Assembly (NCBI GenBank): GCA_025965515.1
Contig: JAOPWU010000149.1
Location: forward strand, 430-64,429
Origin: Mycobacterium sp.
GTDB taxonomy: Bacteria > Actinomycetota > Actinomycetes > RYN-182
Length of the DNA stretch: 64,000 bases
Reading direction: 5' to 3'
Shown: one piece after another, positions 1 through 64,000 of the stretch
Layout of the letters: the number at the start of each line of letters is the position of its first letter
How positions within the stretch are numbered: position 1 is the first letter of the stretch
The notes under the pieces: generated by a model
What the model was told of the DNA's origin: nothing
The model's database searches: none
What the model saw: only the letters and a program-made list of their open reading frames with translations
Program-made: the position numbers and the translations under genes

Positions 1-689
1 GCGGGCTCGTCGTTCGGGACCCATCCAGGTGCACCCAGCTGTCAAGCCGGCTCTTCGGAGTTCATCGTGGTGGGGGTGCCCCCCGCGAGCCGCGGCTTCC
101 GATGGCGGAAGGAGCATCCGGAGGCGGTAGTTATCGAAGGTGCGGAAAGCCGTGGGCGAGGCCGTCGAGGCCGAGCGCGCTGACGGTCGCGTCGTCGTCA
201 GCGATCGCATCGGTCACGTAGCAGGTGGCCCGGCGGGTCAGCCGCGAGCGCGGCGCCGCCGGTTCGTGCGTCACGTGAACGTCACCACCGCACACGCGCG
301 CTCGGGGCAGCGCCAGACCCCCGAGTCGATCTCGGCCCGCAGGACAGGCAGACCGGGCACGCCGAACATCACGGCCGCCGTCGGGCAGCCCTCACCGCAG
401 TCCATCTCGTCGAGGCTTCTCGGACAGGTTGCCTGGTCGCTGCCGAGCCCTGAGGGTCTCCACCCCGTTTCAACCCGGACCCGGCTCCCGGCGCGCCGAC
501 ACGGTTACCGACCCTCAGCACGCTCAGCTCCGAAGTCCCGTCAAGCGGTCGAAGCAGGGTCGGACGCCCCGCGATCGCGGGACCGTGATGTCGCGAATGC
601 AGGCGCCAGACGCTCGCCCAAGGGCCGCGCCGAGCAAAACTGCAGTGGAGGTCTTGTGCGCATCCAGTAGCGCATGCAACAGTGCATGC

Positions 690-1760
690 ATGACGAGATT
701 CACACCTCCGGTGGACTCGATCGAGCCGTTTCGGCTCCTCGACACCTCCGGTAACCTGCTCGCCGACACAGCGATGACCCATGCCGCCACCCTCGAAGCG
801 TTCGAGTGGATGACTCTCGCGCGAACCTTCGACGAGAAGGCGACCAGCCTCCAGCGGCAAGGTCGCTTCGGTACGTTCTCATCCGTCCGGGGCCAGGAGG
901 CCTCGGTCGTGGGCGCCGCATCGGCGCTCGACCCGTCCCGGGACTGGATCGCGCCGCAGTACCGCGAACTGCCAGCGATCCTCCGCCACGGCATGCCGCT
1001 AGAGCACTTCGCGCTCTACTTCATGGGACACCCCCGCGGCTGCGTCATCCCCGACAACGTCAACATCCTTCCCATCCAGATCTCCCTGGCCGCCCAACTA
1101 CCGCAGGCCGTCGGTGTCGCCTGGGGTCTTAAGCTGCAGGGCGGTGACGGCGTAGTCACCGCCTTCCTCGGCGACGGCGCCTCATCGGAAGGCGACTTTC
1201 ACGAGTCCCTGAACCTCGCCGGCGTTATCAGGGCCCCGGTCGTCTTCTTCCTCCAGAACAACGGGTGGGCAATTTCCACCCCGCGCGCCAAACAAACGGC
1301 CGCCCGCACCTTCGCCGACCGCGCTGCCGGCTACGGCATTCATGGAGCCTACGTCGACGGTAACGACCTGCTCGCGGTCAACGCCGTCATGAGCGAGGCT
1401 GTCGAGCGGGCCCGGGCGGGGGAGGGACCCACCCTCATCGAGTCCCTCACCTGGCGCGCCGGCGCCCACAACACCGCCGACGACCCGACCAAATACGTCA
1501 CCGACGCCGACCACGAAGCGTGGGCAGGCACCGACCCGATTGTGCGGGTCGAGGCGTACTTGAGGAACGAAGGCGTCCTGGACGACGAAGGCCACGCTCA
1601 ACTCGCTTACCGGTGCGCAGCCGAAGTCGAGCGCGCCCTGGGTGTTGCCCAGGGCACCCCGGCCGCCGGCCCGGAGGCCCTCTTCGACCACGTCTACGCC
1701 GAGCCCTTCGCGCGCTTTCACGAGCAGCGCGAGGCGTGGCTCCAGATGCAGGAGGCCTGA
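690..1760 (+). CDS. 2-oxoacid dehydrogenase E1 component alpha subunit (TPP-dependent; pyruvate/acetoin/branched-chain family)
   Basis: In-frame ATG at residue 88 of ORF 429..1760; FRLLDTSGNLL N-terminus; TPP-binding E1alpha-like sequence (GDGASSEGDFHESLNLA, YGIHGAYVDGND); directly followed by E1beta/E2/E3. Confidence 0.85.
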   Translation: MTRFTPPVDSIEPFRLLDTSGNLLADTAMTHAATLEAFEWMTLARTFDEKATSLQRQGRFGTFSSVRGQEASVVGAASALDPSRDWIAPQYRELPAILRHGMPLEHFALYFMGHPRGCVIPDNVNILPIQISLAAQLPQAVGVAWGLKLQGGDGVVTAFLGDGASSEGDFHESLNLAGVIRAPVVFFLQNNGWAISTPRAKQTAARTFADRAAGYGIHGAYVDGNDLLAVNAVMSEAVERARAGEGPTLIESLTWRAGAHNTADDPTKYVTDADHEAWAGTDPIVRVEAYLRNEGVLDDEGHAQLAYRCAAEVERALGVAQGTPAAGPEALFDHVYAEPFARFHEQREAWLQMQEA

Positions 1761-1763
1761 GCA

Positions 1764-2747
1764 GTGGCCCAGAAGACGATGATCGAGTCCATCCGCGAAA
1801 CCCTCGCCGACGAGATGGCCCGCGACGAGCGCGTCATGGTCATCGGTGAAGACGTTGGCCGGCTCGGCGGCGTGTTCCGCGCTACCGAAGGCTTGCAGGC
1901 CAAGTTCGGCAAGGACCGGGTCGTCGACATGCCGTTGGCCGAAGGCGTCATCGTCGGTGCGGGTCTGGGGCTGGCGATGAGCGGCATGCGGCCCGTCGTC
2001 GAGATCCAGTTCCTTGGCTTCGCCCACCAGGCGTTTCACCAGATCGGCCAGCAGGTCGCCCGGCTCCGATATCGGTCCGCTGGCCGACACTCGGTACCGA
2101 TGGTAATTCGCGCTCCGTTCGGTGGCGGTGTCCGCACCCCCGAACTCCACTCGGACGCGTTCGAGGCGTTGTATGTCCACTGCCCGGGCCTCAAGGTCGT
2201 GGCCCCGTCGACCGCCTACGACGCCAAGGGGCTGCTCACGGCTGCCCTCGACACCGACGACCCAGTACTTTACCTCGAGCCGCTCAAGGGCTACCGACTC
2301 CAGCGCGACGAGGTCCCCGACAAGCGATATGCGCTTCCCATTGGCAAGTCTCAGGTCGTGCGCTCGGGCACTGACGTCACGATCGTCGCATGGTCCGCCG
2401 CCGTGCAGTTGGCGCTGAAGGCAGCCGACGAGCTGGCGGAAAAGGGCATCAACGCCCTCGTCCTCGACCTGCGTTCCTTGGTGCCGCTCGACGTGGAAGG
2501 CGTCGCCGCAGCTGTCTCCGCGACCGGCCGCGCCGTCATCCTTCACGAGGCGCCGCTGACCGGGGGGTTCGGCTCCGAGCTGGCCGCGACAATTCAGCAG
2601 GAGTGCTTCTACGACCTGCTGGCCCCGGTGTACCGCATCACTGCACCCGACACCCCCTACCCTCTGGCCGGCATCGAAGACGCTTACGTACCCAATCAGG
2701 CGCGAGTCGTCCGTGACGTCCAGGCGCTGATGGCGGTCGCACCGTGA
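1764..2747 (+). CDS. 2-oxoacid dehydrogenase E1 component beta subunit (transketolase-like)
   Basis: 327 aa; MAQKTMIESIRETL...VMVIGEDVGRLGGVFRATEGLQ classic E1beta; GTG start 4 nt after E1alpha stop. Confidence 0.9.
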   Translation: MAQKTMIESIRETLADEMARDERVMVIGEDVGRLGGVFRATEGLQAKFGKDRVVDMPLAEGVIVGAGLGLAMSGMRPVVEIQFLGFAHQAFHQIGQQVARLRYRSAGRHSVPMVIRAPFGGGVRTPELHSDAFEALYVHCPGLKVVAPSTAYDAKGLLTAALDTDDPVLYLEPLKGYRLQRDEVPDKRYALPIGKSQVVRSGTDVTIVAWSAAVQLALKAADELAEKGINALVLDLRSLVPLDVEGVAAAVSATGRAVILHEAPLTGGFGSELAATIQQECFYDLLAPVYRITAPDTPYPLAGIEDAYVPNQARVVRDVQALMAVAP

Positions 2748-4018
2748 CCGACCTCGTCGAGTTCCGCATGCCCGATGTCGGCGAAGGCATCGCTGTAGCA
2801 GACGTCCTCCAGTGGTTCGCCGAAGTTGGCGACACCGTCACCGTCGACCAGCCGATGGTGCAGGTCGAAACTGACAAGTCAATCGTCGAGATCCCAGCCC
2901 CGGCCACAGGAACCCTGCTCAGACAGTGCGTCCCGGTCGGGAAGGTCGCCAAGGTGAACGACCTTCTCGCCGTCATCGGCGACCCGGCAACTGTCCCTGC
3001 CGGACCGGCGCTCCCGTCGGGTCCGACTGTGCCCCTCGGCGCAGGAGTGGATGCCGACGTCGCAGCTGGCACCGAGAGTTTCAATGGTTTAGCGAACGGC
3101 GCTACTGCTCCCGCGAGTGCATCGGCAGCGGCCACGCCGCGCCGGCGCCCTATGGCCAGCCCCCGCACGCGCCGGCTTGCTGTCCAGCGTGGCATAGACC
3201 TCACCGCCGTTCTCGGCACCGGCCCGCACGGACGCATCTTGGAAGTCGACCTCGATAACCCGACTTCGGCTAACGGATTCGCTGCCGGGGCTAAGTCTGC
3301 TCCGGATGCCCGTACCGGGGGTGCACGGATCAACGAGGTCGTCGAGCTCCGCGGCCTGCGGCGTTCCATCGCACGGTCCATGACCGAGGCACTGACGATC
3401 CCGCACGTCACGGAGTTTCGAGAGGTTGACGCGACCAATCTGCTCGCCGCCCGTGCCGCGCTCAAGCCAGCATTCGAAGCCAAGGGTGTTCGTTTCTCGG
3501 TCTTCCCCCTGCTCCTCAAGGCAGTCATACGGGCACTAGCCATTCAGCCGTCGCTCAACGCGACCTATGAGGCCGCCACCGAGACCCTCACCAAGCATGC
3601 AGGAGTCCATCTGGGTATGGCGACCGCCACCGACGACGGACTCATCGTTCCGGTCATCCGCGACGCCGACCTGCTCAACCTCACCGAGTTGGCCATCGAA
3701 GTCGAACGCCTTGCCGCGCGTGCCCGGACCCGCACCGCCACCCGCGAAGAGCTCACCAGCGGCTCATTCACAGTCACCAACTTCGGTTCGTTCGGCACCT
3801 GGATCGGCACCCCGATCATCCGGCCCCCGGAGGTTGGCATCGCCGGCTTTGGTCGCATCACTGACAAGGTCATCGCCGTTGAGGGTCATCCGGCGGTCCG
3901 CCCAGTCCTTCCAATCGTGGTCGCCATCGACCACCGCATCAACGACGGTGCCCATCTAGCCGAGTTCGTCAACGCAGTGGCAGACGCGGTTTCCCAGCCG
4001 CTGCTGCTGCTGTCCTAG
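2744..4018 (+). CDS. dihydrolipoamide acyltransferase E2 component
   Basis: N-terminal lipoyl domain (VETDKSIVEIPAP), Ala/Pro linker, E3-binding region, C-terminal catalytic domain with DHRINDGAHLAEF motif; GTGA overlap with E1beta stop. Confidence 0.9.
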   Translation: MTDLVEFRMPDVGEGIAVADVLQWFAEVGDTVTVDQPMVQVETDKSIVEIPAPATGTLLRQCVPVGKVAKVNDLLAVIGDPATVPAGPALPSGPTVPLGAGVDADVAAGTESFNGLANGATAPASASAAATPRRRPMASPRTRRLAVQRGIDLTAVLGTGPHGRILEVDLDNPTSANGFAAGAKSAPDARTGGARINEVVELRGLRRSIARSMTEALTIPHVTEFREVDATNLLAARAALKPAFEAKGVRFSVFPLLLKAVIRALAIQPSLNATYEAATETLTKHAGVHLGMATATDDGLIVPVIRDADLLNLTELAIEVERLAARARTRTATREELTSGSFTVTNFGSFGTWIGTPIIRPPEVGIAGFGRITDKVIAVEGHPAVRPVLPIVVAIDHRINDGAHLAEFVNAVADAVSQPLLLLS

Positions 4019-4032
4019 GAGAACTGAAACCA

Positions 4033-5484
4033 ATGGTCGTTGGAGAGATGCCTGAAGGCGTCGACCTGCTTGTGGTCGGCGGCGGCCCCGGCGGATACGT
4101 CGCCGCCCTCGCCGCAGCCCAGCTAGGGCGCAAGGTCGTCCTCGTCGACGCCGACGGCGAGGACGGACTCGGCGGAATCTGCGTACGCGTCGGCTGCATT
4201 CCGTCCAAGGCGCTTATCGAGCTCTCCTCCCACATTCACGCCCAGCACGCGTGGCACGAACGGGGAGCCCCGACCCCTGCCAATGAAACCGTCGACCTGG
4301 TCAAGTTCCAGGGCTGGAAGCGCGACGTCGTCGGCGGCCTGAACAACGGCGTCCGCGGACTCCTCAACCGCGCCGGCGTCGACGTCCGACGCGGCTGGTT
4401 TCGCTTCACTCGCCCCGACCAGGGGGCCCTGGTCACCGACCCGGACCGGCCGCCCACACACCTGCAGTTCAAGTCATGCATCATCGCGACCGGCTCCCGC
4501 CCACTTGAGCTCAAGCATCTCCCGTTCGACGGCAAGCGCGTCGTGTCTTCCACCGCGATCCTCGACCTGACCGAACTCCCGAAGAAAGTGGCCGTCGTTG
4601 GCGGCGGTTACATCGGCCTCGAACTCGGCACAGCCCTCGCCAAGCTCGGTTCCGCGGTCACCATAGTGGAAGCCCAAGAGTCCCTGCTGCCCACGATGAA
4701 CGTCACCATCGGCAACCTGATCGCCAAGCAACTCGAAAAGTTCGGCGTCGAGGTGATCACGAACTCCAGGGTCACAGGTGACACCGGCACCAAGCTCCAG
4801 GTCCAAACCTCGAACGGGTCACTCGAGCTTGACGTCGACCTGGTCGTTGTTGCCGTCGGACGTGTCCCGAATACGGACGACCTGGGCCTGGAGGCGCTGC
4901 GCGTCACCCCCGGAGCTGACGGCCGGCTCCCAGTCGACACCGACCTCCTCCTGACACCCCGCGTCGCGGCCATCGGTGACATAACCCCCGGCCCTGCGCT
5001 CGCTCACAGGGCCAGTGCCCAGGCTCACGTTGCCGCAGGCGTCCTTTCGGGCCGTCCCGAACGGTTCGACCCGACCACGATCGCGACGGTCGTGTTCAGT
5101 GACCCTGAGGTCGCCCAGGCCGGTTTCACCGCCGCCGGTGCCGCCGAAGCCGGGTACAAACCCGGGATCGCAAGTTTCCCGATCTCAGCCTCCGGTCGCG
5201 CCCGAACGATGGGGGAAAGCATCGGCTTCGCCGAGTACGTCTATGACGAAGACACCGGAATCGTAATCGGCGTCACCATAGTCGGCGCCCACGCCAGTGA
5301 ACTTATCGCTGAGGCCGCCCTCGCCATAGAAATGGCAGCGCATCTCGAGGACATCACCGGAACCATCCACGCCCACCCGACGATGGCCGAAATCCACCAC
5401 GAAGCCGCCTCCGTCGCCATCGGCCGCCCCATCCACGTGCCCGCAGCCAAGCGTCGCGACACCGGCGAAGGAGGAGCAGCGTGA
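4033..5484 (+). CDS. lpdA: dihydrolipoyl dehydrogenase E3
   Basis: VVGGGPGGYVAALAAAQLG FAD site; redox disulfide GGICVRVGCIPSKAL; HAHPTMAE C-terminal motif; AGGAGA RBS upstream of ATG. Confidence 0.9.
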   Translation: MVVGEMPEGVDLLVVGGGPGGYVAALAAAQLGRKVVLVDADGEDGLGGICVRVGCIPSKALIELSSHIHAQHAWHERGAPTPANETVDLVKFQGWKRDVVGGLNNGVRGLLNRAGVDVRRGWFRFTRPDQGALVTDPDRPPTHLQFKSCIIATGSRPLELKHLPFDGKRVVSSTAILDLTELPKKVAVVGGGYIGLELGTALAKLGSAVTIVEAQESLLPTMNVTIGNLIAKQLEKFGVEVITNSRVTGDTGTKLQVQTSNGSLELDVDLVVVAVGRVPNTDDLGLEALRVTPGADGRLPVDTDLLLTPRVAAIGDITPGPALAHRASAQAHVAAGVLSGRPERFDPTTIATVVFSDPEVAQAGFTAAGAAEAGYKPGIASFPISASGRARTMGESIGFAEYVYDEDTGIVIGVTIVGAHASELIAEAALAIEMAAHLEDITGTIHAHPTMAEIHHEAASVAIGRPIHVPAAKRRDTGEGGAA

Positions 5485-6233
5485 TCAATCAGCCCCCGCC
5501 GACTATCCACGCGCCCCTGGGTCAGATCGCCAACGGCTACCCAATTGGAATGCTGTGCGCGCAATGGAACATCCCCTTTGTTCCAGGCGACCTCAACCAC
5601 GCCGCCACTTTTGACTTCCCTATGCGGTACCTCGCAGTCGAGGGGCTCATCGGTGCGGACATCCTGCGCGGAAACGGCGAGAAGTTCACTGACCTCATGG
5701 TCACCGCCGCGCAGCGCCTCGAGATGGAAGGGGTCCGCGCCATCACTTCCAATTGCGGCTTCATGGCCATCTACCAGGAGGTCGTCGCAGAAGCGGTCAA
5801 CGTGCCCGTGTTCCTCTCAAGTCTGCTCCAACTCAACATGGTCACTCGAATGGTCGGCACCAACCGTAAGGTCGGCGTTCTGGCAGCCAACTCTGAGGCC
5901 GTCACGCCTGACCTCCTAGCCCACGTCGGATTCACCGACCTCGACCGCCTGGCCGTCCAGGGCATGGAGAACTACCCGCACTTCCGGGAAGTCATCTTTG
6001 ACGAGATCGGCAGAATGGAACCGGCTCGGTTCGCTTGCGAGGTCGTCGAAGGCGCCCGCCTGCTTCAGAATAACAACCCCGACATCGGTGCCATTGTCGT
6101 CGAGTGCTCGGACCTGCCCGCGTACTCCGCGGCCCTGCGGGAAGCCACCGGTCTTCCTGTCTTCGACTGGGCGTCGCTCATCGACTACATGCACTACGCC
6201 GTCGTCCCCCGTACCTACACCGGAACGTACTAA
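5481..6233 (+). CDS. Asp/Glu/hydantoin racemase superfamily protein (maleate isomerase / arylmalonate decarboxylase-like)
   Basis: 250 aa; two conserved Cys contexts (SNCGFM and VVECSDLP) typical of the family; GTGA overlap with lpd stop. Family assignment from sequence memory only. Confidence 0.55.
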   Translation: MINQPPPTIHAPLGQIANGYPIGMLCAQWNIPFVPGDLNHAATFDFPMRYLAVEGLIGADILRGNGEKFTDLMVTAAQRLEMEGVRAITSNCGFMAIYQEVVAEAVNVPVFLSSLLQLNMVTRMVGTNRKVGVLAANSEAVTPDLLAHVGFTDLDRLAVQGMENYPHFREVIFDEIGRMEPARFACEVVEGARLLQNNNPDIGAIVVECSDLPAYSAALREATGLPVFDWASLIDYMHYAVVPRTYTGTY

Positions 6234-6260
6234 AACACCCGACACAGGAGAAAGCACCTC

Positions 6261-6650
6261 ATGAGCGAGATTCGAATCGTCAACCCGTCCGACTTCGGGC
6301 CGGCTCTGTTCCCCTACTCGCAGGCCACCGTCGCCAACGGCTTCGTGTTCGTTGCCGGCCAGGTCGCCCTCGACGACGACAACAATGTGGTCGCACCCGG
6401 TGACGCCTACGAGCAAACTCTCGTCACCCTCGACCGCGTTGCCCGAATCCTTTCGGAGGTCGGAGGCACCCTTCAAGACATCGTGACCGCCACCGTCTTC
6501 GTCCCCGGGCTGGAGCACTTGCCCGGCTTCAACAAGGCCTGGGAAGAGAAGTTCGGATCCCACCGACCCGCACGCGCGGCCGTCGTCGCCGGTCTCCTGA
6601 TCGACGGCCTCGTCGTCGAGGTCCAGTCCACCGCCATCGCACGCGGCTGA
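6261..6650 (+). CDS. ridA: RidA/YjgF family reactive enamine-imine deaminase
   Basis: 129 aa; PYSQATVANGFVFVAGQVALD...GARPARAAV typical RidA; GGAGAA RBS. Confidence 0.85.
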   Translation: MSEIRIVNPSDFGPALFPYSQATVANGFVFVAGQVALDDDNNVVAPGDAYEQTLVTLDRVARILSEVGGTLQDIVTATVFVPGLEHLPGFNKAWEEKFGSHRPARAAVVAGLLIDGLVVEVQSTAIARG

Positions 6651-6673
6651 CAAATGAATGGAGACAATTAACA

Positions 6674-7942
6674 ATGAAGACAGTTGTCGTCGGTGGAGGC
6701 GTGGTGGGCGTGACCACCGCCTACTATCTCGCCCGTGATGGGCACGAGGTCACCGTCCTGGAGAAGGCGACCGAACTGGGCACGGACGCCACCGGCGGCA
6801 ACGCCGGCCTCATCGCCCCCACTCACTCTTTCGCGTGGGCCTCTCCGCAGGCCCCCATGATGCTCGTGAAGTCTCTGATGGGTCAGGCCACCGCCATCCG
6901 CGTCAAGCTCAGCCTCGACCCGCGGTTCCTTTGGTGGGGCATGCAATTCCTACGTGAGTGCACCACCAAGCGCTCCCGCGCCAACACGGTCGTGAAGCTT
7001 GGACTCGCCCAGTACAGCCAGGCGGAGATGTACCGCCTCGAAGAGGCGGAGTCCCTCGACTATGACGTGGTCAAGAAGGGAGCCGTCTACCTGTACCGGG
7101 ACGAACGGGACCTTGACATCGGGCTGAAGAAGATGTCCCTCCTGTCCGAACACGGCCAGCCGATCAGGCGGCTCAGCCCCGAGGAGCTCGTAGCTCTCGA
7201 CCCGGCCTTCCAGAACACCGCACGAATCGTCAAGGGAGCGATCCATGGAGTCGGTGACGGCAGCGGTAACTCTGAAAAGTTCACCACCGCCCTCGCCGAG
7301 GTCTGCCGCGAAAAGCATGGCGTTCAGTTCGTCAGCGGGGTCACTGCCCAGCGGTTCGTCGCCCAGGGGAACCGCATCACCGCCTTGGTCACGGACCGTG
7401 GTGAGTTCGCCGCAGACCAGTTCATCCTGGCCGCTGGCATCCAAAGCCCAATCCTATCGCGGACAGTCGGACAGAACGTCCCGGTCTACCCGGCCAAGGG
7501 ATTCTCCATCACCGCGCAGGTGAAGGACGACTCCGCTGCGCCGACCGTCGGGGGCGTGGACGAAAAGACTCTGGTCGCCTGGTCGCGCTTTGGCGACACC
7601 CTGCGCATCTCCTCGACTGCAAAGTTCGACGGATACAACCGCGAGTACGCCCCCAGTGACTTCGATAACATCTTCAAGACCGCGGAGGAACTGTTCCCCG
7701 GTGCCGCCGACTGGGACAACGCCCAGATTCGGTCGTGCATGAGACCGATGACTCCCGACGGGCCGCCCATCATCGGCAAGGGTCAGCGCCATACGAACCT
7801 GTACTACAACACCGGGCACGGTCACATGGGCTGGACCATGGCATGCGGGTCCAGCCTCCTGCTCGCCGACGCTATCGCCGGCCGCCGCCCAGCGCTCGAC
7901 ATGACCCCCTTCGTGGTCCGCAGTCGCAGGACGCTGCGATGA
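6674..7942 (+). CDS. FAD-dependent oxidoreductase, D-amino acid dehydrogenase (DadA)-like
   Basis: 422 aa; MKTVVVGGGVVGVTTAYYLARDGHEVTVLE Rossmann FAD motif; DAO-family length and C-terminus. Confidence 0.8.
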   Translation: MKTVVVGGGVVGVTTAYYLARDGHEVTVLEKATELGTDATGGNAGLIAPTHSFAWASPQAPMMLVKSLMGQATAIRVKLSLDPRFLWWGMQFLRECTTKRSRANTVVKLGLAQYSQAEMYRLEEAESLDYDVVKKGAVYLYRDERDLDIGLKKMSLLSEHGQPIRRLSPEELVALDPAFQNTARIVKGAIHGVGDGSGNSEKFTTALAEVCREKHGVQFVSGVTAQRFVAQGNRITALVTDRGEFAADQFILAAGIQSPILSRTVGQNVPVYPAKGFSITAQVKDDSAAPTVGGVDEKTLVAWSRFGDTLRISSTAKFDGYNREYAPSDFDNIFKTAEELFPGAADWDNAQIRSCMRPMTPDGPPIIGKGQRHTNLYYNTGHGHMGWTMACGSSLLLADAIAGRRPALDMTPFVVRSRRTLR

Positions 7943-8694
7943 CGCGACTCGCACTCGTCACGGGCGGCGCCAAAGGCATCGGCCAGGCGATTTCCCGTAA
8001 GCTCGCTGAAGCCGGCTACGAGGTCATCGTCACGGGCCGTGATCAGGCGGCTCTGGAAGCAGAACTTGTTGAACTGACCAACATGGGGTTCAAGGCGCAC
8101 GCGCGACGCATGGACGTCAGTGACTCCGCCTCGGTCAGCGCCGCCTTCGCCGACATCGAAGAGAACATCGGCGCCGTGCTCCTGCTCGTGAACTGCGCCG
8201 GCGTCATCGTCCGAAACGACGCCGAGAAGTACAGCGACGACGACTGGCTCAGGGTCATCGACACCGACCTCAACGGCGTCTTCTGGTGCGCTCGCACCGC
8301 GGCACGCGGAATGCTCGCAGCCGGCCATGGCGTCATCGTGAATGTCGGATCCGTAGCCGCGCTCGCCGGAATCTCGGGCCGCGTCAGTTATACGACCGCC
8401 AAGGCTGGCCTCTCCGGGCTCACCCGCACGCTTGCCCTCGAGTGGGCCAAGCATGGCGTGCGGGTCAACACGATCGCACCCGGCTGGACCATGACCGAGA
8501 TGGTCCGGTCCGGATTCGAGTCGGGGCGTCTTGACGAAGCTGCCCTCATAGGGCGCATCCCAATGGGCCGACTTGCAAGTACCGATGAGATTGCGTCCGT
8601 CGTGCTCTTCTTGGCTTCCGACGCGGCGTCCTACATCACCGGGCAGATACTCCCCGTTGACGGTGGCTTCACCATCAACGGCGACTGCCCCTGA
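7939..8694 (+). CDS. short-chain dehydrogenase/reductase (3-oxoacyl-ACP reductase-like SDR)
   Basis: ATG overlapping dadA-like stop (ATGA); TGGAKGIGQAI glycine motif; NCAG; YTTAKAGLSGLTRTLALE catalytic YxxxK. Confidence 0.85.
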   Translation: MTRLALVTGGAKGIGQAISRKLAEAGYEVIVTGRDQAALEAELVELTNMGFKAHARRMDVSDSASVSAAFADIEENIGAVLLLVNCAGVIVRNDAEKYSDDDWLRVIDTDLNGVFWCARTAARGMLAAGHGVIVNVGSVAALAGISGRVSYTTAKAGLSGLTRTLALEWAKHGVRVNTIAPGWTMTEMVRSGFESGRLDEAALIGRIPMGRLASTDEIASVVLFLASDAASYITGQILPVDGGFTINGDCP

Positions 8695-8771
8695 GAACTC
8701 GGGACCGGGCCCACCGAAACGGACGCACTGAGCAGCGAATGCAAGCAATGCATTCCGACAAAGGAGAACAG

Positions 8772-9941
8772 ATGCACCGTACCCACAGCACGGCCCGAGT
8801 GATGGCCCTTGGGGTCCCGCTCGTGCTGGCGCTCTCGATGTCTGCCTGCGGGTCTGGCAGCAGCGCAACCAAGCAGGCCGGTCTACCGTCGGCGAATCCC
8901 AGTCTCAAGGGAACGATCACCCTCGGAGCCGTCCTGCCGATGACCGGCACCAATGCCACAATCGGGAAGGACCAGCAGCGCGGTATCGACCTCGCCGTCG
9001 CGAAGGTCAACGCTGCCGGTGGTGTGCTAGGGAAGAAGCTCGTCGTCCACACTGAGGACTCCCAGGGGCAGGCCGACTCGGCCATCCAAGCCGCGAAGAA
9101 GCTCGTGAGCGTGGACAAGGTGCCCGCCGTGATTGGTGAGTACTCGTCGGGCATCTCCATTCCGATGGAGCAGTACCTGCAAAGCCAAGGCGTCGTCGGG
9201 GTGAACCCCGGTAGCTCCTCCGTCCAGATGCGCAGTACCGGTTCGCTGCAGTTCTCCACCATCGGTCTCGATGATGTTGCCGGCGCGTTCAGCGCTAATG
9301 CACTGTGGCAGAAGGGCTACAAGTCGATCTCGATCCTGGCCCCAAACAACGCCTACGGGACAGGCATCGTCAGTTCGGTCTCTCAGGCGTTCACTAAGCT
9401 CGGCGGCAAGGTCAACGCCTCCGAGCTCTACACGGAGGGTCAGGCCGACTACCGCCAGGAGCTCGGGCGCCTGCAGAACTCCAAGGCTGACGCCACCGTC
9501 GTGACCACATACGGCAAGGACGGTGCCACGATCGACAAGGAGATCTACGAGCTGAACATGACGGCCAAGCCGGTCTTCGACATCTACCTGTCGGAGGACA
9601 TTCCCGACGCGGATCCCAAGGCTGTCGAGGGACGGGTCGGCATGGACGTCAACGCGATCTCCGCCCAGGGCAAGCCGTATGCCGACTACTACCAGAAGAC
9701 CTATGGCCAGAACTTCATCTCGTCCTTCAACGGTTACACCTACGACGCCGTGACGATGCTCGCCGCCGCGATCAACAAGGCAGATGCAACGGACTCAACG
9801 GCCATCTCGACGGCACTCGTCACGGTATCGCGCACCTATAACGGCGTCACCGGGCCAATCGATTTCGACGCCGATGGTCAGCGGTCCAGCCAGCCTTACG
9901 TCCTTGCCACCGTCAAGAACGGCCAGATCATCCCCCAGTAG
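8772..9941 (+). CDS. branched-chain amino acid ABC transporter substrate-binding lipoprotein (LivJ/LivK family)
   Basis: AAGGAG RBS 6 nt upstream; signal peptide plus lipobox (LALSMSACGSG); periplasmic binding protein type I fold; followed by livHMGF. Confidence 0.8.
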   Translation: MHRTHSTARVMALGVPLVLALSMSACGSGSSATKQAGLPSANPSLKGTITLGAVLPMTGTNATIGKDQQRGIDLAVAKVNAAGGVLGKKLVVHTEDSQGQADSAIQAAKKLVSVDKVPAVIGEYSSGISIPMEQYLQSQGVVGVNPGSSSVQMRSTGSLQFSTIGLDDVAGAFSANALWQKGYKSISILAPNNAYGTGIVSSVSQAFTKLGGKVNASELYTEGQADYRQELGRLQNSKADATVVTTYGKDGATIDKEIYELNMTAKPVFDIYLSEDIPDADPKAVEGRVGMDVNAISAQGKPYADYYQKTYGQNFISSFNGYTYDAVTMLAAAINKADATDSTAISTALVTVSRTYNGVTGPIDFDADGQRSSQPYVLATVKNGQIIPQ

Positions 9942-9975
9942 GAACGCGACTTGCATCGGAGTTGAGGTAGCAACG

Positions 9976-10866
9976 ATGGTTGAAGTACTGTTCGATACCG
10001 CGGTGCGGGGCAGCATCATCGCCCTGCTCGCAGTGGGACTCACCATGGTGCAGGGGACGCTGAAGTTCGCGAACGTGGCGCACGTCGAGTTTGCAACCCT
10101 TGGTGGGTACGCCGCCGTTGCCCTCACGGGGGCGGGGCTGGGCTTGATGGCCAGCTCCGTCCTCGCTGCGGTTATCGTCGCAGCGATCTCGGTACTGCTC
10201 AACCGAGTCCTGTTCCGCCGGCTCCTCAAGTCAGGGCCCATGATCGCTCTCATCGGGTCACTCGCGCTCTCCATCGTGACCAGGGCCCTACTCCAACTCA
10301 CCTACGGATCCAGGCCGCAGTACCTGCCGGTCCCACTCGAGCGTGGGATGAGCTTCCGCGGCGTCCTCATCACGCCAAGCCAGGTGTGGCTGATCATCAT
10401 CTCCGTCGGACTGCTAGCGCTCTTAGTGCTCTTGCTCAAGTTCACGTCGCTCGGGCGCGCCGTCCGCGCTGTTGCCGCAAACCCGGAGCTTGCCGACGTA
10501 TCGGGGATCAACCAGAAGCGCGTGACCGACGTTGTATGGGTGCTCTCGAGTGCTCTTGCCGCCGTCGCGGGAATCCTGTTGGCTATTGGTTCAGCAGTCG
10601 GAATCGAGCTCGGCTTCAACTTACTGCTTCCCGTCTTCGCGGCGGCTATCGTGGGTGGCCTCGGCTCGGTAGGGGGCGCCATAATCGCGGCCTACGTGCT
10701 CGCCTTTGCCGAATCGCTGGTACTCCAAGTCAACTGGGGAGCCGCCCTCGGGGCCTCTTACCACGTCGATGTCAGCTACCGGCCCGCTGTTGGGTTCCTG
10801 CTTCTCGTCGTTATGCTCGCATTCCGCCCGCAGGGCCTCATGGGAAGGGCGGTGCGCCGTGGTTAA
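9976..10866 (+). CDS. livH: branched-chain amino acid ABC transporter permease LivH
   Basis: Internal ATG (residue 65 of ORF 9784..10866); polytopic membrane protein; LivH-like VLSSALAAVAGILLA region. Confidence 0.8.
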   Translation: MVEVLFDTAVRGSIIALLAVGLTMVQGTLKFANVAHVEFATLGGYAAVALTGAGLGLMASSVLAAVIVAAISVLLNRVLFRRLLKSGPMIALIGSLALSIVTRALLQLTYGSRPQYLPVPLERGMSFRGVLITPSQVWLIIISVGLLALLVLLLKFTSLGRAVRAVAANPELADVSGINQKRVTDVVWVLSSALAAVAGILLAIGSAVGIELGFNLLLPVFAAAIVGGLGSVGGAIIAAYVLAFAESLVLQVNWGAALGASYHVDVSYRPAVGFLLLVVMLAFRPQGLMGRAVRRG

Positions 10867-11755
10867 TTACCTGCTCGGGGTCGGCATCCTCGCCGCTGTC
10901 TACTCGATCAACGCGCTAAGCCTGAACCTCCAGGTCGGTATCACTGGCCTTTTGAACTTCGGTCAGGTCGCCTTCGTCGGCATCGGGGCCTACAGCGTCG
11001 CCATCCTCGACCGCCATGGTGTTCCATGGTTTTTAGGCTTTCTCGTAGGCGGGCTCCTGGCTGGCATCGCGGGAGCCCTCGTCGGCCGTCTCGGTCGCAC
11101 GCTCGCCAGTGATTACTGGGCGATCGCCACCTTGGCGCTCGCCGAGCTTGTCCGGCTAGTCGCCCTTAACCAAGACGGGCTCACCGGCGGCGCTCAGGGT
11201 ATCAGCGCAGTGACTGGCGTCTGGACTGATCTTTCTGGCACAACACGCGACGCTGCGACCTTCTTGAGCATCCTCGCGTTGCTCGGCGTCTCCTACCTTG
11301 CCGCTTCCCGGCTGAGGAAGGGCCAGTTCGGGAGGGTCCTGGTGCTCATCCGCGAGAATCCAGATCTCGCCGCCAGCCTCCGCCACGATGTGGTCAGTGC
11401 CAAGACCAGAGTGATGGCTGTGTCCGCGGTCATGGCATCGGTGACCGGCGGTTTCTACGCGATGTACATCTCGTTTATCGGGGCGGGCCAGTTGCTGCCG
11501 TTCGCGACGTTCCTGATCTTCACGATGGTCGTCGTCGGCGGGTTGGCCAACACGACTGGTGCGGTCGTAGGTGCGGTCCTCGTCACCGTCCTCTATGACG
11601 GCACGCGCTTCTTGCCGGACCTGATCAGCATGTCTCCCGACCAGGCCGCTGGAGTACGTATTCTCGTGGTCGGCGTTGTCCTCCTCGGATTCCTGCTACT
11701 GCGAACCGAGGGCCTCGTTCCGGAGAAGGTGAGGGCGGCTCATGCTCGTCGCTAA
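10859..11755 (+). CDS. livM: branched-chain amino acid ABC transporter permease LivM
   Basis: GTG overlapping livH 3' end; hydrophobic polytopic protein with LivM-like NFGQVAFVGIGAY motif. Confidence 0.75.
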   Translation: MVNYLLGVGILAAVYSINALSLNLQVGITGLLNFGQVAFVGIGAYSVAILDRHGVPWFLGFLVGGLLAGIAGALVGRLGRTLASDYWAIATLALAELVRLVALNQDGLTGGAQGISAVTGVWTDLSGTTRDAATFLSILALLGVSYLAASRLRKGQFGRVLVLIRENPDLAASLRHDVVSAKTRVMAVSAVMASVTGGFYAMYISFIGAGQLLPFATFLIFTMVVVGGLANTTGAVVGAVLVTVLYDGTRFLPDLISMSPDQAAGVRILVVGVVLLGFLLLRTEGLVPEKVRAAHARR

Positions 11756-12536
11756 TGGAGTCGAGAAGCACTTTGCCGGCGTCGCGGCATTGGACGGTGC
11801 GTCGATCGAGGTTCGGCCGGGCGAGTCGGTTGGCCTCGTCGGTCCGAACGGTTCGGGTAAAAGTACCTTGCTCAACGTCGTCTCGGGATTCGAGCGTCCT
11901 AACGCTGGTACCGTTACCCTGTTCGGTAAAAACGTCACTGCCAGGGAACCGTGGGACGTCGCGAAGCTCGGTCTAGTGCGGACCTTCCAGCACGCAAAAC
12001 TGCCGACCCGCATGAGCGTCATGGATCTTATGCTCACTGGTGGCCACCTTGCCAAGGGCGAAACCGTCCGTGCCTCCATCTTCGCCCGGAAGGGGGTACG
12101 GGACGAGGAATCCCGCGCGACCGACAAGGCGTGGGACATTCTCGAGAGAATCAAGCTGGACGGACTGGCGAGTCACGCGGGCGGCAAGCTGTCTGGGGGA
12201 CAACAAAAGCTGCTAAGCCTCGGGATGGCGCTCATGGGCGACCCTAAGATCCTGTTGCTCGACGAGCCAACGGCCGGCGTTAACCCGAGCCTGCGAGTCC
12301 AACTCGCAGGGCACCTTCGCAAACTCCAGACCGAGGGCGTCACACTCCTTACAGTTGAGCACGACATGAGATTCGTCGCCGACGTATGCGACCGAGTCTA
12401 CGTCCTTGACCGCGGCCGGATGATCGCCGATTGCTCCCCCTCGGAACTGGCGGAGCACCCCGAAGTGCTTGAGGCCTATCTGGGACGAAGCGGAAGCAAG
12501 GCCGTCGCGGGCCGCGCGGACCGGAAGGACCACTAA
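11742..12536 (+). CDS. livG: branched-chain amino acid ABC transporter ATP-binding protein LivG
   Basis: Walker A GPNGSGKST; signature LSGGQQKLLSLG; Walker B LLLDEP; overlaps livM end. Confidence 0.85.
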   Translation: MLVANGVEKHFAGVAALDGASIEVRPGESVGLVGPNGSGKSTLLNVVSGFERPNAGTVTLFGKNVTAREPWDVAKLGLVRTFQHAKLPTRMSVMDLMLTGGHLAKGETVRASIFARKGVRDEESRATDKAWDILERIKLDGLASHAGGKLSGGQQKLLSLGMALMGDPKILLLDEPTAGVNPSLRVQLAGHLRKLQTEGVTLLTVEHDMRFVADVCDRVYVLDRGRMIADCSPSELAEHPEVLEAYLGRSGSKAVAGRADRKDH

Positions 12537-13255
12537 TGAGCATCGAACTGCGTGGAGTCACCGCGGGCTACGTGAAGGATGTGGCGGTTGTCCGCGACAT
12601 CGACGTGCACGTACCGACCAAGGCCATCTCGACGATCATCGGGCCCAACGGGTCCGGCAAAAGCACCCTCCTTCGCTCGGTCGTCGGGCAGACACCCCAC
12701 ACCAGCGGGTCCATTCTTGTGGACGGCACCGAGGTGACAGGTGTCTCGGCGCATCGAAGGACTATCGAGCACAAGGTGGCCTTCGTACCCCAGGTAGCCA
12801 ATGTGTTCGGTCCCTTGACCATCGTCGAGAACCTTGAGGTCGGAGGTGCCCGGCTTGCACGCAAGCAGAGGCGTCAGCGCATCACTGAGCTGCTCGACAC
12901 TTACCCAGATCTTGCCGCGAAGAGGCGGGTACGCGCGGAATCTTTGTCCGGAGGCCAACGTCAACTGCTCGCGCTGGCCCGAGCACTGATGACCAGTCCA
13001 ACGACGCTGCTGCTCGACGAGCCCTCCGCTGGTCTGTCCCCGGCAATGATGGACTCGATGTTCGACGCCGTGCGGAACACGCGTGACGCGCATGGAGTCA
13101 CCGTGCTTCTCGTGGAGCAGAACGCAGTCCAGTCCCTCGAGATATCCGACTTCGGTGTTGTCCTAGTGGCCGGTGAGCTCGCTATGCACGGGCCGGCGCA
13201 GGACATCCTGTCCGACCCGAGCGTCGGTCGGCTGTACCTCGGCCTCGTTGGCTAA
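12536..13255 (+). CDS. livF: branched-chain amino acid ABC transporter ATP-binding protein LivF
   Basis: Walker A GPNGSGKST; signature LSGGQRQLLALARAL; Walker B LLLDEPS; TAATG overlap with livG. Confidence 0.85.
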   Translation: MSIELRGVTAGYVKDVAVVRDIDVHVPTKAISTIIGPNGSGKSTLLRSVVGQTPHTSGSILVDGTEVTGVSAHRRTIEHKVAFVPQVANVFGPLTIVENLEVGGARLARKQRRQRITELLDTYPDLAAKRRVRAESLSGGQRQLLALARALMTSPTTLLLDEPSAGLSPAMMDSMFDAVRNTRDAHGVTVLLVEQNAVQSLEISDFGVVLVAGELAMHGPAQDILSDPSVGRLYLGLVG

Positions 13256-13804
13256 ACGCTCAAAACCCGCGACGAATCCACCGTCGACCGTCGGACTACC
13301 CCCCGAGGAGCGAGCGAGTCTCCCGCGGAGTGGGGCGCATCTAAGGAGGCACGCGCCTGAGATGCGAATTCTCACGATCAAGGGGAGCGCGCGAGGCTCG
13401 AGGAGGCGGCCCAGTCTCTGTGCGTTGACACTGGTCAGATCGCGAAAGCGCTCGTAAACGACGCATGCGGCGCGTCCTGTTACTCCTCACCAGTGGCATT
13501 GCACGTTTGGACAACAGGAATCCCACGAGCGGTTCGGCGTGCGCCCACGACTACTGCCGGCGGGGGAAGGCCGTCGCGCTCACGGGCCACCCACTCGGAG
13601 GGATCGAACCCTTCGGGCGCACGACGCTCATCCCCACTTACTGTGACCAGGGCTTGCGCGCCTTCTACGTTGTGTACACCCTTGGCGGCAGTCGAACTCG
13701 AGTCGTCGAGCTTGCCCCGCATCTCCTCACGACCCTCGTTGGGGTTGCGGGGTCGACGTTCGCCGCTAGGGCAGCGTAGCGAATCTCCGAGCGTCCCGCG
13801 TCGG

Positions 13805-14443
13805 TCATCGCAACTTTCTGAGGGTGATCTCAAGAGCATCCATCACGTGTTCACGGGCCGCTTTCGCAGCGTCGTCACCGCTCCGCCTCTTAACAGCCTG
13901 AAGTAGTCTCTCATGCTCGGCGACTGCGAGCGCAGCCTCTTCGTGGGAGTACAACTTGGCGATGTTGTAGTTGAAGAAGTGCTCCGAGTTTCGGGAGTTG
14001 ATATTGTGAAGCCGCGGGTTACCGGCGGCGATCATTATTGACTCGTGGAAGGCGTCGTTCAAGTCGACGATGACATCTCGCGGACTCGCCGCGGCCGCCG
14101 TCGTGTGAGCTCCGAGGTTCTCCAGCGCTTCGATCTGGGCATCCGTGGCTCGCTCCGCTGCCAGGCGGGCGGCCATGTCCTCCAGGGCGGCACGGACCTC
14201 GTAGATGTGTCGTACTTCCTCGGGCGAGTGCTCGCGCACCACGAAGCCGCGACCGGTAGCGACGACTAGTCCTTCGCTGGCGAGCAACTGCAGCGCCTCA
14301 CGAATCGGCGTCCGGGAGATCTCCAGCTTCTGGGCCAGGTCATGGGCGACTAGATGCACGTTCGGCCGGAAGCGGCCCTCGATGATGTCGTTCCTGATCC
14401 TGCGGTGCGCTTCCTCGGTGAGGGAGACGGCTGTATCTGTCAT
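13805..14443 (-). CDS. GntR family transcriptional regulator (FadR subfamily, FCD domain)
   Basis: Start at Met 24 of ORF 13805..14512; N-terminal wHTH (LAQKLEISRTPIREALQLLASEGLV) and C-terminal FCD ligand domain; divergent from the downstream flavin oxidoreductase. Confidence 0.8.
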   Translation of the reverse strand: MTDTAVSLTEEAHRRIRNDIIEGRFRPNVHLVAHDLAQKLEISRTPIREALQLLASEGLVVATGRGFVVREHSPEEVRHIYEVRAALEDMAARLAAERATDAQIEALENLGAHTTAAAASPRDVIVDLNDAFHESIMIAAGNPRLHNINSRNSEHFFNYNIAKLYSHEEAALAVAEHERLLQAVKRRSGDDAAKAAREHVMDALEITLRKLR

Positions 14444-14571
14444 CGGCGTGGTCGCCTTTCGGGGGATACTTGCGGTGTTCCCTGCCACACGATACCGTAC
14501 GCCAGTCTGCATGCAGCAGTGTATGCACTAGCCGTCACCGCGGTTCGTCGGGCGATCGAGAGGTGGGAACG
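14444..14571. promoter_or_regulatory. divergent promoter/operator region with palindromes CTGCATGCAG and AGTGnnnnCACT
   Basis: Perfect 10-bp palindrome and an adjacent inverted repeat lie between the GntR gene and the divergent oxidoreductase; FadR-type regulators bind short GT...AC palindromes. Confidence 0.3.
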
Positions 14572-16563
14572 ATGGACGAGCGCCATGCCGAATACCCAAT
14601 CCTGTTCTCACCGCTTCAGGTCGGTCCGCTGAACTTGAAGAACCGGATCGTTAACTCAGCGCATCAGACGGGGTTCGCCCGTGGCGGCGCCTATACTGAG
14701 CAACTCATCGAGTACCACCGAGAGCGGGCTTCTGGCGGCGCGGCGCTGATAGTGTCGCAAGCTACCTCGGTAACGGGTGACTACCTAGACCTGTACAACG
14801 CCAACGACAGTGTCGTCCCGGCCTACAGGGCCGTTGCCGACGCCGTTGGAGAGTTCGGCGCGCTCTACAGCGCAGAACTGTACCACCCGGGCAGTCAGGG
14901 GGAGTACACCGGTCGCGGCGCGGACGTCTTCGTCGGGCCGTCCAGCGCTCCCGCCAGTTACCTTGGCGGCCGCTGGCGTGTTACCCATGAGCTGACGGAA
15001 GCTGAAATCCTAACGATCGTCGACTCCTTCGCCGCCGCCGCCCGGCGGTGCCGCGAGGGCGGCGTGGCCGGCATCGAGCTGCATTTTGCGCACGGCAACC
15101 TGGTTGAGCAGTTTATGTCCCCGAGGACCAACCACCGCACCGACGGGTGGGGGGGTGAACTTGAGAACCGGCTTCGAGTTGCCGAGCTCATCGGACGTGC
15201 CGTCCGTGAAGCCGCAGGTCCCGACATGGCCGTCGGTGCCCGCATGACCGCCGCCGGCCTTGACAAAGGTGAACCAAGTGACTTGGACATGGCCGAGGTC
15301 ATTGGCACGATCGGCACCTGGGGGATTCTTGACTACGTGAGCTTAACCATGGGCCACTACTCCGACGCCCTCAACACCGCCCGCAACATCCCAAACATGA
15401 CGTTCGCCCCTGGGCTGTGGGGAAAGTATGGCCGCCAGATCAAAAGCGTCCTCGACGTCCCCGTCTTCATGGTCGGCCGTGTCAACCACCCGCGCATCGC
15501 CGAAGACTTGCTCGAGATGGGGGCCTGCGACGCGGTCGTCATGGCCCGCGCGCTCATCGCCGACCCGCACTTGCCCGAGAAGGCCCGGACCGGCCGCACC
15601 GACCGAATCCGTCCGTGCATTGGGGCGATGAACTGCATGGACAGCCTAGAGAAGGGCCATGGCATTCGCTGCATTCATAATCCCCGCGTCGGTCATGAGC
15701 TCGACATGCGTGAAGAGGTCGAGCGCGGTGACGGCGGCAAGCGTGTCCTGGTCATCGGGGGTGGGCCCGCCGGCCTTGAGTCGGCTCGTGTAGCAGCCAT
15801 CCGCGGCCACGATGTCACCCTGTTCGAGTCCGCGAGCAAGGTCGGCGGTCAGGCGTTGACCGCTTCCAAGACCCCTGGCCGCGGGGAACTATCTTCGCTC
15901 GTTGCGTGGCTGGAGCAGGAATGCACTGAGGCGGGCGTCGACATACGTACTGGTCAGGAAGCCACCCCGGAAACTATCGCGGCCGCCAGCCCGGATCTGA
16001 TCGTCGTCGCGACCGGCTCCGGCTATCCAGCCAGCCCCGTACCCGACGCCGACTTCAAGGCCGCAGACATTGAGAAGTTGCACGCGAACGTCCGTGTTGT
16101 CGGCATTGACGCGGCTCTCGCAGGCGAGGTCACCGGCCGCGTGGCCATCTACGACGCGGTCGCCGACTGGCCAGGCTTCAACGCCGCCCGGGTCCTTGCC
16201 GAGAAGGGCTGTCAGGTCCGGTATCTGACGCCCGAGCAGTACCCCGGATCCGCGCTCGAGGTCACCAACTGGCGCCTCGAATACCAAGCCCTCAGCGAGC
16301 GGGGCGTGGAGTTCATTCCCGTGACGCAAGTAGTCGGCTCCGAGCCAGGCGCGCTCCTGGTGCGCCGCGGATACGTCCCTGAGACTCAGACGCTCGCCGA
16401 CATTGAGACACTCGTGTGGATCGGCGCCCCGACCCCGCGGTCCCAACTGCATGACTCGCTGGCGGCGGTCGAAGCGACGGTCATCACCGTCGGCGACGCC
16501 TACGCGCCGCGGAGCATTGAGCAGGCCATCCTCGACGCCCGTCTGTCCCTGCACAACATCTGA
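14572..16563 (+). CDS. NADH:flavin oxidoreductase, OYE-like TIM barrel fused to FAD/NAD(P)-binding domain (2,4-dienoyl-CoA reductase / trimethylamine dehydrogenase family)
   Basis: Start at Met 35 (GAGG RBS); N-terminal Old Yellow Enzyme fold (FSPLQVGPLNLKNRIV...HFAHGNLVEQF); C-terminal GGGPAGLE Rossmann motifs. Confidence 0.8.
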   Translation: MDERHAEYPILFSPLQVGPLNLKNRIVNSAHQTGFARGGAYTEQLIEYHRERASGGAALIVSQATSVTGDYLDLYNANDSVVPAYRAVADAVGEFGALYSAELYHPGSQGEYTGRGADVFVGPSSAPASYLGGRWRVTHELTEAEILTIVDSFAAAARRCREGGVAGIELHFAHGNLVEQFMSPRTNHRTDGWGGELENRLRVAELIGRAVREAAGPDMAVGARMTAAGLDKGEPSDLDMAEVIGTIGTWGILDYVSLTMGHYSDALNTARNIPNMTFAPGLWGKYGRQIKSVLDVPVFMVGRVNHPRIAEDLLEMGACDAVVMARALIADPHLPEKARTGRTDRIRPCIGAMNCMDSLEKGHGIRCIHNPRVGHELDMREEVERGDGGKRVLVIGGGPAGLESARVAAIRGHDVTLFESASKVGGQALTASKTPGRGELSSLVAWLEQECTEAGVDIRTGQEATPETIAAASPDLIVVATGSGYPASPVPDADFKAADIEKLHANVRVVGIDAALAGEVTGRVAIYDAVADWPGFNAARVLAEKGCQVRYLTPEQYPGSALEVTNWRLEYQALSERGVEFIPVTQVVGSEPGALLVRRGYVPETQTLADIETLVWIGAPTPRSQLHDSLAAVEATVITVGDAYAPRSIEQAILDARLSLHNI

Positions 16564-16603
16564 CCGACACCGCTGCAAAACCGCCGCCAACGAGAGGTCA
16601 CCT

Positions 16604-17842
16604 GTGTCCGCCTACCACTGGCCCGACCGCGTCGAAGACCTCCGCGTCCGCACCCGTGAGTTTATCCGCGACGTCGTCATCCCACGGGAACCCGTGCCGG
16701 GGGAGCGGATGGGCGCCCAGACCCGCGCCGAGCTCCAGCAAGCCGCCAAGGACGCAGGCGTATTCGCCCCACACGTACCGACCGAGTTCGGCGGACAGGG
16801 CCTGGAACTCGGGTGGTGGTCGCCAGTATTGCAGGAAGCCGGCTACTCCCCGATCGGCCCCAGCGCTCTGAACTGCATGGCGCCGGACGAAGGCAACATG
16901 CACATGCTTAATATGATAGCCACGCCCGAACAGAAGCAGCAGTTCCTCGTGCCACTCGCCTCGGGCCACGTCCGGTCGTGCTTCGGGATGACTGAGCCAC
17001 ACCCCGGTGCCGGCTCTGATCCGGACGCGCTGCGGACTATCGCGACCCGGAACGACAACGGTTGGGTCATCGAAGGCCATAAGAGGTTCATCAGTGGCGC
17101 CATCGGCGCCGCATTCTGCATCGTTATGGCCCGCACCGAAGCCACCGACGACGCGCCTGCGGGCGCGACGATGTTCCTGGTCCCGATGGACACCGCCGGC
17201 GTCAGGATCGGTGAACCCATCCACACCATCGACCGCTACATCGACGGCGGCCACCCCCACCTGTACTTCGACGCCGTCCAAGTACCCGAGGACGCCGTCC
17301 TCGGCGAGGTCGGTCGTGGCTTCCGTTACGCGCAGGTGCGGCTTGGCCCGGCGCGCCTCACCCACTGCATGCGATGGCTAGGACTCGCGCGTCGATCGCT
17401 CGACATCGCTCTCGACCGGGCCGACACCCGCAGCCTGTTCGGTAGGCCGCTGCGCGAGCTCGGCCTCGCCCAGAACCTCATCGCCGAGTCCGTCATCGAC
17501 ATCGAGACCGCGGACGCCATCATCGCCAAGGCAGCTGCGCTGCTGGAGTCCGATCCAAAGCGTGGCTCCGCGATGTCGTCGGTCGCCAAGGTGTACTGCT
17601 CCGAATCGATTTACCGCGTCATCGACCGCGCCGTGCAACTCTGCGGCGGCGACGGCGTCTCCGACGGCCTGCCGCTTGCGCAGTACCTCAACGACGTACG
17701 CCCTTTTCGCATCTACGACGGACCGAACGAGACCCACAAGTGGGCGATTGCCCGCCGCGCCAGCGCTGCGCGCTCCCGCTCGATCGACAGGGGAGCCCTA
17801 CCCATGGGCGAGGCAATCGTCCGAGCCGACGAGCGCGGGTGA
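16604..17842 (+). CDS. acyl-CoA dehydrogenase
   Basis: GTG with GAGAGG RBS; ACAD N/M/C domains (GMTEPHPGAGSDP; C-terminal QLCGGDGVSDGLPLAQYLNDVRPFRIYDGPNE). Confidence 0.85.
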   Translation: MSAYHWPDRVEDLRVRTREFIRDVVIPREPVPGERMGAQTRAELQQAAKDAGVFAPHVPTEFGGQGLELGWWSPVLQEAGYSPIGPSALNCMAPDEGNMHMLNMIATPEQKQQFLVPLASGHVRSCFGMTEPHPGAGSDPDALRTIATRNDNGWVIEGHKRFISGAIGAAFCIVMARTEATDDAPAGATMFLVPMDTAGVRIGEPIHTIDRYIDGGHPHLYFDAVQVPEDAVLGEVGRGFRYAQVRLGPARLTHCMRWLGLARRSLDIALDRADTRSLFGRPLRELGLAQNLIAESVIDIETADAIIAKAAALLESDPKRGSAMSSVAKVYCSESIYRVIDRAVQLCGGDGVSDGLPLAQYLNDVRPFRIYDGPNETHKWAIARRASAARSRSIDRGALPMGEAIVRADERG

Positions 17843-18927
17843 TGCAGACCCAGCCGGACGGCCACGAGGTCGTCAGAAGCTTCGCTGAGGCCACGAGCTT
17901 ACAACTGGCTCCGCTTCTCGTCCTCGACCACCTAACCGATTACCTCGACCGCAAGGGGCTCGGACGTGGTGGCCTAGCGTGGCAGCGCATCGGCGACGGC
18001 CAGTCCAACATCACCTACCGCATCGCCCGCGGCCAGGACTCCTTCGTTCTTCGCCGTGGGCCCCGCCCGCCGCACCCGCCCTCGACCCACGACATGGTTC
18101 GAGAGGCGAGGACCCAAAGAGTCCTGCGCGCCCAAGGGGTGGCGGCTCCCGAGATCCTCGACATCTGCGAGGACACCAGCGTGCTAGGCGTGCCGTTCTA
18201 TGTCATGAGCTGGCTCGACGGCGTGGTCCTCACGCAGAGCGCTCCCGACGCACTCAACACTCCCGAGGAGCGCTGCCGCACGAGCGTCGAACTGGTCCGC
18301 GCACTTGCCAACCTGCATGCCGTCGACGTTTCCCGCGGCCCAGCCTCCAAACTGGGCAGACCGACCGGCTACCTCGAGCGCCAGATCGACCGGTTCAGCC
18401 AACTCTGGGAGCTCAACGCCACCAGAGACCTCCCAGGCATATCCGAGGTTGCGACGTGGCTGAACAGCAACCGGCCCGAGAGCCAGACCGTGTCTGTCGT
18501 CCACGGTGACTACCGTCTTGGCAACATCATGTTCAAGAGCAGTGCGCCGGCTGGTGTGCTGGCAATCCTCGACTGGGAGCTCGCGACGCTCGGTGACCCA
18601 CTCGCGGATGTCGGTTACCTCACCGCCACCTACACCGATCCTGGCAGCCCCCCCATCCCACTCAATCTCAGCCCAGTAACGGCCCAACCCGGATATCTGC
18701 GTAGCGAAGACCTCATCCGTGTCTATCAAGATCACAGTGATCTCGATCTGAGCGGGCTCGTCTGGTATCAAACCCTCGCACTGTGGAAGGCCGCAATCTT
18801 CTGCGAAGCTATCCACGCGCGTTGGATCAACGGGGAACGGCCGGGTGACACTACTTTCGGACCGTCCCTTGCGGCGGGCGTACCGGCATTGCTGCACGCT
18901 GCACAGACCTACCAGCGCCGCCTCTAG
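17842..18927 (+). CDS. phosphotransferase family protein (APH/choline-kinase-like fold, ACAD-associated)
   Basis: GTGATG stop-start overlap with ACAD; Brenner motif HGDYRLGNIMF; DWELATLGDPLADVGY (DxE/D motif). Confidence 0.75.
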   Translation: MQTQPDGHEVVRSFAEATSLQLAPLLVLDHLTDYLDRKGLGRGGLAWQRIGDGQSNITYRIARGQDSFVLRRGPRPPHPPSTHDMVREARTQRVLRAQGVAAPEILDICEDTSVLGVPFYVMSWLDGVVLTQSAPDALNTPEERCRTSVELVRALANLHAVDVSRGPASKLGRPTGYLERQIDRFSQLWELNATRDLPGISEVATWLNSNRPESQTVSVVHGDYRLGNIMFKSSAPAGVLAILDWELATLGDPLADVGYLTATYTDPGSPPIPLNLSPVTAQPGYLRSEDLIRVYQDHSDLDLSGLVWYQTLALWKAAIFCEAIHARWINGERPGDTTFGPSLAAGVPALLHAAQTYQRRL

Positions 18928-19171
18928 AAGGCGGGGCCGGGACCCGTTAGCGATGGGCGAGTTCTACGGCGAATCCGCGTGTCGTCGCCCTGGGCCCAGT
19001 TCTCAGCTGTCGCCGACACCGGCGGGCGGAGGATGTCAGCGTCTCTGTGCAAGCGCGTGACCGGTTGATGTATGTCAGGCCCTGGTCGAGGCGGCCGGGG
19101 AGCATGAAATGGCATTCGTTGGAGGCACCTTCCAGCTGAAGTTGGATCGTCCTCGTGATCGTTGACCGCAT

Positions 19172-19560
19172 ATGTCGGCGAGCCGTGACTTCCTTGCACC
19201 CAGGCCGAGGTGCCGTGCCTCAGAGTTCCTGGCAGGACCCGTGGCTTGCTGGTTTGACCTGAGGAGTCCGATCGTCAAATGGCGAGTCCGCCTGTGTTCG
19301 TGCTGTCGATCGTGGACGACGAGGCCCGTCGCCGAGGCGGCGCGGCGGGCGACCCGTGAGGCTCAGCTGGAAGCCGAGGTCACCGAGCTGATCCAGGCTC
19401 TGGGTGAGGCTGCGGCCGGCCCGCGAGCGTGTCCGTGACGTCGCGCTCCGGCGCGCGCTGGCCCACCCGTCGCGGGGACACCGCAAAGTCTGGGCGATGT
19501 GCCGCCTGGGCGGGTACCGGCTCTCTCCCAGACCACCGCGATGCGGCTCCTGCGGGACGC
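19172..19560 (+). pseudogene. decayed IS3-family transposase remnant (OrfA C-terminal zipper-like segment plus frameshifted OrfB N-terminus; no DDE domain)
   Basis: Frame 1 ends ...REAQLEAEVTELIQALGEAAAG; frame 2 gives RDVALRRALAHPSRGHRKVWAMCRLGGYRLS, resembling the IS3 OrfB N-terminal consensus (..AIHRESRGTYGSPRIHAELR..G.RVSRKRVARLM); sits in an 850-bp gene-poor stretch. Confidence 0.3.
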
Positions 19561-19784
19561 AGGCTGCTGCTGCAGGCCAGCTAGCACCGCGAAACGCCGA
19601 GCGGCGCAACCCGTCCCGCGACGTCCACCTCGGCCTGGCCGACCCCCTCATTCCCAACTTCCCCGAGAGCACAAATCTGCCGACTGCTCCACGCCGGACA
19701 CAACGGCCAACGCGGCCGACGAAGGGATCCTGATTACGCCGAAGGCCGAAGGCCGCTAACATCGGCCAACATGAGCCGACCACC

Positions 19785-20648
19785 GTGCGCGAGTCTCTCC
19801 CCATTGGGTATGCATTGATCCGAAGCCCGGGTCACGTCGTTGTTCTCGGCAACAGCCGGTTGTCTATGGCCTGCCAGGAGCTGGCGCTGCCTGCGTTGAT
19901 CCTACGCAACCCGACTGTGGCACCTCAAGGGATTGTTCACGTTTATGTGCCCCGGGAGCCCACGGTGGCCTTCAGCGCCCGAGACCTACGCTCTCCGGGG
20001 ATCGGGGACGCCGTTAGCGTCGCCCGCGAACGGGGCTTCCGACCGGTGGTGCGGTCCCCCGGCGGCCGGATGATCGCATACGATTCCGGGGCTGTCGTGA
20101 TTGATCGCGTAACTCGTACCGCAGGCCTTGAGGTTCCTGGAAGGCCAACGTTCGCGTGCACCGCGCTCGCGAACGTCAGTGTCCTCCAGCGGCTCGGTGT
20201 CGCCGACGTCCGCGTGGGAAAGGTGGATGGCGAGTACTGTCCGGGCGAGTTCAGCGTGAATGTTGCCGGCGCTGTGAAGGTTGTCGGGTCCGCCCAGCGC
20301 ATAGTGAGCGGAGGAGCGTTGCTCAGCACAGTGGTGCAGGTCGACCTCACCGACGAGGTGCGTTCGACGATTGATGCTGTCTCTGCAGCACTCGGTTACA
20401 ACCTTCGAGTGTCGTCGATCGGCGGCCTCCGACAGTTCGTGCCCGCGCTGAGTCCAGAGGCCGTCGCGGAAGCATTCGTCCAAGACTGCCGGAGCCGTCA
20501 TGAGATGTCGAACGGTCAGTTGCCCGAGGAGTTGGTTGAGCACGCGCTTACCGCTCGACTAGACCCGCAAAGCCAGGGGCCGTTTCACGTTGACGACTGG
20601 GTTCGCGCGACCTCGCTGCCGGGCCTTCGATTCTGGACACGCGATTGA
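19785..20648 (+). CDS. lipoate-protein ligase A family protein (BPL_LplA_LipB catalytic domain only)
   Basis: RSPGGRMIAYDSGAV matches LplA RSSGGGAVFHDLGN; KVVGSAQR matches LplA KISGSAQR; no C-terminal accessory domain. Confidence 0.6.
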   Translation: MRESLPIGYALIRSPGHVVVLGNSRLSMACQELALPALILRNPTVAPQGIVHVYVPREPTVAFSARDLRSPGIGDAVSVARERGFRPVVRSPGGRMIAYDSGAVVIDRVTRTAGLEVPGRPTFACTALANVSVLQRLGVADVRVGKVDGEYCPGEFSVNVAGAVKVVGSAQRIVSGGALLSTVVQVDLTDEVRSTIDAVSAALGYNLRVSSIGGLRQFVPALSPEAVAEAFVQDCRSRHEMSNGQLPEELVEHALTARLDPQSQGPFHVDDWVRATSLPGLRFWTRD

Positions 20649-20873
20649 TGGTCACGCGGCTGTTGGCGGGCGTAGCGGCCGCGAGAGTGTTCTTGACGCG
20701 GGTCCTGGCGGCGCGTTGACGACTTGCTCTGCGGCCGACATGATGATCACTAAGATCTGGAACAGTGCAGCTGTTGGCCTACCAGGATGCAACTACGTGA
20801 GCACCCCACAGACCAACGACGAACGCCCTCGCCCCTCTTGGGGCGGGGGCCTTCGTCGTTGTACGGCGTCTTC

Positions 20874-21395
20874 TCACACCCCGGTCGCGCCGTCGATGCG
20901 CTCCCGGATCAGGTCCGCGTGGCCGGCATGGCGGGCGTACTCGCCGATCATGTGGCTGTAGATCCACCGGAGCGTGACGTGGGTGCCCATGAACGGGCTG
21001 ATCTCGTCGAGGCCGCGCGCGGCGCCGTTGGCCCGCGCCTGCGCAACCTCCTCCTCCCAGGTGGCCCGGGCGCTGGCGAAGGTCACGCCGGCCGAGAGCT
21101 CGAAGCCGCCGTCCGGGCCGTTGGGGTCGGCGGCCGGGTCGTAGATCGGCGTGACCTGCTCACCCAGCAGGACACGGCGGAACCAGTTCCGCTCCACCTC
21201 GGCCATGTGCTGCAGGAGCCCGAGCAGCGTCAGGGGCGACGGCGACACCGAGGTCGTCCGCAGCTGCTCGTCGGTGAGGCCCTCGCACTTCATGACCAGC
21301 GTCGTCCGGTAGAAGTCGAGCCAGCTCTCCAGGGTCGTGCGCTCGTCGGCCTGGAGCGGGGGCATGGCGCGGTCGGTGGTCGTCATGCTCACCAT
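20874..21395 (-). CDS. DinB_2/DUF664 family protein (mycothiol-dependent enzyme-like four-helix bundle)
   Basis: 173 aa from MVSMTTTDRAMPPL; conserved WLDFYRTTLVMKCEGLTDEQL...IGEYARHAGHADLIRERIDG. Confidence 0.7.
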   Translation of the reverse strand: MVSMTTTDRAMPPLQADERTTLESWLDFYRTTLVMKCEGLTDEQLRTTSVSPSPLTLLGLLQHMAEVERNWFRRVLLGEQVTPIYDPAADPNGPDGGFELSAGVTFASARATWEEEVAQARANGAARGLDEISPFMGTHVTLRWIYSHMIGEYARHAGHADLIRERIDGATGV

Positions 21396-21533
21396 GCTGA
21401 CATCCGGGGCCGTCAGCCCCGGTCCAGTCGACCTAGAAGTCGGTGGCGCGCGGGTCCAGGAACGCGGGGATATCTGACGACGAGACCGGCCGCGCGCGGG
21501 CGCGGTCGGCACGACGACACGAAGGAACCGACG

Positions 21534-21935
21534 ATGGAGATCCTCACCCAGCAGCCGAGCACCAAGGGCCCGGCGGCGATGTTCACCGGCGACGTCTGGT
21601 TCGACGTCATCGCCAAGGGCAAGGAGCCCTCCCGCCTGCGGGCCAACATGGTGCGCTTCGCGCCCGGTGCCCGCACGGCCTGGCACTGCCACGCCGTCGG
21701 CCAGACGCTGCACGTCACCGAGGGGGTCGGCCTCGTCCAGTCCCGGGGCGGCGAGGTCGTCGTCATGCGCCCCGGGGGCATCGTCTACACGCCGCCGGGC
21801 GAATGGCACTGGCACGGCGCGGACCCCGACCACTTCATGTGCCACCTGGCCCTGTGGGAGGGACCCGGCGAGGGCAACGGCCCCGAGTCCGAGTGGGGCG
21901 ACGTCGTCACCGAGCAGGAGTACCGCGCCCGCTGA
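21534..21935 (+). CDS. cupin domain protein
   Basis: 133 aa; two cupin His motifs (WHCHAVGQTLHVTEG and PPGEWHWHGA). Confidence 0.7.
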   Translation: MEILTQQPSTKGPAAMFTGDVWFDVIAKGKEPSRLRANMVRFAPGARTAWHCHAVGQTLHVTEGVGLVQSRGGEVVVMRPGGIVYTPPGEWHWHGADPDHFMCHLALWEGPGEGNGPESEWGDVVTEQEYRAR

Positions 21936-21950
21936 GGCCCGGCCGGCCCC

Positions 21951-22583
21951 TCAGCCCTCCGTCAGCAGCGTCCTTCCGAGCGGCTCGCCCGCCAGCCGGC
22001 CGTCGGGCACCACCCGCCCGCACAGGTGCAGGACGAGGTCCTCGGCCGAACCCCGCAGCGGCGGCCCCGAACCGTACGACCAGTCGAGGTCGGTCGCCGA
22101 CAGGGCCCGGCCGCTGATGTCGGTGCCGAAGTGGGCGTGCCCGCCACCCCCGGTCAGCTGGTCCAGGACGATCTGGACGGTCGCGTCGGGGGAGCGGCGA
22201 TGCTCGCCGAGCGGCACGGTGATGTCGAGCCCGTGGACGACGACGTGGTTGAGCGCCCCGTGCGCCCCGCCGCCCGGCGGCTGCCACGCGTGCAGCACCT
22301 CGCTGCGCAGGTTCTTCACCAGGTCGTCGGTCGGCAGCTGCCCATCCCGGGCGGCGATCCGGTTGGACAGCCGGGTGAAGTCGAACCCGTCATCGCGGAG
22401 CTCGGCCATGAACGCCGCCTCCTCGTAGCGGGCCGGCATGGTCACGTGGGCCACGACCTCCCGCACGCGCCACTCGGTGCAGAGCGACGGGGTGTCCCAC
22501 CGCTCCGGCAGCAGCCCGTCCAGCAGCTCGGCGAGGGCCAGGTAGTCGGCCGCCACGAGCGCCTGTAGGTCTTCCTCGGTCAC
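21951..22583 (-). CDS. maleylpyruvate isomerase N-terminal domain family protein (TIGR03083-like, mycothiol-dependent)
   Basis: GTG start (VTEEDLQALV); DinB-like helical N-terminus with conserved His (REVVAHVT). Confidence 0.6.
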   Translation of the reverse strand: MTEEDLQALVAADYLALAELLDGLLPERWDTPSLCTEWRVREVVAHVTMPARYEEAAFMAELRDDGFDFTRLSNRIAARDGQLPTDDLVKNLRSEVLHAWQPPGGGAHGALNHVVVHGLDITVPLGEHRRSPDATVQIVLDQLTGGGGHAHFGTDISGRALSATDLDWSYGSGPPLRGSAEDLVLHLCGRVVPDGRLAGEPLGRTLLTEG

Positions 22584-22695
22584 CGTCGTCGTCTCCCTCG
22601 GGTCAGCGGTCCGACACTCCCGGAACCGACGATCGCTCCGGCCGCAACTCATCGGCTGCGCCCCCATCCTGGACGCCGCCGGCTGACGCGACCGG

Positions 22696-23697
22696 CTACG
22701 CCCGGTGCCGCACGCCCTCGGGCGCGAAGCTGGCCAGCCGCGGCCCCCGCACCGGCGCGTCGCCCAGCGCCGCGTCGACCGCCGCCAGCACGTCCGGCGT
22801 CAGCTCGATGCCCGAGGCCTTGGCGTTCGCGTACACCTGCTCGGGCCGCGAGGCGCCGACGATGGCCGAGGCCACCTCGTCGCGGCGCAGCACCCAGGCC
22901 AGGGCCAGCTCGGTCAGCGTCAGCCCCGCGCCCTCGGCGATGGGGCGCAGCCGCTCCACCGCCGCCACCGTCGCGTCGTTCAGCACCAGGCCCATCGCGC
23001 CGCTCATGGACTCACTCGCTGCGCGGGAGTCGGCCGGGTACGGCTCGCCGGGCCGGTACTTGCCGGTGAGCACGCCCTGCGCCAGCGGCGACCAGACGAT
23101 CTGCGAGATCCCGTTCGCCTGGCACAGCTCGAGGAGCTCCGCCTCGGGTGCCTGCCAGAGCATCGAGTACTGCGGCTGCGACGAGACGAACAGGTCGGGC
23201 CCGGCGATGTCGATCGCCGCCCGGATCTGCTCCGCCGTCCACTCGCTGAAGCCGAGGTAGCGCGCCTTGCCGTCCTGCACGACCTGCTGCAGCGCCTCGA
23301 CGATCTCCTCGATCGGGGTGTCCACGTCGAACCGGTGCGCCTGGTACAGGTCGACGTGGTCGGTGCGCAGCCGCCGCAGGGAGGCGTCGATCTGCTTCGC
23401 GATCTGCGGGGCCGACAGGCCGTGGTCCGCGGGGTCGTCGGACATCGGGCCCCACACCTTGGTCGCGAGGACGTAGGAGTCGCGCGGGTGGGTTGCGAGG
23501 ATCTCGCCCCAGGCTTCCTCGGCGGCGCCGCGGCCGTACACGTTCGCGGTGTCGAAGAACGTGATCCCGGCGTCGAACGCGGCCTCGGTGCAGGCGCGGG
23601 TCTGATCGGCCGCCACGCCGCCGGAGTACGTGAGCCAGGACCCGAGCGAGATCTCGGAGACCACCAGGTCCGAACTGCCGAGCTTCCGGTAACGCAT
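22696..23697 (-). CDS. aldo/keto reductase
   Basis: 333 aa; MRYRKLGSSDLVVSEISLGSWLTYSGG; FFDTANVYGRGAAEE; catalytic tetrad context. Confidence 0.85.
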   Translation of the reverse strand: MRYRKLGSSDLVVSEISLGSWLTYSGGVAADQTRACTEAAFDAGITFFDTANVYGRGAAEEAWGEILATHPRDSYVLATKVWGPMSDDPADHGLSAPQIAKQIDASLRRLRTDHVDLYQAHRFDVDTPIEEIVEALQQVVQDGKARYLGFSEWTAEQIRAAIDIAGPDLFVSSQPQYSMLWQAPEAELLELCQANGISQIVWSPLAQGVLTGKYRPGEPYPADSRAASESMSGAMGLVLNDATVAAVERLRPIAEGAGLTLTELALAWVLRRDEVASAIVGASRPEQVYANAKASGIELTPDVLAAVDAALGDAPVRGPRLASFAPEGVRHRA

Positions 23698-23724
23698 ATC
23701 GAGCCTTCCGTTCGATGGGTCCGG

Positions 23725-25470
23725 TCAGGCCGTGACCGGGGTCGACCGCACCTCCACGATCGGCAGCCGGAGCGCCGCGGGCGCGTCGGCCGGCACCACA
23801 GGGTGCGCCGGCGGGACGGGCGCCAGGCGCTCGTACCCCGTGCCGAGCGGCGGACGCGCGTCCGTCTCGCCCTTGTTCGGCCAGAGCGACATGGCGCGCT
23901 CCGCCTGCGCCGTGATGGTCAGCGACGGGTTCACGCCCAGGTTCGCCGAGATCGCGGAGCCGTCGACGATGTGCATCCCGGGGTTGCCGTAGACCCGGTG
24001 GTAGGCGTCGACGACGCCCGTGGCGGGGGAGTCGCCGATCGCGCAGCCCCCGAGGAAGTGCGCGGTCATGGGGATGTCGACGATCTCGCCGATGCTGTTC
24101 ACGGGGAAGCCGTCGATCGCCTTCGCCATCCGGCGCTGCGCCTCGTCCGCGGCCGGGATCCACGTCGGGTTCGGCGTCCCGTGGCCCTGCTTGCTGGTGA
24201 CCTTGAAGCGGCCGAAGCGGGTCTTCGTCGGGTACAGCGTCAGCGAGTTGTCGTGCGTCTGCATGACGAGGGCGATCACGCCGCGCTCGGACCAGTGGTT
24301 CAGCCCCGCGTACAGCGAGAGCAGCTGCCCCGGGTGCCGCGCGACCTGGCCCAGCCACGTCTTCCAGCGCTTCCGGTCCGTGCCGCCCTTGGTCGCGATG
24401 GTCGAGAGCAGCCCCATGGCGTTGGACCCCTTGCCGTAGCGGCAGGGCTCGATGTGCGTCCGCTCGTCGGGGTGGATGGAGCTGGTGATCGCCACGCCGT
24501 GCGTGAAGTCGTGCTCCTTGCGGGAGCGCAGCTTGGTCACCGCCCCGCCGAGGGACTCGCTGTTCGTGCGGGTCAGGAAGCCCAGCCGGTCCGACAGTGC
24601 GGGCAGCGCGCCCGTGGTCTTCATGCGGTGCAGCAGCTGCTGCGTGCCCCAGCCGCCGGCGGCGAGCACGACCTCGTCGGCGGTGAAGGTGTGGCGGGTG
24701 CGGCGGCCGACCCAGGCGCCGGTGCGGACCGTGGTGACCTCGTAGCCGCCTCCGGTGCGGGGGCGGATGCGGGTCACCGTCGTCAGCGGGTGCACGACGG
24801 CGCCGGCCTTCTCCGCGAGGTAGAGGTAGTTCTTCACGAGGGTGTTCTTCGCGTTGTGCCGGCAGCCGGTCATGCACGAGCCGCACTCGATGCAGCCGGT
24901 GCGCTCGGGGCCCACCCCGCCGAAGTACGGGTCCGGCACGGTGGTGCCGGGCTCCTTCGTGGCGCCGCGGCCGAAGAACACGCCGACCGGGGTGGGGGTC
25001 CAGCTGTCCGCCACGCCCATCTCGCCGGCCACCTGCTGCAGCACCCGGTCCGAGGCGGTCACCGTCGGCTGGCGGACAACGCCGAGCATCCGCTTGGCCT
25101 GCGCGTAGTGGGGGGCCAGCTCGGCCCGCCAGTCCGTGATGCCGGCCCACTGCTGATCGTCGTAGAAGGCGTCCGACTTGGGCTCGTAGAGCGTGTTCGC
25201 GTACACCAGCGAGCCGCCCCCGACGCCGGCGCCGGCCAGCACCAGCACGTCCGGCAGCGCGTGGATGCGCTGGATGCCGTAGCAGCCGAGCTTGGGCGCC
25301 CAGATGAACTTCCGCGCGTCCCAGCTGGTGGTCGCGAACTCGTCGTCGCGGAACCGCCGGCCCGCCTCGAGGACGCCGACGCGGTAGCCCTTCTCGGTCA
25401 GCCGCAGCGCGGTGACGGAGCCGCCGAAGCCGCTGCCGATGACGAGGACGTCGTAATGCGTTGTGCTCAT
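23725..25470 (-). CDS. GMC family oxidoreductase (cholesterol oxidase/ChoD-like)
   Basis: 581 aa; YDVLVIGSGFGGSVTALRLTEKGYRVGVLEAG FAD motif; GMC C-terminal substrate domain. Confidence 0.85.
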   Translation of the reverse strand: MSTTHYDVLVIGSGFGGSVTALRLTEKGYRVGVLEAGRRFRDDEFATTSWDARKFIWAPKLGCYGIQRIHALPDVLVLAGAGVGGGSLVYANTLYEPKSDAFYDDQQWAGITDWRAELAPHYAQAKRMLGVVRQPTVTASDRVLQQVAGEMGVADSWTPTPVGVFFGRGATKEPGTTVPDPYFGGVGPERTGCIECGSCMTGCRHNAKNTLVKNYLYLAEKAGAVVHPLTTVTRIRPRTGGGYEVTTVRTGAWVGRRTRHTFTADEVVLAAGGWGTQQLLHRMKTTGALPALSDRLGFLTRTNSESLGGAVTKLRSRKEHDFTHGVAITSSIHPDERTHIEPCRYGKGSNAMGLLSTIATKGGTDRKRWKTWLGQVARHPGQLLSLYAGLNHWSERGVIALVMQTHDNSLTLYPTKTRFGRFKVTSKQGHGTPNPTWIPAADEAQRRMAKAIDGFPVNSIGEIVDIPMTAHFLGGCAIGDSPATGVVDAYHRVYGNPGMHIVDGSAISANLGVNPSLTITAQAERAMSLWPNKGETDARPPLGTGYERLAPVPPAHPVVPADAPAALRLPIVEVRSTPVTA

Positions 25471-25532
25471 GCGGGTCCGTTCCGTTCCGACCGGTGGTCA
25501 CACCAGCGTAGGACACCGACATGACCGCCCGG

Positions 25533-26435
25533 TCACGACCGTCGGTACGCGTACACCCGGGTGGTGATGACGCAGGGCGCCGGCGGCACCACCTCGACCC
25601 GCAGCTCCCCGTCCGGTGCGACGTCGATCCCCTCCGTCTCGAACGTCCCCGTGCACAGGCTGTGCTGGGGGAGCGGGCCCAGCGCGGTGACGGCGCCGGC
25701 TGCGTCCGGCCCCAGCGGCTGGGCCAGGTCCACCTGCAGCAGCGGCTTCGCGACGCCGAACAGGTCGGTGCCCGGGTCGTCGCTCGAGCACAGCAGCTGC
25801 CGGTCGGTGACGAAGTCGCAGCCCTGCACGTTGCGGACCGTGCGGTCGAGCGTGATGACACCGGCGAGCGGGAGCGGCTGCGAGACCGGCTGCGGGGTGC
25901 CCGGCGCCGGCAGCCGGAAGACGAGCAGCCGCCGCATGGCGAGCCACTCGCCGGAGACCAGCCACCGCCCGTCGGGGCTCACGGCAGCGAAGGAGTTGTT
26001 GTAGAGCTCGGGTGGCGAGAGCGGCGCCAGTGGGTGCACGAAGTCGTACTGCTGCCCCGTCGGGGCGGTGACCTCGTAGAGCTTGCTGCTGGCGCCGGCG
26101 GGCCCCTGGTACGCGTCGACGACGTAGCCGCCGCGGGCCCCGGGGTCGCCGATGTGCTGCCAGCCCTGGAGCAGCAGCGGCAGCGGGATGGTCCCGCTGC
26201 CGCGGTAGACGGTCGTCGGCCCGACCGACGTCGTCACGGTGGCCAGCCCCTGGTTGCTGGTCAGCGAGTCGCGGACGTAGGAGCCCGTCGGGTGCCAGGG
26301 GCCCAGCGAGCCCGGGGCCGGGCCGGGCAGCAGCGCGGCGCGCGCCGGGGGAGCCGTGGTCAGCACCAGCGCCGCCACCACAGCCAGGATCGGAAGGACA
26401 GTGCTCCCGGCCGCCCTCAGTCGACAGCTCCGCAT
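25533..26435 (-). CDS. secreted hypothetical protein
   Basis: N-terminal signal peptide (LPILAVVAALVLTTAPPARA); no recognisable family. Confidence 0.5.
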   Translation of the reverse strand: MRSCRLRAAGSTVLPILAVVAALVLTTAPPARAALLPGPAPGSLGPWHPTGSYVRDSLTSNQGLATVTTSVGPTTVYRGSGTIPLPLLLQGWQHIGDPGARGGYVVDAYQGPAGASSKLYEVTAPTGQQYDFVHPLAPLSPPELYNNSFAAVSPDGRWLVSGEWLAMRRLLVFRLPAPGTPQPVSQPLPLAGVITLDRTVRNVQGCDFVTDRQLLCSSDDPGTDLFGVAKPLLQVDLAQPLGPDAAGAVTALGPLPQHSLCTGTFETEGIDVAPDGELRVEVVPPAPCVITTRVYAYRRS

Positions 26436-26567
26436 CGCGCCCTCCCGTTGCTCCGGTGCAGGGCGCAGCCTCCTGCGGCGGGACCGGCAAGGGAAGGGTC
26501 AGGCGCAGGAACGTTGGCCGAAGGGCCGGCGACCGTCGAGCCCGCTGGGGGACGCGGCCGCGTGGGC

Positions 26568-28421
26568 TCACGTCAGCTGGACGGCCACCCCCGTCTCGAG
26601 CCAGCGCGACAGGCCGAGCACCAGCTCCACGGCGCCCCGGGCGGCCGGGTCGTCCGCCCCCTCCTGGCTGTGGGCGAGCGCGCGGGCGGCGGGCAGGTCG
26701 AGCAGCGCGAGTACCGGCGCATCCGCCCGCGCGAGGACCGACGCCAGCTCGCGGCGCAGCGCCAGGGCGTACCCCGGGTCCTGCGTCGACGGGTAGGGGC
26801 TCTTCCGCCGCGCGGAAATCGACGCCGGCAGGTCGCCCATCGTTGCGGCCCGCAGCAGGCTCTTCTCGCGGCCGTCGAAGGTCTTCATCGCCCAGGGCGT
26901 GTTGAAGACGTACTGCACGAGCCGGTCGTCGCAGAACGGCACGCGTACCTCGAGCCCGCTGGCCATACTCATCCGGTCCTTGCGATCCAGCAGGATCTGC
27001 ACGAAGCGGGTGAGGTGCAGGTAGCAGACCTCCCGCATCCGGCGCTCCCGGGCGTCCGCGCCGGGCACGTGCGGCACCTCCGCCAGCGCGGCGCGGTAGC
27101 TGGCCTCCCGGTGCCCGGCCAGGTCGAGGTCGCGGACGAGGCCCGGGTCGAGGAGCGAGGTGTGGCCGAACGGGCCCCCTCCCATCGCCTGGGTGGCGGC
27201 CACCCACGGGAAGGTGTCCGCGGCGACGGCGGCCGGGTCGTGGAACCACCGGTAGCCGCCGAACACCTCGTCGGCGGACTCGCCGGACAGCGCGACCGTC
27301 GAGTGGCCGCGGATCTCCTTGAACAGGAGGTAGAGCGACGTGAACATCTCGCTCATGAGCGGGGCGTCGTTCGCCCGGACCACGGCGTCGTGCGCGGCCG
27401 GGTCCATGAGGTCGTCGTTGGACAGCACGATGTCGCTGTGGTCGGCGCCGACGTGCTTGGCGAGCTCGTGCACGTACGGGGTGTCCGGGCTGTCGCGCAT
27501 CGCGTCCGCGACGAAGTTGTCCTCGTAGCCCTCGAAGTCGACGGCGAAGCTGCGGACCGGGCCGCCGCCCTGCTCCCGCAGCGCCGCCGCGGCCAGGGCC
27601 GTCACTGCGGAGCTGTCGAGCCCCCCGGACAGCAGGGTGCAGAGCGGCACGTCGGAGATGAGTTGCCGGCGCACGATGTCCCCGAGCAGGTCGCGCACGG
27701 TGGCGATGGTGGTGGGCAGATCGTCGGTGTGCTCACGGGCCGCCAGCTGCCAGTAGCGGCGCTTCGTCAGGCCCTCGGGCCGGACGGTCACGATCTGGCC
27801 GGGCCGCACCTCGGCGAGGCTCCGGTACACCGACCGCTCGGGGTTCTTGGTCATGGCGAGCTGCTCGCGCAGCCCCGCCAGGCCGACGACCTGGTCGCCC
27901 TCGGGGTGCGCGTGGATGGCCTTGGGCTCGGAGCCGAACAGCACCCCGCCCGCCGTCGGCTGGTAGAAGAGCGGCTTGATACCCATCCGGTCGCGGACCA
28001 GGTGCAGCTGCTGGCGCCGCTCGTCCCAGACGGCGAACGCGAACATCCCGTTCAGGTGGCCGGCGAGCTCGGCCCCCCACTGCAGGTACGCGTGCAGCAC
28101 GGTCTCCGTGTCGCTCTCGGTGCGCCAGGTGTGGCCGAGGGCGGAGAGCTCGACCCGCAGCTCGAGGTGGTTGTAGACCTCACCGCTGTAGACGATGGCG
28201 GCGACCAGGTCGCCGTGGTCGTCCGTGACGGACATCGGCTGGTGGCCGCCGGGCAGGTCGATGATCGCGAGCCGGCGGTGGCCCAGCGCGGCGTGCGCCG
28301 CGAGCTGCACCCCGCCCTCGTCCGGTCCGCGGCAGGCCATCGTGGCTGTCATCGCCTCGGTGGCGGCCTGCTCGCGCCGGACGTCGCGCGTGAAGTCCAC
28401 CCAGCCTGCGATTCCGCACAT
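26568..28421 (-). CDS. asnB: asparagine synthetase (glutamine-hydrolyzing) AsnB
   Basis: Start MCGIAGW (Cys2 nucleophile) with AAGGAGG RBS; SGGLDSS PP-loop motif; about 617 aa. Confidence 0.9.
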   Translation of the reverse strand: MCGIAGWVDFTRDVRREQAATEAMTATMACRGPDEGGVQLAAHAALGHRRLAIIDLPGGHQPMSVTDDHGDLVAAIVYSGEVYNHLELRVELSALGHTWRTESDTETVLHAYLQWGAELAGHLNGMFAFAVWDERRQQLHLVRDRMGIKPLFYQPTAGGVLFGSEPKAIHAHPEGDQVVGLAGLREQLAMTKNPERSVYRSLAEVRPGQIVTVRPEGLTKRRYWQLAAREHTDDLPTTIATVRDLLGDIVRRQLISDVPLCTLLSGGLDSSAVTALAAAALREQGGGPVRSFAVDFEGYEDNFVADAMRDSPDTPYVHELAKHVGADHSDIVLSNDDLMDPAAHDAVVRANDAPLMSEMFTSLYLLFKEIRGHSTVALSGESADEVFGGYRWFHDPAAVAADTFPWVAATQAMGGGPFGHTSLLDPGLVRDLDLAGHREASYRAALAEVPHVPGADARERRMREVCYLHLTRFVQILLDRKDRMSMASGLEVRVPFCDDRLVQYVFNTPWAMKTFDGREKSLLRAATMGDLPASISARRKSPYPSTQDPGYALALRRELASVLARADAPVLALLDLPAARALAHSQEGADDPAARGAVELVLGLSRWLETGVAVQLT

Positions 28422-28527
28422 GCCACACCTCCTTGTGTGCGCCGGCCGGCATGACCGGCGCCACAGAGCCTTCCCTTCGTGGAGGGAACCGGTTGGCAAT
28501 GGCACCGAAATGTGCACGTGATGTGGG

Positions 28528-29331
28528 TCACTCTTCGGCGTGCCCGCGGGCCAGCAGCGCCCGGGTCGCGGCGATCCGCAGGGCAGGGGAGCGGCCCAGC
28601 GCCCGCGTGGCCGCCGCGGGATCGCCCGCCAGCCCGGCCGGGAGCGCGCCGGTCGCCGCGAGCAGGCCGACGGCCGTCCGCTGGCTGTCGAAGGGCACCG
28701 GCCCGGCGTCCCGACCCCGCACCACCCCGTGGCGGGACACGTACAGCCCCGCGGTACCCGGCACCGGCCCGAGACACGTGGTCAGCTGCGCACCGGGGAA
28801 CGGCCGGCGGACGTAGTTCGGCTCCGTGGCGTCCACCGCGGCCAGCTGCTGCCGGTCGAGCCAGAGGACGACGACCGCCGCGCGGGCACCGGGGCGCGGC
28901 AGCGCAGCCGCCGGCACGAAACCGGGTCGGCTGACGTGCGCGGAGTACCCGACGAACAGGCCCTCCGCCTCTGCGGGCAGCGCCGGCAGCGTGGCGGAGG
29001 CGCCGGCCCTCGCCAGCTTCGCCGCCAGCACGCCGGGACAGGCGTTGCTGCCGTACGCGATCACGGGGCGGCGCAGCTCCAGCGGGACGGCGCCCCAACG
29101 CCGCAGCACCGCCGCGAGGCGCACCCGGGCCGCCGCAGCCGCCACCGGCAGCCGCACCAGGGAGGAGCCGAGCAGGACCGCCGGGAAGGGCAGCACGGGA
29201 CCGGGGTAGCGCTCCGGCTCGGCCGCCAGGTCGGCGTCGAGACCAAGCTCCGCGCACCCGCGGCGGGGCGCTTCCGTCACGGCCTTTCCCGGGTGCGGGC
29301 TGATCGCAGAAAAGCAGGGTGGCGACCGCAT
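28528..29331 (-). CDS. gamma-glutamylcyclotransferase (AIG2/GGCT-like) family protein
   Basis: IAYGSNACPGVLAAKLARAG resembles actinobacterial GGCT YGSN motif; stop 107 nt upstream of the asnB start on the same strand; competing plus-strand frame is R/G-rich nonsense. Start uncertain. Confidence 0.4.
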   Translation of the reverse strand: MRSPPCFSAISPHPGKAVTEAPRRGCAELGLDADLAAEPERYPGPVLPFPAVLLGSSLVRLPVAAAAARVRLAAVLRRWGAVPLELRRPVIAYGSNACPGVLAAKLARAGASATLPALPAEAEGLFVGYSAHVSRPGFVPAAALPRPGARAAVVVLWLDRQQLAAVDATEPNYVRRPFPGAQLTTCLGPVPGTAGLYVSRHGVVRGRDAGPVPFDSQRTAVGLLAATGALPAGLAGDPAAATRALGRSPALRIAATRALLARGHAEE

Positions 29332-29400
29332 GCCGCCAGGCACCGGCGGGGTAGACAACCGGACACGTTCGGCCCACCGTCGCACCCCTGGGAGCCTGCC

Positions 29401-30354
29401 GTGGCGATCCACCTCCCCGCGCTCACCCTGCCACACGGCCGGCTGGCGTCCGACCACCTCGTGCAGGGCCTCGGCGTCGCGAGCCTGGGCCTGGGGATCC
29501 CACCACTGCTCGCGCCCGGGCGATTCGGCAAGGCGCTGGGTATCGGGGACGAGCCCCGGCACCGCGCCACGGCGGCCGTCGTCGGGGTGCGCGAGCTGGT
29601 GGCCGCAGCGGGACTGCTCGGGCTCGCCAGCCCGGCCTTCCTGTGGGCGCGCGTCGGCGGCGACGCGATGGACCTCGCGCTGCTCGGGCGGGGCATCAAG
29701 CACCACGACGGCAAGGGGCTGTGGCGCACCGTCGCGGCCACCGCGGCCGTCGTGGGCATCACGGGGCTGGACGCGTACGCCGCCGCAACCCGCTCGCGCG
29801 GCGCCGCGACCGTCGTCCTGCACGCCACCACCACGATCCGGAAGTCGCCGCAGGAGGTCTACGACCGGTGGCGCCGGCTCGAGGACCTTCCGGCGTTCAT
29901 GGCGCACGTGGACCAGGTCACCGTCACGGGACCGACGACCAGCCACTGGAAGGCCACCGCCCCGTTCGGCCGCACCGTCGAGTGGGACGCCGAGATCACC
30001 GAGGACCTGCCGGGGCACCGCATCGTCTGGCGGTCCGTCCAGGGGTCGGCCATCGAGCTCTTCGGCGACGTCCGGTTCACCTCCGCACCGGGCCACCGCG
30101 GCACCGAGATCCACGCGACGATGCGGTACGCGATGCCCGCCGGGAAGCTGGGCGAGGCCGTGGCCCGCTACTTCGGCGAGGAGCCGCACCAGCAGCTCGA
30201 CGACGACCTACGGCGCTTCAAGCAGGTCGTGGAGACGGGGGAGGTGGTCCGCTCCGACGGCGCGCCGGGGGGCAAGCGCGCCCGCCACGAGTTCCCGCAG
30301 CACCCCGCGCGACCGCTGAGCAACGAGGAGCTGGCCCGGGAACTGCACGCCTGA
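29401..30354 (+). CDS. SRPBCC (polyketide cyclase/dehydrase-like) family protein with hydrophobic N-terminal extension
   Basis: GTG start; C-terminal Bet v1-like domain (ATTTIRKSPQEVYDRWRRLEDLPAFMAHV...IVWRSVQGS); divergent from the GGCT-like gene. Confidence 0.65.
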   Translation: MAIHLPALTLPHGRLASDHLVQGLGVASLGLGIPPLLAPGRFGKALGIGDEPRHRATAAVVGVRELVAAAGLLGLASPAFLWARVGGDAMDLALLGRGIKHHDGKGLWRTVAATAAVVGITGLDAYAAATRSRGAATVVLHATTTIRKSPQEVYDRWRRLEDLPAFMAHVDQVTVTGPTTSHWKATAPFGRTVEWDAEITEDLPGHRIVWRSVQGSAIELFGDVRFTSAPGHRGTEIHATMRYAMPAGKLGEAVARYFGEEPHQQLDDDLRRFKQVVETGEVVRSDGAPGGKRARHEFPQHPARPLSNEELARELHA

Positions 30355-30461
30355 CGTTCACCCAGCCCGTCGCGGGGTGACGAGCTCAAGGGTCCGCCCC
30401 GGACGCCGATGGTGTGCAGGAGGGCAGACCCTCGGCGCGACGGAAGAAGTGAGGCGTCCCT

Positions 30462-32645
30462 GTGCATGCCTCGGGCAGCAGGGACACCGCCGCCGCCGAG
30501 TACGAGCGGCTGGCGGAGCTCGCCACGTTCGGCGACGACGTCGCCGAGCCCACCCCGGCCTGCGACCGGTTGGTGCGGGCAGCCGCGGAGGCCGCCGGAG
30601 TGCCGATGGCGATCCTCAACGTCATGGGCGCGGACCGGCAGCTGTTCAAGGCCCGCGTCGGCCTGGACGAGACGGCTGCGCCCCGTGACCTGGCGTTCTG
30701 TGACCACGTCGTCCGGAGCGACGCGGAGCTCGTCGTCCCCGACACCGCGGCCGACCCCCGCTTCGTGGACCACCCGAGCGTGGTGGGGCCACCCGGCGTC
30801 CGGTTCTATGCCGGCTTCCCGCTGCGTACCCCGGCAGGGGCCGTGCTCGGCACGTTGTGCGTGCTCGACGTGCGCCCGCGGGAGCTGACCGACGGGCAGC
30901 GCCTGGTCCTGCGCGTCCTCGCCGAGCAGGCCGTCGCGCAGCTGGTGCTCCGGCGGCAGGTGGTCGAGATCCGGGCGGCGGTAGGGGCGGCGGCGCATGC
31001 CAGTCGCGAGCTGCAGCACGCCCGCGACCACGCCCACGACATCATTCGGACGAGCGCGGACGCCTATCTCAGCCTCGACGAGGCAGGGCGGGTCCAGGAA
31101 TGGAACCCTGCCGCGACGGCCATCCTCGGGTACCCCGCGGCGGATGCGCTCGGCGAGACCGTGGACCTCGTCCTGTTCCCGGAGCAGGCCACCGAGTTCC
31201 GGGCGGGAGTGGCCGCGTTCCTGGAGGGTGGTCAGCAGCCCCTCGGCGGTCGCCGCCTCGAGACGTGGGCCCGGGCCGCCGACGGCCGCCGCCTCCCCAT
31301 CGAGGCGACGATCTGGCCGATGCGCGTGGAGTCGGTCTGGCGCTTCAACATCCTGCTGCGGGACACGACGGAGCGGGCTGCTGCCGCGACAGCGCTGCAG
31401 CGCGCCCACCGTGAGCTCGCCGAGGCCCTCGACGCGATGCGACGCTGCATCGTGCTCCTCGACGTGGAGCGGGACGGCACCGGCGCCCCGCGGACGCTGC
31501 GGGTTCGGTGGGCGAACCGACACCTGCTGGGCATGGTCGGCCTCGACCTGGCCGACGTGGTCGGACTGCCGCTCGGTGACCTGATGCCGCTCGTCACCGG
31601 CGACCACGGGGACCGCTTCCTCGAGGTGGCGCGGACCGGGGTGCCGTTCCAGCTGGTCGACCAGTGGTACACCGGCTCGCACGGCGCCGGCAGCTGGCGC
31701 TACACGGTGACGCCGTGGAACGACGGCCTGATGCTGGAGGCGCAGGACGTCACGGACCGGCGCGCCGCGCTGGCCGCGCTGCGGGCGTCGGAGCAGCGGC
31801 TGCGGCAGACGCAGGCGCTGGCCGGGCTCGCCTCCTGGGACTGGGACCTGGTCACTCGGGAGCAGACCTGGTCGCCGTTGGTGGCGACGCTGCTGGGCGT
31901 CGATGCGGACGTCGTCCCGACCATGGAGCTCTGGCGGAAGCTGATCCACCCGTCCGACCAGCCGGCCACGGTGCGGGCCTGGCGGGCGCTCCTCGCGGAC
32001 GGCGGGTCTGCGCGGCTCGAGTTCCGGGTGTGCCGCCCGGACGACTCCATCGCCCACGTGCGCTGCTGGGTCACCGTGACGCAGGACCCGGACAACGGCC
32101 GCCCGCTGCGCGCCTGGGGGATCTGCCAGGACATCACGGCCAGCCGGACGCGGGAGGCGCACCTGCGCGACGAGGCGTTGACGGACCCGCTGACGGGGTT
32201 GCGGAACCGGCGGGGCTGGCAGAAGGACGCCGGCGACCTGCTGGACCGCGGCCGCGCGCAGGGCATCCCCGTCGCGGTCGCCGTCCTGGACCTCGACCAC
32301 TTCAAGCAGCTGAACGACACCCGCGGCCACGTCGCCGGCGACGAGCTGCTGCGGGGCTGCGGCGAGGCGTGGCGGCAGCTGCTGCGCCGCGGCGACGTGC
32401 TCGCCCGCGTCGGCGGCGAGGAGTTCGCCCTGCTGCTGTCCGGCTGCGACCTCGACCGCGGCCGGCACGTCGTGGACGAGCTGCGCTCCGCGGTGCCGGC
32501 CGGTGCCACGGCGAGCGCCGGCGTAGCCCTGGTAGGGGCGACGGAGTCGTTGAAGCACGCGTTGGCCCGTGCGGACTCGGCGCTGTTCCTGGCCAAGCGC
32601 GAGGGGCGGAACCGCACCCGCACCGCGGCCGCGGCGGGGGACTGA
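30462..32645 (+). CDS. sensor diguanylate cyclase with GAF, tandem PAS and GGDEF domains
   Basis: 727 aa; GAF (ILNVMGADRQLF...FYAGFPL); PAS repeats; GGDEF domain with RGHVAGDELL and GGEEF active-site motif. Confidence 0.85.
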   Translation: MHASGSRDTAAAEYERLAELATFGDDVAEPTPACDRLVRAAAEAAGVPMAILNVMGADRQLFKARVGLDETAAPRDLAFCDHVVRSDAELVVPDTAADPRFVDHPSVVGPPGVRFYAGFPLRTPAGAVLGTLCVLDVRPRELTDGQRLVLRVLAEQAVAQLVLRRQVVEIRAAVGAAAHASRELQHARDHAHDIIRTSADAYLSLDEAGRVQEWNPAATAILGYPAADALGETVDLVLFPEQATEFRAGVAAFLEGGQQPLGGRRLETWARAADGRRLPIEATIWPMRVESVWRFNILLRDTTERAAAATALQRAHRELAEALDAMRRCIVLLDVERDGTGAPRTLRVRWANRHLLGMVGLDLADVVGLPLGDLMPLVTGDHGDRFLEVARTGVPFQLVDQWYTGSHGAGSWRYTVTPWNDGLMLEAQDVTDRRAALAALRASEQRLRQTQALAGLASWDWDLVTREQTWSPLVATLLGVDADVVPTMELWRKLIHPSDQPATVRAWRALLADGGSARLEFRVCRPDDSIAHVRCWVTVTQDPDNGRPLRAWGICQDITASRTREAHLRDEALTDPLTGLRNRRGWQKDAGDLLDRGRAQGIPVAVAVLDLDHFKQLNDTRGHVAGDELLRGCGEAWRQLLRRGDVLARVGGEEFALLLSGCDLDRGRHVVDELRSAVPAGATASAGVALVGATESLKHALARADSALFLAKREGRNRTRTAAAAGD

Positions 32646-32748
32646 CAGCCGACCGACGCCCGGCGACCCGGTGTGCCGAGCCGAATCGCCGGCACCGTTC
32701 AGACGCACTCGTGGGATTCCGATACGTCCGGTATCCGCGGCACCGCGG

Positions 32749-33942
32749 ATGCCGTCTCATCGTGGAGGTTTGTCGGCCGTGGTCGCTCCCCGGATCGTGG
32801 TCGCCGTCGACGACGGCTCGCTCCCCGCTGCACTGCGCTGCGTGCTCGGTGGCTACCGCAGTAGCTGGGACCTCCGCTGCGGCACGGCCGCCGACGTGCC
32901 CGGCTGGCTGGCCGAGGCGCCGGCGGACGTGTTCGTCACGGACGGCGACACCGGCCTGGCGCTGTTGCGCGAGGTCCGTAGCTTGCACCCCGCCACCACC
33001 TGCCTGGTCCTGGTCGACGCGTGCGACGAGGCCGCGCTGCCGGGGCTCGCCGGGCTGGCGCACCAGGTGCTGGCGCGGCCGTGCGACGGCCTGACGCTGT
33101 TCGGTGTCATCAACGGCGTGCTCGACGTCCGGCGGTTGCTGGACGACGACCGGCTCCGCTCGCTGCTGGGTGAGGTGGAATCGCTCCCGAAGCCCCCTTC
33201 GTTGCACGCCGAGATCCTCGCGGTCACGGCCCGGGAGGACGCCTCCCTGACGGAGGTGGCCGCGGTCATCGCCGGTGACCTCTCGCTGTCGGCGGACATC
33301 CTGCGGCTGGTCAACTCGCCGTTCTTCGGACAGCGGGGGACCGTGAGTTCCGTCGAGCGGGCCGCCGTGCTGCTGGGTGTCGACACGCTCCACGCGCTCG
33401 CGCTGGCAGGCAAGCTGTTCGCCACGGACGCCCCGCTGCCGCGCGGGCTGGACGCGGCCGCGGTGCGCGCCCGGGCCGAGCGCTCCGGCGCCTTCGCCCG
33501 CGCCATCGCCCGGGCGGAGGAGTGGCCGAGCGGCCTCGCCGGCGCCGCGTTCCTGGCCGCCATGTTGCACGACGTCGGGCTGCTGGCGCTCGCCGCCGCC
33601 GACCCGGTCGCCTTCGAGCTGTTCACGAAGTTCGAGCTGCCGGGGCTCGCGCCGTACGAGCGGGAGCGGGCGGCCTTCGGCTGCTCGGTGGCCGACGTGA
33701 GCGGCTACCTGCTCGGCCTCTGGGGGTTCGACGCGGAGGCCGTGCGGGCGCTCGTCGACCAGCCGCCGGTGGGCGCCGACCTGGTGGGGCCGTCGGTCGC
33801 CCACGCCGTCGCGTACGCCCGCCACCTGGCCGGGGGCGGGGAGCCCGAGCGGGACCGGCCGGGCCGGGACGCCGACGGCGCGGCGCGGGCGCGCCGCTGG
33901 GAGGACGCCGCCATGGGCGCCCTCGCCATCACGCTGCCGTAG
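32749..33942 (+). CDS. HDOD domain signalling protein with N-terminal receiver-like domain
   Basis: N-terminal CheY-like fold region (IVVAVDDG...VFVTDGDTGL); C-terminal HDOD (ILRLVNSPFFGQRGTVSSVERAAVLLG...MLHDVGLLAL). Confidence 0.7.
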   Translation: MPSHRGGLSAVVAPRIVVAVDDGSLPAALRCVLGGYRSSWDLRCGTAADVPGWLAEAPADVFVTDGDTGLALLREVRSLHPATTCLVLVDACDEAALPGLAGLAHQVLARPCDGLTLFGVINGVLDVRRLLDDDRLRSLLGEVESLPKPPSLHAEILAVTAREDASLTEVAAVIAGDLSLSADILRLVNSPFFGQRGTVSSVERAAVLLGVDTLHALALAGKLFATDAPLPRGLDAAAVRARAERSGAFARAIARAEEWPSGLAGAAFLAAMLHDVGLLALAAADPVAFELFTKFELPGLAPYERERAAFGCSVADVSGYLLGLWGFDAEAVRALVDQPPVGADLVGPSVAHAVAYARHLAGGGEPERDRPGRDADGAARARRWEDAAMGALAITLP

Positions 33943-33963
33943 CCGCGGGGGGACACTGGAGGG

Positions 33964-34827
33964 GTGCATCCCCTTGCCGTCACCGCCCCCGGGAGCGCGG
34001 ACCTCGAGCAGCTGGTCGCGCTGGTCCGGGGCGGTGACGTCCTGGTGCTGTCGGGCGCGGGACTGTCCACCGAGTCCGGGATTCCCGACTACCGCGGACC
34101 GACGGGCGCCGCGACCCGCGACCACACGCCGATGACCTACCAGGCGTTCGTCCGGGACCCGGTGGCCCGGCACCGCTATTGGGCGCGCTCCTACCTGGGG
34201 TGGCCGCGGATGGCGCAGGCGCGCCCCAACGACGGGCACCGCGCGGTGACGGGGTTGCAGCGGGCCGGGCTGCTGCGGGGGATCATCACGCAGAACGTGG
34301 ACGGCCTGCAGCAGGAGGCCGGCGCCGCCGACGTGGTGGAGCTGCATGGCGGGCTGGACCGGGTCGCGTGCCTGGGCTGCGGTGCAGTGCTCGGGCGGCG
34401 GCTGGTGGAGGACCTGCTGCGGGCTGCGAACCCCGCGTTCGAGGTGGCGGTGGACGAGGTGAACCCCGACGGGGACGTCACCCTGCCGGACGAGGCGCTG
34501 GACGGCTTCGTGATGGTCCCGTGCCCGGTCTGCGGGGACGGGCCCCTCAAGCCGGACGTGGTGTTCTTCGGGGAATCGGTGCCGCCCGAGCGGGTGGCGC
34601 GCTGCTACGGGCTGCTCGAGGGCGCCCGGTCGCTCCTGGTGCTGGGGTCCTCGCTGGCGGTGTTCTCCGGGTACCGGTTCGCCCTGCGGGCCTCGAAGGT
34701 CGGCATCCCCGTGGCGCTGGTCAACCAGGGACCGACGCGGGCGGACGCGCTGGCGGCCCTGCACCTGGACGCGCCCCTGGGGGCCGCGCTGCCCGCGGTC
34801 GTCGCCGCGGTGGCGGCGTCGGGGTAG
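33964..34827 (+). CDS. NAD-dependent protein deacylase, Sir2 family (sirtuin)
   Basis: GAGLSTESGIPDYRG; QNVDGLQQEAG; Zn ribbon CLGCG...CPVCGDG; VVFFGE. Confidence 0.85.
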   Translation: MHPLAVTAPGSADLEQLVALVRGGDVLVLSGAGLSTESGIPDYRGPTGAATRDHTPMTYQAFVRDPVARHRYWARSYLGWPRMAQARPNDGHRAVTGLQRAGLLRGIITQNVDGLQQEAGAADVVELHGGLDRVACLGCGAVLGRRLVEDLLRAANPAFEVAVDEVNPDGDVTLPDEALDGFVMVPCPVCGDGPLKPDVVFFGESVPPERVARCYGLLEGARSLLVLGSSLAVFSGYRFALRASKVGIPVALVNQGPTRADALAALHLDAPLGAALPAVVAAVAASG

Positions 34828-34915
34828 GCCGGGCCGCGTTCGGGGAACAGCTGTAGATCACAGCCGGTTGTACGCTCCGCATACTTATTTGCTGTCCAGC
34901 AATAATCCAGGAGCG

Positions 34916-36373
34916 ATGGTGGACCTGTCCCGGCGCCAGCGGCTGCTCGTGCTCGGCACCTGCTGCATGAGCCTGTTCATCGTGGGGCTCGACAACACCA
35001 TCGTGAACGTCGCGCTGCCGTCCATCGGCCACGAGCTGCACGCGCCGACGTCCGGGCTGCAGTGGACCATCGACGCCTACACGCTGGTCCTCGCCAGCCT
35101 CCTCATGCTCTCCGGCTCGACGGCGGACCGGCTCGGGCGCAAGCGGACCTTCATCGCCGGGCTGCTGTTGTTCTCCCTCGGCTCCCTGCTCTGCAGCCTG
35201 GCGCCCAGCCTGGGGTGGCTGGTCGCGTTCCGCGCCCTGCAGGCCATCGGTGGCTCGATGCTCAACCCCGTCGCGATGTCGATCATCGTCAACACGTTCA
35301 CCGACCCGCGGGAGCGCGCCCGCGCCATCGGCGTCTGGGGCGCGGTCATCGGCTTCAGCATGGCGCTCGGCCCCGTGATCGGCGGTGTGCTGGTCGAGGG
35401 GGTCGGCTGGCGTTCGGTCTTCTGGATCAACCTGCCCGTTGGGGCCCTGGCGATCGTGCTGACCCTGCGCTTCGTCCAGGAGTCGCGGGCGCCGCGGGCC
35501 CGGCGGCTGGACCCGGTCGGCCAGGTGCTCATCATCGCGTTCCTGGCGTCGCTCACCTACGCGATCATCGAGGGCGCCCGGCTCGGCTGGGCCAGCCCCA
35601 CGATCCTCGGTCTCTTCGTGGTCGCGGCCCTCGCGCTGGCCGGCACCGTCGGCTACGAGCTGCGCCGCCCCGAACCGCTGCTCGACGTCCGGCTGTTCCG
35701 CTCCCCGCCGTTCGCCGGGGCGACCCTGATCGCCGTCTGCGCGTTCGCGTCCCTCGGCGGCTTCCTCTTCCTCAACACGCTGTACCTGCAGGACGTCCGC
35801 GGCTTCTCCGCGCTCCATGCCGGCCTCTACACGCTGCCGATGGCCGCGATGACCGTCGTCTGGCCGCCCGTGTCCGGCTACCTGGTGGGGCAGCGGGGGC
35901 CGCGGATCTCGCTGTTCATCGCCGGCGTCGCCCTGACGGGCGCGAGCGTCCTGCTGCTGGGGCTGACCAGCACCACCTCGACCGGGCGGCTGCTGCTGAC
36001 CTACCTGCTCTTCGGGTTCGGGTTCGGCTGGGTGAACGCTCCCATCACCAACGCGGCGGTCTCCGGGCTGCCGAAGGAGCAGGCGGGCGTGGCCTCCGCC
36101 GTCGCCTCCACCAGCCGCCAGGTCGGCCAGTCGCTCGGGGTCGCGGTCATCGGCGTGGCCGCCACCGCGGCCGTCCACGGCAGCTTCCAGAGCGGGTTCG
36201 CCGCCGCTACGCACGTCGGCTGGTTCATCACGCTCGGGCTCGGCATCGCCATCCTGATCCTCGGACAGGTGACGACCGGGCGGCGGCAGGACGCGACCGG
36301 TGTCACGGCGGTCGAGGCGGCCCAGCTCCGGGCGCCGGTGGCAGACGGCAACGCGAGCGTCACGGCGCGCTAA
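34916..36373 (+). CDS. MFS transporter, DHA2 (EmrB/QacA, 14-TMS) drug-efflux family
   Basis: GVALPSIGHEL; GSTADRLGRKRTF motif A; about 14 hydrophobic segments; GGAG RBS. Confidence 0.8.
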   Translation: MVDLSRRQRLLVLGTCCMSLFIVGLDNTIVNVALPSIGHELHAPTSGLQWTIDAYTLVLASLLMLSGSTADRLGRKRTFIAGLLLFSLGSLLCSLAPSLGWLVAFRALQAIGGSMLNPVAMSIIVNTFTDPRERARAIGVWGAVIGFSMALGPVIGGVLVEGVGWRSVFWINLPVGALAIVLTLRFVQESRAPRARRLDPVGQVLIIAFLASLTYAIIEGARLGWASPTILGLFVVAALALAGTVGYELRRPEPLLDVRLFRSPPFAGATLIAVCAFASLGGFLFLNTLYLQDVRGFSALHAGLYTLPMAAMTVVWPPVSGYLVGQRGPRISLFIAGVALTGASVLLLGLTSTTSTGRLLLTYLLFGFGFGWVNAPITNAAVSGLPKEQAGVASAVASTSRQVGQSLGVAVIGVAATAAVHGSFQSGFAAATHVGWFITLGLGIAILILGQVTTGRRQDATGVTAVEAAQLRAPVADGNASVTAR

Positions 36374-36487
36374 CGCGGACGCAGCACGGCGGTCGGATCC
36401 TCCCAGCAGGTCCGATCTACCCCGCGGCACCTTCGGTGTCCGCGAACGGCGCGGGCCGTCCCGTCCCCGCGCCCCGGAGGTAGCCCC

Positions 36488-37519
36488 GTGACCGTCACCG
36501 CCCCCGCCCCCGTTCGCACCAGTGCGGACAGCTTCAGCGTGCCCGTCGTCGACCTCGCGAACGACCCGCCCGAGGCGCTGGCCGACGCGCTCGTCACCGC
36601 CTCCTGCGCCTTCGTCGTCAACCACGGCGTCGACCCGCAGCTGCGCCGCGCCATGGTGCGCGTCTCGAAGGCCTTCATGGACCGCCCGCGGGAGCGCAAG
36701 GAGCCGTTCCGCTGGGACGGCACCGGCCTGTGGCGCGGCTGGCAGCCGGTCTACGAGGGCTCGCCCGAGCTCACCGGCCAGCGGCTGCCCGACCTCGTGC
36801 AGCGGTTCGAGATCCAGCTGCAGGGGCGGCGGACCGACGACCCGGTCGACCTGGCGGCGCTCGCCGAGAGCTTCGCGCTGTGGCCCGACGACCCCGCGTT
36901 CGCCGCCGCCTGGACGCGCTACTACAGCGCCTGCGGTCAGCTCGCCGGCCGCCTGTTCGCCGACATCGCGGCGCGGCTGGACCTGCCCGCCGAGGACCTG
37001 CCGGCCTGGACCGACGAGCACTTCGCGAACCTGATCAGCAACGACTACCTGGCGCAGGAGACCCCGCCGGCGCCCGGGCAGGTGCGCACCCGCCCGCACA
37101 CCGACCGCGGCGGGCTGACCCTGCTGTGGGCGGACGACGCGCCCGGCGGGCTGGAGGTCCTGCTCACGAACGGCACGGACTGGATCCCGGTGCAGATCCC
37201 GGAGGACGCGTTCCTCGTCCAGGCCGGGGACCTGCTCGGCCGCTGGACCAACCGCCGGATCCGGCCGAACGTCCACCAGGTGGTCAACCCGCCCGTCGGG
37301 CTGGGGGCCGCCAGCCGGCGCATGGCCATCGTCTACTTCCACTACCCGCGGCTCGACGCGGTGGTGGCGCCCGCGCCGTCCTGCATCGACCCCGCCGCGC
37401 GGCGGACCCCGCCGCCGCCGGTGACGGCCCGCGACCACATCTTCCGGCGGCAGGAGCAGTTCAAGACCTACGACGCGGACGGCGTCGACGAGCTGCTGGC
37501 GGAGGCCGCGGCAGGCTGA
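36488..37519 (+). CDS. 2OG-Fe(II) oxygenase (isopenicillin N synthase-like) family protein
   Basis: 343 aa; HTDRGGLTLLWADD...H...R facial triad context; N-terminal DIOX_N region. Confidence 0.8.
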   Translation: MTVTAPAPVRTSADSFSVPVVDLANDPPEALADALVTASCAFVVNHGVDPQLRRAMVRVSKAFMDRPRERKEPFRWDGTGLWRGWQPVYEGSPELTGQRLPDLVQRFEIQLQGRRTDDPVDLAALAESFALWPDDPAFAAAWTRYYSACGQLAGRLFADIAARLDLPAEDLPAWTDEHFANLISNDYLAQETPPAPGQVRTRPHTDRGGLTLLWADDAPGGLEVLLTNGTDWIPVQIPEDAFLVQAGDLLGRWTNRRIRPNVHQVVNPPVGLGAASRRMAIVYFHYPRLDAVVAPAPSCIDPAARRTPPPPVTARDHIFRRQEQFKTYDADGVDELLAEAAAG

Positions 37520-37572
37520 GCGGGAGCCCCGCGGGCCGGGCGTGGGTCCCGGCCCGCGGGCAGAATGCCGCC

Positions 37573-38208
37573 ATGCGGATCACCAAGTACGGCCACGCCT
37601 GTCTGCTCGTCGAGGAGTCCGACGCCCGGCTGCTGTTCGACCCCGGCTCCTTCTCCGCCGGGTTCGAGGGACTCGAGGGGCTGACGGGGGTGCTCATCAC
37701 CCACCAGCACGCCGACCACGTCGACCGTGACCGGCTGCGGCCGCTGCTGGACGCCAACCCCGAGGCGCGGCTGTTCGCCGACACGGGTACGGCCGCGTCA
37801 CTGACGGAGGCGGGCTTCGAGGTCACCACCGTCCGCCCGGGGGACCGGCTGGACCTGGGCGTCGACGTGACCGCGCACGGCGGCAGCCACGCGACCATCC
37901 ACCCCGACATCCCGGTGATCCCCAACGTCGGGTACCGCGTGGCGGAGCGCTTCTACCACCCGGGCGACGCGCTGTCGGTCATCGCCGACGTCGAGGGGAT
38001 CGAGGTGCTCGGCCTGCCGACCGCGGCGCCGTGGATGGCGATCGCGGACGCGATCAACCACCTGCGGCTGGTCCACCCGGGCACGGCCGTGCCCATCCAC
38101 GAGGCAGTGAGCTCCGTCCCGCCCATGTACTACGGCATGTTCACGAACTTCGCCCCGCCGGGGACCACGGTGCAGGTGCTCGACGGCGGGGAGCCCGCGA
38201 GCTTCTGA
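37573..38208 (+). CDS. MBL-fold metallo-hydrolase
   Basis: 211 aa; ITHQHADHV metal-binding motif. Confidence 0.8.
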   Translation: MRITKYGHACLLVEESDARLLFDPGSFSAGFEGLEGLTGVLITHQHADHVDRDRLRPLLDANPEARLFADTGTAASLTEAGFEVTTVRPGDRLDLGVDVTAHGGSHATIHPDIPVIPNVGYRVAERFYHPGDALSVIADVEGIEVLGLPTAAPWMAIADAINHLRLVHPGTAVPIHEAVSSVPPMYYGMFTNFAPPGTTVQVLDGGEPASF

Positions 38209-38216
38209 ACCCGGGT

Positions 38217-39017
38217 CTAGCCACGGCAGAGCACCTCACCGTGCAGGACCGCGAACCAGCCGTCCGGGGCGGCGGCCCAGCTCCGCCAGCCCGCGGCCAG
38301 CGCGGCCAGGTCGGCATCGGTGGCCAGCCCCGCTGCGCGGGCCTGCTCGGCGAACGACGAGCCCGTCATCCGGTCCGCCCACGATCCGCCCCAGGCCGCC
38401 CGCTCCTCCGGTGTCGCGTAGCACCAGGCGGATGCCGACGGCGTCACGTCGGCGAACCCCGCCTGGTGCGCCCAGGACAGCAGGCGGCGCCCCGCGTCCG
38501 GCTCGCCCCCGGCGCGCCGGGCCAGGGTCCGGTACAGCTCGAGCCAGCGGTCCAGCTCGGGGACGTGCGGGAACCAGGTGAAGGCCGCGTAGTCGGCGTC
38601 GCGGGCCGCCACCAGGCCACCGGGCGCCAGCGCAGCGCGCATCGCCCGCAGCCCAGCCACCGGGTCCGCCAGGTGCTGCAGCACCTGGTGGGCGTGCACG
38701 ATGTCGAAGCGCCGCGGGTCCTCGCCCAGCCGGTAGACGTCGCCGGTCTCGAACGTCACCGGGACGCCCGTCGCGGCCGCCCCCGCGCGGGCCGCGTCCA
38801 GCACGCCCGCGGCGGCGTCGGTCCCCACGACCGTGCCCGGCGCCACCTGCCGTGCGAGGTCCACGGTGATGCTGCCTGGCCCGCAGCCGACGTCCAGCAG
38901 CGACATCCCCGGGCGCAGGTGCGGCAGCAGGTAGGCGGCGGAGTTCGCCGCGGTGCGGCGGGCGTGGCTCGCCACCACGCTGGTGGCGTGGCCGTGGACG
39001 TACATATCGGGGCTCAT
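38217..39017 (-). CDS. class I SAM-dependent methyltransferase
   Basis: LLDVGCGPGSIT motif I; Methyltransf_11/25-like. Confidence 0.8.
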   Translation of the reverse strand: MSPDMYVHGHATSVVASHARRTAANSAAYLLPHLRPGMSLLDVGCGPGSITVDLARQVAPGTVVGTDAAAGVLDAARAGAAATGVPVTFETGDVYRLGEDPRRFDIVHAHQVLQHLADPVAGLRAMRAALAPGGLVAARDADYAAFTWFPHVPELDRWLELYRTLARRAGGEPDAGRRLLSWAHQAGFADVTPSASAWCYATPEERAAWGGSWADRMTGSSFAEQARAAGLATDADLAALAAGWRSWAAAPDGWFAVLHGEVLCRG

Positions 39018-39068
39018 CCGGCGATTCCATCGTTCGCCGCGGGGCGGCGCAACTGGATAGCCGGGGTG

Positions 39069-39884
39069 TCAGCTGACGGATGCGCCGATCAGGTGCCCCA
39101 CGGCGTAGGTGACGCCGGCGGCGAGCAGCCCCAGGACCAGCTGGCGCGCCCCGCCGAACGCGGCGCCCCGCCCGGTGAACCGGGAGGTCACGGCGCCGGC
39201 CGCGAACAGCGACACGGCCGCGACGCCCAGCGCGGGCCACAGGGTGCTGATGCCGAAGAAGTAGGTCAGCAGCGGCAGCAGCGCGCCGACCGCGAAGAAG
39301 ACGAAGCTGCTGCTCGCCGCGAGCCACGGGCTCGGCAGCTCGTCGGGGTTGATGTCCAGCTCCTCGCGGGCGTGCACGCGCAGCCGCTCCGCGGGGTCGG
39401 CGGACAGCTGCTGGGCGACGCGCAGCGCGGTCGCCGGGTCGACGCCCCGGCGCTCGTAGGCCTGGGCGAGCTCCGTCAGCTCCGCCTCGGGGTGCCGCTC
39501 GAGCTCCAGCTGCTCGATGCGGACCTCCGCGGCGATCGACTCGTTCTGGCTCTGCACGCTGACGTACTCGCCCGTCGCCATGGAGAAGGCCCCGGCGACC
39601 AGGCCCGCGACGCCCGTCAGCACCACCGTGTGGCCGCTCGCGCCGCTGCCGCCGATCCCCGCGATCAGGCTCATGTTCGTCACGAGCCCGTCCATCGCGC
39701 CGAAGACGGCCGGCCGCAGGCGACCGCCCGACACGTCGCGGTGCGCGTGGTGGTGCGGGTGCTCGGGCAGGTGGTGGGCGTGGTGCCCCGCCTGCGCGGC
39801 GGCAGGCGCGGGGGGTGCGGATTCGGTCACCGTCGTACTGTGACGGAACGGCGGAACCCTGTCGCCGGGGAGGGGGCTGGCCAT
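39069..39884 (-). CDS. VIT1/CCC1 family iron/manganese transporter with His-rich N-terminus
   Basis: 271 aa; AVFGAMDGLVTNMSLIAGIGG; C-terminal TM helices; HHAHHLPEHPHHHAH N-terminal segment. Confidence 0.8.
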   Translation of the reverse strand: MASPLPGDRVPPFRHSTTVTESAPPAPAAAQAGHHAHHLPEHPHHHAHRDVSGGRLRPAVFGAMDGLVTNMSLIAGIGGSGASGHTVVLTGVAGLVAGAFSMATGEYVSVQSQNESIAAEVRIEQLELERHPEAELTELAQAYERRGVDPATALRVAQQLSADPAERLRVHAREELDINPDELPSPWLAASSSFVFFAVGALLPLLTYFFGISTLWPALGVAAVSLFAAGAVTSRFTGRGAAFGGARQLVLGLLAAGVTYAVGHLIGASVS

Positions 39885-40431
39885 GGTGTCCGGGTTCCCG
39901 GAACCGGACGCTCGCACCCGTACGGGTGCCCTCAGCGCGCCACCCGCCCGGCGCCCCCCGGCCGGTGGCCGCCTGCTGCGGCGGGCGGGCGCGGCGGCGC
40001 TCGCCGGAGCGGCCGTGACGCTCGCCGTCGAGGCCCTCCTGCCCGGCGGGCACCGCGCGGCGCCCACCCGCTCGGCCGCCCAGCCGACGGACCCCGTCCA
40101 CCAGCTCGTCGTGCAGGTCGCGGGGCCGTCGCGCTGGGTGCTGGGCGCGCCCGTCGACATCGGCTACGGCGTCGTCCAGGTGCGCGCGCAGGTGGGGGAC
40201 CGCCGGCTGCTCGACGTCGCCGCGGTGCGGCTGCCGATGGCCGACGAGAACAGCCGCCGGCTCTCGGGCGCGTCCGCTCCGGCCCTGCGGGCGCAGGCGC
40301 TCGCCCGCCAGGGAGGCCCGCTGGACGCGGTCTCGGGCGCCTCCTACACGGCCGAGGCGTACGCCCGGTCCCTGCAGGCCGCGCTGGACGTCGCGCTGCA
40401 CGGGGGGACGGCGGCGCCGCAGGTCTTGTGA
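39883..40431 (+). CDS. Tat-signal FMN-binding domain protein
   Basis: RRPPAGGRLLRRAGAAALAGAAV twin-arginine-like signal; C-terminal VSGASYTAEAYARSLQAAL resembles the FMN_bind motif; start codon overlaps the divergent VIT1 start. Confidence 0.45.
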   Translation: MVSGFPEPDARTRTGALSAPPARRPPAGGRLLRRAGAAALAGAAVTLAVEALLPGGHRAAPTRSAAQPTDPVHQLVVQVAGPSRWVLGAPVDIGYGVVQVRAQVGDRRLLDVAAVRLPMADENSRRLSGASAPALRAQALARQGGPLDAVSGASYTAEAYARSLQAALDVALHGGTAAPQVL

Positions 40432-40451
40432 GCGGGCGGCAGGATGGCCGC

Positions 40452-41717
40452 ATGCGCACCGACCTCGCTACCGGATCCGGCCCCGTGGACGTCCTCGTGG
40501 TGGGCGGCGGCCCGGCCGGGCTGTCGGCCGCCGCCTCGGCCGCGAAGGCGGGCGCCCGGGTGCAGGTGCTCGAGCGCGGCGCCGGCATCGGCGTGCCGGT
40601 CCGCACCAGCGGCGGCAGCTTCACCCGGCCGTTGCGGGCGCTCGGGCTGCCCTCCTCCTGCTGGCACCCCGTCACGGCCATCCGGATCGCGGGGCCGCAC
40701 CGCGACGTCGTGTTCCGGTACCGGCGGGCACTCGGCTGCGTGATCGACGTGCGGGCGCTCTACCAGTGGCTGGCCTCGCGCGCGGGGGACGCCGGCGCGG
40801 CCCTGGCGCTGCGGAGCACGGTGACCGGTCCGCTGCTGGACGGGGACCGGGTGGCCGGGGTCCGGCTGCGCGACGGCTCGGAGCGGGAGGCGCGGTGGGT
40901 CGTCGACGCCAGCGGGCAGGCGGGCCTGCTGGCGCGCGCCGCCGGGCTGCGGACGGCGACCGACGAGCGGCGGGCGCTGGGCCTGGAGGCCGAGGTCTAC
41001 GCCCCCCGGTACGACCAGCGGGAGGCGCTGCTCGTGGTCGGCGACGCCGTGGCGCCCGGCGGGTACGGCTGGGCCTTCCCGGTCGGGAACGGCCGGGTGC
41101 GGCTGGGGGTCGGCGTGGTGCGGCCGGACAGCGACGCGGAGCTGCCGCCGCTGCTGGCGGGGCTCGTGGAGCGGGTCCCCGCGCTGCGGGAGGCCTGCGC
41201 CGGGGCGGTGCCGCTGGAGGAACACGCCGGCGTCATGCCGGCGCTGCCGTTCGGCTCGGTGCCGTTCACGGCGCCCGGGCTGCTCGTGGCCGGCGACGCG
41301 GCCGGCCAGGGCTCGACGCTCATCGGGGAGGGCATCCGGTACGCCATCGCGGCCGGACGGCTCGCCGGGTCGGTCGCGGCGGATGCGGTGGCCGCGGGCC
41401 CGCAGGGGGAGCGGCTCGCCGTCGCGCGGTACGAGCGGGAGTGGCGGGCGGAGCAGGGCACCGGGATGCGCGTCGCGTGGGAGGTGCACCAGCGCGTCTG
41501 CCGCTACACGGACGACGACTGGGTGCGGGTGGTCGACCTGGTGGCGCGGCTGAGCCCCGGCCAGGTCGCCCGGGCGCTCGCGGGGGAGCTGGACGGCCGG
41601 TTCGCCGCCAGCCTGCTGCTGACCCGGCCCCACGTGGTCCTGGGTGCCGGGCGGTCGCTGCTCCGTTCGTCGGCACCGTTCCTGGGCCGTTCGGGTGGCG
41701 CGTCGGCGAAATCGTGA
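40452..41717 (+). CDS. FAD-dependent oxidoreductase, geranylgeranyl reductase family
   Basis: 421 aa; VDVLVVGGGPAGLSAAASAAKAGARVQVLER; GDAAGQ motif. Confidence 0.75.
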   Translation: MRTDLATGSGPVDVLVVGGGPAGLSAAASAAKAGARVQVLERGAGIGVPVRTSGGSFTRPLRALGLPSSCWHPVTAIRIAGPHRDVVFRYRRALGCVIDVRALYQWLASRAGDAGAALALRSTVTGPLLDGDRVAGVRLRDGSEREARWVVDASGQAGLLARAAGLRTATDERRALGLEAEVYAPRYDQREALLVVGDAVAPGGYGWAFPVGNGRVRLGVGVVRPDSDAELPPLLAGLVERVPALREACAGAVPLEEHAGVMPALPFGSVPFTAPGLLVAGDAAGQGSTLIGEGIRYAIAAGRLAGSVAADAVAAGPQGERLAVARYEREWRAEQGTGMRVAWEVHQRVCRYTDDDWVRVVDLVARLSPGQVARALAGELDGRFAASLLLTRPHVVLGAGRSLLRSSAPFLGRSGGASAKS

Positions 41718-41899
41718 GATGTCTCACTCTTCTTGCGGCGGGCCCCCCCGCGGCCTGCGGAAACGGTCTTGCCGGGGTGCGCCACCCGGCCACCTGATGG
41801 CCACCGGGGCGTCACGCTGTGGGCACGCTGTGCGTTCGTCCTTGTACCGTCTGCTCTCGCCGCCCACCGGGTGGTCACGACCCGCGATCGCCGAACCCT

Positions 41900-42060
41900 G
41901 CCCCGCGGGCCCCCGTGACGAGCCGTCCCCAGGGCAGGGGCGGGGGAACCACACGCACCGGTCCCCCCGGAGCACCGGGGCCCGTGGTGTCACCGCGGAC
42001 CCCTTGGGGTGAAGTCGCGCGAGCGACGGGGCTATCTCCAGCCCCAACCCGACAGCTCAC
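41900..42060 (+). promoter_or_regulatory. candidate ydaO-type (cyclic-di-AMP) riboswitch in 5' leader of NlpC/P60 gene
   Basis: 370-nt leader; pseudo-symmetric halves GCGGGGGAACCACAC ... GGGGTGAAGTCGCGCGAGCGACGGGGCTATCTCCAGCCCCAACCCGACAG matching the remembered ydaO elements (GGGGUGAAUC, ACGGGG, ACCCGA); ydaO commonly precedes rpf/NlpC-P60 genes in Actinobacteria. Confidence 0.45.
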
Positions 42061-42090
42061 CTCGTAGGCGTGCGGAGAAGAACCCTTCCC

Positions 42091-42861
42091 ATGTCGTCTG
42101 CTCACCCGCAGCTCAGCCATGCCTCCTTCCGCCCCGTGCGCCTGCTCGCGGCCACCGCCGCCACCGGTGCCACCCTCGTCGGCGGTGCCGTGCTCGCCGC
42201 TCCGGCGAACGCGGCCGTCACCCCGGTCTCGGCCGTCTCCGGCGTCGCGGACGTCTCCTCCTCCTCCGCCGTGTCGGTCGCCTCCTCGTACGTCGGCGTC
42301 CGCTACGTGTACGGCGGGGCCAGCCCGTCCGGCTTCGACTGCTCCGGGTTCACCCAGTACGTGTTCAGCCAGCTCGGCATCAACCTGCCCCGCACGGCCG
42401 CCGCCCAGTACGGCGCGGTGTCGCACGTCTCGCAGGGTGCCAAGCAGCCCGGTGACCTGCTGTTCTTCTCGGACGGTGGCGGCATCTACCACGTCGCGAT
42501 CTACGCGGGCGGCGACAGCATGTACGACGCCCCGCACAGCGGCACCACCGTCGGCCTGCGCGGTATCTGGAGCGGCAGTTACCTCGTCGGCCGTGTCGGC
42601 GGCGTCGGCTCGGCGCCCGTCGCGCTGAGCAGCACCGACACCCAGGCGTCGACGTCCGGCATCGCCGTCGGCGGGGGCCTGCTGTCCTTCGGTTCCACCG
42701 GCTCGTCCGTCTCGGCCGTCCAGTCGAAGCTGGGCGACGTCGCGGTCGACGGCGTCTTCGGGCAGCAGACCCGTGGCGCGGTCATCACGTTCCAGCAGGA
42801 CCACGGTCTGCTCGTCGACGGCATCGTCGGGCCGCAGACCCGCGGCGCGCTGGGGCTCTAG
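42091..42861 (+). CDS. NlpC/P60 peptidoglycan endopeptidase with C-terminal peptidoglycan-binding domain (RipA/Rpf-interacting-like)
   Basis: Signal peptide; catalytic YVYGGASPSGFDCSGFTQYVF (Cys) and H in YHVAIYAGG; C-terminal PG_binding_1 (GVFGQQTRGAVITFQQDHGLLVDGIVGPQT). Confidence 0.85.
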   Translation: MSSAHPQLSHASFRPVRLLAATAATGATLVGGAVLAAPANAAVTPVSAVSGVADVSSSSAVSVASSYVGVRYVYGGASPSGFDCSGFTQYVFSQLGINLPRTAAAQYGAVSHVSQGAKQPGDLLFFSDGGGIYHVAIYAGGDSMYDAPHSGTTVGLRGIWSGSYLVGRVGGVGSAPVALSSTDTQASTSGIAVGGGLLSFGSTGSSVSAVQSKLGDVAVDGVFGQQTRGAVITFQQDHGLLVDGIVGPQTRGALGL

Positions 42862-42897
42862 TCCCCCAGCACCGCTCCGGACCCGTGCCGGACACCG

Positions 42898-42930
42898 CAG
42901 CAGGCCGGTCCCGCAGGGGGCCGGCCTGCT
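42898..42930 (+). terminator. stem-loop downstream of NlpC/P60 gene
   Basis: GCAGGCCGG-(12 nt)-CCGGCCTGC perfect 9-bp stem; no U-tract (common in high-GC actinobacteria). Confidence 0.35.
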
Positions 42931-43085
42931 GCCGTCCGGACCCGCAACACGGTCGGAACCAGCCCGACGCCGGCCCGCAACGACCGGCGTCCTCGATGGA
43001 ACGGACGCCGGCCGCGGATCGTCCGCTCCGGTGACGGGCGTCGCGCGGCCGTTCGACCGGCGAGCGAAGGGGTACTCGACCAACC

Positions 43086-44879
43086 ATGTGTGGCCTGAGC
43101 GGAGAGATACGGCTGGACGGCAGGCGGGCCGACGTGCTCGCCGTCGAGCGGATGGCGAGCACCATGGACGACCGCGGCCCCGATGGTGCGGGCAGCTGGT
43201 CCCAGGGGCCGGTCGCGCTCGGGCACCGGCGGCTGCAGGTGATCGACCTCTCCGCCGCCAGCGCCCAGCCCATGGTCGACGGCGTCACCGGCCTCGCCGG
43301 CGTCTTCAACGGCTGCATCTACAACTACCCGGAGCTCCGGAAGGAGCTCGCCGGGCTCGGTCACACCTTCACCTCGCACGGCGACACCGAGGTGATCTTC
43401 AAGGCCTACCGGCAGTGGGGCCTGGACTTCGTCTCCCACCTCAAGGGCATGTTCGCGGTCTGCCTCGTCGAGCGGGACTCCGGCCGGGTGGTCCTGGCCC
43501 GCGACCGGCTCGGCATCAAGCCGCTGTACTACTCGGAGGCCCCGGGCCGGATCCGCTTCGCGAGCACCATGCCCGCGCTGCTGGCGGGCGGCGAGGTCGA
43601 CACCACCGTCGATCCGGTCGCGCTGCACCACTACCTGACCTTCCACAGCGTCGTGCCGGCGCCGCTCACCATCCTCAAGGGGATCCGGAAGCTGCCGCCC
43701 GCCACCGTGCGGGTCGTCGAGCCCGACGGCCGCATCACCGACACCACGTACTGGGCGTCGGACTTCTCCCGCCACCCGTCCCGCGCCGACTGGTCGCCCC
43801 GCGACTGGGAGGACGCCGTCGAGGAGAGCCTCACCGCGGCCGTGCGGCGCCGCATGGTCTCGGACGTCCCGGTGGGTGTGCTGCTGTCGGGCGGCCTCGA
43901 CTCGAGCCTCGTGGTGGCGCTGCTGGCCCGGGAGGGCCAGCAGGACCTCGCCACGTTCTCGATCGGCTTCGACTCCGTCGGCGGCCGGGAGGGCGACGAG
44001 TTCCGCTACTCCGACCGCATCGCCGCCGAGTTCGGCACCGACCACCACCAGCTCCGCGTGCCCAGCACGGACATGCTGCTGGCGCTCGAGGACGCCGTCG
44101 CCGCGATGAGCGAGCCGATGGTCAGCCACGACGCCGTCGCATTCCACCTGCTGTCCGCGGAGGTCGCGAAGAACGTCAAGGTCGTGCAGTCCGGGCAGGG
44201 CGCCGACGAGGTCTTCGGCGGCTACCACTGGTACCCGCCGCTCGCGGGCGTGTCCCGCGAACAGGCCCTCGAGGTGTACAGCCGGGCGTTCTTCGACCGC
44301 GACCACGCCGGCGTGAACAGCATCGTCACGCCGCGGTACGCCGTCGACCACGACGTGAGCCGGCAGTTCGTCGCCGACCACTTCAACGAGCCGGGCGCCG
44401 AGACGGCGGTGGACGCCGCGCTGCGGCTCGACACGAACGTGATGCTCGTCGACGACCCGGTGAAGCGCGTCGACAACATGACCATGGCGCACGGCCTGGA
44501 GGCCCGGGTCCCGTTCCTCGACCACGAGCTGGTGGAGCTGGCGGCGCAGTGCCCGCCGGAGCTCAAGCTCGCGAACGACGGCAAGGGCGTGCTCAAGGAG
44601 ATCGGGTACCGGCTGTTGCCGCGGGAGGTCATCGACCGCCCGAAGGGCTACTTCCCGGTCCCGGGGATCACGCACCTGGAGGGGAAGGTGCTGGACCGCG
44701 TCATCGACGCACTGCACGCGCCGGTGGCCCGCGAGCGCGGCCTGTTCCGCGACGCCTACGTCGACCCGCTGCTCGCGGATCCCAACCGGGAACTCACCCC
44801 CCTGCGCGGCAATAAGCTGTGGCAGCTCGGCCTGCTGGAGATGTGGCTGCAGGCGCACGGCATCCCGGCGGGAGGCTGA
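43086..44879 (+). CDS. asnO: N-acetylglutaminylglutamine amidotransferase (asparagine synthase-like class II GATase)
   Basis: MCGLSGE N-terminus (Cys2); SGGLDSS PP-loop; immediately followed by ngg and the NAGGN-system M42 peptidase. Confidence 0.85.
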   Translation: MCGLSGEIRLDGRRADVLAVERMASTMDDRGPDGAGSWSQGPVALGHRRLQVIDLSAASAQPMVDGVTGLAGVFNGCIYNYPELRKELAGLGHTFTSHGDTEVIFKAYRQWGLDFVSHLKGMFAVCLVERDSGRVVLARDRLGIKPLYYSEAPGRIRFASTMPALLAGGEVDTTVDPVALHHYLTFHSVVPAPLTILKGIRKLPPATVRVVEPDGRITDTTYWASDFSRHPSRADWSPRDWEDAVEESLTAAVRRRMVSDVPVGVLLSGGLDSSLVVALLAREGQQDLATFSIGFDSVGGREGDEFRYSDRIAAEFGTDHHQLRVPSTDMLLALEDAVAAMSEPMVSHDAVAFHLLSAEVAKNVKVVQSGQGADEVFGGYHWYPPLAGVSREQALEVYSRAFFDRDHAGVNSIVTPRYAVDHDVSRQFVADHFNEPGAETAVDAALRLDTNVMLVDDPVKRVDNMTMAHGLEARVPFLDHELVELAAQCPPELKLANDGKGVLKEIGYRLLPREVIDRPKGYFPVPGITHLEGKVLDRVIDALHAPVARERGLFRDAYVDPLLADPNRELTPLRGNKLWQLGLLEMWLQAHGIPAGG

Positions 44880-44881
44880 CC

Positions 44882-46708
44882 GTGGCGGCACCCAGCACGA
44901 CGCGACCCGGCGCGACGCAGCCCGGCACGACGCGGTCCCGCGAGCAGACGGGCCCGGGTGGTGACCCGGTGTTGCACGACGCGGCCGACGCCGACCCGAT
45001 CTCGGTCGAGCACAAGGGCGTCGTCGTCGACTGCGGCTGGGGGCGGCTGGTCTTCGGCCAGACCTTCCCGAGCGGCGACGACGCGGCCGAGGTGCTGCGC
45101 GCCGAGGCACCCGGCTCCCGGGACATCTGCCTGTACCTGCCGGACCCGCACGTGCTCGTGGCGCGCCGCTACGGCGAGCTGTTCCTCGACCCGTCGTACA
45201 CGTACCGGCTGGACCTGACGCGGCCGCTGCCGGAGCGGAACGGGCGGCTCGCACCCCCGGCCGGGCTGACCATCCGCCCGCTGCGCGACGCGAAGGACGC
45301 GGAGACCGTCAACTCGATCTACGCGCGCAACCGCATGGTGACGTCGCCGGTGGAGACCATCGTCGCGAACGCCACCACGCCGGTGTTCGAGCACCTCGTC
45401 GCAGAGGCGAGCGACGGGGCGGTCGTCGGCACCATCACGGGTGTCGACCACGTCGCGGCGTTCGGCGACCCGGAGGCCGGCACCAGCCTGTGGTGCCTCA
45501 CGGTCGACAACCAGTACGCGCCGCCCGGCACCGGCATGGCGCTGACCCTGGACCTCGCCGAGCGGTTCGCCGAGCGGGGCCGCCGCCGGCTGGACCTGTC
45601 CGTTCTGGCGGACAACGCGGGCGCCATCCGGCTCTACGAGAAGCTCGGGTTCGAGCGGGCCCCCGTCTTCTGCGTGAAGCGCAAGAACAGCATCAACGAG
45701 CCACTGTTCGCCCCGTCACCCGAGGGCTACGACGCCCTCAACCCGTATGCGCGCATCGTGGCGGACGAGGCACGGCGGCGGGGCATCGACGTGGAGGTGC
45801 TCGACGCGGAGTGGGGCGAGCTGCGGCTCACCCACGGCGGCCGCAGCATCGTCACGCGGGAGTCGCTGTCGGAGCTGACGTCCGCCGTGGCGATGAGCCG
45901 CTGCGACGACAAGCGCATCACCCGGCGGCTGTTCGAGCGGGCCGGGCTCGCGGTCCCCGCCGGCCGGCTGGCGGACGGCGGCGACGGCGACCGGGCCTTC
46001 CTCGCCGAGCACGGCAGCGTGGTCGTGAAGCCGGCCCGCGGTGAGCAGGGCCACGGCATCACCGTCGGCATCACGGACCCCGCGGACCTGGAGCCCGCGG
46101 TCGCGGCCGCGCGCCGGTTCTCCGACGACGTGCTGGTGGAGCAGTTCTTCGAGGGGGAGGACCTCCGCGTCATCGTCATCGACCACGAGGTCGTCGCGGC
46201 GGCGCTGCGCCGCCCCGCGGAGATCGTCGGCGACGGGGAGACGGACATCCGCACGCTGGTGGAGCGGCAGAGCCGCCGCCGGGCCGCGGCGACCGGCGGC
46301 GAGTCCCGCATCCCGCTCGACGAGGCCACCGAGGCCACCCTCCGCGCGCAGGGCAGGAGCTGGGACGACGTGCTGCCCGCGGGGGAGCACCTGCGGGTGC
46401 GGCGGACCGCGAACCTGCACACCGGCGGCACGATCCACGACGTCACGCCGCAGCTGCACGCCACGCTGGCGGAGGCCTGCGTGACGGCCTCGCGGGCGCT
46501 GGACATCCCGGTGACGGGGCTCGACCTGCTCGTGGTCGCCCCCGACAGGCCCGACCACGTGTTCGTGGAGGCGAACGAGCGGCCGGGGCTCGCGAACCAC
46601 GAGCCGCAGCCAACGGCCGAGAAGTTCATCGATCTGCTGTTCCCGGCGACGCGCGCCGTCCCGCGGGGGTGGCGCGCGGCGGGGGTCCCGGCGGACCGGA
46701 CACCCTGA
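44882..46708 (+). CDS. ngg: N-acetylglutaminylglutamine synthetase (GNAT acetyltransferase fused to ATP-grasp/cyanophycin-synthetase-like domain)
   Basis: GTG with GGAGG RBS, 2 nt after asnO stop; N-terminal GNAT (LADNAGAIRLYEKLGFE); C-terminal ATP-grasp (VVKPARGEQGHGITVGI...NLHTGGTIHDVT). Confidence 0.85.
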   Translation: MAAPSTTRPGATQPGTTRSREQTGPGGDPVLHDAADADPISVEHKGVVVDCGWGRLVFGQTFPSGDDAAEVLRAEAPGSRDICLYLPDPHVLVARRYGELFLDPSYTYRLDLTRPLPERNGRLAPPAGLTIRPLRDAKDAETVNSIYARNRMVTSPVETIVANATTPVFEHLVAEASDGAVVGTITGVDHVAAFGDPEAGTSLWCLTVDNQYAPPGTGMALTLDLAERFAERGRRRLDLSVLADNAGAIRLYEKLGFERAPVFCVKRKNSINEPLFAPSPEGYDALNPYARIVADEARRRGIDVEVLDAEWGELRLTHGGRSIVTRESLSELTSAVAMSRCDDKRITRRLFERAGLAVPAGRLADGGDGDRAFLAEHGSVVVKPARGEQGHGITVGITDPADLEPAVAAARRFSDDVLVEQFFEGEDLRVIVIDHEVVAAALRRPAEIVGDGETDIRTLVERQSRRRAAATGGESRIPLDEATEATLRAQGRSWDDVLPAGEHLRVRRTANLHTGGTIHDVTPQLHATLAEACVTASRALDIPVTGLDLLVVAPDRPDHVFVEANERPGLANHEPQPTAEKFIDLLFPATRAVPRGWRAAGVPADRTP

Positions 46709-46724
46709 CCTTCGCGAGTCGGGC

Positions 46725-47978
46725 ATGAGGCGCGCAGAGCCCCGGTACTGTGAAGATGTGACTGCCGTGGATCTCCCCGCTCAGCAGCACGGAGAGTCCA
46801 TCGCGGTCCCCGTTGAGATCGACATGGCCTACGTGCAGCGCGTCCTGCTCGAGCTGCTGCACATCCCCAGCCCCACCGGGCGCACCGACCACGTGCAGCA
46901 GTACGTCGGCGAGGAGCTGTCCCGCCTCGGCATGCAGGTCGTGATGAACCGGCGCGGCGCGATCAACGCGGTCCTCCCGGGTAGCCGCGACGGCGTGGAC
47001 CGCGCGGTCGTCGTCCACACCGACACGATCGGGTGCATCGTCAAGCGGCTCAAGGACAACGGGCGGCTCGAGGTGCGCTCCGTCGGCACGCACAGCGCCC
47101 GGTTCGCCGAGGGCGCCCGCGTGCGGATCTTCACCGACGACCTGGAAACGGTCTACTCCGGCACGGTGCTCCCGCTGAAGGCGAGCGGGCACAAGTACGA
47201 CACCCAGGTCGACACCCAGGGCGTCAGCTGGGAGCAGGTCGAGGTCCGCGTCGACGAGAAGGTGCACGACGACGCCGGGCTGCGGGAGCTGGGCATCGAC
47301 GTCGGGGACTTCGTGGCGCTGCTCAGCGAGCCGGACATCACCCCGACCGGGTACGTCAACGCGCGGCACCTCGACGACAAGGCCGGCGTGGCCGCGGCCC
47401 TCGGCGCGTTCAAGGCCGTCCTCGAGGCGGGCCTCGTCCCCCCCGTCAACGCGCACCTCCTCGTCACGTGCACCGAGGAGGTCGGGCACGGGGCGAGCGC
47501 GGGGATCGACAGCAACGTCGCGGAGATCGTCAGCCTCGACACGGCGGTCGTCGCTCCCGGGCAGCAATCCCGCGAGGACGCGGTCACCGTCGGGATGGGC
47601 GACGGCGTCGGGCCGTTCGACTACCACCTCACGCGGTACCTGACGGGCCTCGCGCGCGCCAACGGGCTGCCGCACACGCGGGACGTCTTCGACTTCTACC
47701 GGTCCGACCTGGCTGCGGCGCTCGAAGCGGGCGCCGACACCCGGGTCGCGCTGCTCGGGTTCGGCGTCGACGCGACGCACGGCTACGAGCGGACCCACCT
47801 CGACGGGCTCAACGCCCTCGCGCAGCTCGTCGCGCTCTACATCCAGTCGGACCTGGTGTTCCCGGAGTGGGACGCCACCGCCGAGGGCCGGCTGGCCGAC
47901 TTCCCGTCGCTGGCCGTGCAGCCCGCCGACGAGGAGGGGCCCCGCGAGGGCCCCATCGGCGACGTGTGGGACGACTGA
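46725..47978 (+). CDS. osmoprotectant NAGGN system M42 family peptidase
   Basis: 417 aa M42/FrvX-like aminopeptidase fold (AVVVHTDTIGCIV...LVTCTEEVGHGASAG); conserved third gene of asnO-ngg loci. Confidence 0.8.
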   Translation: MRRAEPRYCEDVTAVDLPAQQHGESIAVPVEIDMAYVQRVLLELLHIPSPTGRTDHVQQYVGEELSRLGMQVVMNRRGAINAVLPGSRDGVDRAVVVHTDTIGCIVKRLKDNGRLEVRSVGTHSARFAEGARVRIFTDDLETVYSGTVLPLKASGHKYDTQVDTQGVSWEQVEVRVDEKVHDDAGLRELGIDVGDFVALLSEPDITPTGYVNARHLDDKAGVAAALGAFKAVLEAGLVPPVNAHLLVTCTEEVGHGASAGIDSNVAEIVSLDTAVVAPGQQSREDAVTVGMGDGVGPFDYHLTRYLTGLARANGLPHTRDVFDFYRSDLAAALEAGADTRVALLGFGVDATHGYERTHLDGLNALAQLVALYIQSDLVFPEWDATAEGRLADFPSLAVQPADEEGPREGPIGDVWDD

Positions 47979-47985
47979 CGCCGGG

Positions 47986-48279
47986 TCAGCGGTAGGCGCG
48001 CCGGTGGTGGGGCCGGGCCAGCGCCAGCACTGCCACGTCGACCGCCACCGCGATGGCCGCCCCCCAGGCGACCCCCCGGGGGTCGGGCGTCGCCGCGGCC
48101 GTGTGCAGCCAGGCGAGCACCTCGGCGCGGGGCGTCGGGGAGACCGCCGCCCACATCGCCACCGGCAGCGCGGGCAACAGCACGAACGCCGCGCCGCCCC
48201 GACAGACCAGGCGCACCAGGTGGGGCATCAGCAGGATCACCGCGGCGGTCGCCACCAGGGTCCACTCCAGCGTCGTCAT
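47986..48279 (-). CDS. small hypothetical membrane protein
   Basis: 97 aa; two hydrophobic helices; high GC3; convergent with M42 peptidase. Confidence 0.35.
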   Translation of the reverse strand: MTTLEWTLVATAAVILLMPHLVRLVCRGGAAFVLLPALPVAMWAAVSPTPRAEVLAWLHTAAATPDPRGVAWGAAIAVAVDVAVLALARPHHRRAYR

Positions 48280-48377
48280 GGCCTGCCTCCCGTTTCCCGC
48301 GATCTCGTCCCCCCTTCAACGAGGGGCAGGGGTGGCGGGGGACGACCCGATCGGGTGATCCAGTCGAGCCCGGTGGG

Positions 48378-48986
48378 TCAGCGGTATTCGGGCCCCGCGA
48401 AGGTGGTCGCGGCCCGGCGCAGCACGGCCGCGCCGGCGCGGGCCTTCGCCGCCTGGCCCACGAGCGCGGGCGCCTCGTCGCTCGCCGGGTCGGCGAGCTG
48501 CTCGCGCCCCGCCGCGACGATGCCCAGGAACGCGGCGGCGCGGTCGGCGGCCGCGGCGAGCCGACCGCCGTACGCCAGCAGCAGGAGCGTCTCCCCGAAG
48601 CCGGCGAGATCGTCCGGTGTCGGGGTGTCCGGCAGCCCCGCCACCACCTCCGAGACCTGCTCGGCGTGGCGGCCCGTCTCGTACAGCAACCGGGCCTCGG
48701 CCGACCGGAAGTGCAGCCACGTCCGCAGCACGTGCAGCGTGAGCAGCACGTCCGGGAGGCTGCCGCTCTCGCTGCCGGACCAGGCCTCCGTCAGCTCGAC
48801 GACGCCCAGTTCGTCCGCACGGCGCAGCGCCAGTGCGGGGTCGTCGCGGCCCACGGTGAGCAGCGCCCGGGCGATGTCCTCCGCCAACTCGGCGCGGCGG
48901 CCGGGGGAGGAGTCCGGCGCGGGAGAGGCGGGGGGCTGCTGCGGCAGGCTCGCCGGGCGGCGGAAGCGGGCGGCGTCGTCGGTCAT
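48378..48986 (-). CDS. hypothetical protein
   Basis: 202 aa ORF with native-looking codon usage; no recognisable family. Confidence 0.45.
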   Translation of the reverse strand: MTDDAARFRRPASLPQQPPASPAPDSSPGRRAELAEDIARALLTVGRDDPALALRRADELGVVELTEAWSGSESGSLPDVLLTLHVLRTWLHFRSAEARLLYETGRHAEQVSEVVAGLPDTPTPDDLAGFGETLLLLAYGGRLAAAADRAAAFLGIVAAGREQLADPASDEAPALVGQAAKARAGAAVLRRAATTFAGPEYR

Positions 48987-49325
48987 CCCTGCGAGTGTCC
49001 CCCGAGGAGGCCCGACGACGCGCCATCGGCGGATTTCCCGGCTGGAGCCCCGGCAGGGGGAACACGGCGGGGCCCGAGAGGGGTTAGCCTGGACCAGCAG
49101 GGCCGGGCCGCATCACGGCCCCCGGGCTCACACCTTGTCGCTACGAGCGACGCCACGCCGAGAGGCGCCTGGCGGTCCGGTCCTGCACCTACGGTCCCGC
49201 TGCCCGCCCACCGGGCTGTCCGCCCGGAGGGTGTCCTGACCAGCCTGCGCGACGAGCCTGCGGGCCTGGGTCGGCCGGCGGCGGTCGCGCAGGAAAATTT
49301 CGAGCAGACGCGGTACGCCTGGCGC

Positions 49326-50753
49326 GTGCTGTCGGTGACGAGCCTCGGTGTCCTGCTCACCGGCGTGAACACGTCCTCGCTGGACGTGGCGCTGCCGAGC
49401 GTCGCCCGGCACTTCGACGCCTCACCGACCGCGGCCTCGTGGACGCTGCTGTCCTACATGCTCGTCATGACGATCCTGATCCTGGCGTTCGGCCGGCTGG
49501 CGGACATGGTCGGCCGGCGGCGGCTCTACCTGCTGGGGCTGGGCGTGCTGACGCTCGCCAGCCTCGGGTGCGCACTGAGCCCCACCGTCGGCTGGCTCAT
49601 CGGCTTCCGCGCGCTGCAGGCCGTCGGCGCGGCCGCCATCATCACCAACACGACGGCCCAGCTGACCGACGCGTTCCCCGCCCGGCTGCTCACGACGGGG
49701 CTCAGCCTGAACGTCGCGATCGCCGCGGCTGCGCAGGTGGTGGGCCCGGTCGTCGGCGGCATCACGGCCGGCGCGTGGGGCTGGCGCTGGGTCTTCGCCA
49801 TCAACGTGCCCATCGGCCTGGCCGGCCTCGCCTGGGCGTCGGTGACCCTGCGCCGGACGGCGGCCCCCCCACGCACCGAGCGGTTCGACCTGGGCGGTGC
49901 GCTGCTGTCGTTCGTGGTGCTGGGCGGCATCACGGTGGCGCTGTCGTTCGGTGGCGCCCACGGCTGGACGGATCCGCGGGTGCTGACGGCAGCGGCCGCC
50001 AGTCTGGTGTCCCTGCCGCTGTTCCTCCTCCTGCAGCGCCGCCGGCGTGACCCCCTGGTGGACCTGGCCCTGTTCGCCGATCGGGAGCGGGCGGCCGCCT
50101 ACCTCTCCACGTTCCTGCTGGCCATCGCCCGGTTCGCCGTGGTGCTGCTCGCAGCGCTCTTCCTGCAGGCGGTCCAGGGGCTCGACCCCGCCGGCGCGGG
50201 CGTGCGGGTGCTGCCCGTCGCCGCCGGGCTGTCGATCGCGAGCCCGGTCGCGGGCCGGCTCGCCGCTCGGTTCCCGGCCCGCACCGTCTCCTCCGCCGGG
50301 ATGCTCATCACCGCCGCCGGCCTGGCCGCGCTCGCCGTGCTGGTCAGCCCCCACGTGGGGTATCCGGCGCTCGCCGTGGCGCTGCTGGCGGTGGGCGTCG
50401 GCAGCGGCATCTTCATGACGCCGAACACCGCCTCCATCATGCGGAGCGTGCGGCCCGACCAGCGGGGCGTCGCGAACGGGGTGCGGTCGATGCTGCAGAA
50501 CACGGGCTATGCCGTGAGCACCGCGCTGTCGCTCGCACTGGTCACCCGGCCGCTGTCGCCGGACCAGCAGCGCGCGGCCTACGCGGGGACGCTGGCGCGA
50601 CTGCCGGGCGGCGACCTCGCCGCCTTCATCGGCGGCTACCGCGTCGCGTTCATCGTGCTGCTGAGTCTCTGCCTCGTCGGCGCGGTGGCCAGCCTGGCCC
50701 GGGGGAGTTCTCCCCCGCTGAGCCACCCCGAGCGTGCCGCTGACCTGGGATGA
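49326..50753 (+). CDS. MFS transporter (DHA-type, 12-14 TMS)
   Basis: GTG at residue 221 of ORF 48666..50753 (start uncertain); FGRLADMVGRRRLY motif A; multiple TM helices. Confidence 0.7.
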   Translation: MLSVTSLGVLLTGVNTSSLDVALPSVARHFDASPTAASWTLLSYMLVMTILILAFGRLADMVGRRRLYLLGLGVLTLASLGCALSPTVGWLIGFRALQAVGAAAIITNTTAQLTDAFPARLLTTGLSLNVAIAAAAQVVGPVVGGITAGAWGWRWVFAINVPIGLAGLAWASVTLRRTAAPPRTERFDLGGALLSFVVLGGITVALSFGGAHGWTDPRVLTAAAASLVSLPLFLLLQRRRRDPLVDLALFADRERAAAYLSTFLLAIARFAVVLLAALFLQAVQGLDPAGAGVRVLPVAAGLSIASPVAGRLAARFPARTVSSAGMLITAAGLAALAVLVSPHVGYPALAVALLAVGVGSGIFMTPNTASIMRSVRPDQRGVANGVRSMLQNTGYAVSTALSLALVTRPLSPDQQRAAYAGTLARLPGGDLAAFIGGYRVAFIVLLSLCLVGAVASLARGSSPPLSHPERAADLG

Positions 50754-53529
50754 CCGCACTGACTACCCTGGAGCCGTGAAGGCTCGCACCGAGCGGGAGC
50801 GCCAACGCGAGACGATCGCCGAGGCGCTCACCGACGCGGGCCGGGTGCTGGCCGAGACGGAGCGGTTGCGGGTGGCCGGGGCGCCGCTGCTGGGGACCAG
50901 CGCGGCGCAGTCCCACGCCGACCGCCGGGAGCGCCTGGCGGACCGGCTCACCCGGCTGACGGCCGAGCGCGACCAGGCGGACCGCGACCTCGCGGCCCAG
51001 CAGGCCATCCTCGAGCTGGTGCTGGACAGGCTCCTGCCCTCCCCGTACGCCTCGGTGGCCTGGAACGACCCCCACTGGGAGGAGTGGCAGCCGCCCGAGG
51101 ACCTGCCGGACGCCGTCCGCCTCGGCACCCTGCGGCTGGACACGGCGAGCGGCGCGGTCCCCACGGTCGCCGTCTGCCCGGTCCTCGAGCACCCCACCGT
51201 GATCCTGGCGGAGGAGACGGGGTCCCTGGAGGCCGCCACCACGGCGCTGCAGGTGCTGACGGCCCGGCTCATCGCGTCCTGCCCGCCGGGGACGCTGCGG
51301 GTGTCCCTCGCCGACCTCGCCGCGTTCGGGTCGCGGCTCGGGGCCGTCGGCGGCACCGCCGCGCCGCTGCGGGTGGGGCCCACGGCGACCTCGCCGGTCC
51401 AGCTGCGCGCGATGCTGGATGAGATCGGGACGCACATGGTGCGGCTCAACACGTCCGGGGCGCTCGCGGCGGGCCCCTTGACGGACCAGGTGCGCCAGCA
51501 CCTGCCGGGCCACGAACCGCTGCGGCTCGTCGTCGCCGCCGGGCTGCCCGCCGACCTGCCGACCGACCTGTGGCGGCAGCTGGGGGCCATCGCCCGCAAC
51601 GGGCCCGCCTGCGGCGTCCACCTCGTCGTCCTGCCGGAGGTGTACGCCCGGGAGGACCGCGACAAGCTGCTGACGTTGCTCGGGGAGCACGCCGTGGTGC
51701 TGCGGGCCGCGGACGGGGAGCTGCGGCTGTCGACCTACGACGACACGCTGGGCTCGATCACCCCGTACCGGCTGTTCTCCGACGCCGCTCCGGGCCCGGT
51801 GCAGCGGGCGCTGCTCGCCGAGTCGCTGCCGCGGGCGAGCGTCGGCACGCTGCAGGCCCCCGCGCTGCTCGACATGCTCACCGACGCCCCGGAGCGCAGC
51901 TCGCGCGACGGCCTGGCGATCCCCGCGGGGCTCACCGCGGACGGCGAGATCTGGTCGCTGTTCGTCAACGACGCGGCGCCGCACGGCCTGCTCGCCGGTC
52001 AGAGCGGCTCGGGCAAGAGCACGCTGCTGCACGGCCTGGTGCAGAGCGCCAGCACGCTGTACGCCCCCGACGAGTTGCAGCTCGTGATGCTCGACCTCAA
52101 GCAGGGCGTGGAGTTCGCGGAGTACCTGCAGGACGCCACGACTCCCGAGCTGCCGCACATCCGGCTGCTCGGCATCGATGTGGATGCGTACCAGGCGCTC
52201 GAGGTGCTGCGCTGGCTCGTCGCGGAGAACAGCCGCCGGCAGCGGCTGTTCCTCGCCGCCGGCGAGCGCAGCTCCACGGCCGTCCGCAACATCTACGAGT
52301 ACCGGCGCCTCACCGGGGAGCCGCTGCCGCGGCTGCTCGCCGTCATCGACGAGTTCCAGCAGCTCTTCGCCCCCGACGTCTCCGAGGAGGCGTGGACGCA
52401 CCTGCAGACCATCGCGAAGCTGGGGCGCAGCCAGGGCATGCACCTGCTGCTCGCCACGCAGGGGCTCACGGGCATGGCGGGTGGCATCCGGGAACGCGAG
52501 CCCGTGTTCGCGCAGCTGGCGACGCGCATGGCCCTGCGGTGCCGGCCCGCGGACGCCGTCGAGGTGCTGGGGCCCGGCCGGTCCGGCTCGGTGGCCGAGC
52601 TGCGGCGGCAGGGCGAGATGATCGTGGCCGCCGCCGGCGGCGCGATGAGCGAGGACCAGCGGGTCCGGGTTGCGTTCATGGACCCGCAACAGCGGCGCCG
52701 GCTGCGCACCGAGCGGGCGCTCGCGCTGCCGCCCGCCCCGCCGGTCGACACCGTGCGGGTGATCCGCGGCGACCAGCGCGTCCAGCTCTCCGGGATGCGG
52801 GTGCTCGGGGCGGTCGGTCCCGAGGCCGTGCCGCTCGGCATGACGTGCGTGCTGCGGGAACCCGTGGCGCGGGTGGACCTGCGCCCCCGCCGGGGCCGCG
52901 GGGTCGCGCTGGTGGCGCGCTCGGCGCCGCTCGCCACGGCCGCGCTGGCGACGCCGGCCGCCGTGCTGGCCGCGGGTGACGACGGCCGGCCCGTCGTGAT
53001 CGTCGACGAGGACGGCCGGCACCTGGCGGAGCTGGAGGGGCTCCTGGAGTGGCTGGGCCCCCGCGGCCGGGTGCTGGACGACCTGCCGGCCGACGCGGCG
53101 GGCGCGGCCGCGCTGGCGGCGGCGCTGCCCGAGCCGTCGATCGTGATCCTCCTCGACGTCCGGCACCCGGATCAGTTCGGGCCCGGCACGCTGGCGGAGC
53201 TGGCGAGCGGCAAGGAGGGGCACACGGTCCTCACGTGGCTGCGGCCCGAGGCCTGGCACCAGTGCGCACGGGTGCTGCGCGACATGCAGGTCCGGCTCGG
53301 CCGCGACATGCCCGTGACCGAGCTCTCCGCGACCCTCGGCGCGCGGCCGCCGCACCCCGCGCCCGACGGCTACCTGTGGTGGACGGACCTCGGCTCCGGC
53401 CGGCCGCCGCGGCTCGTGCGGCCGGCCGTCGCGCCGACCGCCGGGTCGCTCGAGGCCGACCTCGGTATCGCCGGGGGCCGTCGGGTCATCTCGCTCGACC
53501 CCGCGTCCCCGCGCCCGGTGGCGCCCTGA
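50734..53529 (+). CDS. FtsK/SpoIIIE family P-loop ATPase (EccC/EssC-like), no predicted TM segment; one intact and flanking degenerate FtsK-like domains
   Basis: Walker A GQSGSGKSTLLHGLV; Walker B LLAVIDEFQQL; HLLLATQ; upstream region (VLEHPTVILAEETGS...HLVVLPE) looks like a degenerate FtsK domain; start at GTG 50734 or GTG 50776. Confidence 0.8.
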   Translation: MPLTWDDRTDYPGAVKARTERERQRETIAEALTDAGRVLAETERLRVAGAPLLGTSAAQSHADRRERLADRLTRLTAERDQADRDLAAQQAILELVLDRLLPSPYASVAWNDPHWEEWQPPEDLPDAVRLGTLRLDTASGAVPTVAVCPVLEHPTVILAEETGSLEAATTALQVLTARLIASCPPGTLRVSLADLAAFGSRLGAVGGTAAPLRVGPTATSPVQLRAMLDEIGTHMVRLNTSGALAAGPLTDQVRQHLPGHEPLRLVVAAGLPADLPTDLWRQLGAIARNGPACGVHLVVLPEVYAREDRDKLLTLLGEHAVVLRAADGELRLSTYDDTLGSITPYRLFSDAAPGPVQRALLAESLPRASVGTLQAPALLDMLTDAPERSSRDGLAIPAGLTADGEIWSLFVNDAAPHGLLAGQSGSGKSTLLHGLVQSASTLYAPDELQLVMLDLKQGVEFAEYLQDATTPELPHIRLLGIDVDAYQALEVLRWLVAENSRRQRLFLAAGERSSTAVRNIYEYRRLTGEPLPRLLAVIDEFQQLFAPDVSEEAWTHLQTIAKLGRSQGMHLLLATQGLTGMAGGIREREPVFAQLATRMALRCRPADAVEVLGPGRSGSVAELRRQGEMIVAAAGGAMSEDQRVRVAFMDPQQRRRLRTERALALPPAPPVDTVRVIRGDQRVQLSGMRVLGAVGPEAVPLGMTCVLREPVARVDLRPRRGRGVALVARSAPLATAALATPAAVLAAGDDGRPVVIVDEDGRHLAELEGLLEWLGPRGRVLDDLPADAAGAAALAAALPEPSIVILLDVRHPDQFGPGTLAELASGKEGHTVLTWLRPEAWHQCARVLRDMQVRLGRDMPVTELSATLGARPPHPAPDGYLWWTDLGSGRPPRLVRPAVAPTAGSLEADLGIAGGRRVISLDPASPRPVAP

Positions 53530-54233
53530 TGACCGCCGAACTGGACCGCTACCTGCGCGAGATGCACGACCTCGCGGAGGCGGCCCGGTACCGCCAGGAG
53601 GCGGACGACGAGACGTGGCAGGCCACGCTCGACGTCCACGCGGCCGTCGTGGCGGGGCCGGACCGGCCCGTCGTCGTGGTCCAGCTCGACCGGGCGGCGG
53701 ACGAGCTGCGCGGGGTGCGGGACGAGGTCTGCCGGATCGCCGGGCTGCCGCGGCCGCTGGTGACGGAGGACCCGGACGCGCCGGGGCTGCCGGGGCCCGA
53801 GGCGGGGGTGGCGCAGTGGTCCGAGCGCCTGACGCAGCAGACCCTCGCGCTCGACCGCGCCCGCGGCCGGCTGCAGGAGCTGGCCGTCGCCTGGCGGATG
53901 GACGAGCGGGACCGTGAACGCTGGGAGGGCAGGCTCGGGCTGCTGCTGGCCCGGCTGGCCGGCCTGCTGGGGCCGGCCCTGCTGGTGCCCCTGCTCCTCG
54001 ACCTGCTCCCCGGGGTCAGCCGGGGCCAGAGCTGGCTGAGCCTGGTCCTGTCCGTGCTGCTGGCGGTCGCCGCGGGGGCGGGGGTGTGGCTCCGCGCCGC
54101 CAACCGGCGGGAGTTCTGCGACCGCGCCCTGGCGCTGACCGACCCCATGGTCAAGCTGCCGCACGCGGCCATCTTGTCCCGGCTTGCTTTGGGATTCGCG
54201 CTTTGGGGGATCCCGTGGCTGGTGGTGCGCTGA
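53529..54233 (+). CDS. membrane protein translationally coupled to the FtsK-like ATPase
   Basis: TGATG overlap with upstream stop; 234 aa; N-terminal soluble helical part then 2-3 TM helices (LLLARLAGLLGPALLVPLLLDLL, SLVLSVLLAVAAGAGVWL, LALGFALWGIPWLVV). Confidence 0.55.
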   Translation: MTAELDRYLREMHDLAEAARYRQEADDETWQATLDVHAAVVAGPDRPVVVVQLDRAADELRGVRDEVCRIAGLPRPLVTEDPDAPGLPGPEAGVAQWSERLTQQTLALDRARGRLQELAVAWRMDERDRERWEGRLGLLLARLAGLLGPALLVPLLLDLLPGVSRGQSWLSLVLSVLLAVAAGAGVWLRAANRREFCDRALALTDPMVKLPHAAILSRLALGFALWGIPWLVVR

Positions 54234-54319
54234 GGGGGAGGTCACGGGTTTCGCACGGCCCGATCATTCACACCCCGGTACTGATTCACTACGGGCAGTT
54301 GCACGGAAGCGGAGGAACC

Positions 54320-54577
54320 ATGGCGATCGACGTCACGAGGCAATCGATCAGCAAGGCGCTCGAGGACGTCACCGAGGCCAAGAAGACGTTCAGCACCGCG
54401 CTCGAAACGGTCGAGGACACGGTCAAGAGCCTCGAGAGCGAGATCTCGGGCAGCGAGAACGACAACGCGAACGAATCGATCTCGCTCGCGAAGAACGCCT
54501 TGGACTCCGCCGAGGAGGTCCTCGCGAAGCTGACCCAGAGCGCGGAGTCGCTGGAGCAGTACCTCCAGGTCCTCTAG
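54320..54577 (+). CDS. small (85 aa) all-helical protein, WXG100/EsxA-like size and architecture but no WXG motif
   Basis: GGAGGAACC RBS directly before ATG; predicted helix-loop-helix; high GC3 codon usage. Confidence 0.6.
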   Translation: MAIDVTRQSISKALEDVTEAKKTFSTALETVEDTVKSLESEISGSENDNANESISLAKNALDSAEEVLAKLTQSAESLEQYLQVL

Positions 54578-54625
54578 CGCCCCCGCCGCCCTGCGGTCTG
54601 CGGCCGCGGCGATTAGGTTGCAGGT

Positions 54626-55609
54626 ATGGACTCTCGCATCCTCGGTACCCGTTCCCCCCTGACCGTCTCCGCCATCGGCCTAGGCTGCATGGGCATGTCG
54701 GAGTTCTACGGCGCCGGCTCGGATGCCGAGTCGACGGCGGTGCTGCAGCTCGCGGTCGAGCTGGGCGTCACGTTCTTCGACACCGCGGACATGTACGGCC
54801 CGTTCCGCAACGAGGAGCTCGTCGGCGCGGCCCTGCGGCCCTACCGCGACAAGGTCGTGATCGCGACGAAGTTCGGCAACCAGCGCGGCGAGGACGGCAG
54901 CTTCCTGGGCGTCAACGGCCGCCCGGAGTACGTGCACAGCGCGTGCGACGCGTCGCTGCGGCGGCTCGGCATCGACACCATCGACCTGTACTACCAGCAC
55001 CGCGTCGACCCGACCGTGCCCATCGAGGACACCGTCGGCGCCATGGCGGAGCTCGTGGCGGCGGGCAAGGTGCGCCACCTCGGCCTGTCCGAGGCGGCCC
55101 CCGAGACCATCCGCCGGGCCGCCGCCGTCCACCCGATCACCGCGCTGCAGACGGAGTACAGCCTGTGGTCGCGCGACCCGGAGGACGAGCTGCTCGCTAC
55201 CGTGCGGGAGCTCGGCATCGGCTTCGTGGCCTACAGCCCCATCGGCCGCGGGTTCCTCTCCGGCGAGATCCGCAGCATCGACGACCTGGCGCCGGACGAC
55301 TTCCGCCGCCGGAACCCCCGGTTCACCGGCGAGAACTTCCAGCGCAACCTCGACCTCGTGGACACCGTCCGGCGGCTCGCGGAGGCCAAGGGGTGCACCC
55401 CCGCGCAGCTCGCGCTGGCCTGGCTGCTGGCGCAGGGCGACGACATCGTGCCCATCCCCGGCACGAAGCGGGAGAAGTACCTGCGGGAGAACGTCGCCGC
55501 CGCGGACATCACCCTCACCCCGGAGGAGCTGGCGGCCATCGACGCCGCCGCACCGCGCGGTGCCGCCGCGGGCGACCGGTACCCGGACATGAGCGGCGTC
55601 GGGCGCTAG
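54626..55609 (+). CDS. aldo/keto reductase
   Basis: 327 aa; [13 protein letters not shown]; [18 protein letters not shown]; HLGLSEA; typical AKR. Confidence 0.9.
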
Positions 55610-57123
55610 TCCGCGGGGCGGTACACCGCCAACCGTGAGGGGGCGACGTGCAGTCGCAGGTCGCGGGGCGCGTCGCCGATCTCGCCGTCGCGGGCGAGCC
55701 GCGGGTGCCCGTTGCTCTCCTCGAGGACGAGGTCGAGCGACCCTCGCAGCCGCTGCTCGTACACCCGTGACCGGCCGAGCCGGCCGGTCAGGACGGCGAG
55801 CGCCAGGCGCGTGCGGGCGAGGCGCACGTCGGCGCGCACCAGCCGGACGTCGATGACGTCGTCGTCGAGCCGCGGCCGCCAGGACGGGGCGAAGCCGGCC
55901 GGCCGGTAGGGGCCGTTGCCGGCGAACAGCAGCCACAGCAACCGCGGCTCGCCGTCGAGCCGCACCGCGATGGGGTGGCCGTGCCGCAGCACGCCCGGCA
56001 GCGCCGCGGCGAGGGCGGGCCACTTGCCGAGCCGGTCCTCGCGCCGTTCCCGCCCCGCCACCAGCTCGGGGTAGACCCCGACGCTGAGCGTGTTCAGGAA
56101 GACCAGCTCCTGCTCCGGGTCGACGGCGTCGTCGGCGGCGCGGCCGACGGTGCAGGCGGCGGCGGTGCCCTCCCGCACCGCCCGCGCCACGTCCTCGACG
56201 CCGGTGATGCAGAGTTCGGCGGCGAAGTGGTTGAGGGTTCCGGCGGGCACGACCACCAGCGGCAGCCCCGCCCGCAGCGCGACCGCCGCCGCTGCGTTCA
56301 CGCTGCCGTCGCCGCCCGCGATGCCCAGGACGCGCGCCTCCCGGGCCGCCTCGCGCAGGGCCGGCCGCAGGTCGCCCTCGACCAGCCGGGCCTCCGCCTT
56401 CGGCAGCTCGGCGAGCAGCGCGTCGACCATCGCCCGGGCACTGCCGTCACCGCTGTCGGCGTTGCCGACGACGATCAGCCCCTCGCCGTCGGGGAGCGCC
56501 GGGACGGTCGCCCGCGCCGCCGCGGCCCGTTCGCCGTGCGGCCGCGCCGGCCACCGCGACCGCACGAAGAGGGCGCAGCCGACCCCGAGCGCCAGACCCG
56601 CCGCGACGTCACCCGGGTAGTGGACGCCGACGTGGACGCGGCCGTAGGCGACGCCCGCCACGACCGGTGCGAGCGCCAGGCCCAGCGCCGGCCGCTCCAG
56701 CGCGACGCCGAGGGTGAAGGCCGCGGCCGACGCGGCGTGCCCGCTGGGGAAGCTGGACGAGGAGGGCACCCGGCGGAGCTGCCGGAGCTGCGGCACCCCG
56801 GCCACGCCCGGCCGGTCGCGGCGGGCCGTGAGCTTCCCGGGCAGGTTGGCCGCGAAGCTCGCGACGCCGAGGCTGACCAGGCCCCGCGTCGCGGCGCGGC
56901 GCTGCCCCGCGGCGGCGAGCGCAGCGGCGGTCACGGCCCAGAGCCCCGCGTGGTTCGCGCTGGTGGTGAGCGGCGGCAGGACGGCGTCGAACAGCGGGCT
57001 CTCGCGCCGGGCCGCGGCGGCGAACAGGGTCCGGTCCGTCCGGTCCAGCCGGTCGACGAGCCGCCGGGCGGGGGAACGGCGGTGGGGGACGAGGGGCGCG
57101 AGGGGCCGGCGGCGAGCGATCAC
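55606..57123 (-). CDS. bifunctional PAP2 phosphatase / diacylglycerol kinase catalytic-domain fusion protein
   Basis: N-terminal PAP2 motifs ([20 protein letters not shown]); C-terminal DAGK_cat (IAGGDGSVN). Confidence 0.8.
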
Positions 57124-57471
57124 CGCCGGGAGCTACCCGAGCGGGCGGTGGCCGAGACCCGCCGTGCGGGTGACGCAGCGTGCCGCCCCGGACGTGATGG
57201 TGGCGTGCGCCGATGCAGGCGGGACGGCGGCCATGCCCGCGGGCCGCCGGACCGGTTTCGCCGCGCGGTCGCTTCCACGGTTGATGGACCCGGCGCGACG
57301 GACCCGTCATCCGTGGAGTTGCACTGCCACCGCATGACCGAAGACGGGCGGGGCGCGGCTTGCCAGGCTCGTCGCAGCTCCCTTGGAGGAGCTATCGCAC
57401 CGAGCAACACGCACCGCTCACGCCGGGTGGCGATCCGCCACCCCGGTCATCAACCCAGGAAGGAGACACGC

Positions 57472-57636
57472 ATGTCGCACGAAGCCACAGGCGTCGCCGA
57501 GTCCGAGCTGCTGACGATCGAGGACCTAAGCATCGAGGAGCTCGACGACGTGGCCGCGGCCGACTGTGCCGGAACGGCCAGCACGGCAAGCACCCCCGTC
57601 AGTACGGCCGCCTGCATCGGCTGCGCCAGCTTCTAG
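57472..57636 (+). CDS. RiPP precursor peptide A (54 aa; double-Gly-type leader plus Cys/Ser/Thr-rich core)
   Basis: AGGAGA RBS; MSHEATGVAESELLTIEDLSIEELDDVAAA-DCAGTASTASTPVSTAACIGCASF; clustered with C39-ABC, P450 and TOMM docking protein. Confidence 0.6.
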   Translation: MSHEATGVAESELLTIEDLSIEELDDVAAADCAGTASTASTPVSTAACIGCASF

Positions 57637-57678
57637 ACCCGTCGAGCTCGCCGGACGAACTCCTGAAAGGACGCACTC

Positions 57679-57843
57679 ATGACGCACGACACCACACCCG
57701 AGCAGCACGTCGACGGCCTCGAGATGGACGAACTGGCGATCGAGGAGCTGACCGAGCTGAGCGGCGCTGCCAGTGCCAGCACGGCCGGGACCGTCAGCAC
57801 CCCCGCAACCGTCGGCACGGCCGCGTGCCTCAGCTGCTTCTGA
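57679..57843 (+). CDS. RiPP precursor peptide B (54 aa; paralogue of A)
   Basis: GAAAGGA RBS; MTHDTTPEQHVDGLEMDELAIEELTELSGA-ASASTAGTVSTPATVGTAACLSCF; same length and shared IEEL leader and STP / AAC..C..F core features. Confidence 0.6.
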   Translation: MTHDTTPEQHVDGLEMDELAIEELTELSGAASASTAGTVSTPATVGTAACLSCF

Positions 57844-57945
57844 TCCCGAGGACGCCCAGCACGGCCGCGTGACACGGCGGCCGTCGGCGCCCTGGCCGCG
57901 CGTCGGGCGCCGGCGGCCACCGCTCGTGACGACAGGGAGGACCCC

Positions 57946-59208
57946 GTGGACGATCTCGCCGCTTCGGCGGTCCGCTTCATCACGGATCCGCACTCGCAAC
58001 AGGTGGGTGACCTGACCATGTTCGCCCGACTGGCCGTGGAGAAGCCGGTGCTGAAGGCCGGCCCGGTGTGGATCGTGTCCCGGCACGACCTGGTCTGCGC
58101 CCTGGCTCGGCACCCGGCCTGTGTCGTCCGTCTTCCGGACCGCTGGCGCCACGCCCCACCACTGAACCCGTCCGTCTCCCGGCTCCTCGAGGGACTCCTC
58201 CCTGTCCTGCCGACCCCCGATCACCGTCGGCTCCGACGCCTGCTCGCCGGGCAGTTCAGCGCGCGGTCCGTAGAACGGCTGCGGGGGGCGGTCGTGCGCA
58301 TCGTCACCGAACTGCTCGCAGGACCGCTGCGCCGAGGCTCGTGCGATTTCGTGAAGGACGTCTGTCTACCCCTGCCCGTCTACACGACCGCGGCCCTGCT
58401 CGGATTGCCGGACGCGGACCGAGGCCAGCTGCTGGCCTGGGCCCAGGCGGTCAACGGCATGGTCCTCGCCGAAGTGACCGGCCGCGTCGGCGGAGCTGGC
58501 GGGGGGCCTCGGAATCCGGGCGTGGACCGCCTCGGCGAACTGGTGGCGTACATCGAGGAACTCGTACGGCGCAGGACCGCGGACCCGGGCGACGACCTGA
58601 TCTCCCGGTTGGCGGCGGAAACAGCCACCGAGGACGGGCACCTTGACCACGACGAGTTGGTCTCCACGGTGCTGCTGCTGTTGATGACGGGTATCGATAC
58701 GGTCGGTAGCGGCTTGGCCAACGTGGTGACCGTGCTGGGGCGCAACAGAGAGGCCTGGGCCCTGGTCGTGGCGGACCCGTCGCGAGCAGGCGCGGCATAC
58801 CAGGAAGCGCTGCGGCTCCTCCCGCCGCTGCCCGTCATGAGCCGCATCACCGAGGCGGATGTCGAGGTCGCCGGACTCACCATCCCCGCTGCCAGCACCG
58901 TGCTGTTGGTCTACGGCGCGGCCAACCTGGACCCCCGAGTCTTCCCGGAGCCCTGCAGTTTCGACCTCGCCCGGCTGCCGACCGGTCAGCTTGCCTTCGG
59001 GCACGGTCCGCACCACTGTCTGGGTGCGAGCCTGGCAGTGCTCCAGGGGGAGGTGGTGCTCGCGGCGCTGGCCCGCTCGGCCCCGTGGTTCCACGTGGGA
59101 GCCGGTCCACGCCGCCGCCGCGACGAACTGGCGTTCCACTCGCCCGCCGAGCTGCCGTTGTGGCTGCGGGCCGAGCCTCCCGGATGCCGTCGACAGGTGT
59201 CCGCATGA
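57946..59208 (+). CDS. cytochrome P450
   Basis: 420 aa; heme-binding FGHGPHHCLGASLA; ExxR (EALR); GTG start with GGGAGG RBS. Confidence 0.85.
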   Translation: MDDLAASAVRFITDPHSQQVGDLTMFARLAVEKPVLKAGPVWIVSRHDLVCALARHPACVVRLPDRWRHAPPLNPSVSRLLEGLLPVLPTPDHRRLRRLLAGQFSARSVERLRGAVVRIVTELLAGPLRRGSCDFVKDVCLPLPVYTTAALLGLPDADRGQLLAWAQAVNGMVLAEVTGRVGGAGGGPRNPGVDRLGELVAYIEELVRRRTADPGDDLISRLAAETATEDGHLDHDELVSTVLLLLMTGIDTVGSGLANVVTVLGRNREAWALVVADPSRAGAAYQEALRLLPPLPVMSRITEADVEVAGLTIPAASTVLLVYGAANLDPRVFPEPCSFDLARLPTGQLAFGHGPHHCLGASLAVLQGEVVLAALARSAPWFHVGAGPRRRRDELAFHSPAELPLWLRAEPPGCRRQVSA

Positions 59209-62200
59209 GGCTGCCTGCGGCGGTGCCGTCGCGAGCAGGCACGGCGACGCCGATCGTCCGTCAGGTCGAGGACGCCGACTGCGGGCCCACCTGCCTCAGC
59301 ATCCTCCTGGCACACCACGGCATCCACGTCCCGTCCGCCACGGTGCGCGCACAGTGTGGGGCGTCCCGCGACGGGTCGACCGCGGCGGACCTTACGCGCG
59401 TGGGCCGGCTCCACGGGGTGGAGATCCGTGGCATCCGTCTGACGGGGGTCGCCGCGGGGCGCGATGACAGCCTCGCAGCAGTGCTGTCGACGGTGCGACG
59501 GCTGCCACTGCCCGCGATCGCGCTGCTCGGCGATAGCCACTTCGTCGTCCTGGAAGCCGTCCGACGGGGCGACCGGGTAGAGCTCAACGATCCCGCCCGT
59601 GGTCGCACCGCCCTCTCGGGACCAGATTTTGTGGCCGCGTTCAGCGGTGTCCTGCTCACGGCCACGGCCACGGCCGCCACCGCCACCGGACTGCAGGGCC
59701 ACACCCCGAGGCGCCACCAGGGCGAGTGGGTGCGCGTCTGCGCGGGCTGGCTCGCGCCCGTGCGCGGTCCGGTCGTGCTGTCGGCCGGTATGGCGTTGGG
59801 CGTGGGCTGCTGTGCAGCGGGCTGCCTCGCCGTCCTGCAGCAGGTCGCCCGCGCGCGGACCGACGGACGCAGCGGCACCGCGGCTGTCGTGCCTGCAGCC
59901 GCTTTGCTGCTCACCCTGCTCGCCGCGTCGCTCGGGTACGCACGACGGCGCCTTGTCACCAGCAGCACCGCGCGCCTGGCTGCTGGGCGCTCGCGGGAGC
60001 TGCTCGACCGGCTGCTGCTGCTGCCGGCCTCCTTCACGGATCGACGCTCCGCGGCGACCCTGCTGGTGCAGGTCCGCTTTGCCGGAACGGCGGGGACCCT
60101 GCTCGCCCTCAAGGTTGCAGCGCTGGTTGGCGCGGTGGCGTTCCTGGTGCCCGTGGTGGTTCTGGTCGGGGTCGTGGCACCGACCCTGCTGGTCGTGGCG
60201 GGGGTGGGGGGCGGTGCCGCGTGGTTGCTTCGGCGCACGGGGGACCGCCGGACGGCGGCCCCGTCGCGGCTCGTCGCGGGAGACCTCGCCCGGCGCTCCG
60301 CGACGGCACGCGTGGCGCTCGCCCGGGGGATCACCCTGCACGCGGACGGATCGGCGGACGACCTGCGCGCCGAGTTGGCCGAGGAGGGCCGACGCGATGT
60401 CCGCACCCGCCGCGAGCTGGCAGTGGGACAGGGTCCGTGGCGGGCGGCCGCTGCGGCGGTGGAGGTCGTCACGCTCGCCGCAGCGGGGTCCCAGGTCGTG
60501 GCCGGGGAGGCCCCCACGATCGGCTTGATCCTGGCCGTCCCGCTGCTGCTGGTGCACGTCCGCGAGGTGGGCGGCCTGCTAGGGGAATTGCCGGACTTCA
60601 CCGCCCGGCTGGAGGTGCTGGACGACATATGCGGCGCCGAGCCCGAGCCGCAGCCCGGCCGGGGACCCGGCGCACCGGACGACGGCAGGCTGCGCGGACG
60701 GGTCGAGCTGCTCGGTCTCACATTCGGATACAGCTCCCGCCGCACCCTGGTCGGCCCGGTCAGCAGCCGCATCGAACCGGGTCGTCGTGCGGTCGTTGTG
60801 GCGCCTCCCGGCGGCGGCGGCTCGACCCTCGTACGGCTGCTGCTCGGGGCCTTGCGGCCGACGGCAGGAGCGGTATTGCTGGACGGCGTCCCGGTGCACG
60901 AGGTCCCCCGGGCTGTGCTGCGACGTTCGGTCGGTTACGTCGCGCAACGGCCCGCGTTCTTCCCGGCGACGGTGCACGAGAACGTCACCATGTTCGACAC
61001 CTCGGTCCGACCGGAGCAGGTACAGGCGACATTGCGGGCGGTCGGCCTCGCGGACGTCGTCGATCGTCGCGGTGGCGCGCTCGTGGCCCGGGTCGCGCCC
61101 GGCGCAGCCAACTTCTCGGAAGGGGAGCGTCGGCTCCTCGCCCTGGCGCGCGCGCTGGTGCGGGACCCCTCCCTCCTGCTGCTGGACGAGCCGGTCGGCA
61201 CGTCCGACGGGGCCCTGGCCCGACGGATCGACGGACTGCTGCGTTCCCGCCGGGTCACCACCGTCCTTGTGACCCGGCGACCCGACCTCATCGGGCCGGA
61301 TGACACCGCCCTTGTCCTGCGCGACGGGCGGTTCGTCCCGTCCGCGGACCGCGGGCCCGGCTGGGACGGCGTGCCCAGCGCCCCGTCACGAGCGCTGCAC
61401 GGTGAGCCCGGCGGACGGCCGTCGATCGCCGCGCCCGAGGTGCCCGAGGTGGTCGGCGGCGACCCCGTTCCTGGCGTGGCGGCGGGGGCAGCGGCGTCGT
61501 GGGAAGGGTGTCGCCGCCGCGTGGCAGCTCGCGGCGCCGTCGCCCTTGCCATGACGGGCGTCGTCGGCGCCCTGGTCTGTGCCCTGCCGGTGGCTGCCGC
61601 CGAGACGGCCCGCACTGCCGGACCCGCCGTGCTCGCGGTGGTCGCCGGGGCAGCCATCGCCCTGACGGGCTTACTCCGGGTCCGCGGGTCCGCGGCCGAG
61701 GCGATTGAGGCGGCGCTGCAGCAGGTCGTGGAGCCGGCGATCTGGGCGCGGCTGCTGGCCCCGCGTGCGCGCCGGTGGCTCCTGTCGGCGCCGGACGCGC
61801 TGGTCCGCACCGGTAGCTGCATCTCCCGCTTGCGGTCGCTGACTGCCCCGGCCGCACTGGACGCGGCGGACGGCGCGGCGGTCCTGCTGATCGCCGTCCT
61901 GGCGTTGGTGGCGACGCATCAGGACGCTGGTCTCGCTGGGGCGACCGTGGTGGTCCTGCTCGTGGGGGCATCGGTGGTCGTCGCCGCCCGGGCCCCGTCC
62001 CTCCCAGACGGGGCGGATGCGGCCGAAGCCCTGCTCCGGGCCGTGCCCGGCGGGCTCGACGAGATCCACCTCGGGATCGCCGAGGAGGCGGTCGCGGCTC
62101 GCGTCACCGGCCCGGTGTGCGCTGGGACAGCAGCGCGGGGGACGTCCGCGGCCCACAGCGAAGCCCTGCTGGGCGCATTCGCGGCGTCGCTCTTCCCGGC

Positions 62201-63221
62201 GCTCGTGACAGCTGTTGCCGCTGCGGTGTGGTGGCGGTCGACACCGGCTTCCGGTCTCCTCACCGGATGCCTGCTGCTGGCGCCGGTCCTATTGGTGGTG
62301 GCCCGGTGTGACGCCGTGGTGCGATCCGTCGGCATCGTCGGCCGTGGTCTGGTGCGTGAGGCCCGCGACGTGGTCGCGTCCGCAGCGCCGCCCACCGCCC
62401 CGGCGATGGCTGTGTCGGGCCCGCAGGCCCGTCGGGTCGGCGGGGCGCCGGGGACGGCCGTCGACCTCTGCGGCGTCTCGCTGCGCTACGCGACCCCCGG
62501 ACTGGCTGCGCCAGGGCTCCCCGCCGTGGCTGAGGTGACGCTGACGGTGGCCCCCGGCGAGTTCGTCGTGCTGGTGGGCGCGTCGGGGGCAGGTGCCTCC
62601 TCCCTCCTCCGGCTCCTGGCAGGTCTGGAGGAACCGGACAGCGGGATCGTGCTGCACGACGGGACGCCGCTTACCGCGCCGGGCGTTTCTTCGGTCCGCC
62701 CCGGCACCGCCCTGCTCGTGCAGGACGCCGACGTGCCACGGGGAACCGTCCGATCGGTGCTCCTCGGCCACGGCGGCTCGGCGGCACCTCAGGACGCAGT
62801 TGCCTGGGCGCTGCTGCGTGCGGTCGGTCTCGAGGACGAGATCCGGGGACTGCCCATGGGTCTGGCGACCGTGGTCCCCAGCGGGTCAGGGGGTTTCGCC
62901 GCCGGACAGCTGCGGCGGTTGGCACTGGCCCGGGCGCTGCGACGTGGCACGCGACTGCTGCTGCTGGACCAGCCGGTCGCGCCCGCCGATCCGGACATCG
63001 GCCGGCTGGCCACCGTGCTGCGCGACCGGCGGGGCACGACGCGCGTCGTCGCCACGGCGGCCCCCGAGCTCGCGTGGGCCGCTGATCGGGTCGTGGTGCT
63101 GTCCGGGGGGAGGGTCGCCCAGGAGGGACGCCCGGATCACCTCCTGCGGACCGGAGGTCCCTGCGGCCGGCTGTTCCCGGATGACCTGTGCCTCACCCGC
63201 CCGCGTTTCCGACAGACCTGA
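59205..63221 (+). CDS. C39 peptidase-domain fused double ABC transporter (two TMD-NBD halves), both NBDs with degenerate Walker A/H-loop
   Basis: ATGA overlap with P450 stop; N-terminal C39 (EDADCGPTCLSILLAHHG); two ABC signature/Walker B regions (FSEGERRLLALARAL + LLLLDEPVG; GGFAAGQLRRLALARAL + LLLLDQPVA); Walker A positions read APPGGGGSTL and GASGAGASSL with no Lys. Confidence 0.8.
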   Translation: MRLPAAVPSRAGTATPIVRQVEDADCGPTCLSILLAHHGIHVPSATVRAQCGASRDGSTAADLTRVGRLHGVEIRGIRLTGVAAGRDDSLAAVLSTVRRLPLPAIALLGDSHFVVLEAVRRGDRVELNDPARGRTALSGPDFVAAFSGVLLTATATAATATGLQGHTPRRHQGEWVRVCAGWLAPVRGPVVLSAGMALGVGCCAAGCLAVLQQVARARTDGRSGTAAVVPAAALLLTLLAASLGYARRRLVTSSTARLAAGRSRELLDRLLLLPASFTDRRSAATLLVQVRFAGTAGTLLALKVAALVGAVAFLVPVVVLVGVVAPTLLVVAGVGGGAAWLLRRTGDRRTAAPSRLVAGDLARRSATARVALARGITLHADGSADDLRAELAEEGRRDVRTRRELAVGQGPWRAAAAAVEVVTLAAAGSQVVAGEAPTIGLILAVPLLLVHVREVGGLLGELPDFTARLEVLDDICGAEPEPQPGRGPGAPDDGRLRGRVELLGLTFGYSSRRTLVGPVSSRIEPGRRAVVVAPPGGGGSTLVRLLLGALRPTAGAVLLDGVPVHEVPRAVLRRSVGYVAQRPAFFPATVHENVTMFDTSVRPEQVQATLRAVGLADVVDRRGGALVARVAPGAANFSEGERRLLALARALVRDPSLLLLDEPVGTSDGALARRIDGLLRSRRVTTVLVTRRPDLIGPDDTALVLRDGRFVPSADRGPGWDGVPSAPSRALHGEPGGRPSIAAPEVPEVVGGDPVPGVAAGAAASWEGCRRRVAARGAVALAMTGVVGALVCALPVAAAETARTAGPAVLAVVAGAAIALTGLLRVRGSAAEAIEAALQQVVEPAIWARLLAPRARRWLLSAPDALVRTGSCISRLRSLTAPAALDAADGAAVLLIAVLALVATHQDAGLAGATVVVLLVGASVVVAARAPSLPDGADAAEALLRAVPGGLDEIHLGIAEEAVAARVTGPVCAGTAARGTSAAHSEALLGAFAASLFPALVTAVAAAVWWRSTPASGLLTGCLLLAPVLLVVARCDAVVRSVGIVGRGLVREARDVVASAAPPTAPAMAVSGPQARRVGGAPGTAVDLCGVSLRYATPGLAAPGLPAVAEVTLTVAPGEFVVLVGASGAGASSLLRLLAGLEEPDSGIVLHDGTPLTAPGVSSVRPGTALLVQDADVPRGTVRSVLLGHGGSAAPQDAVAWALLRAVGLEDEIRGLPMGLATVVPSGSGGFAAGQLRRLALARALRRGTRLLLLDQPVAPADPDIGRLATVLRDRRGTTRVVATAAPELAWAADRVVVLSGGRVAQEGRPDHLLRTGGPCGRLFPDDLCLTRPRFRQT

Positions 63222-63230
63222 GAGGGACCC

Positions 63231-64000
63231 ATGGGCAAAGTCGTTCGCTTCAAGCGCAGCTCTCGCGCAGACGTCGTGGCCGGCGACGGCGTGTACCTGA
63301 CGTCCGAGCGGTCGGGCCAGTACCGGCTGCAGGGTCGCCTCGTCGAGCGGCTGGCGCCGCTGCTCGACGGCGCCCGCAGCCGGGCGGAGGTCGCCGCGGC
63401 CCTGGCCGCCGAGTACCCGGCGGCCCGCGTCGATGCGGTCCTGGACACGCTCGTCGAGGCGGGGCACGTCGTGGACGTTGCGGCCGAGGTAGACCACCGT
63501 GCGGCTGGCTTCTGGGAGATGCACGGCCTGGGCGGCGACGCGGCGCTGAGTGCGGTGGGGGTCGGCTCAGTGGAGTTGGTCCGGCTGGGGGACGTGGACA
63601 CCGTTGGCTTTCGGGAGGCCGCGCAGGAGGCCGGTCTGAGTGTGCGTGGCGCCACCGGTGATCCTGCCGCGCTGACGGTCGTCCTCGTGGACGACTACCT
63701 CAACCCCGAATTGCAAGCCTTCAACGAGCGGGCGCTCGGCGCGGGCCGTGCCTGGCTCCTCGCGAAGCCGATCGGCGGGATGGTCTGGGCGGGCCCGGTC
63801 TTCGAGCCTGGCCGCACCGCGTGCTGGTTCTGCCTGGCTGCACGGCTGAGCTCCAACCAGATGGTCATGACCTACCTGAAGCAGCGGAACGGGTTGGCCT
63901 CGCCGCCGGTCACCGCCCTGGCCGATCTGCCCGCGACGCGAGCGATCGGCGCCCGGCTCGCGGCGTTGCAGGCCGCGTCGTGGTTCGCCGGTGCGCTGGA
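63231..64000 (+). CDS. TOMM-type cyclodehydratase docking/scaffold (E1-like, leader-peptide-binding) protein, 5' portion (truncated by window end)
   Basis: GAGAGGG RBS; N-terminus DGVYLTSERSGQYRLQGRLVERLAPLLDGARSRAEVAAALA matches the remembered TIGR03882 bacteriocin cyclodehydratase domain start (...vfLlserg..vlrGrly..l.plLDGtrt..ei...l). Confidence 0.6.
   Translation, partial: MGKVVRFKRSSRADVVAGDGVYLTSERSGQYRLQGRLVERLAPLLDGARSRAEVAAALAAEYPAARVDAVLDTLVEAGHVVDVAAEVDHRAAGFWEMHGLGGDAALSAVGVGSVELVRLGDVDTVGFREAAQEAGLSVRGATGDPAALTVVLVDDYLNPELQAFNERALGAGRAWLLAKPIGGMVWAGPVFEPGRTACWFCLAARLSSNQMVMTYLKQRNGLASPPVTALADLPATRAIGARLAALQAASWFAGAL

What the first reader, a model, noticed from the sequence alone, without database searches (positions are those of the whole stretch)
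41900..42090. Candidate ydaO-type c-di-AMP riboswitch upstream of the NlpC/P60 cell-wall hydrolase
The 370-nt leader contains pseudo-two-fold repeated elements (GGGGGAACC ... GGGGTGAAGTC, then ACGGGG and ACCCGA) characteristic of ydaO riboswitches. These riboswitches are frequently found in front of rpf and NlpC/P60 genes in Actinobacteria, linking c-di-AMP to cell-wall remodelling.
Basis: partly seen in the sequence, partly recalled or inferred. Interest (0 to 1): 0.5.

Follow-up and report, generated by a model that had tools for sequence, protein, structure and literature searches.

The report
c-di-AMP riboswitch before a cell-wall hydrolase
This is an ordinary c-di-AMP-sensing riboswitch in the leader of a cell-wall-cutting enzyme gene of an uncultured actinobacterium, and it most likely lowers production of the enzyme by hiding the ribosome-binding site inside its own pseudoknot.

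Summary
Rfam's c-di-AMP model (RF00379) gives one hit in the window, at 41911-42084 (+), scoring 57.2 bits against a gathering score of 38. The gene 12 nt downstream (42091-42861) encodes a secreted NlpC/P60 plus PG_binding_1 hydrolase.

Comparison with 23 actinobacterial relatives corrects the Rfam alignment. The aptamer starts at 41889, with P1 CGCC/GGCG, then GAA, then an 8-bp covarying hairpin. The pseudoknot (UCUCC 42035-39 with GGAGA 42074-78) uses the only Shine-Dalgarno-like sequence as its 3' strand. No terminator follows.

All 23 relatives tested have an equivalent pseudoknot, with a start codon 3-13 nt after it. This points to a translational OFF switch. That mechanism is shown experimentally for a Thermoanaerobacter member and proposed for Corynebacterium nlpC.

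Two things were seen in passing. An MtrA-type tandem box plus a -10 hexamer lies at 41811-41850. The NAGGN osmoprotectant operon lies directly downstream.

Verdict: a new member of a well-known kind, of low interest. Ligand binding and the mechanism are inferred, not measured.

The parts
41811..41826 (+). Candidate MtrA-type response-regulator box: tandem half-sites GTCAC (41811-15) and GGCAC (41822-26), 11-bp period, inside an exact 9-nt direct repeat CACGCTGTG (41813-21 and 41824-32).
   Evidence: Read. The composite pattern (box, 18 nt, TANNNT) occurs once in the window, against 0 in 100 shuffles. The same composite sits 70-90 nt before P1 in 11 riboswitch-bearing relatives and nowhere else in 429 kb of loci. 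It matches the published MtrA consensus (PMC5650626, PMC6265350). Binding is inferred.
41845..41850 (+). -10-like hexamer TACCGT. The predicted transcription start is about 41856-41858.
   Evidence: It has the same GTACNGT element and the same 24-nt offset from the second half-site as in L013 and other relatives. The consensus sigma-70 scan found nothing, as expected for a high-GC actinobacterium. Inferred.
41889..42078 (+). Complete c-di-AMP riboswitch aptamer, from the P1 5' strand to the pseudoknot 3' strand.
   Evidence: Rfam RF00379 hit at 41911-42084, 57.2 bits. The 5' boundary was moved to 41889 by comparison with 23 relatives.
41889..41895 (+). H1 (P1) 5' strand CGCC (41889-92) followed by the conserved junction GAA (41893-95).
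   Evidence: CGCC pairs 4/4 with GGCG 42067-70. The same arrangement holds in 24/24 copies at a fixed 3-nt offset from H2, with 99% of cells paired. The unconstrained MFE fold of 41885-42095 recovers this helix.
41896..41939 (+). H2: 8-bp hairpin stem CCCUGCCC (41896-903) with GGGCAGGG (41932-39), capped by a 28-nt variable apical insert (41904-31).
   Evidence: 8/8 pairs in the window. 99% of cells are paired and 6 of 8 pairs change on both sides across 24 copies. Inverted repeat I3. The strain SNP at 41922 falls in the apical loop. The Rfam alignment wrongly placed P1 and P2 inside this insert.
41940..41949 (+). H3 5' strand GCGGGG (41940-45) and junction GAAC (41946-49).
   Evidence: It pairs with CCUCGU 42060-65 (6/6 including G-U). 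95.8% of cells are paired across 24 copies.
41950..42006 (+). H4: variable-length hairpin closed by CA/UG, with a 53-nt GC-rich insert.
   Evidence: The Rfam alignment shows a 47-nt insertion here. On its own it folds at -28.3 kcal/mol. The insert varies in length and sequence among relatives.
42007..42014 (+). H5 5' strand GGG (42007-09) and junction UGAAG (42010-14).
   Evidence: GGG pairs with CCC 42048-50. These positions are invariant in 24/24 copies.
42015..42026 (+). H6 hairpin UCGC-GCGA-GCGA.
   Evidence: 4/4 pairs. The closing pairs covary in the MAFFT alignment.
42028..42045 (+). H7 hairpin GGGGC/GCCCC with loop UAUCUCCA. UCUCC (42035-39) in the loop is the pseudoknot 5' strand.
   Evidence: 97.5% of cells are paired. 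The innermost pair is C-G in 12 copies and U-A in 12. The closing pair is G-C in the window and C-G in most relatives.
42046..42070 (+). 3' half of the core: AA, H5 3' strand CCC (42048-50), junction GACAGCUCA, H3 3' strand CCUCGU (42060-65), A, H1 3' strand GGCG (42067-70).
   Evidence: AACCCGACAG is invariant in all copies.
42074..42078 (+). Pseudoknot 3' strand GGAGA. It contains GGAG, the only Shine-Dalgarno-like element before the start codon.
   Evidence: It forms 5 bp with UCUCC 42035-39, duplex energy -7.9 kcal/mol. An equivalent 4-9 bp helix exists in 23/23 relatives and beats 1000/1000 partner permutations. It corresponds to the crystal-structure pseudoknot of the T. pseudethanolicus RNA (sequence in PMC5393176; description in PMC11963983).
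42074..42090 (+). Local hairpin GGAGAAG-AACC-CUUCCC that can also pair the SD. Significance unknown.
   Evidence: -5.6 kcal/mol. Invariant among strains but absent from orthologous leaders L082-L084.
42091..42861 (+). Regulated gene: secreted NlpC/P60 peptidoglycan endopeptidase with a C-terminal PG_binding_1 domain (256 aa).
   Evidence: Pfam hits. GC3 is 94%. Cys84 (in DCSG) and His134 are invariant in the alignment. The N-terminus looks like a signal peptide ending in APANA (sequence).
42898..42931 (+). GC-rich palindrome between the hydrolase gene and the NAGGN operon. Probable terminator without a U-tract.
   Evidence: Sequence. It gave spurious mir-3158 matches on both strands. The consensus terminator scan did not call it.

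Best explanation
The leader of the NlpC/P60 gene carries a complete ydaO-class c-di-AMP riboswitch at 41889-42078 on the + strand. The RNA folds into the known pseudo-two-fold scaffold. H1, H2 and H3 form one three-way junction and H5, H6 and H7 form the other. A pseudoknot joins the H7 loop to the 3' tail. (The H labels follow the order of helices in the Rfam model, not the crystal nomenclature.) By homology, the RNA should bind two c-di-AMP molecules. The 3' strand of the pseudoknot (GGAGA 42074-78) is itself the Shine-Dalgarno sequence of the gene, whose ATG is at 42091. When c-di-AMP is high, the ligand-stabilised pseudoknot and P1 would hold the SD in the aptamer core. The 30S subunit then cannot bind, and less hydrolase is made. 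When c-di-AMP is low, the pseudoknot opens and translation proceeds. No separate expression platform is needed. Transcription probably starts near 41857 from a promoter overlapped by an MtrA-type tandem box, which would add a second layer of control. What is shown: family membership, the fold, the pseudoknot and its overlap with the SD, and the absence of a terminator. What is inferred: ligand binding, the OFF direction, and the translational mechanism. My estimates are about 0.95 for identity, about 0.85 for an OFF switch, and about 0.6 for SD sequestration as the main mechanism.
For: RF00379 scores 57.2 bits against a gathering score of 38 and is the only hit in the window. All 32 nested pairs are standard in the corrected fold.

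On 24 actinobacterial copies, 98.1% of cells are paired and 10 of 26 pairs change on both sides. No shuffle out of 500 reached the observed values, and slid controls gave 36-50% paired.

The pseudoknot UCUCC/GGAGA has 5 bp. Equivalent 4-9 bp helices occur in 23/23 relatives, including sequences that are not SD-like (CGACACC/GGUGUCG; AUCUUUCGG/CCGAAAGAU). Mean length is 6.2 for a copy's own partner, 5.2 for permuted partners and 4.3 for shuffled loops, and none of 1000 trials reached the observed mean. In every relative a candidate start codon lies 3-13 nt after the pseudoknot 3' strand; in the window it is 12 nt.

No terminator-like site lies between the aptamer and the CDS or in the early CDS.

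Sequestration of the SD by the pseudoknot, with c-di-AMP-dependent translational repression, was shown for the T. pseudethanolicus riboswitch (PMC11963983). An OFF switch acting on translation was reported for C. glutamicum nlpC (PMC9960051).

The three strain-level variants inside the aptamer fall in an apical loop (41922), at a position where C to U keeps a G-U pair (42000), and in the H7 loop outside the pseudoknot (42033).
Against: No binding or expression data exist for this RNA.

The SD-to-ATG spacer of 12 nt is at the long end of the range in relatives.

The SD can also pair locally with CUUCCC 42085-90 (-5.6 kcal/mol). A longer alternative helix (42067-42095, -12.2 kcal/mol) would cover the P1 3' strand, the SD and the AUG. 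The ligand-free state may therefore not be fully ON.

For S. coelicolor rpfA, a related terminator-less c-di-AMP riboswitch was reported to lower transcript levels (cited in PMC9960051 and PMC10117811).

Start codons in relatives were picked by a simple rule, not verified.

The H2 and H7 5' strands were located by a complementarity search, which favours pairing. P1 and H3 were read at fixed offsets.

No diadenylate cyclase gene was seen among the ORFs scanned in the window, so c-di-AMP synthesis in this organism is assumed from its phylum.
Confidence: 0.8

Rival explanations
1. The element is the same riboswitch, but c-di-AMP acts mainly on transcription or transcript abundance. This would be premature termination or pausing without a canonical terminator, as reported for the Streptomyces coelicolor rpfA leader. 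Occlusion of the SD would then be secondary.
For: Papers read here state that the S. coelicolor rpfA c-di-AMP riboswitch lacks a canonical terminator yet lowers transcript levels in a Rho-independent way (PMC9960051; PMC10117811). The window also lacks a terminator. A block in translation can itself destabilise or polarise an mRNA (established knowledge).
Against: Only 12 nt separate the pseudoknot from the ATG, so there is no room for a separate attenuator. The SD is inside the pseudoknot in the window, and the same position holds in 23/23 relatives. In C. glutamicum nlpC, transcript levels did not respond to c-di-AMP although protein output did.
Confidence: 0.25
2. The element is an ON switch. 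Without ligand, the SD is held in the local hairpin 42074-42090 or the longer 42067-42095 helix. Ligand binding pulls the 3' region into the aptamer and frees the start region.
For: The local hairpin (-5.6 kcal/mol) and the alternative helix (-12.2 kcal/mol) exist. An engineered ON version of a c-di-AMP riboswitch used a competing SD stem-loop (PMC11963983).
Against: Here the pseudoknot strand is the SD itself, so ligand binding also hides it. The hairpin is not conserved in the orthologous leaders L082-L084. Both natural members whose direction was measured in the papers read here (T. pseudethanolicus and C. glutamicum nlpC) are OFF switches, and those papers describe the class as OFF.
Confidence: 0.03
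3. The element is a decayed or non-functional relic of a riboswitch, or a variant aptamer that binds a different ligand.
For: There are no direct binding data. One consensus G in the junction after H7 (GAA) is a C in the window (42045).
Against: The score is 19 bits above threshold. All helices and the pseudoknot are intact. The G-to-C change at 42045 is matched by a G at 42028, giving a G-C pair where relatives have C-G. All core positions invariant in 24 copies are kept. Between strains, the aptamer diverges no more than the background although hyper-divergent tracts flank it.
Confidence: 0.04

Closest known systems
Rfam RF00379, c-di-AMP riboswitch (ydaO/yuaA leader; B. subtilis ydaO/kimA prototype)
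   Same: The element matches the full model above the gathering score. It has the same pseudo-two-fold core, the same conserved junctions (GAA, GGGGGAaCC, GGGGUGAA, AACCCGaCAGCU) and the same pseudoknot.
   Different: According to PMC9960051, the B. subtilis prototype uses an intrinsic terminator and controls a K+ transporter. This element has no terminator and controls a cell-wall hydrolase. H2 here is an 8-bp stem with a 28-nt cap, whereas the Rfam consensus has a 3-bp hairpin with a 6-nt loop. Because of this, the Rfam alignment misplaces P1 and P2.
Thermoanaerobacter pseudethanolicus c-di-AMP riboswitch (crystal structures 4QLM/4QLN; 'riboCdA')
   Same: A pseudoknot joins the last hairpin loop to the 3' tail, and its 3' strand is the SD. 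c-di-AMP-dependent translational repression that depends on the pseudoknot and the SD has been shown experimentally (PMC11963983; sequence in PMC5393176).
   Different: It comes from a Firmicute. It lacks the H2 and H4 inserts. Its pseudoknot is 6 bp, compared with 5 bp here. The downstream genes differ.
Corynebacterium glutamicum nlpC riboswitch (RSnlpC)
   Same: It is actinobacterial and lies upstream of an NlpC/P60 peptidase gene. It has no canonical terminator. It is an OFF switch that acts on translation, and CUCC/GGAG pairing with the RBS has been proposed. The gene is also under MtrA control (PMC9960051).
   Different: The host has a lower GC content. There nlpC heads an operon. The pseudoknot-SD model was only proposed in that paper. 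The sequences were not compared directly here.
Streptomyces coelicolor rpfA c-di-AMP riboswitch
   Same: It is an actinobacterial ydaO-type riboswitch in front of a cell-wall lytic enzyme gene and has no canonical terminator.
   Different: The gene is an Rpf-type lytic transglycosylase, not NlpC/P60. It was reported to act on transcript level.

Membership tests
c-di-AMP riboswitch (Rfam RF00379, ydaO class) | Covariance-model score at or above the curated gathering score | tested here: met
   57.2 bits against 38, E = 1.2e-10, full-length model match, and the only hit in the window. The match was reproduced on a sub-region.
c-di-AMP riboswitch (Rfam RF00379, ydaO class) | Nested helices forming two three-way junctions in a pseudo-two-fold arrangement | tested here: met
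   All pairs are standard in the window. On 24 copies, 98.1% of cells are paired and 10 of 26 pairs change on both sides, with 0/500 shuffles reaching this and slid controls at 36-50%. Caveat: the H2 and H7 5' strands were found by a complementarity search.
c-di-AMP riboswitch (Rfam RF00379, ydaO class) | Pseudoknot between the loop of the last hairpin and the 3' tail | tested here: met
   UCUCC 42035-39 pairs with GGAGA 42074-78. An equivalent helix occurs in 23/23 relatives with covarying sequences. Own partners beat 1000/1000 permutations and 1000/1000 loop shuffles.
c-di-AMP riboswitch (Rfam RF00379, ydaO class) | Conserved junction nucleotides that line the two ligand pockets | tested here: met
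   Sequence level only. GAA after P1, GGGGGAACCA, UUGGGGUGAAG and AACCCGACAGCUCACC are all present, and every column invariant in 24 copies is kept. Which residues contact the ligand could not be checked, because the structure papers are not held.
c-di-AMP riboswitch (Rfam RF00379, ydaO class) | Specific binding of c-di-AMP (two molecules per RNA) | not testable with these tools
   This needs in-line probing, ITC or a similar assay.
c-di-AMP riboswitch (Rfam RF00379, ydaO class) | Location in the 5' leader, on the same strand, of a gene class typical for the family (cell-wall hydrolases in Actinobacteria) | tested here: met
   The aptamer ends 12 nt before an NlpC/P60 gene. 20 of 58 scanned NlpC/P60 loci, all Actinomycetota, have the same arrangement. 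The orthologue-like genes P0011, P0003 and P0002 have it too. The literature agrees.
c-di-AMP riboswitch (Rfam RF00379, ydaO class) | Host makes c-di-AMP (a diadenylate cyclase is present) | not testable with these tools
   No DAC-domain protein was found among the 25 window ORFs scanned with Pfam. The rest of the genome is not available.
Translational OFF riboswitch with the SD inside the aptamer pseudoknot (as in T. pseudethanolicus riboCdA) | The SD sequence is part of the pseudoknot 3' strand, and a start codon lies within ribosome-binding distance | tested here: met
   GGAG at 42074-77 lies inside the pseudoknot strand, and the ATG is at 42091 after a 12-nt spacer. No other SD-like element lies between 42071 and 42090.
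Translational OFF riboswitch with the SD inside the aptamer pseudoknot (as in T. pseudethanolicus riboCdA) | No intrinsic terminator downstream of the aptamer | tested here: met
   The terminator scan of 41600-43200 finds only a weak site at 41714-41727, upstream of the leader.
Translational OFF riboswitch with the SD inside the aptamer pseudoknot (as in T. pseudethanolicus riboCdA) | Ligand-dependent loss of ribosome binding or translation without loss of transcript | not testable with these tools
   This needs toeprinting and paired reporter fusions.
MtrA regulon promoter (actinobacterial OmpR-family response regulator) | Two direct-repeat half-sites of the GTnAC type with an 11-bp period, overlapping the -35 region | tested here: inconclusive
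   GTCAC-N6-GGCAC lies at 41811-26, 18 nt before TACCGT. It is unique in the window. The position is shared with GTGACC-N5-GTGACA boxes in 11 relatives, and it fits the published consensus apart from a T-to-G change in the second half-site. Binding was not tested.

The most novel reading that the evidence does not exclude
In this lineage the riboswitch-controlled hydrolase gene sits directly upstream, on the same strand, of the complete NAGGN osmoprotectant operon (asnO-ngg-M42 peptidase, 43086-47978). This arrangement is kept in all strain variants recovered. If transcription reads through the U-less hairpin at 42898-42931, or if translational repression of nlpC/P60 causes polarity, c-di-AMP would co-regulate synthesis of a compatible solute through this riboswitch. 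Riboswitch control by c-di-AMP is described in the papers read here for ion, osmoprotectant and amino-acid transporters and for cell-wall enzymes, not for compatible-solute biosynthesis.
Probability: 0.07. Interest if true: 0.5.

Novelty: new member of a known kind. Interest (0 to 1): 0.18.

Why it matters
For annotation, this locus should be labelled as a c-di-AMP riboswitch spanning 41889-42078 that controls a secreted NlpC/P60 endopeptidase.

The comparison also gives three modest general points:
- In NlpC/P60-linked actinobacterial members, the Rfam alignment misses the real P1 and an 8-bp H2 stem.
- In all 23 relatives examined, the pseudoknot 3' strand lies where the SD should be. This supports a translational mechanism for the terminator-less actinobacterial members, whose mode of action has been debated (rpfA versus nlpC).
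- These genes often combine an MtrA-type box at the promoter with the riboswitch in the leader. That places cell-envelope stress signalling and c-di-AMP signalling on the same hydrolase gene.

None of this changes what is known about the riboswitch class.

Tried and rejected
1. Single-sequence MFE folding of 41911-42110 gave a z-score of -0.95 and did not recover the family fold, so it is uninformative in 73% GC sequence. With the corrected 5' boundary, the MFE fold does recover P1, H2, H6 and H7.

2. The P1/P2 register taken from the Rfam alignment (AGCC 41921-24, CCC/GGG 41928-39) was rejected. It contains an A.G mismatch. The strain SNP G41922A would break it further. On the MAFFT alignment A3, only 34% (P1) and 57% (P2) of cells pair. 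The alternative register at 41889-41939 pairs in 99% of cells in 24 copies.

3. L081 (P0001) is identical in the leader and gave no comparative information.

4. I first read the strain data as purifying selection on the aptamer: 0.5% divergence against 6% in the 5' leader and the CDS. I toned this down. The divergent CDS tract is confined to roughly nt 150-600, the catalytic domain, and the first 150 nt of the CDS are as conserved as the aptamer. The pattern is a mosaic, and the aptamer is merely at or below the 1-1.7% background.

5. The 11-mer repeat GAACCCTGCCC (41893) / GAACCCTTCCC (42080) was considered as an anti-P2 or expression-platform element. I rejected it as unsupported. Such a match is expected by chance in GC-rich sequence (my estimate), the long-range pairing would be weaker than the local H2, and the repeat is absent from orthologous leaders.

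6. NAGGN genes were sought next to the other riboswitch-NlpC/P60 loci by tblastn. None were found apart from copies of the same locus.

7. The structure papers (PMC3830699, PMC4217635, PMC4282576, PMC4294798) are not held, so ligand-contact residues could not be mapped individually.

8. One DNA search pattern had the wrong spacer length and found nothing. The corrected pattern was run.

9. No custom covariance model was built. Anchored extraction of helix strands was enough.

Full report
**Observation.** The region was read directly.
- GGGGGAACC at 41942-41950
- GGGGTGAAGTC at 42006-42016
- ACGGGG at 42026-42031
- ACCCGA at 42047-42052

The intergenic leader runs from the stop codon of an FAD/geranylgeranyl-reductase-like gene (40452-41717) to ATG 42091, which is 373 nt. 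The downstream ORF 42091-42861 has 94% GC at third codon positions. It matches NlpC/P60 (PF00877, 91 bits) and PG_binding_1 (PF01471, 51 bits). It has a signal-peptide-like N-terminus, and Cys84 and His134 are invariant in the alignment.

cmscan of the whole window against Rfam 15 at gathering thresholds gives a single hit. It is RF00379 (c-di-AMP riboswitch) at 41911-42084 on the + strand, with 57.2 bits against a gathering score of 38, E = 1.2e-10, and a full-length model match. A permissive scan of 41000-43500 adds only spurious microRNA matches to a palindrome at 42898-42931. The first refutation criterion (score below threshold) is therefore not met.

**Relatives.** The protein has only distant relatives apart from near-identical copies from metagenomes.
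- A scan of one genome per species found 80 NlpC/P60 loci.
- Of the 58 I scanned with Rfam, 20 carry RF00379 upstream on the same strand. All 20 are Actinomycetota by record title, and three of them have two riboswitch-hydrolase units.
- The three closest homologues with the same domain order (P0011, P0003, P0002; 46-49% identity in alignment A1) also carry it. Two of these are truncated because their contigs start inside the aptamer.
- The association with cell-wall hydrolase genes in Actinobacteria is documented (PMC9960051, PMC10117811).

**Corrected anatomy.** The Rfam alignment placed P1 at AGCC 41921-24, which includes an A.G mismatch, and placed a 3-bp P2 at 41928-39. Strain variants of the same locus (L086-L090) carry G41922A, which would weaken that P1 further. 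This prompted a second look.

Upstream lies CGCC (41889-92), which pairs 4/4 with GGCG 42067-70. It is followed by GAA, the conserved junction of the family. Next comes CCCUGCCC (41896-903), which pairs 8/8 with GGGCAGGG (41932-39) around a 28-nt cap.

The same layout is found in all 24 copies examined: a P1 5' strand, three junction nucleotides (NAA or NAG), an 8-bp stem, and a 24-43 nt cap. In most copies it starts 20-30 nt before the Rfam hit.

I extracted the helix strands at anchored positions and counted pairs:
- 98.1% of 624 cells form standard pairs.
- 10 of 26 pairs change on both sides, including 6 of the 8 pairs in H2.
- No shuffle out of 500 reaches these values.
- Sliding the partners by 1-3 columns drops pairing to 36-50%.

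One caveat applies. The 5' strands of H2 and H7 were located by a complementarity search, which favours pairing. P1 and H3 were read at fixed offsets. With the corrected boundary, even unconstrained folding recovers P1, H2, H6 and H7. The aptamer is therefore 41889-42078.

**Pseudoknot and expression platform.** In the crystallised T. pseudethanolicus RNA (sequence quoted in PMC5393176), the loop of the last hairpin (CUCCUUC) pairs with the 3' tail (GAAGGAG). PMC11963983 describes this pseudoknot and shows that it contains the SD. It also shows that c-di-AMP represses translation in a manner that depends on the pseudoknot and the SD.

In the window, the equivalent loop sequence UCUCC (42035-39) pairs with GGAGA (42074-78). 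This lies 3 nt after P1 and 12 nt before ATG 42091. GGAG is the only SD-like element there.

All 23 relatives tested have a 4-9 bp helix in the same place. The paired sequences include ones that are not SD-like, such as CGACACC/GGUGUCG, AUCUUUCGG/CCGAAAGAU and GACCUCUG/UAGAGGUC, so the pairing itself is conserved. The mean helix length is 6.2 with a copy's own partner, 5.2 with permuted partners and 4.3 with shuffled loops. None of 1000 trials of either kind reached the observed mean. A candidate start codon follows the pseudoknot 3' strand by 3-13 nt in every case. These start codons were picked by a simple rule.

No terminator-like site follows the aptamer. The second refutation criterion (no covariation-supported pseudoknotted fold) is therefore not met either.

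**Mechanism.** The best-supported reading is a translational OFF switch without a separate expression platform. c-di-AMP stabilises P1 and the pseudoknot, and this buries the SD. This step is inferred from the anatomy and from the two experimental precedents.

The main rival is the transcript-level effect reported for the terminator-less S. coelicolor rpfA leader. The two are not mutually exclusive.

One loose end remains. The SD can also pair locally with CUUCCC 42085-90 (-5.6 kcal/mol), and a longer helix over 42067-42095 (-12.2 kcal/mol) would cover the P1 3' strand, the SD and the AUG. These structures are invariant among strains but absent from the orthologous leaders L082-L084. I treat them as lineage-specific and of unknown significance.

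**Strain variation.** Five metagenomic copies of the same locus differ from the window as follows:

| Segment | Divergence in the second haplotype group |
|---|---|
| Flanking genes | 1-1.7% |
| 5' leader 41734-41855 | 5.9% |
| nlpC/P60 CDS | 6.0% |
| 41889-42090 (aptamer and SD) | 0.5-1.0% |

The divergent CDS tract is confined to the catalytic domain, roughly nt 150-600, with 18 amino-acid changes. The first 150 nt of the CDS are as conserved as the aptamer. The pattern is a mosaic rather than clean evidence of selection on the RNA.

The three variants inside the aptamer are all structurally neutral. They are 41922 in the H2 cap, 42000 where C to U keeps a G-U pair in H4, and a deleted U at 42033 in the H7 loop outside the pseudoknot.

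**Organism.** The window is 71% GC. The best named hits to the neighbouring AsnO protein are only 74-77% identical and come from Polymorphospora, Micromonospora, Isoptericola and Miltoncostaea. The source is therefore an uncultured member of the Actinomycetota with no close cultured relative. No diadenylate cyclase was seen among the 25 ORFs scanned.

**Seen in passing.**

*Promoter.* The leader contains an exact 9-nt direct repeat, CACGCTGTG, with an 11-nt period (41813-21 and 41824-32). It forms tandem half-sites GTCAC and GGCAC, followed 18 nt later by TACCGT (41845-50). This composite occurs once in the window and in none of 100 shuffles. A slightly looser version occurs 13 times in 429 kb of fetched loci. 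Twelve of these lie just upstream of a riboswitch-NlpC/P60 unit, one of them being L081, a copy of the window locus. The thirteenth overlaps one of the sites on the other strand. The relatives' consensus, GTGACC-N5-GTGACA, matches the published MtrA box. Dual control by MtrA and the riboswitch is known for C. glutamicum nlpC.

*NAGGN operon.* The three genes downstream are equivalog-level matches to the NAGGN osmoprotectant system: TIGR03104 (970 bits), TIGR03103 (806 bits) and TIGR03106 (481 bits). A strong U-less hairpin separates them from the hydrolase gene. The adjacency is kept in the strain variants but was not found at other riboswitch-NlpC/P60 loci.

**Verdict.** This is a new member of a well-known riboswitch class in its typical actinobacterial context, and its inferred mechanism already has experimental precedent. 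Interest is low.

Noticed in passing
window 41811-41850: Tandem GTCAC/GGCAC half-sites lie inside an exact 9-nt direct repeat with an 11-bp period, followed 18 nt later by a -10-like TACCGT. The composite is unique in the window. It recurs as GTGACC-N5-GTGACA-N17-21-TANNNT just upstream of the riboswitch in 11 related loci, and it matches published MtrA boxes. This is probably the promoter, with a response-regulator site as a second control layer.
   Followed up: partly
window 43086-47978: Directly downstream on the same strand lies the complete NAGGN (N-acetylglutaminylglutamine amide) osmoprotectant trio: amidotransferase AsnO, synthetase Ngg (GNAT plus ATP-grasp) and an M42 peptidase. All three are NCBIfam equivalog matches. 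c-di-AMP is an osmoregulatory signal, so the adjacency is suggestive. It is kept in the strain variants L086-L090 but not seen at other riboswitch-NlpC/P60 loci.
   Followed up: partly
window 42898-42931: A 34-nt GC-rich palindrome (GCAGCAGGCCGGTCCC GCAG GGGGCCGGCCTGCTGC) without a U-tract lies between the hydrolase gene and asnO. It is a probable terminator. It produced spurious mir-3158 matches on both strands.
   Followed up: no
window 42240-42690 (nlpC/P60 catalytic domain) and 41734-41855: Between strain haplotypes, the catalytic domain of the hydrolase (46 nt and 18 aa differences) and the 5' part of the leader diverge by about 6%. The flanking genes, the aptamer and the signal-peptide region diverge by 0.5-1.7%. 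This is a mosaic that suggests recombination or diversifying selection on the hydrolase.
   Followed up: partly
window 1-21000: GC content is 63-68% here against 72-79% in the rest of the window, and almost no ORFs have the high third-position GC typical of the host. This may be a horizontally acquired segment.
   Followed up: no
window 41893-41903 and 42080-42090; 42074-42090: The junction plus H2 5' strand (GAACCCTGCCC) is nearly repeated just before the start codon (GAACCCTTCCC). The second copy forms a small hairpin with the SD (-5.6 kcal/mol). The repeat is invariant among strains but absent from orthologous leaders, and it could be chance in GC-rich sequence.
   Followed up: partly
L083:1-44, L084:1-44, L085:1-42: Three short metagenomic contigs that carry the closest homologues all begin inside the aptamer, at the invariant CCCGAACCCGACAGC core. 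Assemblies seem to break at this multi-copy conserved sequence.
   Followed up: no
L011 (1843-2014 and 3083-3242), L018 (1112-1295 and 1916-2081), L028 (568-727 and 1842-1997): Three actinobacterial genomes carry two consecutive RF00379 riboswitches on the same strand within the locus of an NlpC/P60 gene. Whether the second aptamer also precedes a hydrolase gene was not checked.
   Followed up: no
window 26568-28781 (-), 30453-33942 (+): A second asparagine-synthase-family gene lies here, next to a GAF-PAS-GGDEF protein and an HDOD-domain protein (c-di-GMP signalling). This is a second cyclic-dinucleotide signalling theme within 10 kb of the c-di-AMP riboswitch.
   Followed up: no
window 41714-41727: A weak terminator-like hairpin (GTGAGATGTCTCAC followed by TCTTCTT) overlaps the stop codon of the upstream reductase-like gene and is invariant among strains. 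It is consistent with the hydrolase gene having its own promoter.
   Followed up: no

What the first reader, a model, noticed from the sequence alone, without database searches (positions are those of the whole stretch)
50734..54577. Orphan FtsK/SpoIIIE (EccC/EssC-like) ATPase without TM segment, coupled membrane protein and WXG100-like 85-aa protein: minimal T7SS-like or novel module
An FtsK/SpoIIIE ATPase beside a small roughly 90-aa helical hairpin protein is the classic type VII secretion signature. Here the ATPase has no TM helix or FHA domain. It has one intact P-loop domain flanked by apparently degenerate FtsK-like domains and a coiled-coil N-terminus. It is translationally coupled (TGATG) to a 234-aa protein with 2-3 TM helices that could supply membrane anchoring. 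The small protein lacks the WXG motif. No EccB/D/E, MycP, EssA/B, relaxase or integrase is nearby. This is therefore either a stripped-down secretion system, a DNA-translocase module, or an undescribed function such as defence.
Basis: partly seen in the sequence, partly recalled or inferred. Interest (0 to 1): 0.7.

Follow-up and report, generated by a model that had tools for sequence, protein, structure and literature searches.

The report
Split type VII-like secretion ATPase module
Three adjacent genes encode a membrane-less EssC/EccC-type motor ATPase, a coupled membrane protein and a small helical-hairpin protein; this looks like a divergent actinobacterial version of a little-studied type VII-like secretion clade that has never been tested experimentally.

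Summary
A (50734-53529, 931 aa) is an FtsK/SpoIIIE-type ATPase with no TM or FHA segment. [quoted passage not shown] B (53529-54233) overlaps A's stop codon (ATGA) and ends in three hydrophobic helices. C (54320-54577) is a confident helix-loop-helix hairpin without WXG.

The trio is not an orphan. A belongs to a large clade (at least 523 genome hits) of "three FtsK/HerA domains, only the middle active" YueA-like ATPases, noted in a 2012 footnote as a mobile T7SS variant. In Planctomycetota and Chloroflexi these ATPases sit beside WXG100 and LXG-like genes.

TM-less actinobacterial relatives (Micromonospora, Pseudonocardia, many soil contigs) repeat the layout: ATPase, a downstream helical or TM partner, and hairpin proteins of about 86 aa. 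C matches a profile of those hairpins (E 1.7e-4; 0 of 5000 shuffles reach its score).

The DNA-translocase and defence readings find no support. The most likely function is a minimal, split T7SS-like exporter, but secretion is inferred, not shown. About a dozen relatives show no membrane partner at the adjacent downstream position. I rate it a new variant of a known kind, of moderate interest.

The parts
50734..53529 (+). [quoted passage not shown]
   Evidence: GC3 is 0.97. Pfam FtsK_SpoIIIE hits aa 378-576. The AF2 model gives the domain layout. The best Foldseek hit is T. curvata EccC, 4nh0, E 8e-28. Family relatives reach E 1e-62 to 1e-30 over 57-80% of the length.
50764..51033 (+). N-terminal helical hairpin or stalk of A (aa 11-100).
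   Evidence: AF2 predicts helices 11-47 and 55-100. In TM-bearing relatives the TM hairpin lies about 520 aa upstream of Walker A, so this stalk is what remains after that point.
51112..51849 (+). Domain 1 of A (aa 127-372): an alpha/beta P-loop-like fold with no Walker A, resembling the EccC 'DUF' domain.
   Evidence: AF2 secondary structure supports the fold. Conserved family columns in this region are R178, D194, L228, L283 and G290. No G....GK[ST] motif is present.
51913..52725 (+). Domain 2 of A (aa 394-664): the only catalytically intact ATPase domain. Walker A GQSGSGKS is at nt 51997-52020, and Walker B VIDEF is at aa 537-541.
   Evidence: Supported. It matches the D1 region of TIGR03924 EccCa, profile positions 404-609.
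52903..53475 (+). Domain 3 of A (aa 724-914): a degenerate P-loop-like alpha/beta domain. It is not a winged-helix DNA-binding domain.
   Evidence: AF2 shows alternating strands and helices. Pfam gave no FtsK_gamma hit. The Foldseek alignment to three-domain EccC spans 938 columns.
53529..54233 (+). Gene B: a 234-aa protein with a soluble helical N-terminal half and three C-terminal hydrophobic helices. It is translationally coupled to A through an ATGA overlap.
   Evidence: Sequence, hydropathy, GC3 0.966. Only close relatives exist, at 97% and 91% identity. It matches no family. Downstream partners with the same architecture occur in L013, L004, L087, L119 and L140.
54311..54316 (+). Shine-Dalgarno sequence GGAGGA for gene C, within an 86-nt B-C spacer.
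   Evidence: Sequence. The spacer is identical in L005 and has 9 of 86 positions changed in L006.
54320..54577 (+). Gene C: an 85-aa helix-loop-helix hairpin with no WXG motif. It is a distant member of the 86-aa hairpin family encoded beside TM-less actinobacterial ATPases of this clade.
   Evidence: AF2 gives pLDDT 91. GC3 is 0.965. It scores E 1.7e-4 and 21.8 bits against an HMM built from 12 hairpins. The alignment is gapless and end to end. None of 5000 shuffles reaches the score. Pfam WXG100 gives only E 0.045, below cut-off.

Best explanation
The trio is a divergent, minimal and split type VII-like export module.

Shown:
- A is a TM-less member of the YueA/EssC-like ATPase clade that has three FtsK/HerA domains with only the middle one catalytically intact.
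- Members of this clade that carry their own TM hairpin are encoded in operons with WXG100-family and LXG-like (polymorphic toxin) proteins.
- B is co-translated with A and carries three predicted TM helices.
- C is a helical hairpin belonging to a family of about 86 aa that accompanies the TM-less actinobacterial ATPases.

Inferred:
- A forms a hexameric ring, as FtsK and EccC do.
- A's N-terminal helical stalk pairs with the helical N-terminal half of B. This tethers the ring under a bundle of B transmembrane helices that replaces the TM hairpin fused to the ATPase in other clade members.
- ATP turnover in the middle domain drives export. The two degenerate domains act as scaffold or substrate-docking and regulatory sites.
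- C, probably as a dimer, is recognised through its conserved C-terminal tail (…SLEQYLQVL). It is then exported, or acts as an Esx/Lap-like adaptor for cargo encoded elsewhere.
For: Fold and motifs of A:
- A has three P-loop-like domains and only the middle one is intact.
- This matches the description in Zhang et al. 2012, PMC3482391 footnote 6.

Affinity to secretion ATPases:
- TIGR03924 EccCa gives E 3.5e-31 and EssC 2.8e-23, against FtsK 1.6e-6.
- The top Foldseek hits are EccC and EssC multi-domain structures.

Clade context:
- The genome scan found at least 523 relatives.
- In Planctomycetota the operon runs: 90-aa protein, then a protein of about 219 aa, then one of about 72 aa, then the ATPase.
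- Of the 90-aa proteins tested, 14 of 16 pass as Pfam WXG100.
- The proteins of about 219 aa are LXG-like, and some carry toxin-type C-termini.

TM-less relatives with a separate TM partner directly downstream, some with WXG100 or LXG-like genes: L013 and L004.

Actinobacterial synteny:
- Micromonospora eburnea has MFS, ATPase, a coupled 259-aa TM protein and an 87-aa DUF6244 protein. This arrangement is conserved across the genus.
- Type IIa loci pair the ATPase with a TM protein of about 235 aa (9 loci). Type I loci have two hairpins upstream of the ATPase (at least 12 loci).
- By crude gene calls, a TM protein lies downstream of 13 of 57 TM-less ATPases and of 4 of 62 TM-bearing ones.

Protein C:
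- It is a hairpin.
- It matches the hairpin-family profile, and shuffle, reversed-sequence and unrelated-hairpin controls all score far lower.
- Its C-terminal helix aligns with the 'ExYLxQR' tail of the WXG100-like family (probability only 36%).
Against: - No experiment exists for any member of this clade, and secretion is inferred only from gene neighbourhood.
- C lacks WXG and falls below the Pfam and TIGR WXG100 cut-offs. The profile-profile comparison of the hairpin family with the WXG100-like family is negative, at probability 0.8%.
- B has no detectable homology to any other downstream partner or to the N-terminal TM module of full-length ATPases. hhalign probabilities are 0.1-14%.
- About a dozen TM-less type I loci have a soluble protein of about 110 aa downstream, where B sits in the window. 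A membrane partner at that position is therefore not universal, and type I may not be secretory.
- No toxin, immunity gene or other T7SS component lies nearby in the window.
- A sits on a long, isolated branch, with at most 34% identity to anything else.
Confidence: 0.55

Rival explanations
1. This is a cytoplasmic or membrane-proximal remodelling machine, not an exporter. The TM-less ATPase assembles, disassembles or unfolds the small hairpin proteins. These hairpins would act inside the cell, for example as structural or regulatory coiled-coil proteins at the membrane or septum. In some lineages B merely localises the ATPase.
For: - Type I relatives (at least 12 loci) show two hairpins, the ATPase and a soluble protein of about 110 aa in the flanking genes I listed, with no TM protein directly downstream of the ATPase.
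- Only about a quarter to 40% of TM-less ATPases have a TM protein directly downstream.
- The module sits among housekeeping genes and is conserved genus-wide in Micromonospora. That pattern suits a cell-biological role.
- C lacks WXG, and no toxin cargo is nearby.
Against: - The closest characterised relatives by sequence and fold are secretion ATPases.
- Clade members that have TMs are linked to WXG100 and LXG toxin genes.
- In the window itself, B supplies three TM helices and is translationally coupled to A.
Confidence: 0.2
2. This is an anti-phage or conflict system. A would be an FtsK/HerA-type NTPase sensor or motor, comparable to SspH, HerA or MADS components, working with a membrane effector (B) and a small regulator (C).
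For: PADLOC gives partial hits to SspH (E 1e-22), mad8 (9e-14) and HerA (5e-5).
Against: - Those hits cover only the generic P-loop domain, aa 365-606.
- B and C hit no defence models convincingly.
- No nuclease, methylase or other effector genes are adjacent.
- The locus has a conserved chromosomal position and is conserved genus-wide, so it is not island-like.
Confidence: 0.07
3. This is a DNA translocase for conjugation or chromosome segregation, in the manner of TraB, FtsK or SffA, with B as a membrane or septal targeting factor.
For: - A carries an FtsK/SpoIIIE P-loop domain.
- FtsK motor structures and the TcpA coupling protein match the single active domain.
- Streptomyces TraB/Spd and SmeA-SffA are actinobacterial precedents for an ATPase working with a small membrane protein (my own knowledge).
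Against: - The FtsK model scores 26 bits, against 109 bits for EccCa.
- There is no gamma or winged-helix domain. The C-terminus is a third P-loop-like domain.
- No integrase, relaxase or replication genes appeared in the ±5 kb flanks scanned with Pfam, and no tRNA gene anywhere in the window.
- Relatives are linked to WXG100, LXG and hairpin genes rather than to mobile elements.
Confidence: 0.04

Closest known systems
[quoted passage not shown] It is computationally noted only.
   Same: - The domain logic is identical: a degenerate, an active and a degenerate P-loop domain.
- Homology extends over 57-80% of A, at E values down to 1e-62.
- The neighbouring genes encode small helical-hairpin proteins.
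   Different: [quoted passage not shown]
- The common form of about 1300 aa carries its own TM hairpin. A does not, and a separate coupled TM protein follows it.
- The small partner here lacks WXG and belongs to an unannotated 86-aa family.
EccC (T7SSa/ESX) and EssC (T7SSb), the membrane-bound FtsK-like ATPases of type VII secretion
   Same: - They are the best sequence and fold matches.
- They share the tandem P-loop domain architecture.
- EccC also has a degenerate 'DUF' ATPase-like domain before the active D1.
- ESX systems can split EccC into a membrane-bound EccCa and a soluble EccCb.
   Different: - EccC and EssC have TM helices plus DUF plus three nucleotide-binding domains. A has no TM and only three domains in total.
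- A scores far below the curated cut-offs: 108.7 against 509 bits for EccCa, and 81.6 against 778 for EssC.
- No EccB/D/E/MycP or EssA/B/EsaA/EsaB genes were seen nearby.
- A is not among the T7SSa-j variants catalogued by Garrett et al. 2024 (PMC11217815), all of which are described as membrane-bound.
WXG100/EsxA-EsxB, and the Lap-type small helical partners that lack WXG
   Same: - The proteins are of about 85-100 aa and form a helix-turn-helix hairpin.
- They are encoded next to the ATPase.
- Relatives occur as tandem paralogue pairs, like EsxA/EsxB.
- Garrett et al. note Lap proteins with the same fold but no WXG motif.
   Different: - C has no Trp.
- Pfam WXG100 gives E 0.045 and TIGR03930 gives 0.0054, both below cut-off.
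- The profile-profile comparison with the WXG100-like family is negative.
- No YxxxD/E motif is present.
DUF6244 (PF19757), an uncharacterised actinobacterial family of about 87 aa
   Same: It occupies the same position in Micromonospora: ATPase, then TM protein, then an 87-aa hairpin. UniProt auto-labels one member as EspC-like.
   Different: - C does not hit DUF6244.
- Only weak sub-threshold matches, E 0.012-0.07, link other 86-aa hairpins to it.
- No paper mentions the family.

Membership tests
Three-domain, middle-active YueA/EssC-like ATPase clade (Zhang et al. 2012 footnote) | Three tandem HerA/FtsK-type P-loop domains | tested here: met
   The AF2 model has alpha/beta domains at 127-372, 394-664 and 724-914. 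Foldseek aligns 938 columns to the three-ATPase EccC structure 4nh0, E 8e-28.
Three-domain, middle-active YueA/EssC-like ATPase clade (Zhang et al. 2012 footnote) | Only the middle domain retains the Walker A and B motifs | tested here: met
   There is a single G....GK[ST] motif, at aa 422, and DEF at 539-541. Both flanking domains lack these motifs, in A and in the family consensus.
Three-domain, middle-active YueA/EssC-like ATPase clade (Zhang et al. 2012 footnote) | Sequence homology extends beyond the generic P-loop domain to clade members | tested here: met
   Hits P0002-P0040 mostly cover 57-80% of A, at E 1e-62 to 1e-32. Canonical EccC hits cover only 19-36%. Invariant columns occur in all three domains.
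Three-domain, middle-active YueA/EssC-like ATPase clade (Zhang et al. 2012 footnote) | A neighbouring solo WXG-domain protein | tested here: inconclusive
   Relatives meet this feature: 14 of 16 neighbouring 90-aa proteins pass Pfam WXG100. In the window the neighbour C is a hairpin without WXG and falls below the WXG100 cut-off.
Canonical T7SSa (ESX) | An EccC with N-terminal TM helices, a DUF domain and three nucleotide-binding domains, passing the TIGR03924/03925 cut-offs | tested here: not met
   A scores 108.7 bits against a cut-off of 509, and 48.9 against 346. It has no TM segment.
Canonical T7SSa (ESX) | EccB, EccD, EccE and MycP encoded in the locus | tested here: not met
   The flanking genes are an M42 peptidase, unknowns, an MFS transporter, an aldo-keto reductase and a PAP2/DAGK protein. 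This was checked only for about ±5 kb, not the whole genome.
T7SSb (Ess) | An EssC with N-terminal FHA domains, plus EssA, EssB, EsaA and EsaB | tested here: not met
   Pfam gave no FHA hit. TIGR03928 scores 81.6 bits against a cut-off of 778. B matches no family.
WXG100 (PF06013 / TIGR03930), tested for protein C | A helix-turn-helix hairpin of about 100 aa | tested here: met
   AF2 gives helices 2-42 and 48-84 with pLDDT 91.
WXG100 (PF06013 / TIGR03930), tested for protein C | A W-x-G motif in the turn, and a score above the family cut-off | tested here: not met
   C has no Trp. Pfam scores 14.5 bits against a cut-off of 27.3, and TIGR03930 scores 16.9 against 44.85. hhalign of the hairpin family against the WXG100-like family gives probability 0.8%.
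86-aa hairpin family of TM-less actinobacterial loci (unnamed; defined here) | Profile match, the same length, and a gene adjacent to a clade ATPase | tested here: met
   An HMM of 12 members, built without C, scores C at 21.8 bits, E 1.7e-4 among 14750 ORFs. The alignment is gapless, 85 against 86 aa. None of 5000 shuffles reaches 21.8 bits (maximum 15.6). The reversed sequence scores 6.1 and other hairpin families score at most 7.9.
DUF6244 (PF19757), tested for protein C | Pfam score above 31.6 bits | tested here: not met
   DUF6244 is not among C's hits with E up to 0.045. The Micromonospora counterpart scores 92 bits.
FtsK/SpoIIIE/TraB DNA translocases | A C-terminal gamma or winged-helix DNA-recognition domain, and a single motor domain | tested here: not met
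   Pfam gave no FtsK_gamma hit. The C-terminus is a third P-loop-like domain. NF007615 FtsK scores 26 bits against a cut-off of 1566.
FtsK/SpoIIIE/TraB DNA translocases | Mobile-element or division-gene context | tested here: not met
   The flanking genes I scanned include no integrase, relaxase or replication genes, and the window holds no tRNA gene.
Known defence systems (PADLOC) | Full-length matches of the components to a defined system | tested here: not met
   Only the P-loop region of A matches SspH, mad8 and HerA. B has no hit, and C has only coiled-coil noise.

The most novel reading that the evidence does not exclude
The TM-less branch of this ATPase clade (the window trio and the actinobacterial type I and II loci) may not be a secretion motor at all. 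It may be a cytoplasmic or membrane-associated machine that remodels dedicated Esx-like hairpin proteins. That would be a new cellular function for EssC/EccC-type ATPases, conserved as a core module in genera such as Micromonospora and Pseudonocardia.
Probability: 0.2. Interest if true: 0.75.

Novelty: new variant of a known kind. Interest (0 to 1): 0.5.

Why it matters
Type VII secretion is currently framed around membrane-embedded EccC and EssC in Actinomycetota and Bacillota (T7SSa-j). This locus points to a third, very widespread ATPase clade with a three-domain, middle-active architecture, and nobody has tested it experimentally.

Within that clade it shows an actinobacterial lineage where the motor has lost its TM hairpin. 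In those loci the motor is paired with fast-evolving membrane or soluble partners and with non-WXG hairpin proteins.

If the module exports proteins, it would be an ESX-independent route in antibiotic-producing actinomycetes. It would also be a natural 'split' system for working out which parts of an EccC-type machine form the channel. If it does not export, it reveals a new job for these ATPases.

Either outcome can be tested directly in Micromonospora, where the homologous ATPase, TM protein and DUF6244 trio is conserved across the genus.

Tried and rejected
- **Pairwise BLASTP of B and C against partners.** I compared them with the Pseudonocardia, Micromonospora and L004 partners and found nothing. 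Only profiles revealed C's family.
- **Homologue searches for B and C.**
  - B has only relatives at 91% identity or more.
  - C found nothing in the word-indexed search.
  - In the exhaustive 1.84-billion-protein search C found only a 1469-aa protein with four matched stretches, which I take for a compositional (coiled-coil-type) match.
  - C's exact sequence is not in the collection.
- **B as a detached N-terminal TM module of the full-length ATPases.** hhalign probabilities were 7-12%, so homology is not shown. All three TM partners did align at the helix just before TM1.
- **Homology among the four downstream-partner families.** hhalign probabilities were 14% or less, so I rejected it. Conservation is architectural only.
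- **Hairpin family against the WXG100-like family.**
  - Profile-profile comparison gave probability 0.8%.
  - The PDB profile search gave no match better than E 0.002; the best Esx-named match was S. aureus EsxA at E 0.5.
  - Foldseek with the C model was non-specific, as expected for a hairpin.
- **Promoter and terminator consensus scans.** They were uninformative in this high-GC DNA.
- **An MFS transporter as a conserved fourth component.** An MFS gene lies upstream in the window and in Micromonospora. The multi-TM proteins upstream in other loci do not look like MFS transporters by inspection; I did not run a family scan on them. I treat the pairing as probable coincidence.
- **Looking up the source contig by protein A.** It was not on record.
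- **The NJ tree.** It is crude, based on distances with no support values. I use it only to say that A is on a long branch outside the canonical EccC/EssC group.
Full report
**What is there**

The window is high-GC actinobacterial DNA, about 72-79% G+C around the locus. Third-position GC analysis picks out three consecutive + strand genes:
- A: 50734-53529, 931 aa, GC3 0.973.
- B: 53529-54233, 234 aa, GC3 0.966.
- C: 54320-54577, 85 aa, GC3 0.965.

A's TGA stop (53527-53529) shares its last base with B's ATG (53529-53531). C has its own GGAGGA 3 nt upstream of its ATG, after an 86-nt spacer.

The source record is a MAG labelled 'Mycobacterium sp.', with accessions MCW2745419.1 for A and MCW2745420.1 for B. 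C's exact sequence is not in the protein collection searched.

Two short metagenome contigs carry the same A-B-C-aldo/keto-reductase order. In one, C is 100% identical. In the other it is 95% identical and keeps the reading frame. At the DNA level C diverges less than B: 8/258 against 42/702 positions. All three genes are therefore real.

**The ATPase**

- Pfam finds one FtsK_SpoIIIE domain (aa 378-576, E 1e-28), and gave no FHA and no FtsK_gamma hit.
- There is one Walker A (GQSGSGKS at aa 422) and one Walker B (VIDEF), and no TM-grade hydrophobic stretch outside a buried strand of domain 3.
- An AF2 model built on a 24-sequence family alignment (pLDDT 72.5) shows a long helical hairpin (aa 11-100). 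Three alpha/beta P-loop-like domains follow, at 127-372, 394-664 and 724-914.
- Only the middle domain keeps the catalytic motifs, both in A and in the family consensus.
- Foldseek's best PDB match is the three-ATPase cytoplasmic portion of Thermomonospora curvata EccC (4nh0, E 8e-28, 938 aligned columns). EccC and EssC D2-D3 structures come next. FtsK motors and the TcpA coupling protein match a single domain only.
- NCBIfam ranks EccCa (E 3.5e-31) and EssC (2.8e-23) far above FtsK (1.6e-6). All are far below the curated family cut-offs.

**The family**

A is not an orphan.
- The protein search found a family of single-Walker-A FtsK-type proteins that align over 57-80% of A, at E down to 1e-62 and at most 34% identity. 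Canonical EccC proteins align only over the P-loop domain.
- A scan of one genome per species found at least 523 relatives, mostly in Planctomycetota. Others are in Chloroflexi, Acidobacteriota, Verrucomicrobiota, a Thiodictyon MAG, a cable bacterium and a firmicute.
- The common form is about 1300 aa and has two TM helices about 520 residues upstream of Walker A. A substantial subgroup of 840-1100 aa, including A, lacks them.

This is the ATPase type that Zhang et al. [quoted passage not shown] The 2024 catalogue of T7SSa-j covers only Gram-positive bacteria with membrane-bound ATPases and does not include it (PMC11217815). I found no experimental paper on the clade.

**Gene neighbourhoods of relatives**

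In Planctomycetota the ATPase is preceded by a conserved operon:
- A 90-aa protein. 14 of 16 tested pass Pfam WXG100. It carries the motif W-R-D and a conserved C-terminal …ExYLxQR.
- An LXG-like protein of about 219 aa. Some have extra C-terminal toxin-type domains, such as a ParB-like GRHR motif or an HExxH motif.
- A protein of about 72 aa with a W…W.D motif, whose gene overlaps the ATPase start.

In TM-less members from Anaerolineales (L013) and another MAG (L004), the gene touching the ATPase stop encodes a 292-305-aa protein. It has a helical N-terminal half and a C-terminal TM hairpin. WXG100, LXG-like and 72-aa-family genes follow. That is the same logic as A-B-C.

**Actinobacterial relatives**

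Micromonospora eburnea has an MFS transporter, an 842-aa ATPase, a coupled 259-aa multi-TM protein and an 87-aa DUF6244 protein (92 bits). This is the same order as the window, including the MFS gene. The DUF6244 protein is conserved across the genus, and UniProt has auto-labelled one member as EspC-like.

A metagenome scan added about 25 high-GC TM-less loci. They fall into three groups:
- **Type I** (at least 12 loci, including Pseudonocardia): an 86-aa hairpin plus a paralogue of about 83 aa upstream, and a soluble protein of about 110 aa downstream.
- **Type IIa** (9 loci): a downstream protein of about 235 aa with 2-3 TM helices. In two of these loci an 86-aa hairpin also lies upstream.
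- **Type IIb** (Micromonospora-like): a TM partner plus an 86/87-aa hairpin.

By my crude gene calls, a TM protein follows 13 of 57 TM-less ATPases and 4 of 62 TM-bearing ones. Several further TM partners were missed by the gene caller but recovered by profile search.

**Protein C**

AF2 on the single sequence gives a confident helix-loop-helix, with helices 2-42 and 48-84 at pLDDT 91. C has no Trp, and its WXG100 scores are below cut-off.

An HMM built from 12 type I 86-aa hairpins, without C, scores C at 21.8 bits. That is E 1.7e-4 among 14,750 six-frame ORFs, with a gapless end-to-end alignment of 85 against 86 aa. The alignment shares the N-terminal MA.I(E/D)..R start, a G-S turn and a C-terminal Leu.

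Controls:
- None of 5000 shuffles of C reaches that score; the maximum is 15.6.
- The reversed sequence scores 6.1.
- WXG100-like hairpins score at most 7.9.

Iterated searches join the 86-aa family, its 83-aa paralogue, the type IIb hairpins and C. I therefore file C as a distant member of this unnamed hairpin family.

Links from that family to WXG100 and DUF6244 are only hints:
- Sub-threshold Pfam hits, with WXG100 the most frequent at 4 of 14 members and DUF6244 at 3 of 14.
- A full-length, in-register but non-significant match to S. aureus EsxA in the PDB profile search, E 0.5.
- A negative profile-profile test.

C's C-terminal helix aligns with the …ExYL… tail of the planctomycete WXG100-like proteins, at probability 36% only.

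**Protein B**

B has only near-identical relatives and matches no family. It has no detectable homology to the other downstream partners, or to the N-terminal TM module of the full-length ATPases.

What recurs is the architecture and position. A helical cytoplasmic half is followed by 2-4 TM helices, and the gene abuts the ATPase stop codon. Taken together, A (stalk plus three domains) and B (helical region plus TMs) reproduce the parts list of the 1300-aa proteins in a different order. That is an inference, not shown homology.

**Mechanism**

Shown:
- Clade membership of A.
- A single active site.
- Translational coupling of A and B.
- Predicted TM helices in B.
- The hairpin fold of C and its family membership.
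- Recurrent synteny in relatives.
- WXG100 and LXG linkage in TM-bearing and some TM-less relatives.

Inferred:
- A forms a hexamer.
- A's N-terminal stalk docks onto B.
- B's helices form or gate the membrane passage.
- C is recognised through its C-terminal tail, and is exported or acts as an Esx/Lap-type adaptor.

I put this at 0.55.

The main rival, at 0.2, is a non-secretory remodelling role. It is motivated by the type I loci, which have a soluble rather than a membrane protein at the adjacent downstream position.

Defence (0.07) rests only on P-loop-level PADLOC hits.

DNA translocation (0.04) is contradicted by three things. There is no DNA-binding C-terminal domain. The match to FtsK models is much weaker. 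There is no mobile-element context.

**Verdict**

It is a new variant of a known but barely described and untested kind. The new elements are:
- occurrence in actinobacteria;
- a TM-less motor with a separately encoded, fast-evolving membrane partner;
- a non-WXG hairpin family.

Interest is moderate, at 0.5. It would not overturn anything. It does flag a widespread, experimentally untouched T7SS-like clade and a tractable entry point in Micromonospora.

Noticed in passing
window 1-21000 versus 21000-64000: G+C content is 62-69% over the first 20 kb or so and 72-79% in the rest. The lower-GC part encodes a 2-oxoacid dehydrogenase E1/E2/E3 set, a branched-chain amino-acid ABC transporter, flavin oxidoreductases and an APH-type kinase. 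It could be an acquired catabolic island or a MAG assembly or binning join.
   Followed up: partly
whole window (source record): The source MAG is labelled 'Mycobacterium sp.'. However, about 75% G+C over most of the window is above what I know for mycobacteria (my own knowledge), so the taxonomic label looks doubtful.
   Followed up: no
window 54320-54577: Gene C's exact protein sequence is absent from the 15-billion-protein collection and from the 1.84-billion representative library. Yet it has genome-typical codon usage, its own SD sequence and stronger conservation than B. It is a likely missed small gene.
   Followed up: yes
window 48666-50753; L087 6336-7859: An MFS transporter gene lies directly upstream of the ATPase, both in the window and in Micromonospora eburnea. 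In the window the MFS ORF overlaps A's annotated GTG start by 20 nt. Upstream multi-TM proteins in other loci do not look like MFS transporters by inspection; no family scan was run on them. The pairing is probably coincidence.
   Followed up: partly
L008, L011, L019, L039, L053 and others, 1-2 kb upstream of the ATPase: Planctomycete operons run WXG100-like (90 aa, motif W-R-D, tail ExYLxQR), then LXG-like (about 219 aa), then a 72-aa protein with a W..W.D motif and no Pfam family, then the ATPase. The 72-aa gene overlaps the ATPase start by 4 nt. The 72-aa family appears undescribed.
   Followed up: partly
L018 7656-8555; L028 11337-12260; L043 6678-7742; L004 11827-12849: Some LXG-like proteins in these loci carry C-terminal toxin-type domains. 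Examples are a ParB-like '…TNGRHRIKVA…' motif and an HExxH metallopeptidase-like motif. Small candidate immunity genes follow them.
   Followed up: no
L001 11884-16007; L150, L153, L155: Type I loci (two hairpins, ATPase, protein of about 110 aa) repeatedly sit next to a DUF6104 mini-protein (MYFTDRGIEEL…) and the 2-oxoglutarate dehydrogenase gene. This suggests a conserved chromosomal position in Pseudonocardia-like genomes.
   Followed up: no
L122, L125, L128, L132, L134, L135, L137, L154, L164 (low-GC gut metagenome contigs): A nearly identical low-GC (about 0.30-0.35) locus recurs in at least nine contigs from different assemblies. The gene order by length is 230, 89, 411 and 68 aa, then a TM-less 881-aa ATPase, then 135, about 220-229, and 470 aa.
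   Followed up: no
window 47986-48279 (-) and 48378-48986 (-): Two high-GC3 ORFs lie on the opposite strand just upstream of the MFS gene. One is a 97-aa hydrophobic protein and the other is 202 aa. Neither has any Pfam, NCBIfam or PADLOC match.
   Followed up: no

What the first reader, a model, noticed from the sequence alone, without database searches (positions are those of the whole stretch)
57124..64000. Unusual RiPP biosynthetic cluster: two precursor peptides + P450 + C39-ABC exporter + TOMM cyclodehydratase docking protein (continues past window end)
Two tandem 54-aa precursor genes with strong RBSs are followed by a cytochrome P450, a C39-peptidase/ABC fusion and the N-terminus of a TOMM E1-like leader-binding protein. 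This architecture predicts an azol(in)e-containing peptide (LAP/TOMM) that is further oxidised or cross-linked by a P450. P450s are rare in TOMM clusters, and the cores do not resemble any named RiPP I can recall. The YcaO and dehydrogenase partners should lie just beyond 64000.
Basis: partly seen in the sequence, partly recalled or inferred. Interest (0 to 1): 0.8.

Follow-up and report, generated by a model that had tools for sequence, protein, structure and literature searches.

The report
Goadsporin-like azole peptide cluster with P450
This is the front half of a real gene cluster for ribosomal peptides carrying azole rings and dehydroalanines, related to goadsporin, with an extra P450 and two highly conserved precursors; it is a sound genome-mining lead, not a new kind of system.

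Summary
The window carries two 54-aa precursor genes (57472-57636, 57679-57843), a P450 (57946-59208), a C39-peptidase/double-ABC fusion (59205-63221) and the N-terminus of a TOMM leader-binding protein (63231 to the window end). Contigs 99.3-99.5% identical to the window show what lies beyond 64000. The last gene is a 765-aa fused E1-like/YcaO cyclodehydratase. It is followed by a SagB/ThcOx dehydrogenase, an 847-aa GodF homologue (PDB 9jhq, E 2e-90), a 283-aa LanB-type elimination protein and a DrrA-like ABC ATPase. No pyridine synthase is seen, either there or in syntenic relatives, so this is not a thiopeptide, although NCBIfam would name the precursors "thiocillin family RiPP". The cores are built of X1-(S/T/C)-X2 triplets, as in goadsporin. 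I predict 7-8 azoles and about 3 dehydroalanines per 24-residue peptide. The same gene order, P450 included, recurs in Streptacidiphilus, Amycolatopsis, a Pseudonocardiaceae MAG, Nonomuraea and Streptomyces; a version without the dehydratase pair occurs in Flexivirga and Rathayibacter. Both cores are almost invariant while the enzymes are 42-75% identical. What the P450 does is unknown. No paper on this family was found. Verdict: an uncharacterised variant of a known kind, of moderate interest.

The parts
57124..57471 (+). Upstream intergenic region between the divergent PAP2/DAGK gene and precursor A1. It presumably holds the promoter and it includes the A1 ribosome-binding site (GGAAGGAG).
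   Evidence: Sequence read. No sigma-70 consensus site was found, which is uninformative for a high-GC actinomycete. The genes upstream are not conserved in relatives, so the cluster starts here.
57472..57636 (+). Precursor A1, 54 aa. The leader ends in LSIEELDDVAAA, a double-glycine-type motif. Predicted 24-aa core: DCAGTASTASTPVSTAACIGCASF.
   Evidence: NF033482 33.8 bits against a cut-off of 25. The core is nearly invariant in 9 database peptides and in L008, L009 and L011.
57679..57843 (+). Precursor A2, 54 aa. The leader ends in LAIEELTELSGA. Predicted 24-aa core: ASASTAGTVSTPATVGTAACLSCF, which reads as 8 perfect X1-(S/T/C)-X2 triplets.
   Evidence: NF033482 26.0 bits. Orthologues with near-identical cores occur in L008, L009 and L011. 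Period-3 count is 8/8, 0/8, 3/8; chance probability about 7e-4.
57875..57922 (+). GC-rich hairpin (18-nt arms, 12-nt loop) between the last precursor gene and the P450. Candidate attenuator or transcript stabiliser.
   Evidence: A 15-19 bp hairpin of unrelated sequence sits at the same place in L007, L008, L009 and L011. The whole-region fold z-score is not significant.
57946..59208 (+). Cytochrome P450, 420 aa, CYP107-like. Tailoring enzyme whose site of action is unknown.
   Evidence: PF00067. The best solved relatives are generic hydroxylases such as EryF, E 6.5e-48. Heme Cys358, ExxR and the I-helix motif are conserved in 11 orthologues at the same cluster position.
59205..63221 (+). C39 peptidase + ABC half-transporter + second ABC half-transporter, fused in one 1338-aa ORF. 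Predicted role: leader cleavage and export.
   Evidence: PF03412 and two PF00005 stretches, plus TIGR03796/TIGR03797 best hits. Residues 1-713 and 779-1324 align to two separate genes in L007, L008 and L012. Independent assemblies L001, L002 and L086 also carry the fusion.
63231..64000 (+). N-terminal 256 aa of a 765-aa fused cyclodehydratase (RRE/E1-like domain followed by YcaO). It runs off the window.
   Evidence: TIGR03882 55.9 bits. The full-length protein in L001 and L086 scores TIGR03604 257.9 bits and matches LynD, TruD and MusD at E 3e-189 to 1e-173.

Best explanation
The window holds the first half of an operon that makes two linear azole- and dehydroalanine-containing peptides of the goadsporin type.

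**Shown by sequence.** The cluster has two precursors, a P450, a C39-ABC-ABC exporter and a fused RRE/E1-YcaO cyclodehydratase. In near-identical contigs these are followed by a SagB/ThcOx FMN dehydrogenase, a GodF-like glutamyl-tRNA-dependent Ser/Thr glutamylase, a LanB-type glutamate-elimination protein and a DrrA-like ABC ATPase. Relatives add an ABC-2 permease, a histidine kinase and a response regulator.

**Inferred mechanism.**
1. The N-terminal RRE of the cyclodehydratase binds the conserved leader segment (L-x-I-E-E-L-x-x-V).
2. YcaO and the dehydrogenase convert the middle residue of each X1-(S/T/C)-X2 triplet to an azole: 7 in A1 and 8 in A2.
3. The GodF/GodG pair dehydrates Ser residues that sit just before an azole: about 3 per peptide.
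4. The P450 adds an oxidative modification, most likely a hydroxylation. The site is unknown; the invariant azole-Pro unit is a weak candidate.
5. The C39 domain cuts after the AAA (A1) or SGA (A2) double-glycine-type site, and the fused ABC transporter exports two 24-residue products.
6. The second ABC system gives self-protection.

The bioactivity and target are unknown.
For: - **Continuation beyond the window.** L001 is 99.5% identical to window 52885-64000. L086 encodes proteins 99-100% identical to those of L001. Together they give the downstream genes.
- **Enzyme identities.** TIGR03882 + TIGR03604 cyclodehydratase, TIGR03605 dehydrogenase and TIGR03891; PF14028 for the 283-aa protein.
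- **GodF homology.** The 847-aa protein matches PDB 9jhq, 'Goadsporin biosynthetic protein', over its full length at E 2.3e-90. It matches the thiopeptide enzyme TbtB (6ec7) only at 1.8e-11.
- **Elimination protein.** A profile of the 283-aa protein hits the elimination domains of MibB (E 3e-18), NisB and a full-length LanB. It aligns a conserved HxxxNR motif. No pyridine synthase chain is hit at E up to 10.
- **No further enzymes.** No second PF14028 gene or other enzyme follows the ABC genes in L009, L011, L008, L012 or L007.
- **Core periodicity.** In A2, S/T/C fill 8 of 8 in-phase positions and 0 of 8 in the next register. The pattern holds across 18 family cores. Goadsporin has the same X1-(S/T/C)-X2 rule, with Dha at a Ser preceding an azole (PMC5303826; PMC11583998).
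- **Co-variation.** Flexivirga and Rathayibacter clusters lack GodF/G, and their cores never have Ser at X1.
- **Leader.** It fits L(-12) S/A(-11) E(-8) L(-7) V/L(-4) G/A(-2) A/G(-1), the double-glycine consensus expected for a C39 exporter (read).
- **P450.** It keeps all catalytic signatures.
- **Published definition.** Goadsporin clusters are described as a fused cyclodehydratase + B protein + split LanB without the [4+2] enzyme (PMC4603692; PMC10676384).
Against: - No chemistry exists: every modification site is predicted.
- The cluster beyond 64000 is read from contigs that are 99.3-99.5% identical to the window, not from the window itself. In that lineage nothing is known past the start of the gene after the ABC ATPase (L086 ends there; the metagenome scan found nothing longer).
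- The 847-aa protein has no Pfam or NCBIfam hit, so its assignment rests on the PDB match.
- GodH (acetyltransferase), GodI (Ffh-type immunity) and GodB are absent, so this is not a goadsporin orthologue.
- The link between the P450 and the central [STC]-Pro is imperfect. L080 has STP but no P450.
- The precursors score above the cut-off of a thiopeptide-family HMM.
Confidence: 0.78

Rival explanations
1. It is a thiopeptide cluster. After azole and Dha formation, a [4+2] enzyme would join two dehydroalanines into a pyridine macrocycle, and the P450 would decorate it as in berninamycin or nosiheptide.
For: Both precursors pass NCBIfam NF033482, 'thiocillin family RiPP', and a homologue carries that name in NCBI (P0130). 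A split LanB and a TIGR03891 'thiopeptide-type bacteriocin biosynthesis protein' are present. From my own knowledge, P450s are common in thiopeptide clusters.
Against: There is only one PF14028 protein per cluster. It overlaps the stop of the GodF-like gene. Its profile matches LanB elimination domains and no pyridine synthase chain. About 6 kb downstream of the ABC genes in five relatives holds only a permease, a kinase and regulators. The dehydratase is far closer to GodF than to TbtB. A periodic core with an azole at every third residue is a LAP design.
Confidence: 0.06
2. The P450 is a cross-linking enzyme, not a hydroxylase. It would form a C-C, C-N, C-O or C-S bridge, or carry out an oxidative decarboxylation. 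The products would then be cyclised azole peptides of a kind not yet described.
For: RiPP P450s that cross-link side chains or decarboxylate are known (cittilins and BotCYP, cited in PMC10676384). The P450 sits directly after the precursors and is kept even in clusters that have lost the dehydratase. The nearly invariant cores suggest a tightly constrained three-dimensional product.
Against: The cores lack the paired Trp/Tyr/His residues used by known cross-linking RiPP P450s. The only aromatic residue is a C-terminal Phe, which is replaced by Ile, Val or Gly-Gly in orthologues. The P450 has the ordinary acid-alcohol pair of monooxygenases, and its nearest solved relatives are hydroxylases.
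Confidence: 0.13
3. It is a lanthipeptide-like product. Dehydroalanines made by the split LanB would react with the C-terminal cysteines to give thioether rings, with only a few azoles.
For: A LanB-type dehydratase pair and two or three Cys per core are present.
Against: No LanC-type cyclase was found in the window, in L086 or in relatives. Every Cys occupies the azole position of a triplet. Clusters lacking the dehydratase keep the Cys.
Confidence: 0.03

Closest known systems
Goadsporin (god cluster, Streptomyces sp. TP-A0584) and the related spongiicolazolicins
   Same: Both have a fused C/D cyclodehydratase, a SagB-type dehydrogenase, a split LanB (the GodF homologue matches at E 2.3e-90 over its full length), no [4+2] enzyme and a linear product. 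The cores are built of X1-(S/T/C)-X2 triplets with Ser before an azole as the Dha site. A2 shares the TVST motif with goadsporin's ATVST.
   Different: This cluster has two conserved precursors instead of one and 24-residue cores instead of 19. It has a P450. Leader removal and export use a C39-ABC-ABC fusion instead of the membrane peptidase GodB. There is no GodH acetyltransferase. Immunity is by a DrrAB-like ABC system with a two-component regulator instead of the Ffh paralogue GodI. The cores carry an invariant central [S/T/C]-Pro.
Thiopeptides (thiocillin, lactazole, berninamycin)
   Same: The leader and precursor are similar enough to pass NF033482. Both use YcaO + dehydrogenase + split LanB chemistry. 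P450 tailoring is common in thiopeptides (from my own knowledge).
   Different: No pyridine synthase is present. The core lacks the Ser-rich or Cys-rich compact design and shows strict period-3 spacing instead.
Cyanobactin heterocyclases and oxidases (LynD, TruD, PatD; ThcOx/CyaGox)
   Same: The cyclodehydratase aligns end to end with LynD, TruD and MusD (E 3e-189 to 1e-173). The dehydrogenase aligns with CyaGox (E 1e-68). The acidic leader motif (LSIEELDDV) recalls the PatE recognition sequence LAELSEEAL; that is a recollection and was not tested here.
   Different: There are no PatA/PatG proteases or macrocyclase, and no cassette structure.
NHLP/Nif11-type bacteriocin exporters (TIGR03796 + TIGR03797)
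   Same: These are the best-matching transporter models. They share an N-terminal C39 peptidase and paired ABC subunits.
   Different: Scores are far below the equivalog cut-offs (421 against 853; 263 against 709). The two subunits are fused into one polypeptide here. The leaders are not NHLP or Nif11.

Membership tests
[quoted passage not shown] | YcaO cyclodehydratase with an E1-like/RRE leader-binding partner | tested here: met
   TIGR03882 is above cut-off in the window. TIGR03604 scores 257.9 against a cut-off of 219 in the full-length protein of 99%-identical contigs.
[quoted passage not shown] | FMN-dependent SagB-type dehydrogenase | tested here: met
   TIGR03605 scores 167 against a cut-off of 78; PF00881 and PF22767 also hit. 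The gene lies beyond the window and is read from near-identical contigs.
[quoted passage not shown] | Short precursor with a Cys/Ser/Thr-rich core | tested here: met
   11 of 24 core residues are S/T/C in each peptide, in a period-3 pattern.
Goadsporin type (azoles + dehydroalanines, linear) | Split LanB: a glutamylation protein (GodF) and a separate elimination protein (GodG) | tested here: met
   PDB 9jhq 'Goadsporin biosynthetic protein' matches at E 2.3e-90 over the full length. The 283-aa protein hits PF14028, and its profile hits MibB/NisB elimination domains.
Goadsporin type (azoles + dehydroalanines, linear) | No [4+2] pyridine synthase | tested here: met
   None is found in L086 up to its end, nor within about 6 kb downstream in L007, L008, L009, L011 and L012. 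The far downstream part of the window's own lineage has not been seen.
Goadsporin type (azoles + dehydroalanines, linear) | Core of X1-(S/T/C)-X2 units, with Dha arising from a Ser preceding an azole | tested here: met
   The pattern is present in the sequences. Ser at X1 co-varies with the presence of GodF/G. The rule is taken from PMC5303826. The actual modifications are unproven.
Goadsporin type (azoles + dehydroalanines, linear) | GodH N-acetyltransferase, GodI Ffh-like immunity protein and GodB peptidase | tested here: not met
   No such genes are found in the window, L001, L086 or relatives. A C39-ABC and a DrrA-like ABC take their places. The cluster is therefore goadsporin-like, not a goadsporin orthologue.
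Thiopeptides | Precursor of the thiocillin family | tested here: met
   NF033482 scores 33.8 and 26.0 bits against a cut-off of 25.
Thiopeptides | Pyridine/dehydropiperidine synthase (TclM/TbtD/LazC-like) | tested here: not met
   There is a single PF14028 protein, of elimination type. No pyridine synthase chain is hit at E up to 10, and there is no extra gene in relatives.
Cyanobactins | PatA/PatG subtilisin-like proteases with a macrocyclase | tested here: not met
   None is found among the called genes. Only the heterocyclase and oxidase are cyanobactin-like.
P450-cross-linked RiPPs (biarylitides, cittilins, atropitides) | Core with paired aromatic residues (Trp/Tyr/His) that the P450 couples | tested here: not met
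   The cores contain at most one Phe, and it is not conserved.
NCBIfam NF033629 RiPP_CPAC precursor subfamily | Score above the curated cut-off (60 bits) | tested here: not met
   Scores are 22.6 and 24.5 bits. The relation is distant. Streptomyces relatives carry the ..TCPAC.. or ..GCPSS.. centre.

The most novel reading that the evidence does not exclude
The two almost invariant peptides A1 and A2 are the two halves of a two-component linear azole peptide, which would be the first of its kind. The conserved P450 would install a modification not yet seen in LAPs, at or next to the invariant azole-Pro unit. The family would then be a distinct, widespread actinobacterial RiPP subclass with its own mode of action.
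Probability: 0.2. Interest if true: 0.65.

Novelty: new variant of a known kind. Interest (0 to 1): 0.45.

Why it matters
Few linear peptides that combine azoles with dehydroalanines have been characterised; the papers I read name goadsporin and the spongiicolazolicins. This cluster represents a family found in at least seven actinobacterial genera and in many soil metagenomes. It has two co-conserved precursors and a dedicated P450. Core sequences are far more conserved than the enzymes, which argues for a specific molecular target. The family offers:
- a route to new bioactive scaffolds;
- a test of whether LAPs can act as two-peptide systems;
- a new substrate class for RiPP P450 chemistry.

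It does not challenge any current concept of RiPP biosynthesis.

Tried and rejected
- **Looking up the window's own exporter protein** (59205-63221) to extend the contig: not on record.
- **Homologue search with the N-terminal 248 aa of the GodF-like protein:** one weak hit only.
- **Metagenome scan with the GodG-like protein** to see further downstream in the same lineage: only three short, distant contigs.
- **Searching all fetched loci for the goadsporin core:** none.
- **Literature searches** for core sequences, goadsporin + P450, split LanB + P450, spongiicolazolicin and 'thiocillin family RiPP': no paper on this family. One search was wasted because 'GodF' matched 'Godfrey'. The spongiicolazolicin paper is not held, so its cluster could not be compared.
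- **Dehydrazoles** (PMC10676384): rejected because they use a DUF4135/LanM-type dehydratase.
- **Promoter and terminator consensus scans:** nothing found. The fold of the A2-P450 spacer is not significantly more stable than shuffles, so the hairpin rests on its conserved position only.
- **Thiopeptide, lanthipeptide, cyanobactin and biaryl-P450 readings:** rejected on missing defining genes or residues.
Full report

Yes. The ORF list and the sequence show five genes on the + strand:
- two 54-codon genes, at 57472-57636 (A1) and 57679-57843 (A2);
- a 420-codon gene at 57946-59208;
- a very long ORF whose most likely start is 59205 (it overlaps the preceding stop by 4 nt, as in relatives) and which ends at 63221;
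- a gene starting at 63231 that runs off the window.

A1 has a GGAAGGAG ribosome-binding site, A2 has AAAGGA, and the P450 has GGGAGGA before a GTG start.

Family searches gave:
- **A1 and A2:** both exceed the curated cut-off of NCBIfam NF033482, 'thiocillin family RiPP' (33.8 and 26.0 bits; cut-off 25).
- **Third gene:** a cytochrome P450 (PF00067).
- **Long ORF:** a C39 peptidase domain and two ABC ATPase domains. Its best models are TIGR03796 and TIGR03797, both below cut-off.
- **Last gene:** matches TIGR03882, 'TOMM precursor leader peptide-binding protein' (55.9 bits; cut-off 36.9).

The gene upstream on the other strand (55606-57123) is a PAP2/diacylglycerol-kinase fusion. The genes further upstream are an aldo-keto reductase, two hypothetical proteins and an FtsK/SpoIIIE ATPase. 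None of these recurs next to the cluster in other genomes, so the cluster begins at the A1 promoter region.

**2. What lies beyond 64000?**

Looking up peptide A2 by exact sequence found 11 contigs. The longest, L001 (NCBI GCA_025965665.1, JAOPWL010000159.1), is 99.5% identical to window 52885-64000 with a single 9-nt indel. A second contig, L086, was reached through the dehydrogenase. Its proteins are 99-100% identical to those of L001.

Together they show that the last window gene encodes a 765-aa fused protein with an E1-like/RRE N-terminal part and a YcaO domain (TIGR03882 + TIGR03604, 257.9 bits; cut-off 219). It is followed by four genes that touch or overlap:
- a 522-aa SagB/ThcOx dehydrogenase (TIGR03605);
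- an 847-aa protein;
- a 283-aa PF14028/TIGR03891 protein;
- a 336-aa DrrA-like ABC ATPase.

The 847-aa protein has no Pfam or NCBIfam hit. It nevertheless aligns end to end with PDB 9jhq, 'Goadsporin biosynthetic protein', at E 2.3e-90. It matches the thiopeptide dehydratase TbtB only at 1.8e-11. I read it as a homologue of GodF, the glutamyl-tRNA-dependent glutamylation half of a split LanB.

A 12-sequence profile of the 283-aa protein hits the C-terminal elimination domains of MibB (E 3e-18), a full-length LanB-type protein (9g04) and NisB. A conserved H-x-x-x-N-R motif lines up with theirs. No pyridine synthase chain appears, even at E up to 10.

The cyclodehydratase aligns over its full length with the cyanobactin heterocyclases LynD, TruD and MusD (E 3e-189 to 1e-173). 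The dehydrogenase aligns with CyaGox (E 1e-68).

**3. Relatives.**

A scan of species-representative genomes with the dehydrogenase gave 79 loci. tblastn with all nine cluster proteins shows one conserved gene order: precursor(s), P450, C39-ABC, second ABC, fused cyclodehydratase, dehydrogenase, GodF-like, GodG-like, ABC ATPase.

This order is found in:
- Streptacidiphilus jiangxiensis (L007);
- a Pseudonocardiaceae MAG (L008);
- Amycolatopsis saalfeldensis (L009);
- two further Amycolatopsis (L010, L011);
- Nonomuraea (L012);
- four Streptomyces (L041, L042, L047, L051).

In L042 the adjacent ABC ATPase was not detected. Enzyme identities to the window lineage are 36-75% overall and 42-75% in the closest group (L007-L011).

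Downstream of the ATPase, the closest relatives carry an ABC-2 permease, and most of them a HisKA_3 histidine kinase and a LuxR-type response regulator. No further enzyme follows. The thiopeptide reading needs a second PF14028-fold protein, the [4+2] pyridine synthase, so it is not supported.

Two kinds of variant cluster also occur:
- L080, L046, L052 and L056 have the same enzymes but no P450 within 10 kb.
- Flexivirga caeni (L068) and Rathayibacter agropyri (L070) keep the P450, exporter, cyclodehydratase and dehydrogenase but lack GodF/G.

**4. The precursors.**

An HMM built from the first peptides found precursor genes in all these loci. L008, L009 and L011 each carry an A1 and an A2 orthologue in tandem.
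- **A1 core.** It is DCAGTASTASTPVSTAACIGCASF in the window. It has at most two or three substitutions in nine database peptides with quite different leader N-termini.
- **A2 core.** ASASTAGTVSTPATVGTAACLSCF is equally constant.

This contrasts with 42-75% identity for the enzymes and points to strong selection on both products.

The leaders end in L-S/A-x-E-E-L-x-x-V/L-x-G/A-A/G. This is the classical double-glycine leader register, with hydrophobic residues at -4, -7 and -12 and Glu at -8. It fits a C39 exporter and places the cleavage after AAA (A1) and SGA (A2).

The cores have a striking period of three. A2 reads ASA-STA-GTV-STP-ATV-GTA-ACL-SCF. S/T/C occupy all 8 middle positions, none of the 8 third positions and 3 of the 8 first positions. 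The chance probability is about 7e-4. A1 has the same design with a one-residue skip after the central Pro. Seventeen of the 18 family cores examined show the pattern.

This is the X1-(S/T/C)-X2 rule worked out for goadsporin. There the middle residue becomes an azole, and a Ser just before an azole becomes dehydroalanine (PMC5303826). The same tripeptide units are described for spongiicolazolicins, phazolicin and nostatin (PMC11583998). Goadsporin's ATVST even reappears as GTVST in A2.

An internal control comes from the two clusters without GodF/G. Their cores have Gly or Ala, never Ser, at every X1 position.

On this basis I predict:

| Peptide | Azoles | Dha | Neutral monoisotopic mass |
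|---|---|---|---|
| A1 | 7 | 3 | 1996.71 Da |
| A2 | 8 | 3 | 1958.76 Da |

These masses exclude any P450 step.

**5. The P450.**

Its heme-ligand motif (F-G-H-G-x-x-x-C-L-G), ExxR and the I-helix G-x-D-T are invariant or nearly invariant in 11 orthologues. Its closest solved relatives are ordinary hydroxylases of the CYP107 type. It always sits between the precursors and the exporter.

All cores in P450-containing clusters have a central [S/T/C]-Pro. Most cores in P450-free clusters do not, but L080 is an exception. A hydroxylation at or near that unit is therefore my best guess. It is only a guess.

The cores lack the paired aromatic residues used by known cross-linking RiPP P450s. The single C-terminal Phe is not conserved.

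**6. Other features.**

- **Hairpin.** A GC-rich hairpin (57875-57922) lies between A2 and the P450. Hairpins of 15-19 bp with unrelated sequences sit at the same place in four relatives. This is the usual position of an attenuator that keeps precursor transcripts in excess. The thermodynamic z-score of the spacer is not significant.
- **Fused exporter.** In the window lineage the two ABC genes are fused through a Pro/Gly/Ala-rich linker (residues about 714-778). Relatives have two genes. The fusion is seen in independent assemblies.
- **Codon composition.** Cluster genes have third-position GC of 0.84-0.89, against 0.96-0.98 in the flanking genes. This is consistent with horizontal acquisition.

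**7. Comparison with what is known, and novelty.**

Published definitions describe goadsporin clusters as a fused cyclodehydratase, a B protein and a split LanB without the [4+2] enzyme (PMC4603692). Thiopeptides and goadsporin/spongiicolazolicins are named as the two RiPP groups that combine azoles with LanB-made dehydroamino acids (PMC10676384).

The present cluster meets those defining features, so it works like a goadsporin pathway. It is not a goadsporin orthologue:
- GodH, GodI and GodB are missing.
- Export and leader removal use a C39-ABC.
- Immunity uses an ABC-2 system.
- There are two co-conserved precursors and a P450.

I found no paper describing this family. The library lacks many subscription-journal papers, and the spongiicolazolicin cluster could not be compared.

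I rate it a new variant of a known kind. It is a good, well-delimited genome-mining target. The open questions are the P450 chemistry and the possible two-peptide action. It is not a surprise to a RiPP specialist. Interest: 0.45.

Noticed in passing
window 1-20000 versus 22000-64000: Base composition changes sharply: 63-68% GC in the first 20 kb against 72-79% afterwards. Third-position GC is about 0.8 against 0.95. This could be a genomic island or a chimeric join in a metagenome-assembled contig.
   Followed up: no
window 59205-63221: The C39-ABC gene and the second ABC gene, which are separate in relatives (L007, L008, L012), are fused here into one 1338-aa ORF. The link is a Pro/Gly/Ala-rich stretch, and the first ~136 residues of the second subunit have no alignable counterpart. 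L001, L002 and L086 also carry the fusion.
   Followed up: partly
window 57875-57922; L007 2098-2135; L008 2552-2589; L009 2736-2771; L011 2759-2792: A strong hairpin of different sequence sits at the same position (last precursor gene to P450) in five lineages. It is a probable attenuator or stabiliser.
   Followed up: partly
L068 (Flexivirga caeni) 2144-11254; L070 (Rathayibacter agropyri) 1921-11161: A reduced version of the cluster has the P450, exporter, cyclodehydratase and dehydrogenase but no GodF/G dehydratase. Its cores (for example GGGTFGTFGSAGCPGSFGTFGCGS) have Gly or Ala at every X1 position.
   Followed up: partly
L047 636-1859; L051 752-1978; L041 1125-1829 (Streptomyces): Three to five tandem precursor genes per cluster have diverse cores. 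All share GT repeats and a central G/T-C-P unit (for example ..STTCPACIGTAFSWS). These probably belong to the family behind NCBIfam NF033629, 'RiPP_CPAC'.
   Followed up: partly
L013-L038 and about 30 other Streptomyces loci: A large group of SagB-type dehydrogenases is about 51% identical to the one here but has no adjacent fused cyclodehydratase. A distant YcaO (about 25% identity) lies 8-9 kb downstream. This is a different, unexamined RiPP family.
   Followed up: no
window 43086-47978 and 26568-28517 (-): An asparagine synthase, a GNAT/ATP-grasp fusion protein and an M42 aminopeptidase lie in a row, and a second asparagine synthase paralogue lies elsewhere. This may be a small amino-acid-ligase pathway.
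   Followed up: partly
window 50734-54577: A 931-aa FtsK/SpoIIIE-family ATPase is followed by a 234-aa protein with no family hit and an 85-aa coiled-coil protein. The set is reminiscent of a secretion or DNA-translocation module.
   Followed up: partly
P0122: NCBI labels the identical A1 peptide 'MAG: hypothetical protein JWM48_1974 [Mycobacterium sp.]' on an 88-kb contig. A GC content of 72-79% is unusually high for Mycobacterium, so the MAG's taxonomic label is doubtful.
   Followed up: no
L051 2151-3362: The P450 orthologue in this Streptomyces locus contains an in-frame stop in the aligned stretch. It may be a pseudogene or a sequencing error.
   Followed up: no
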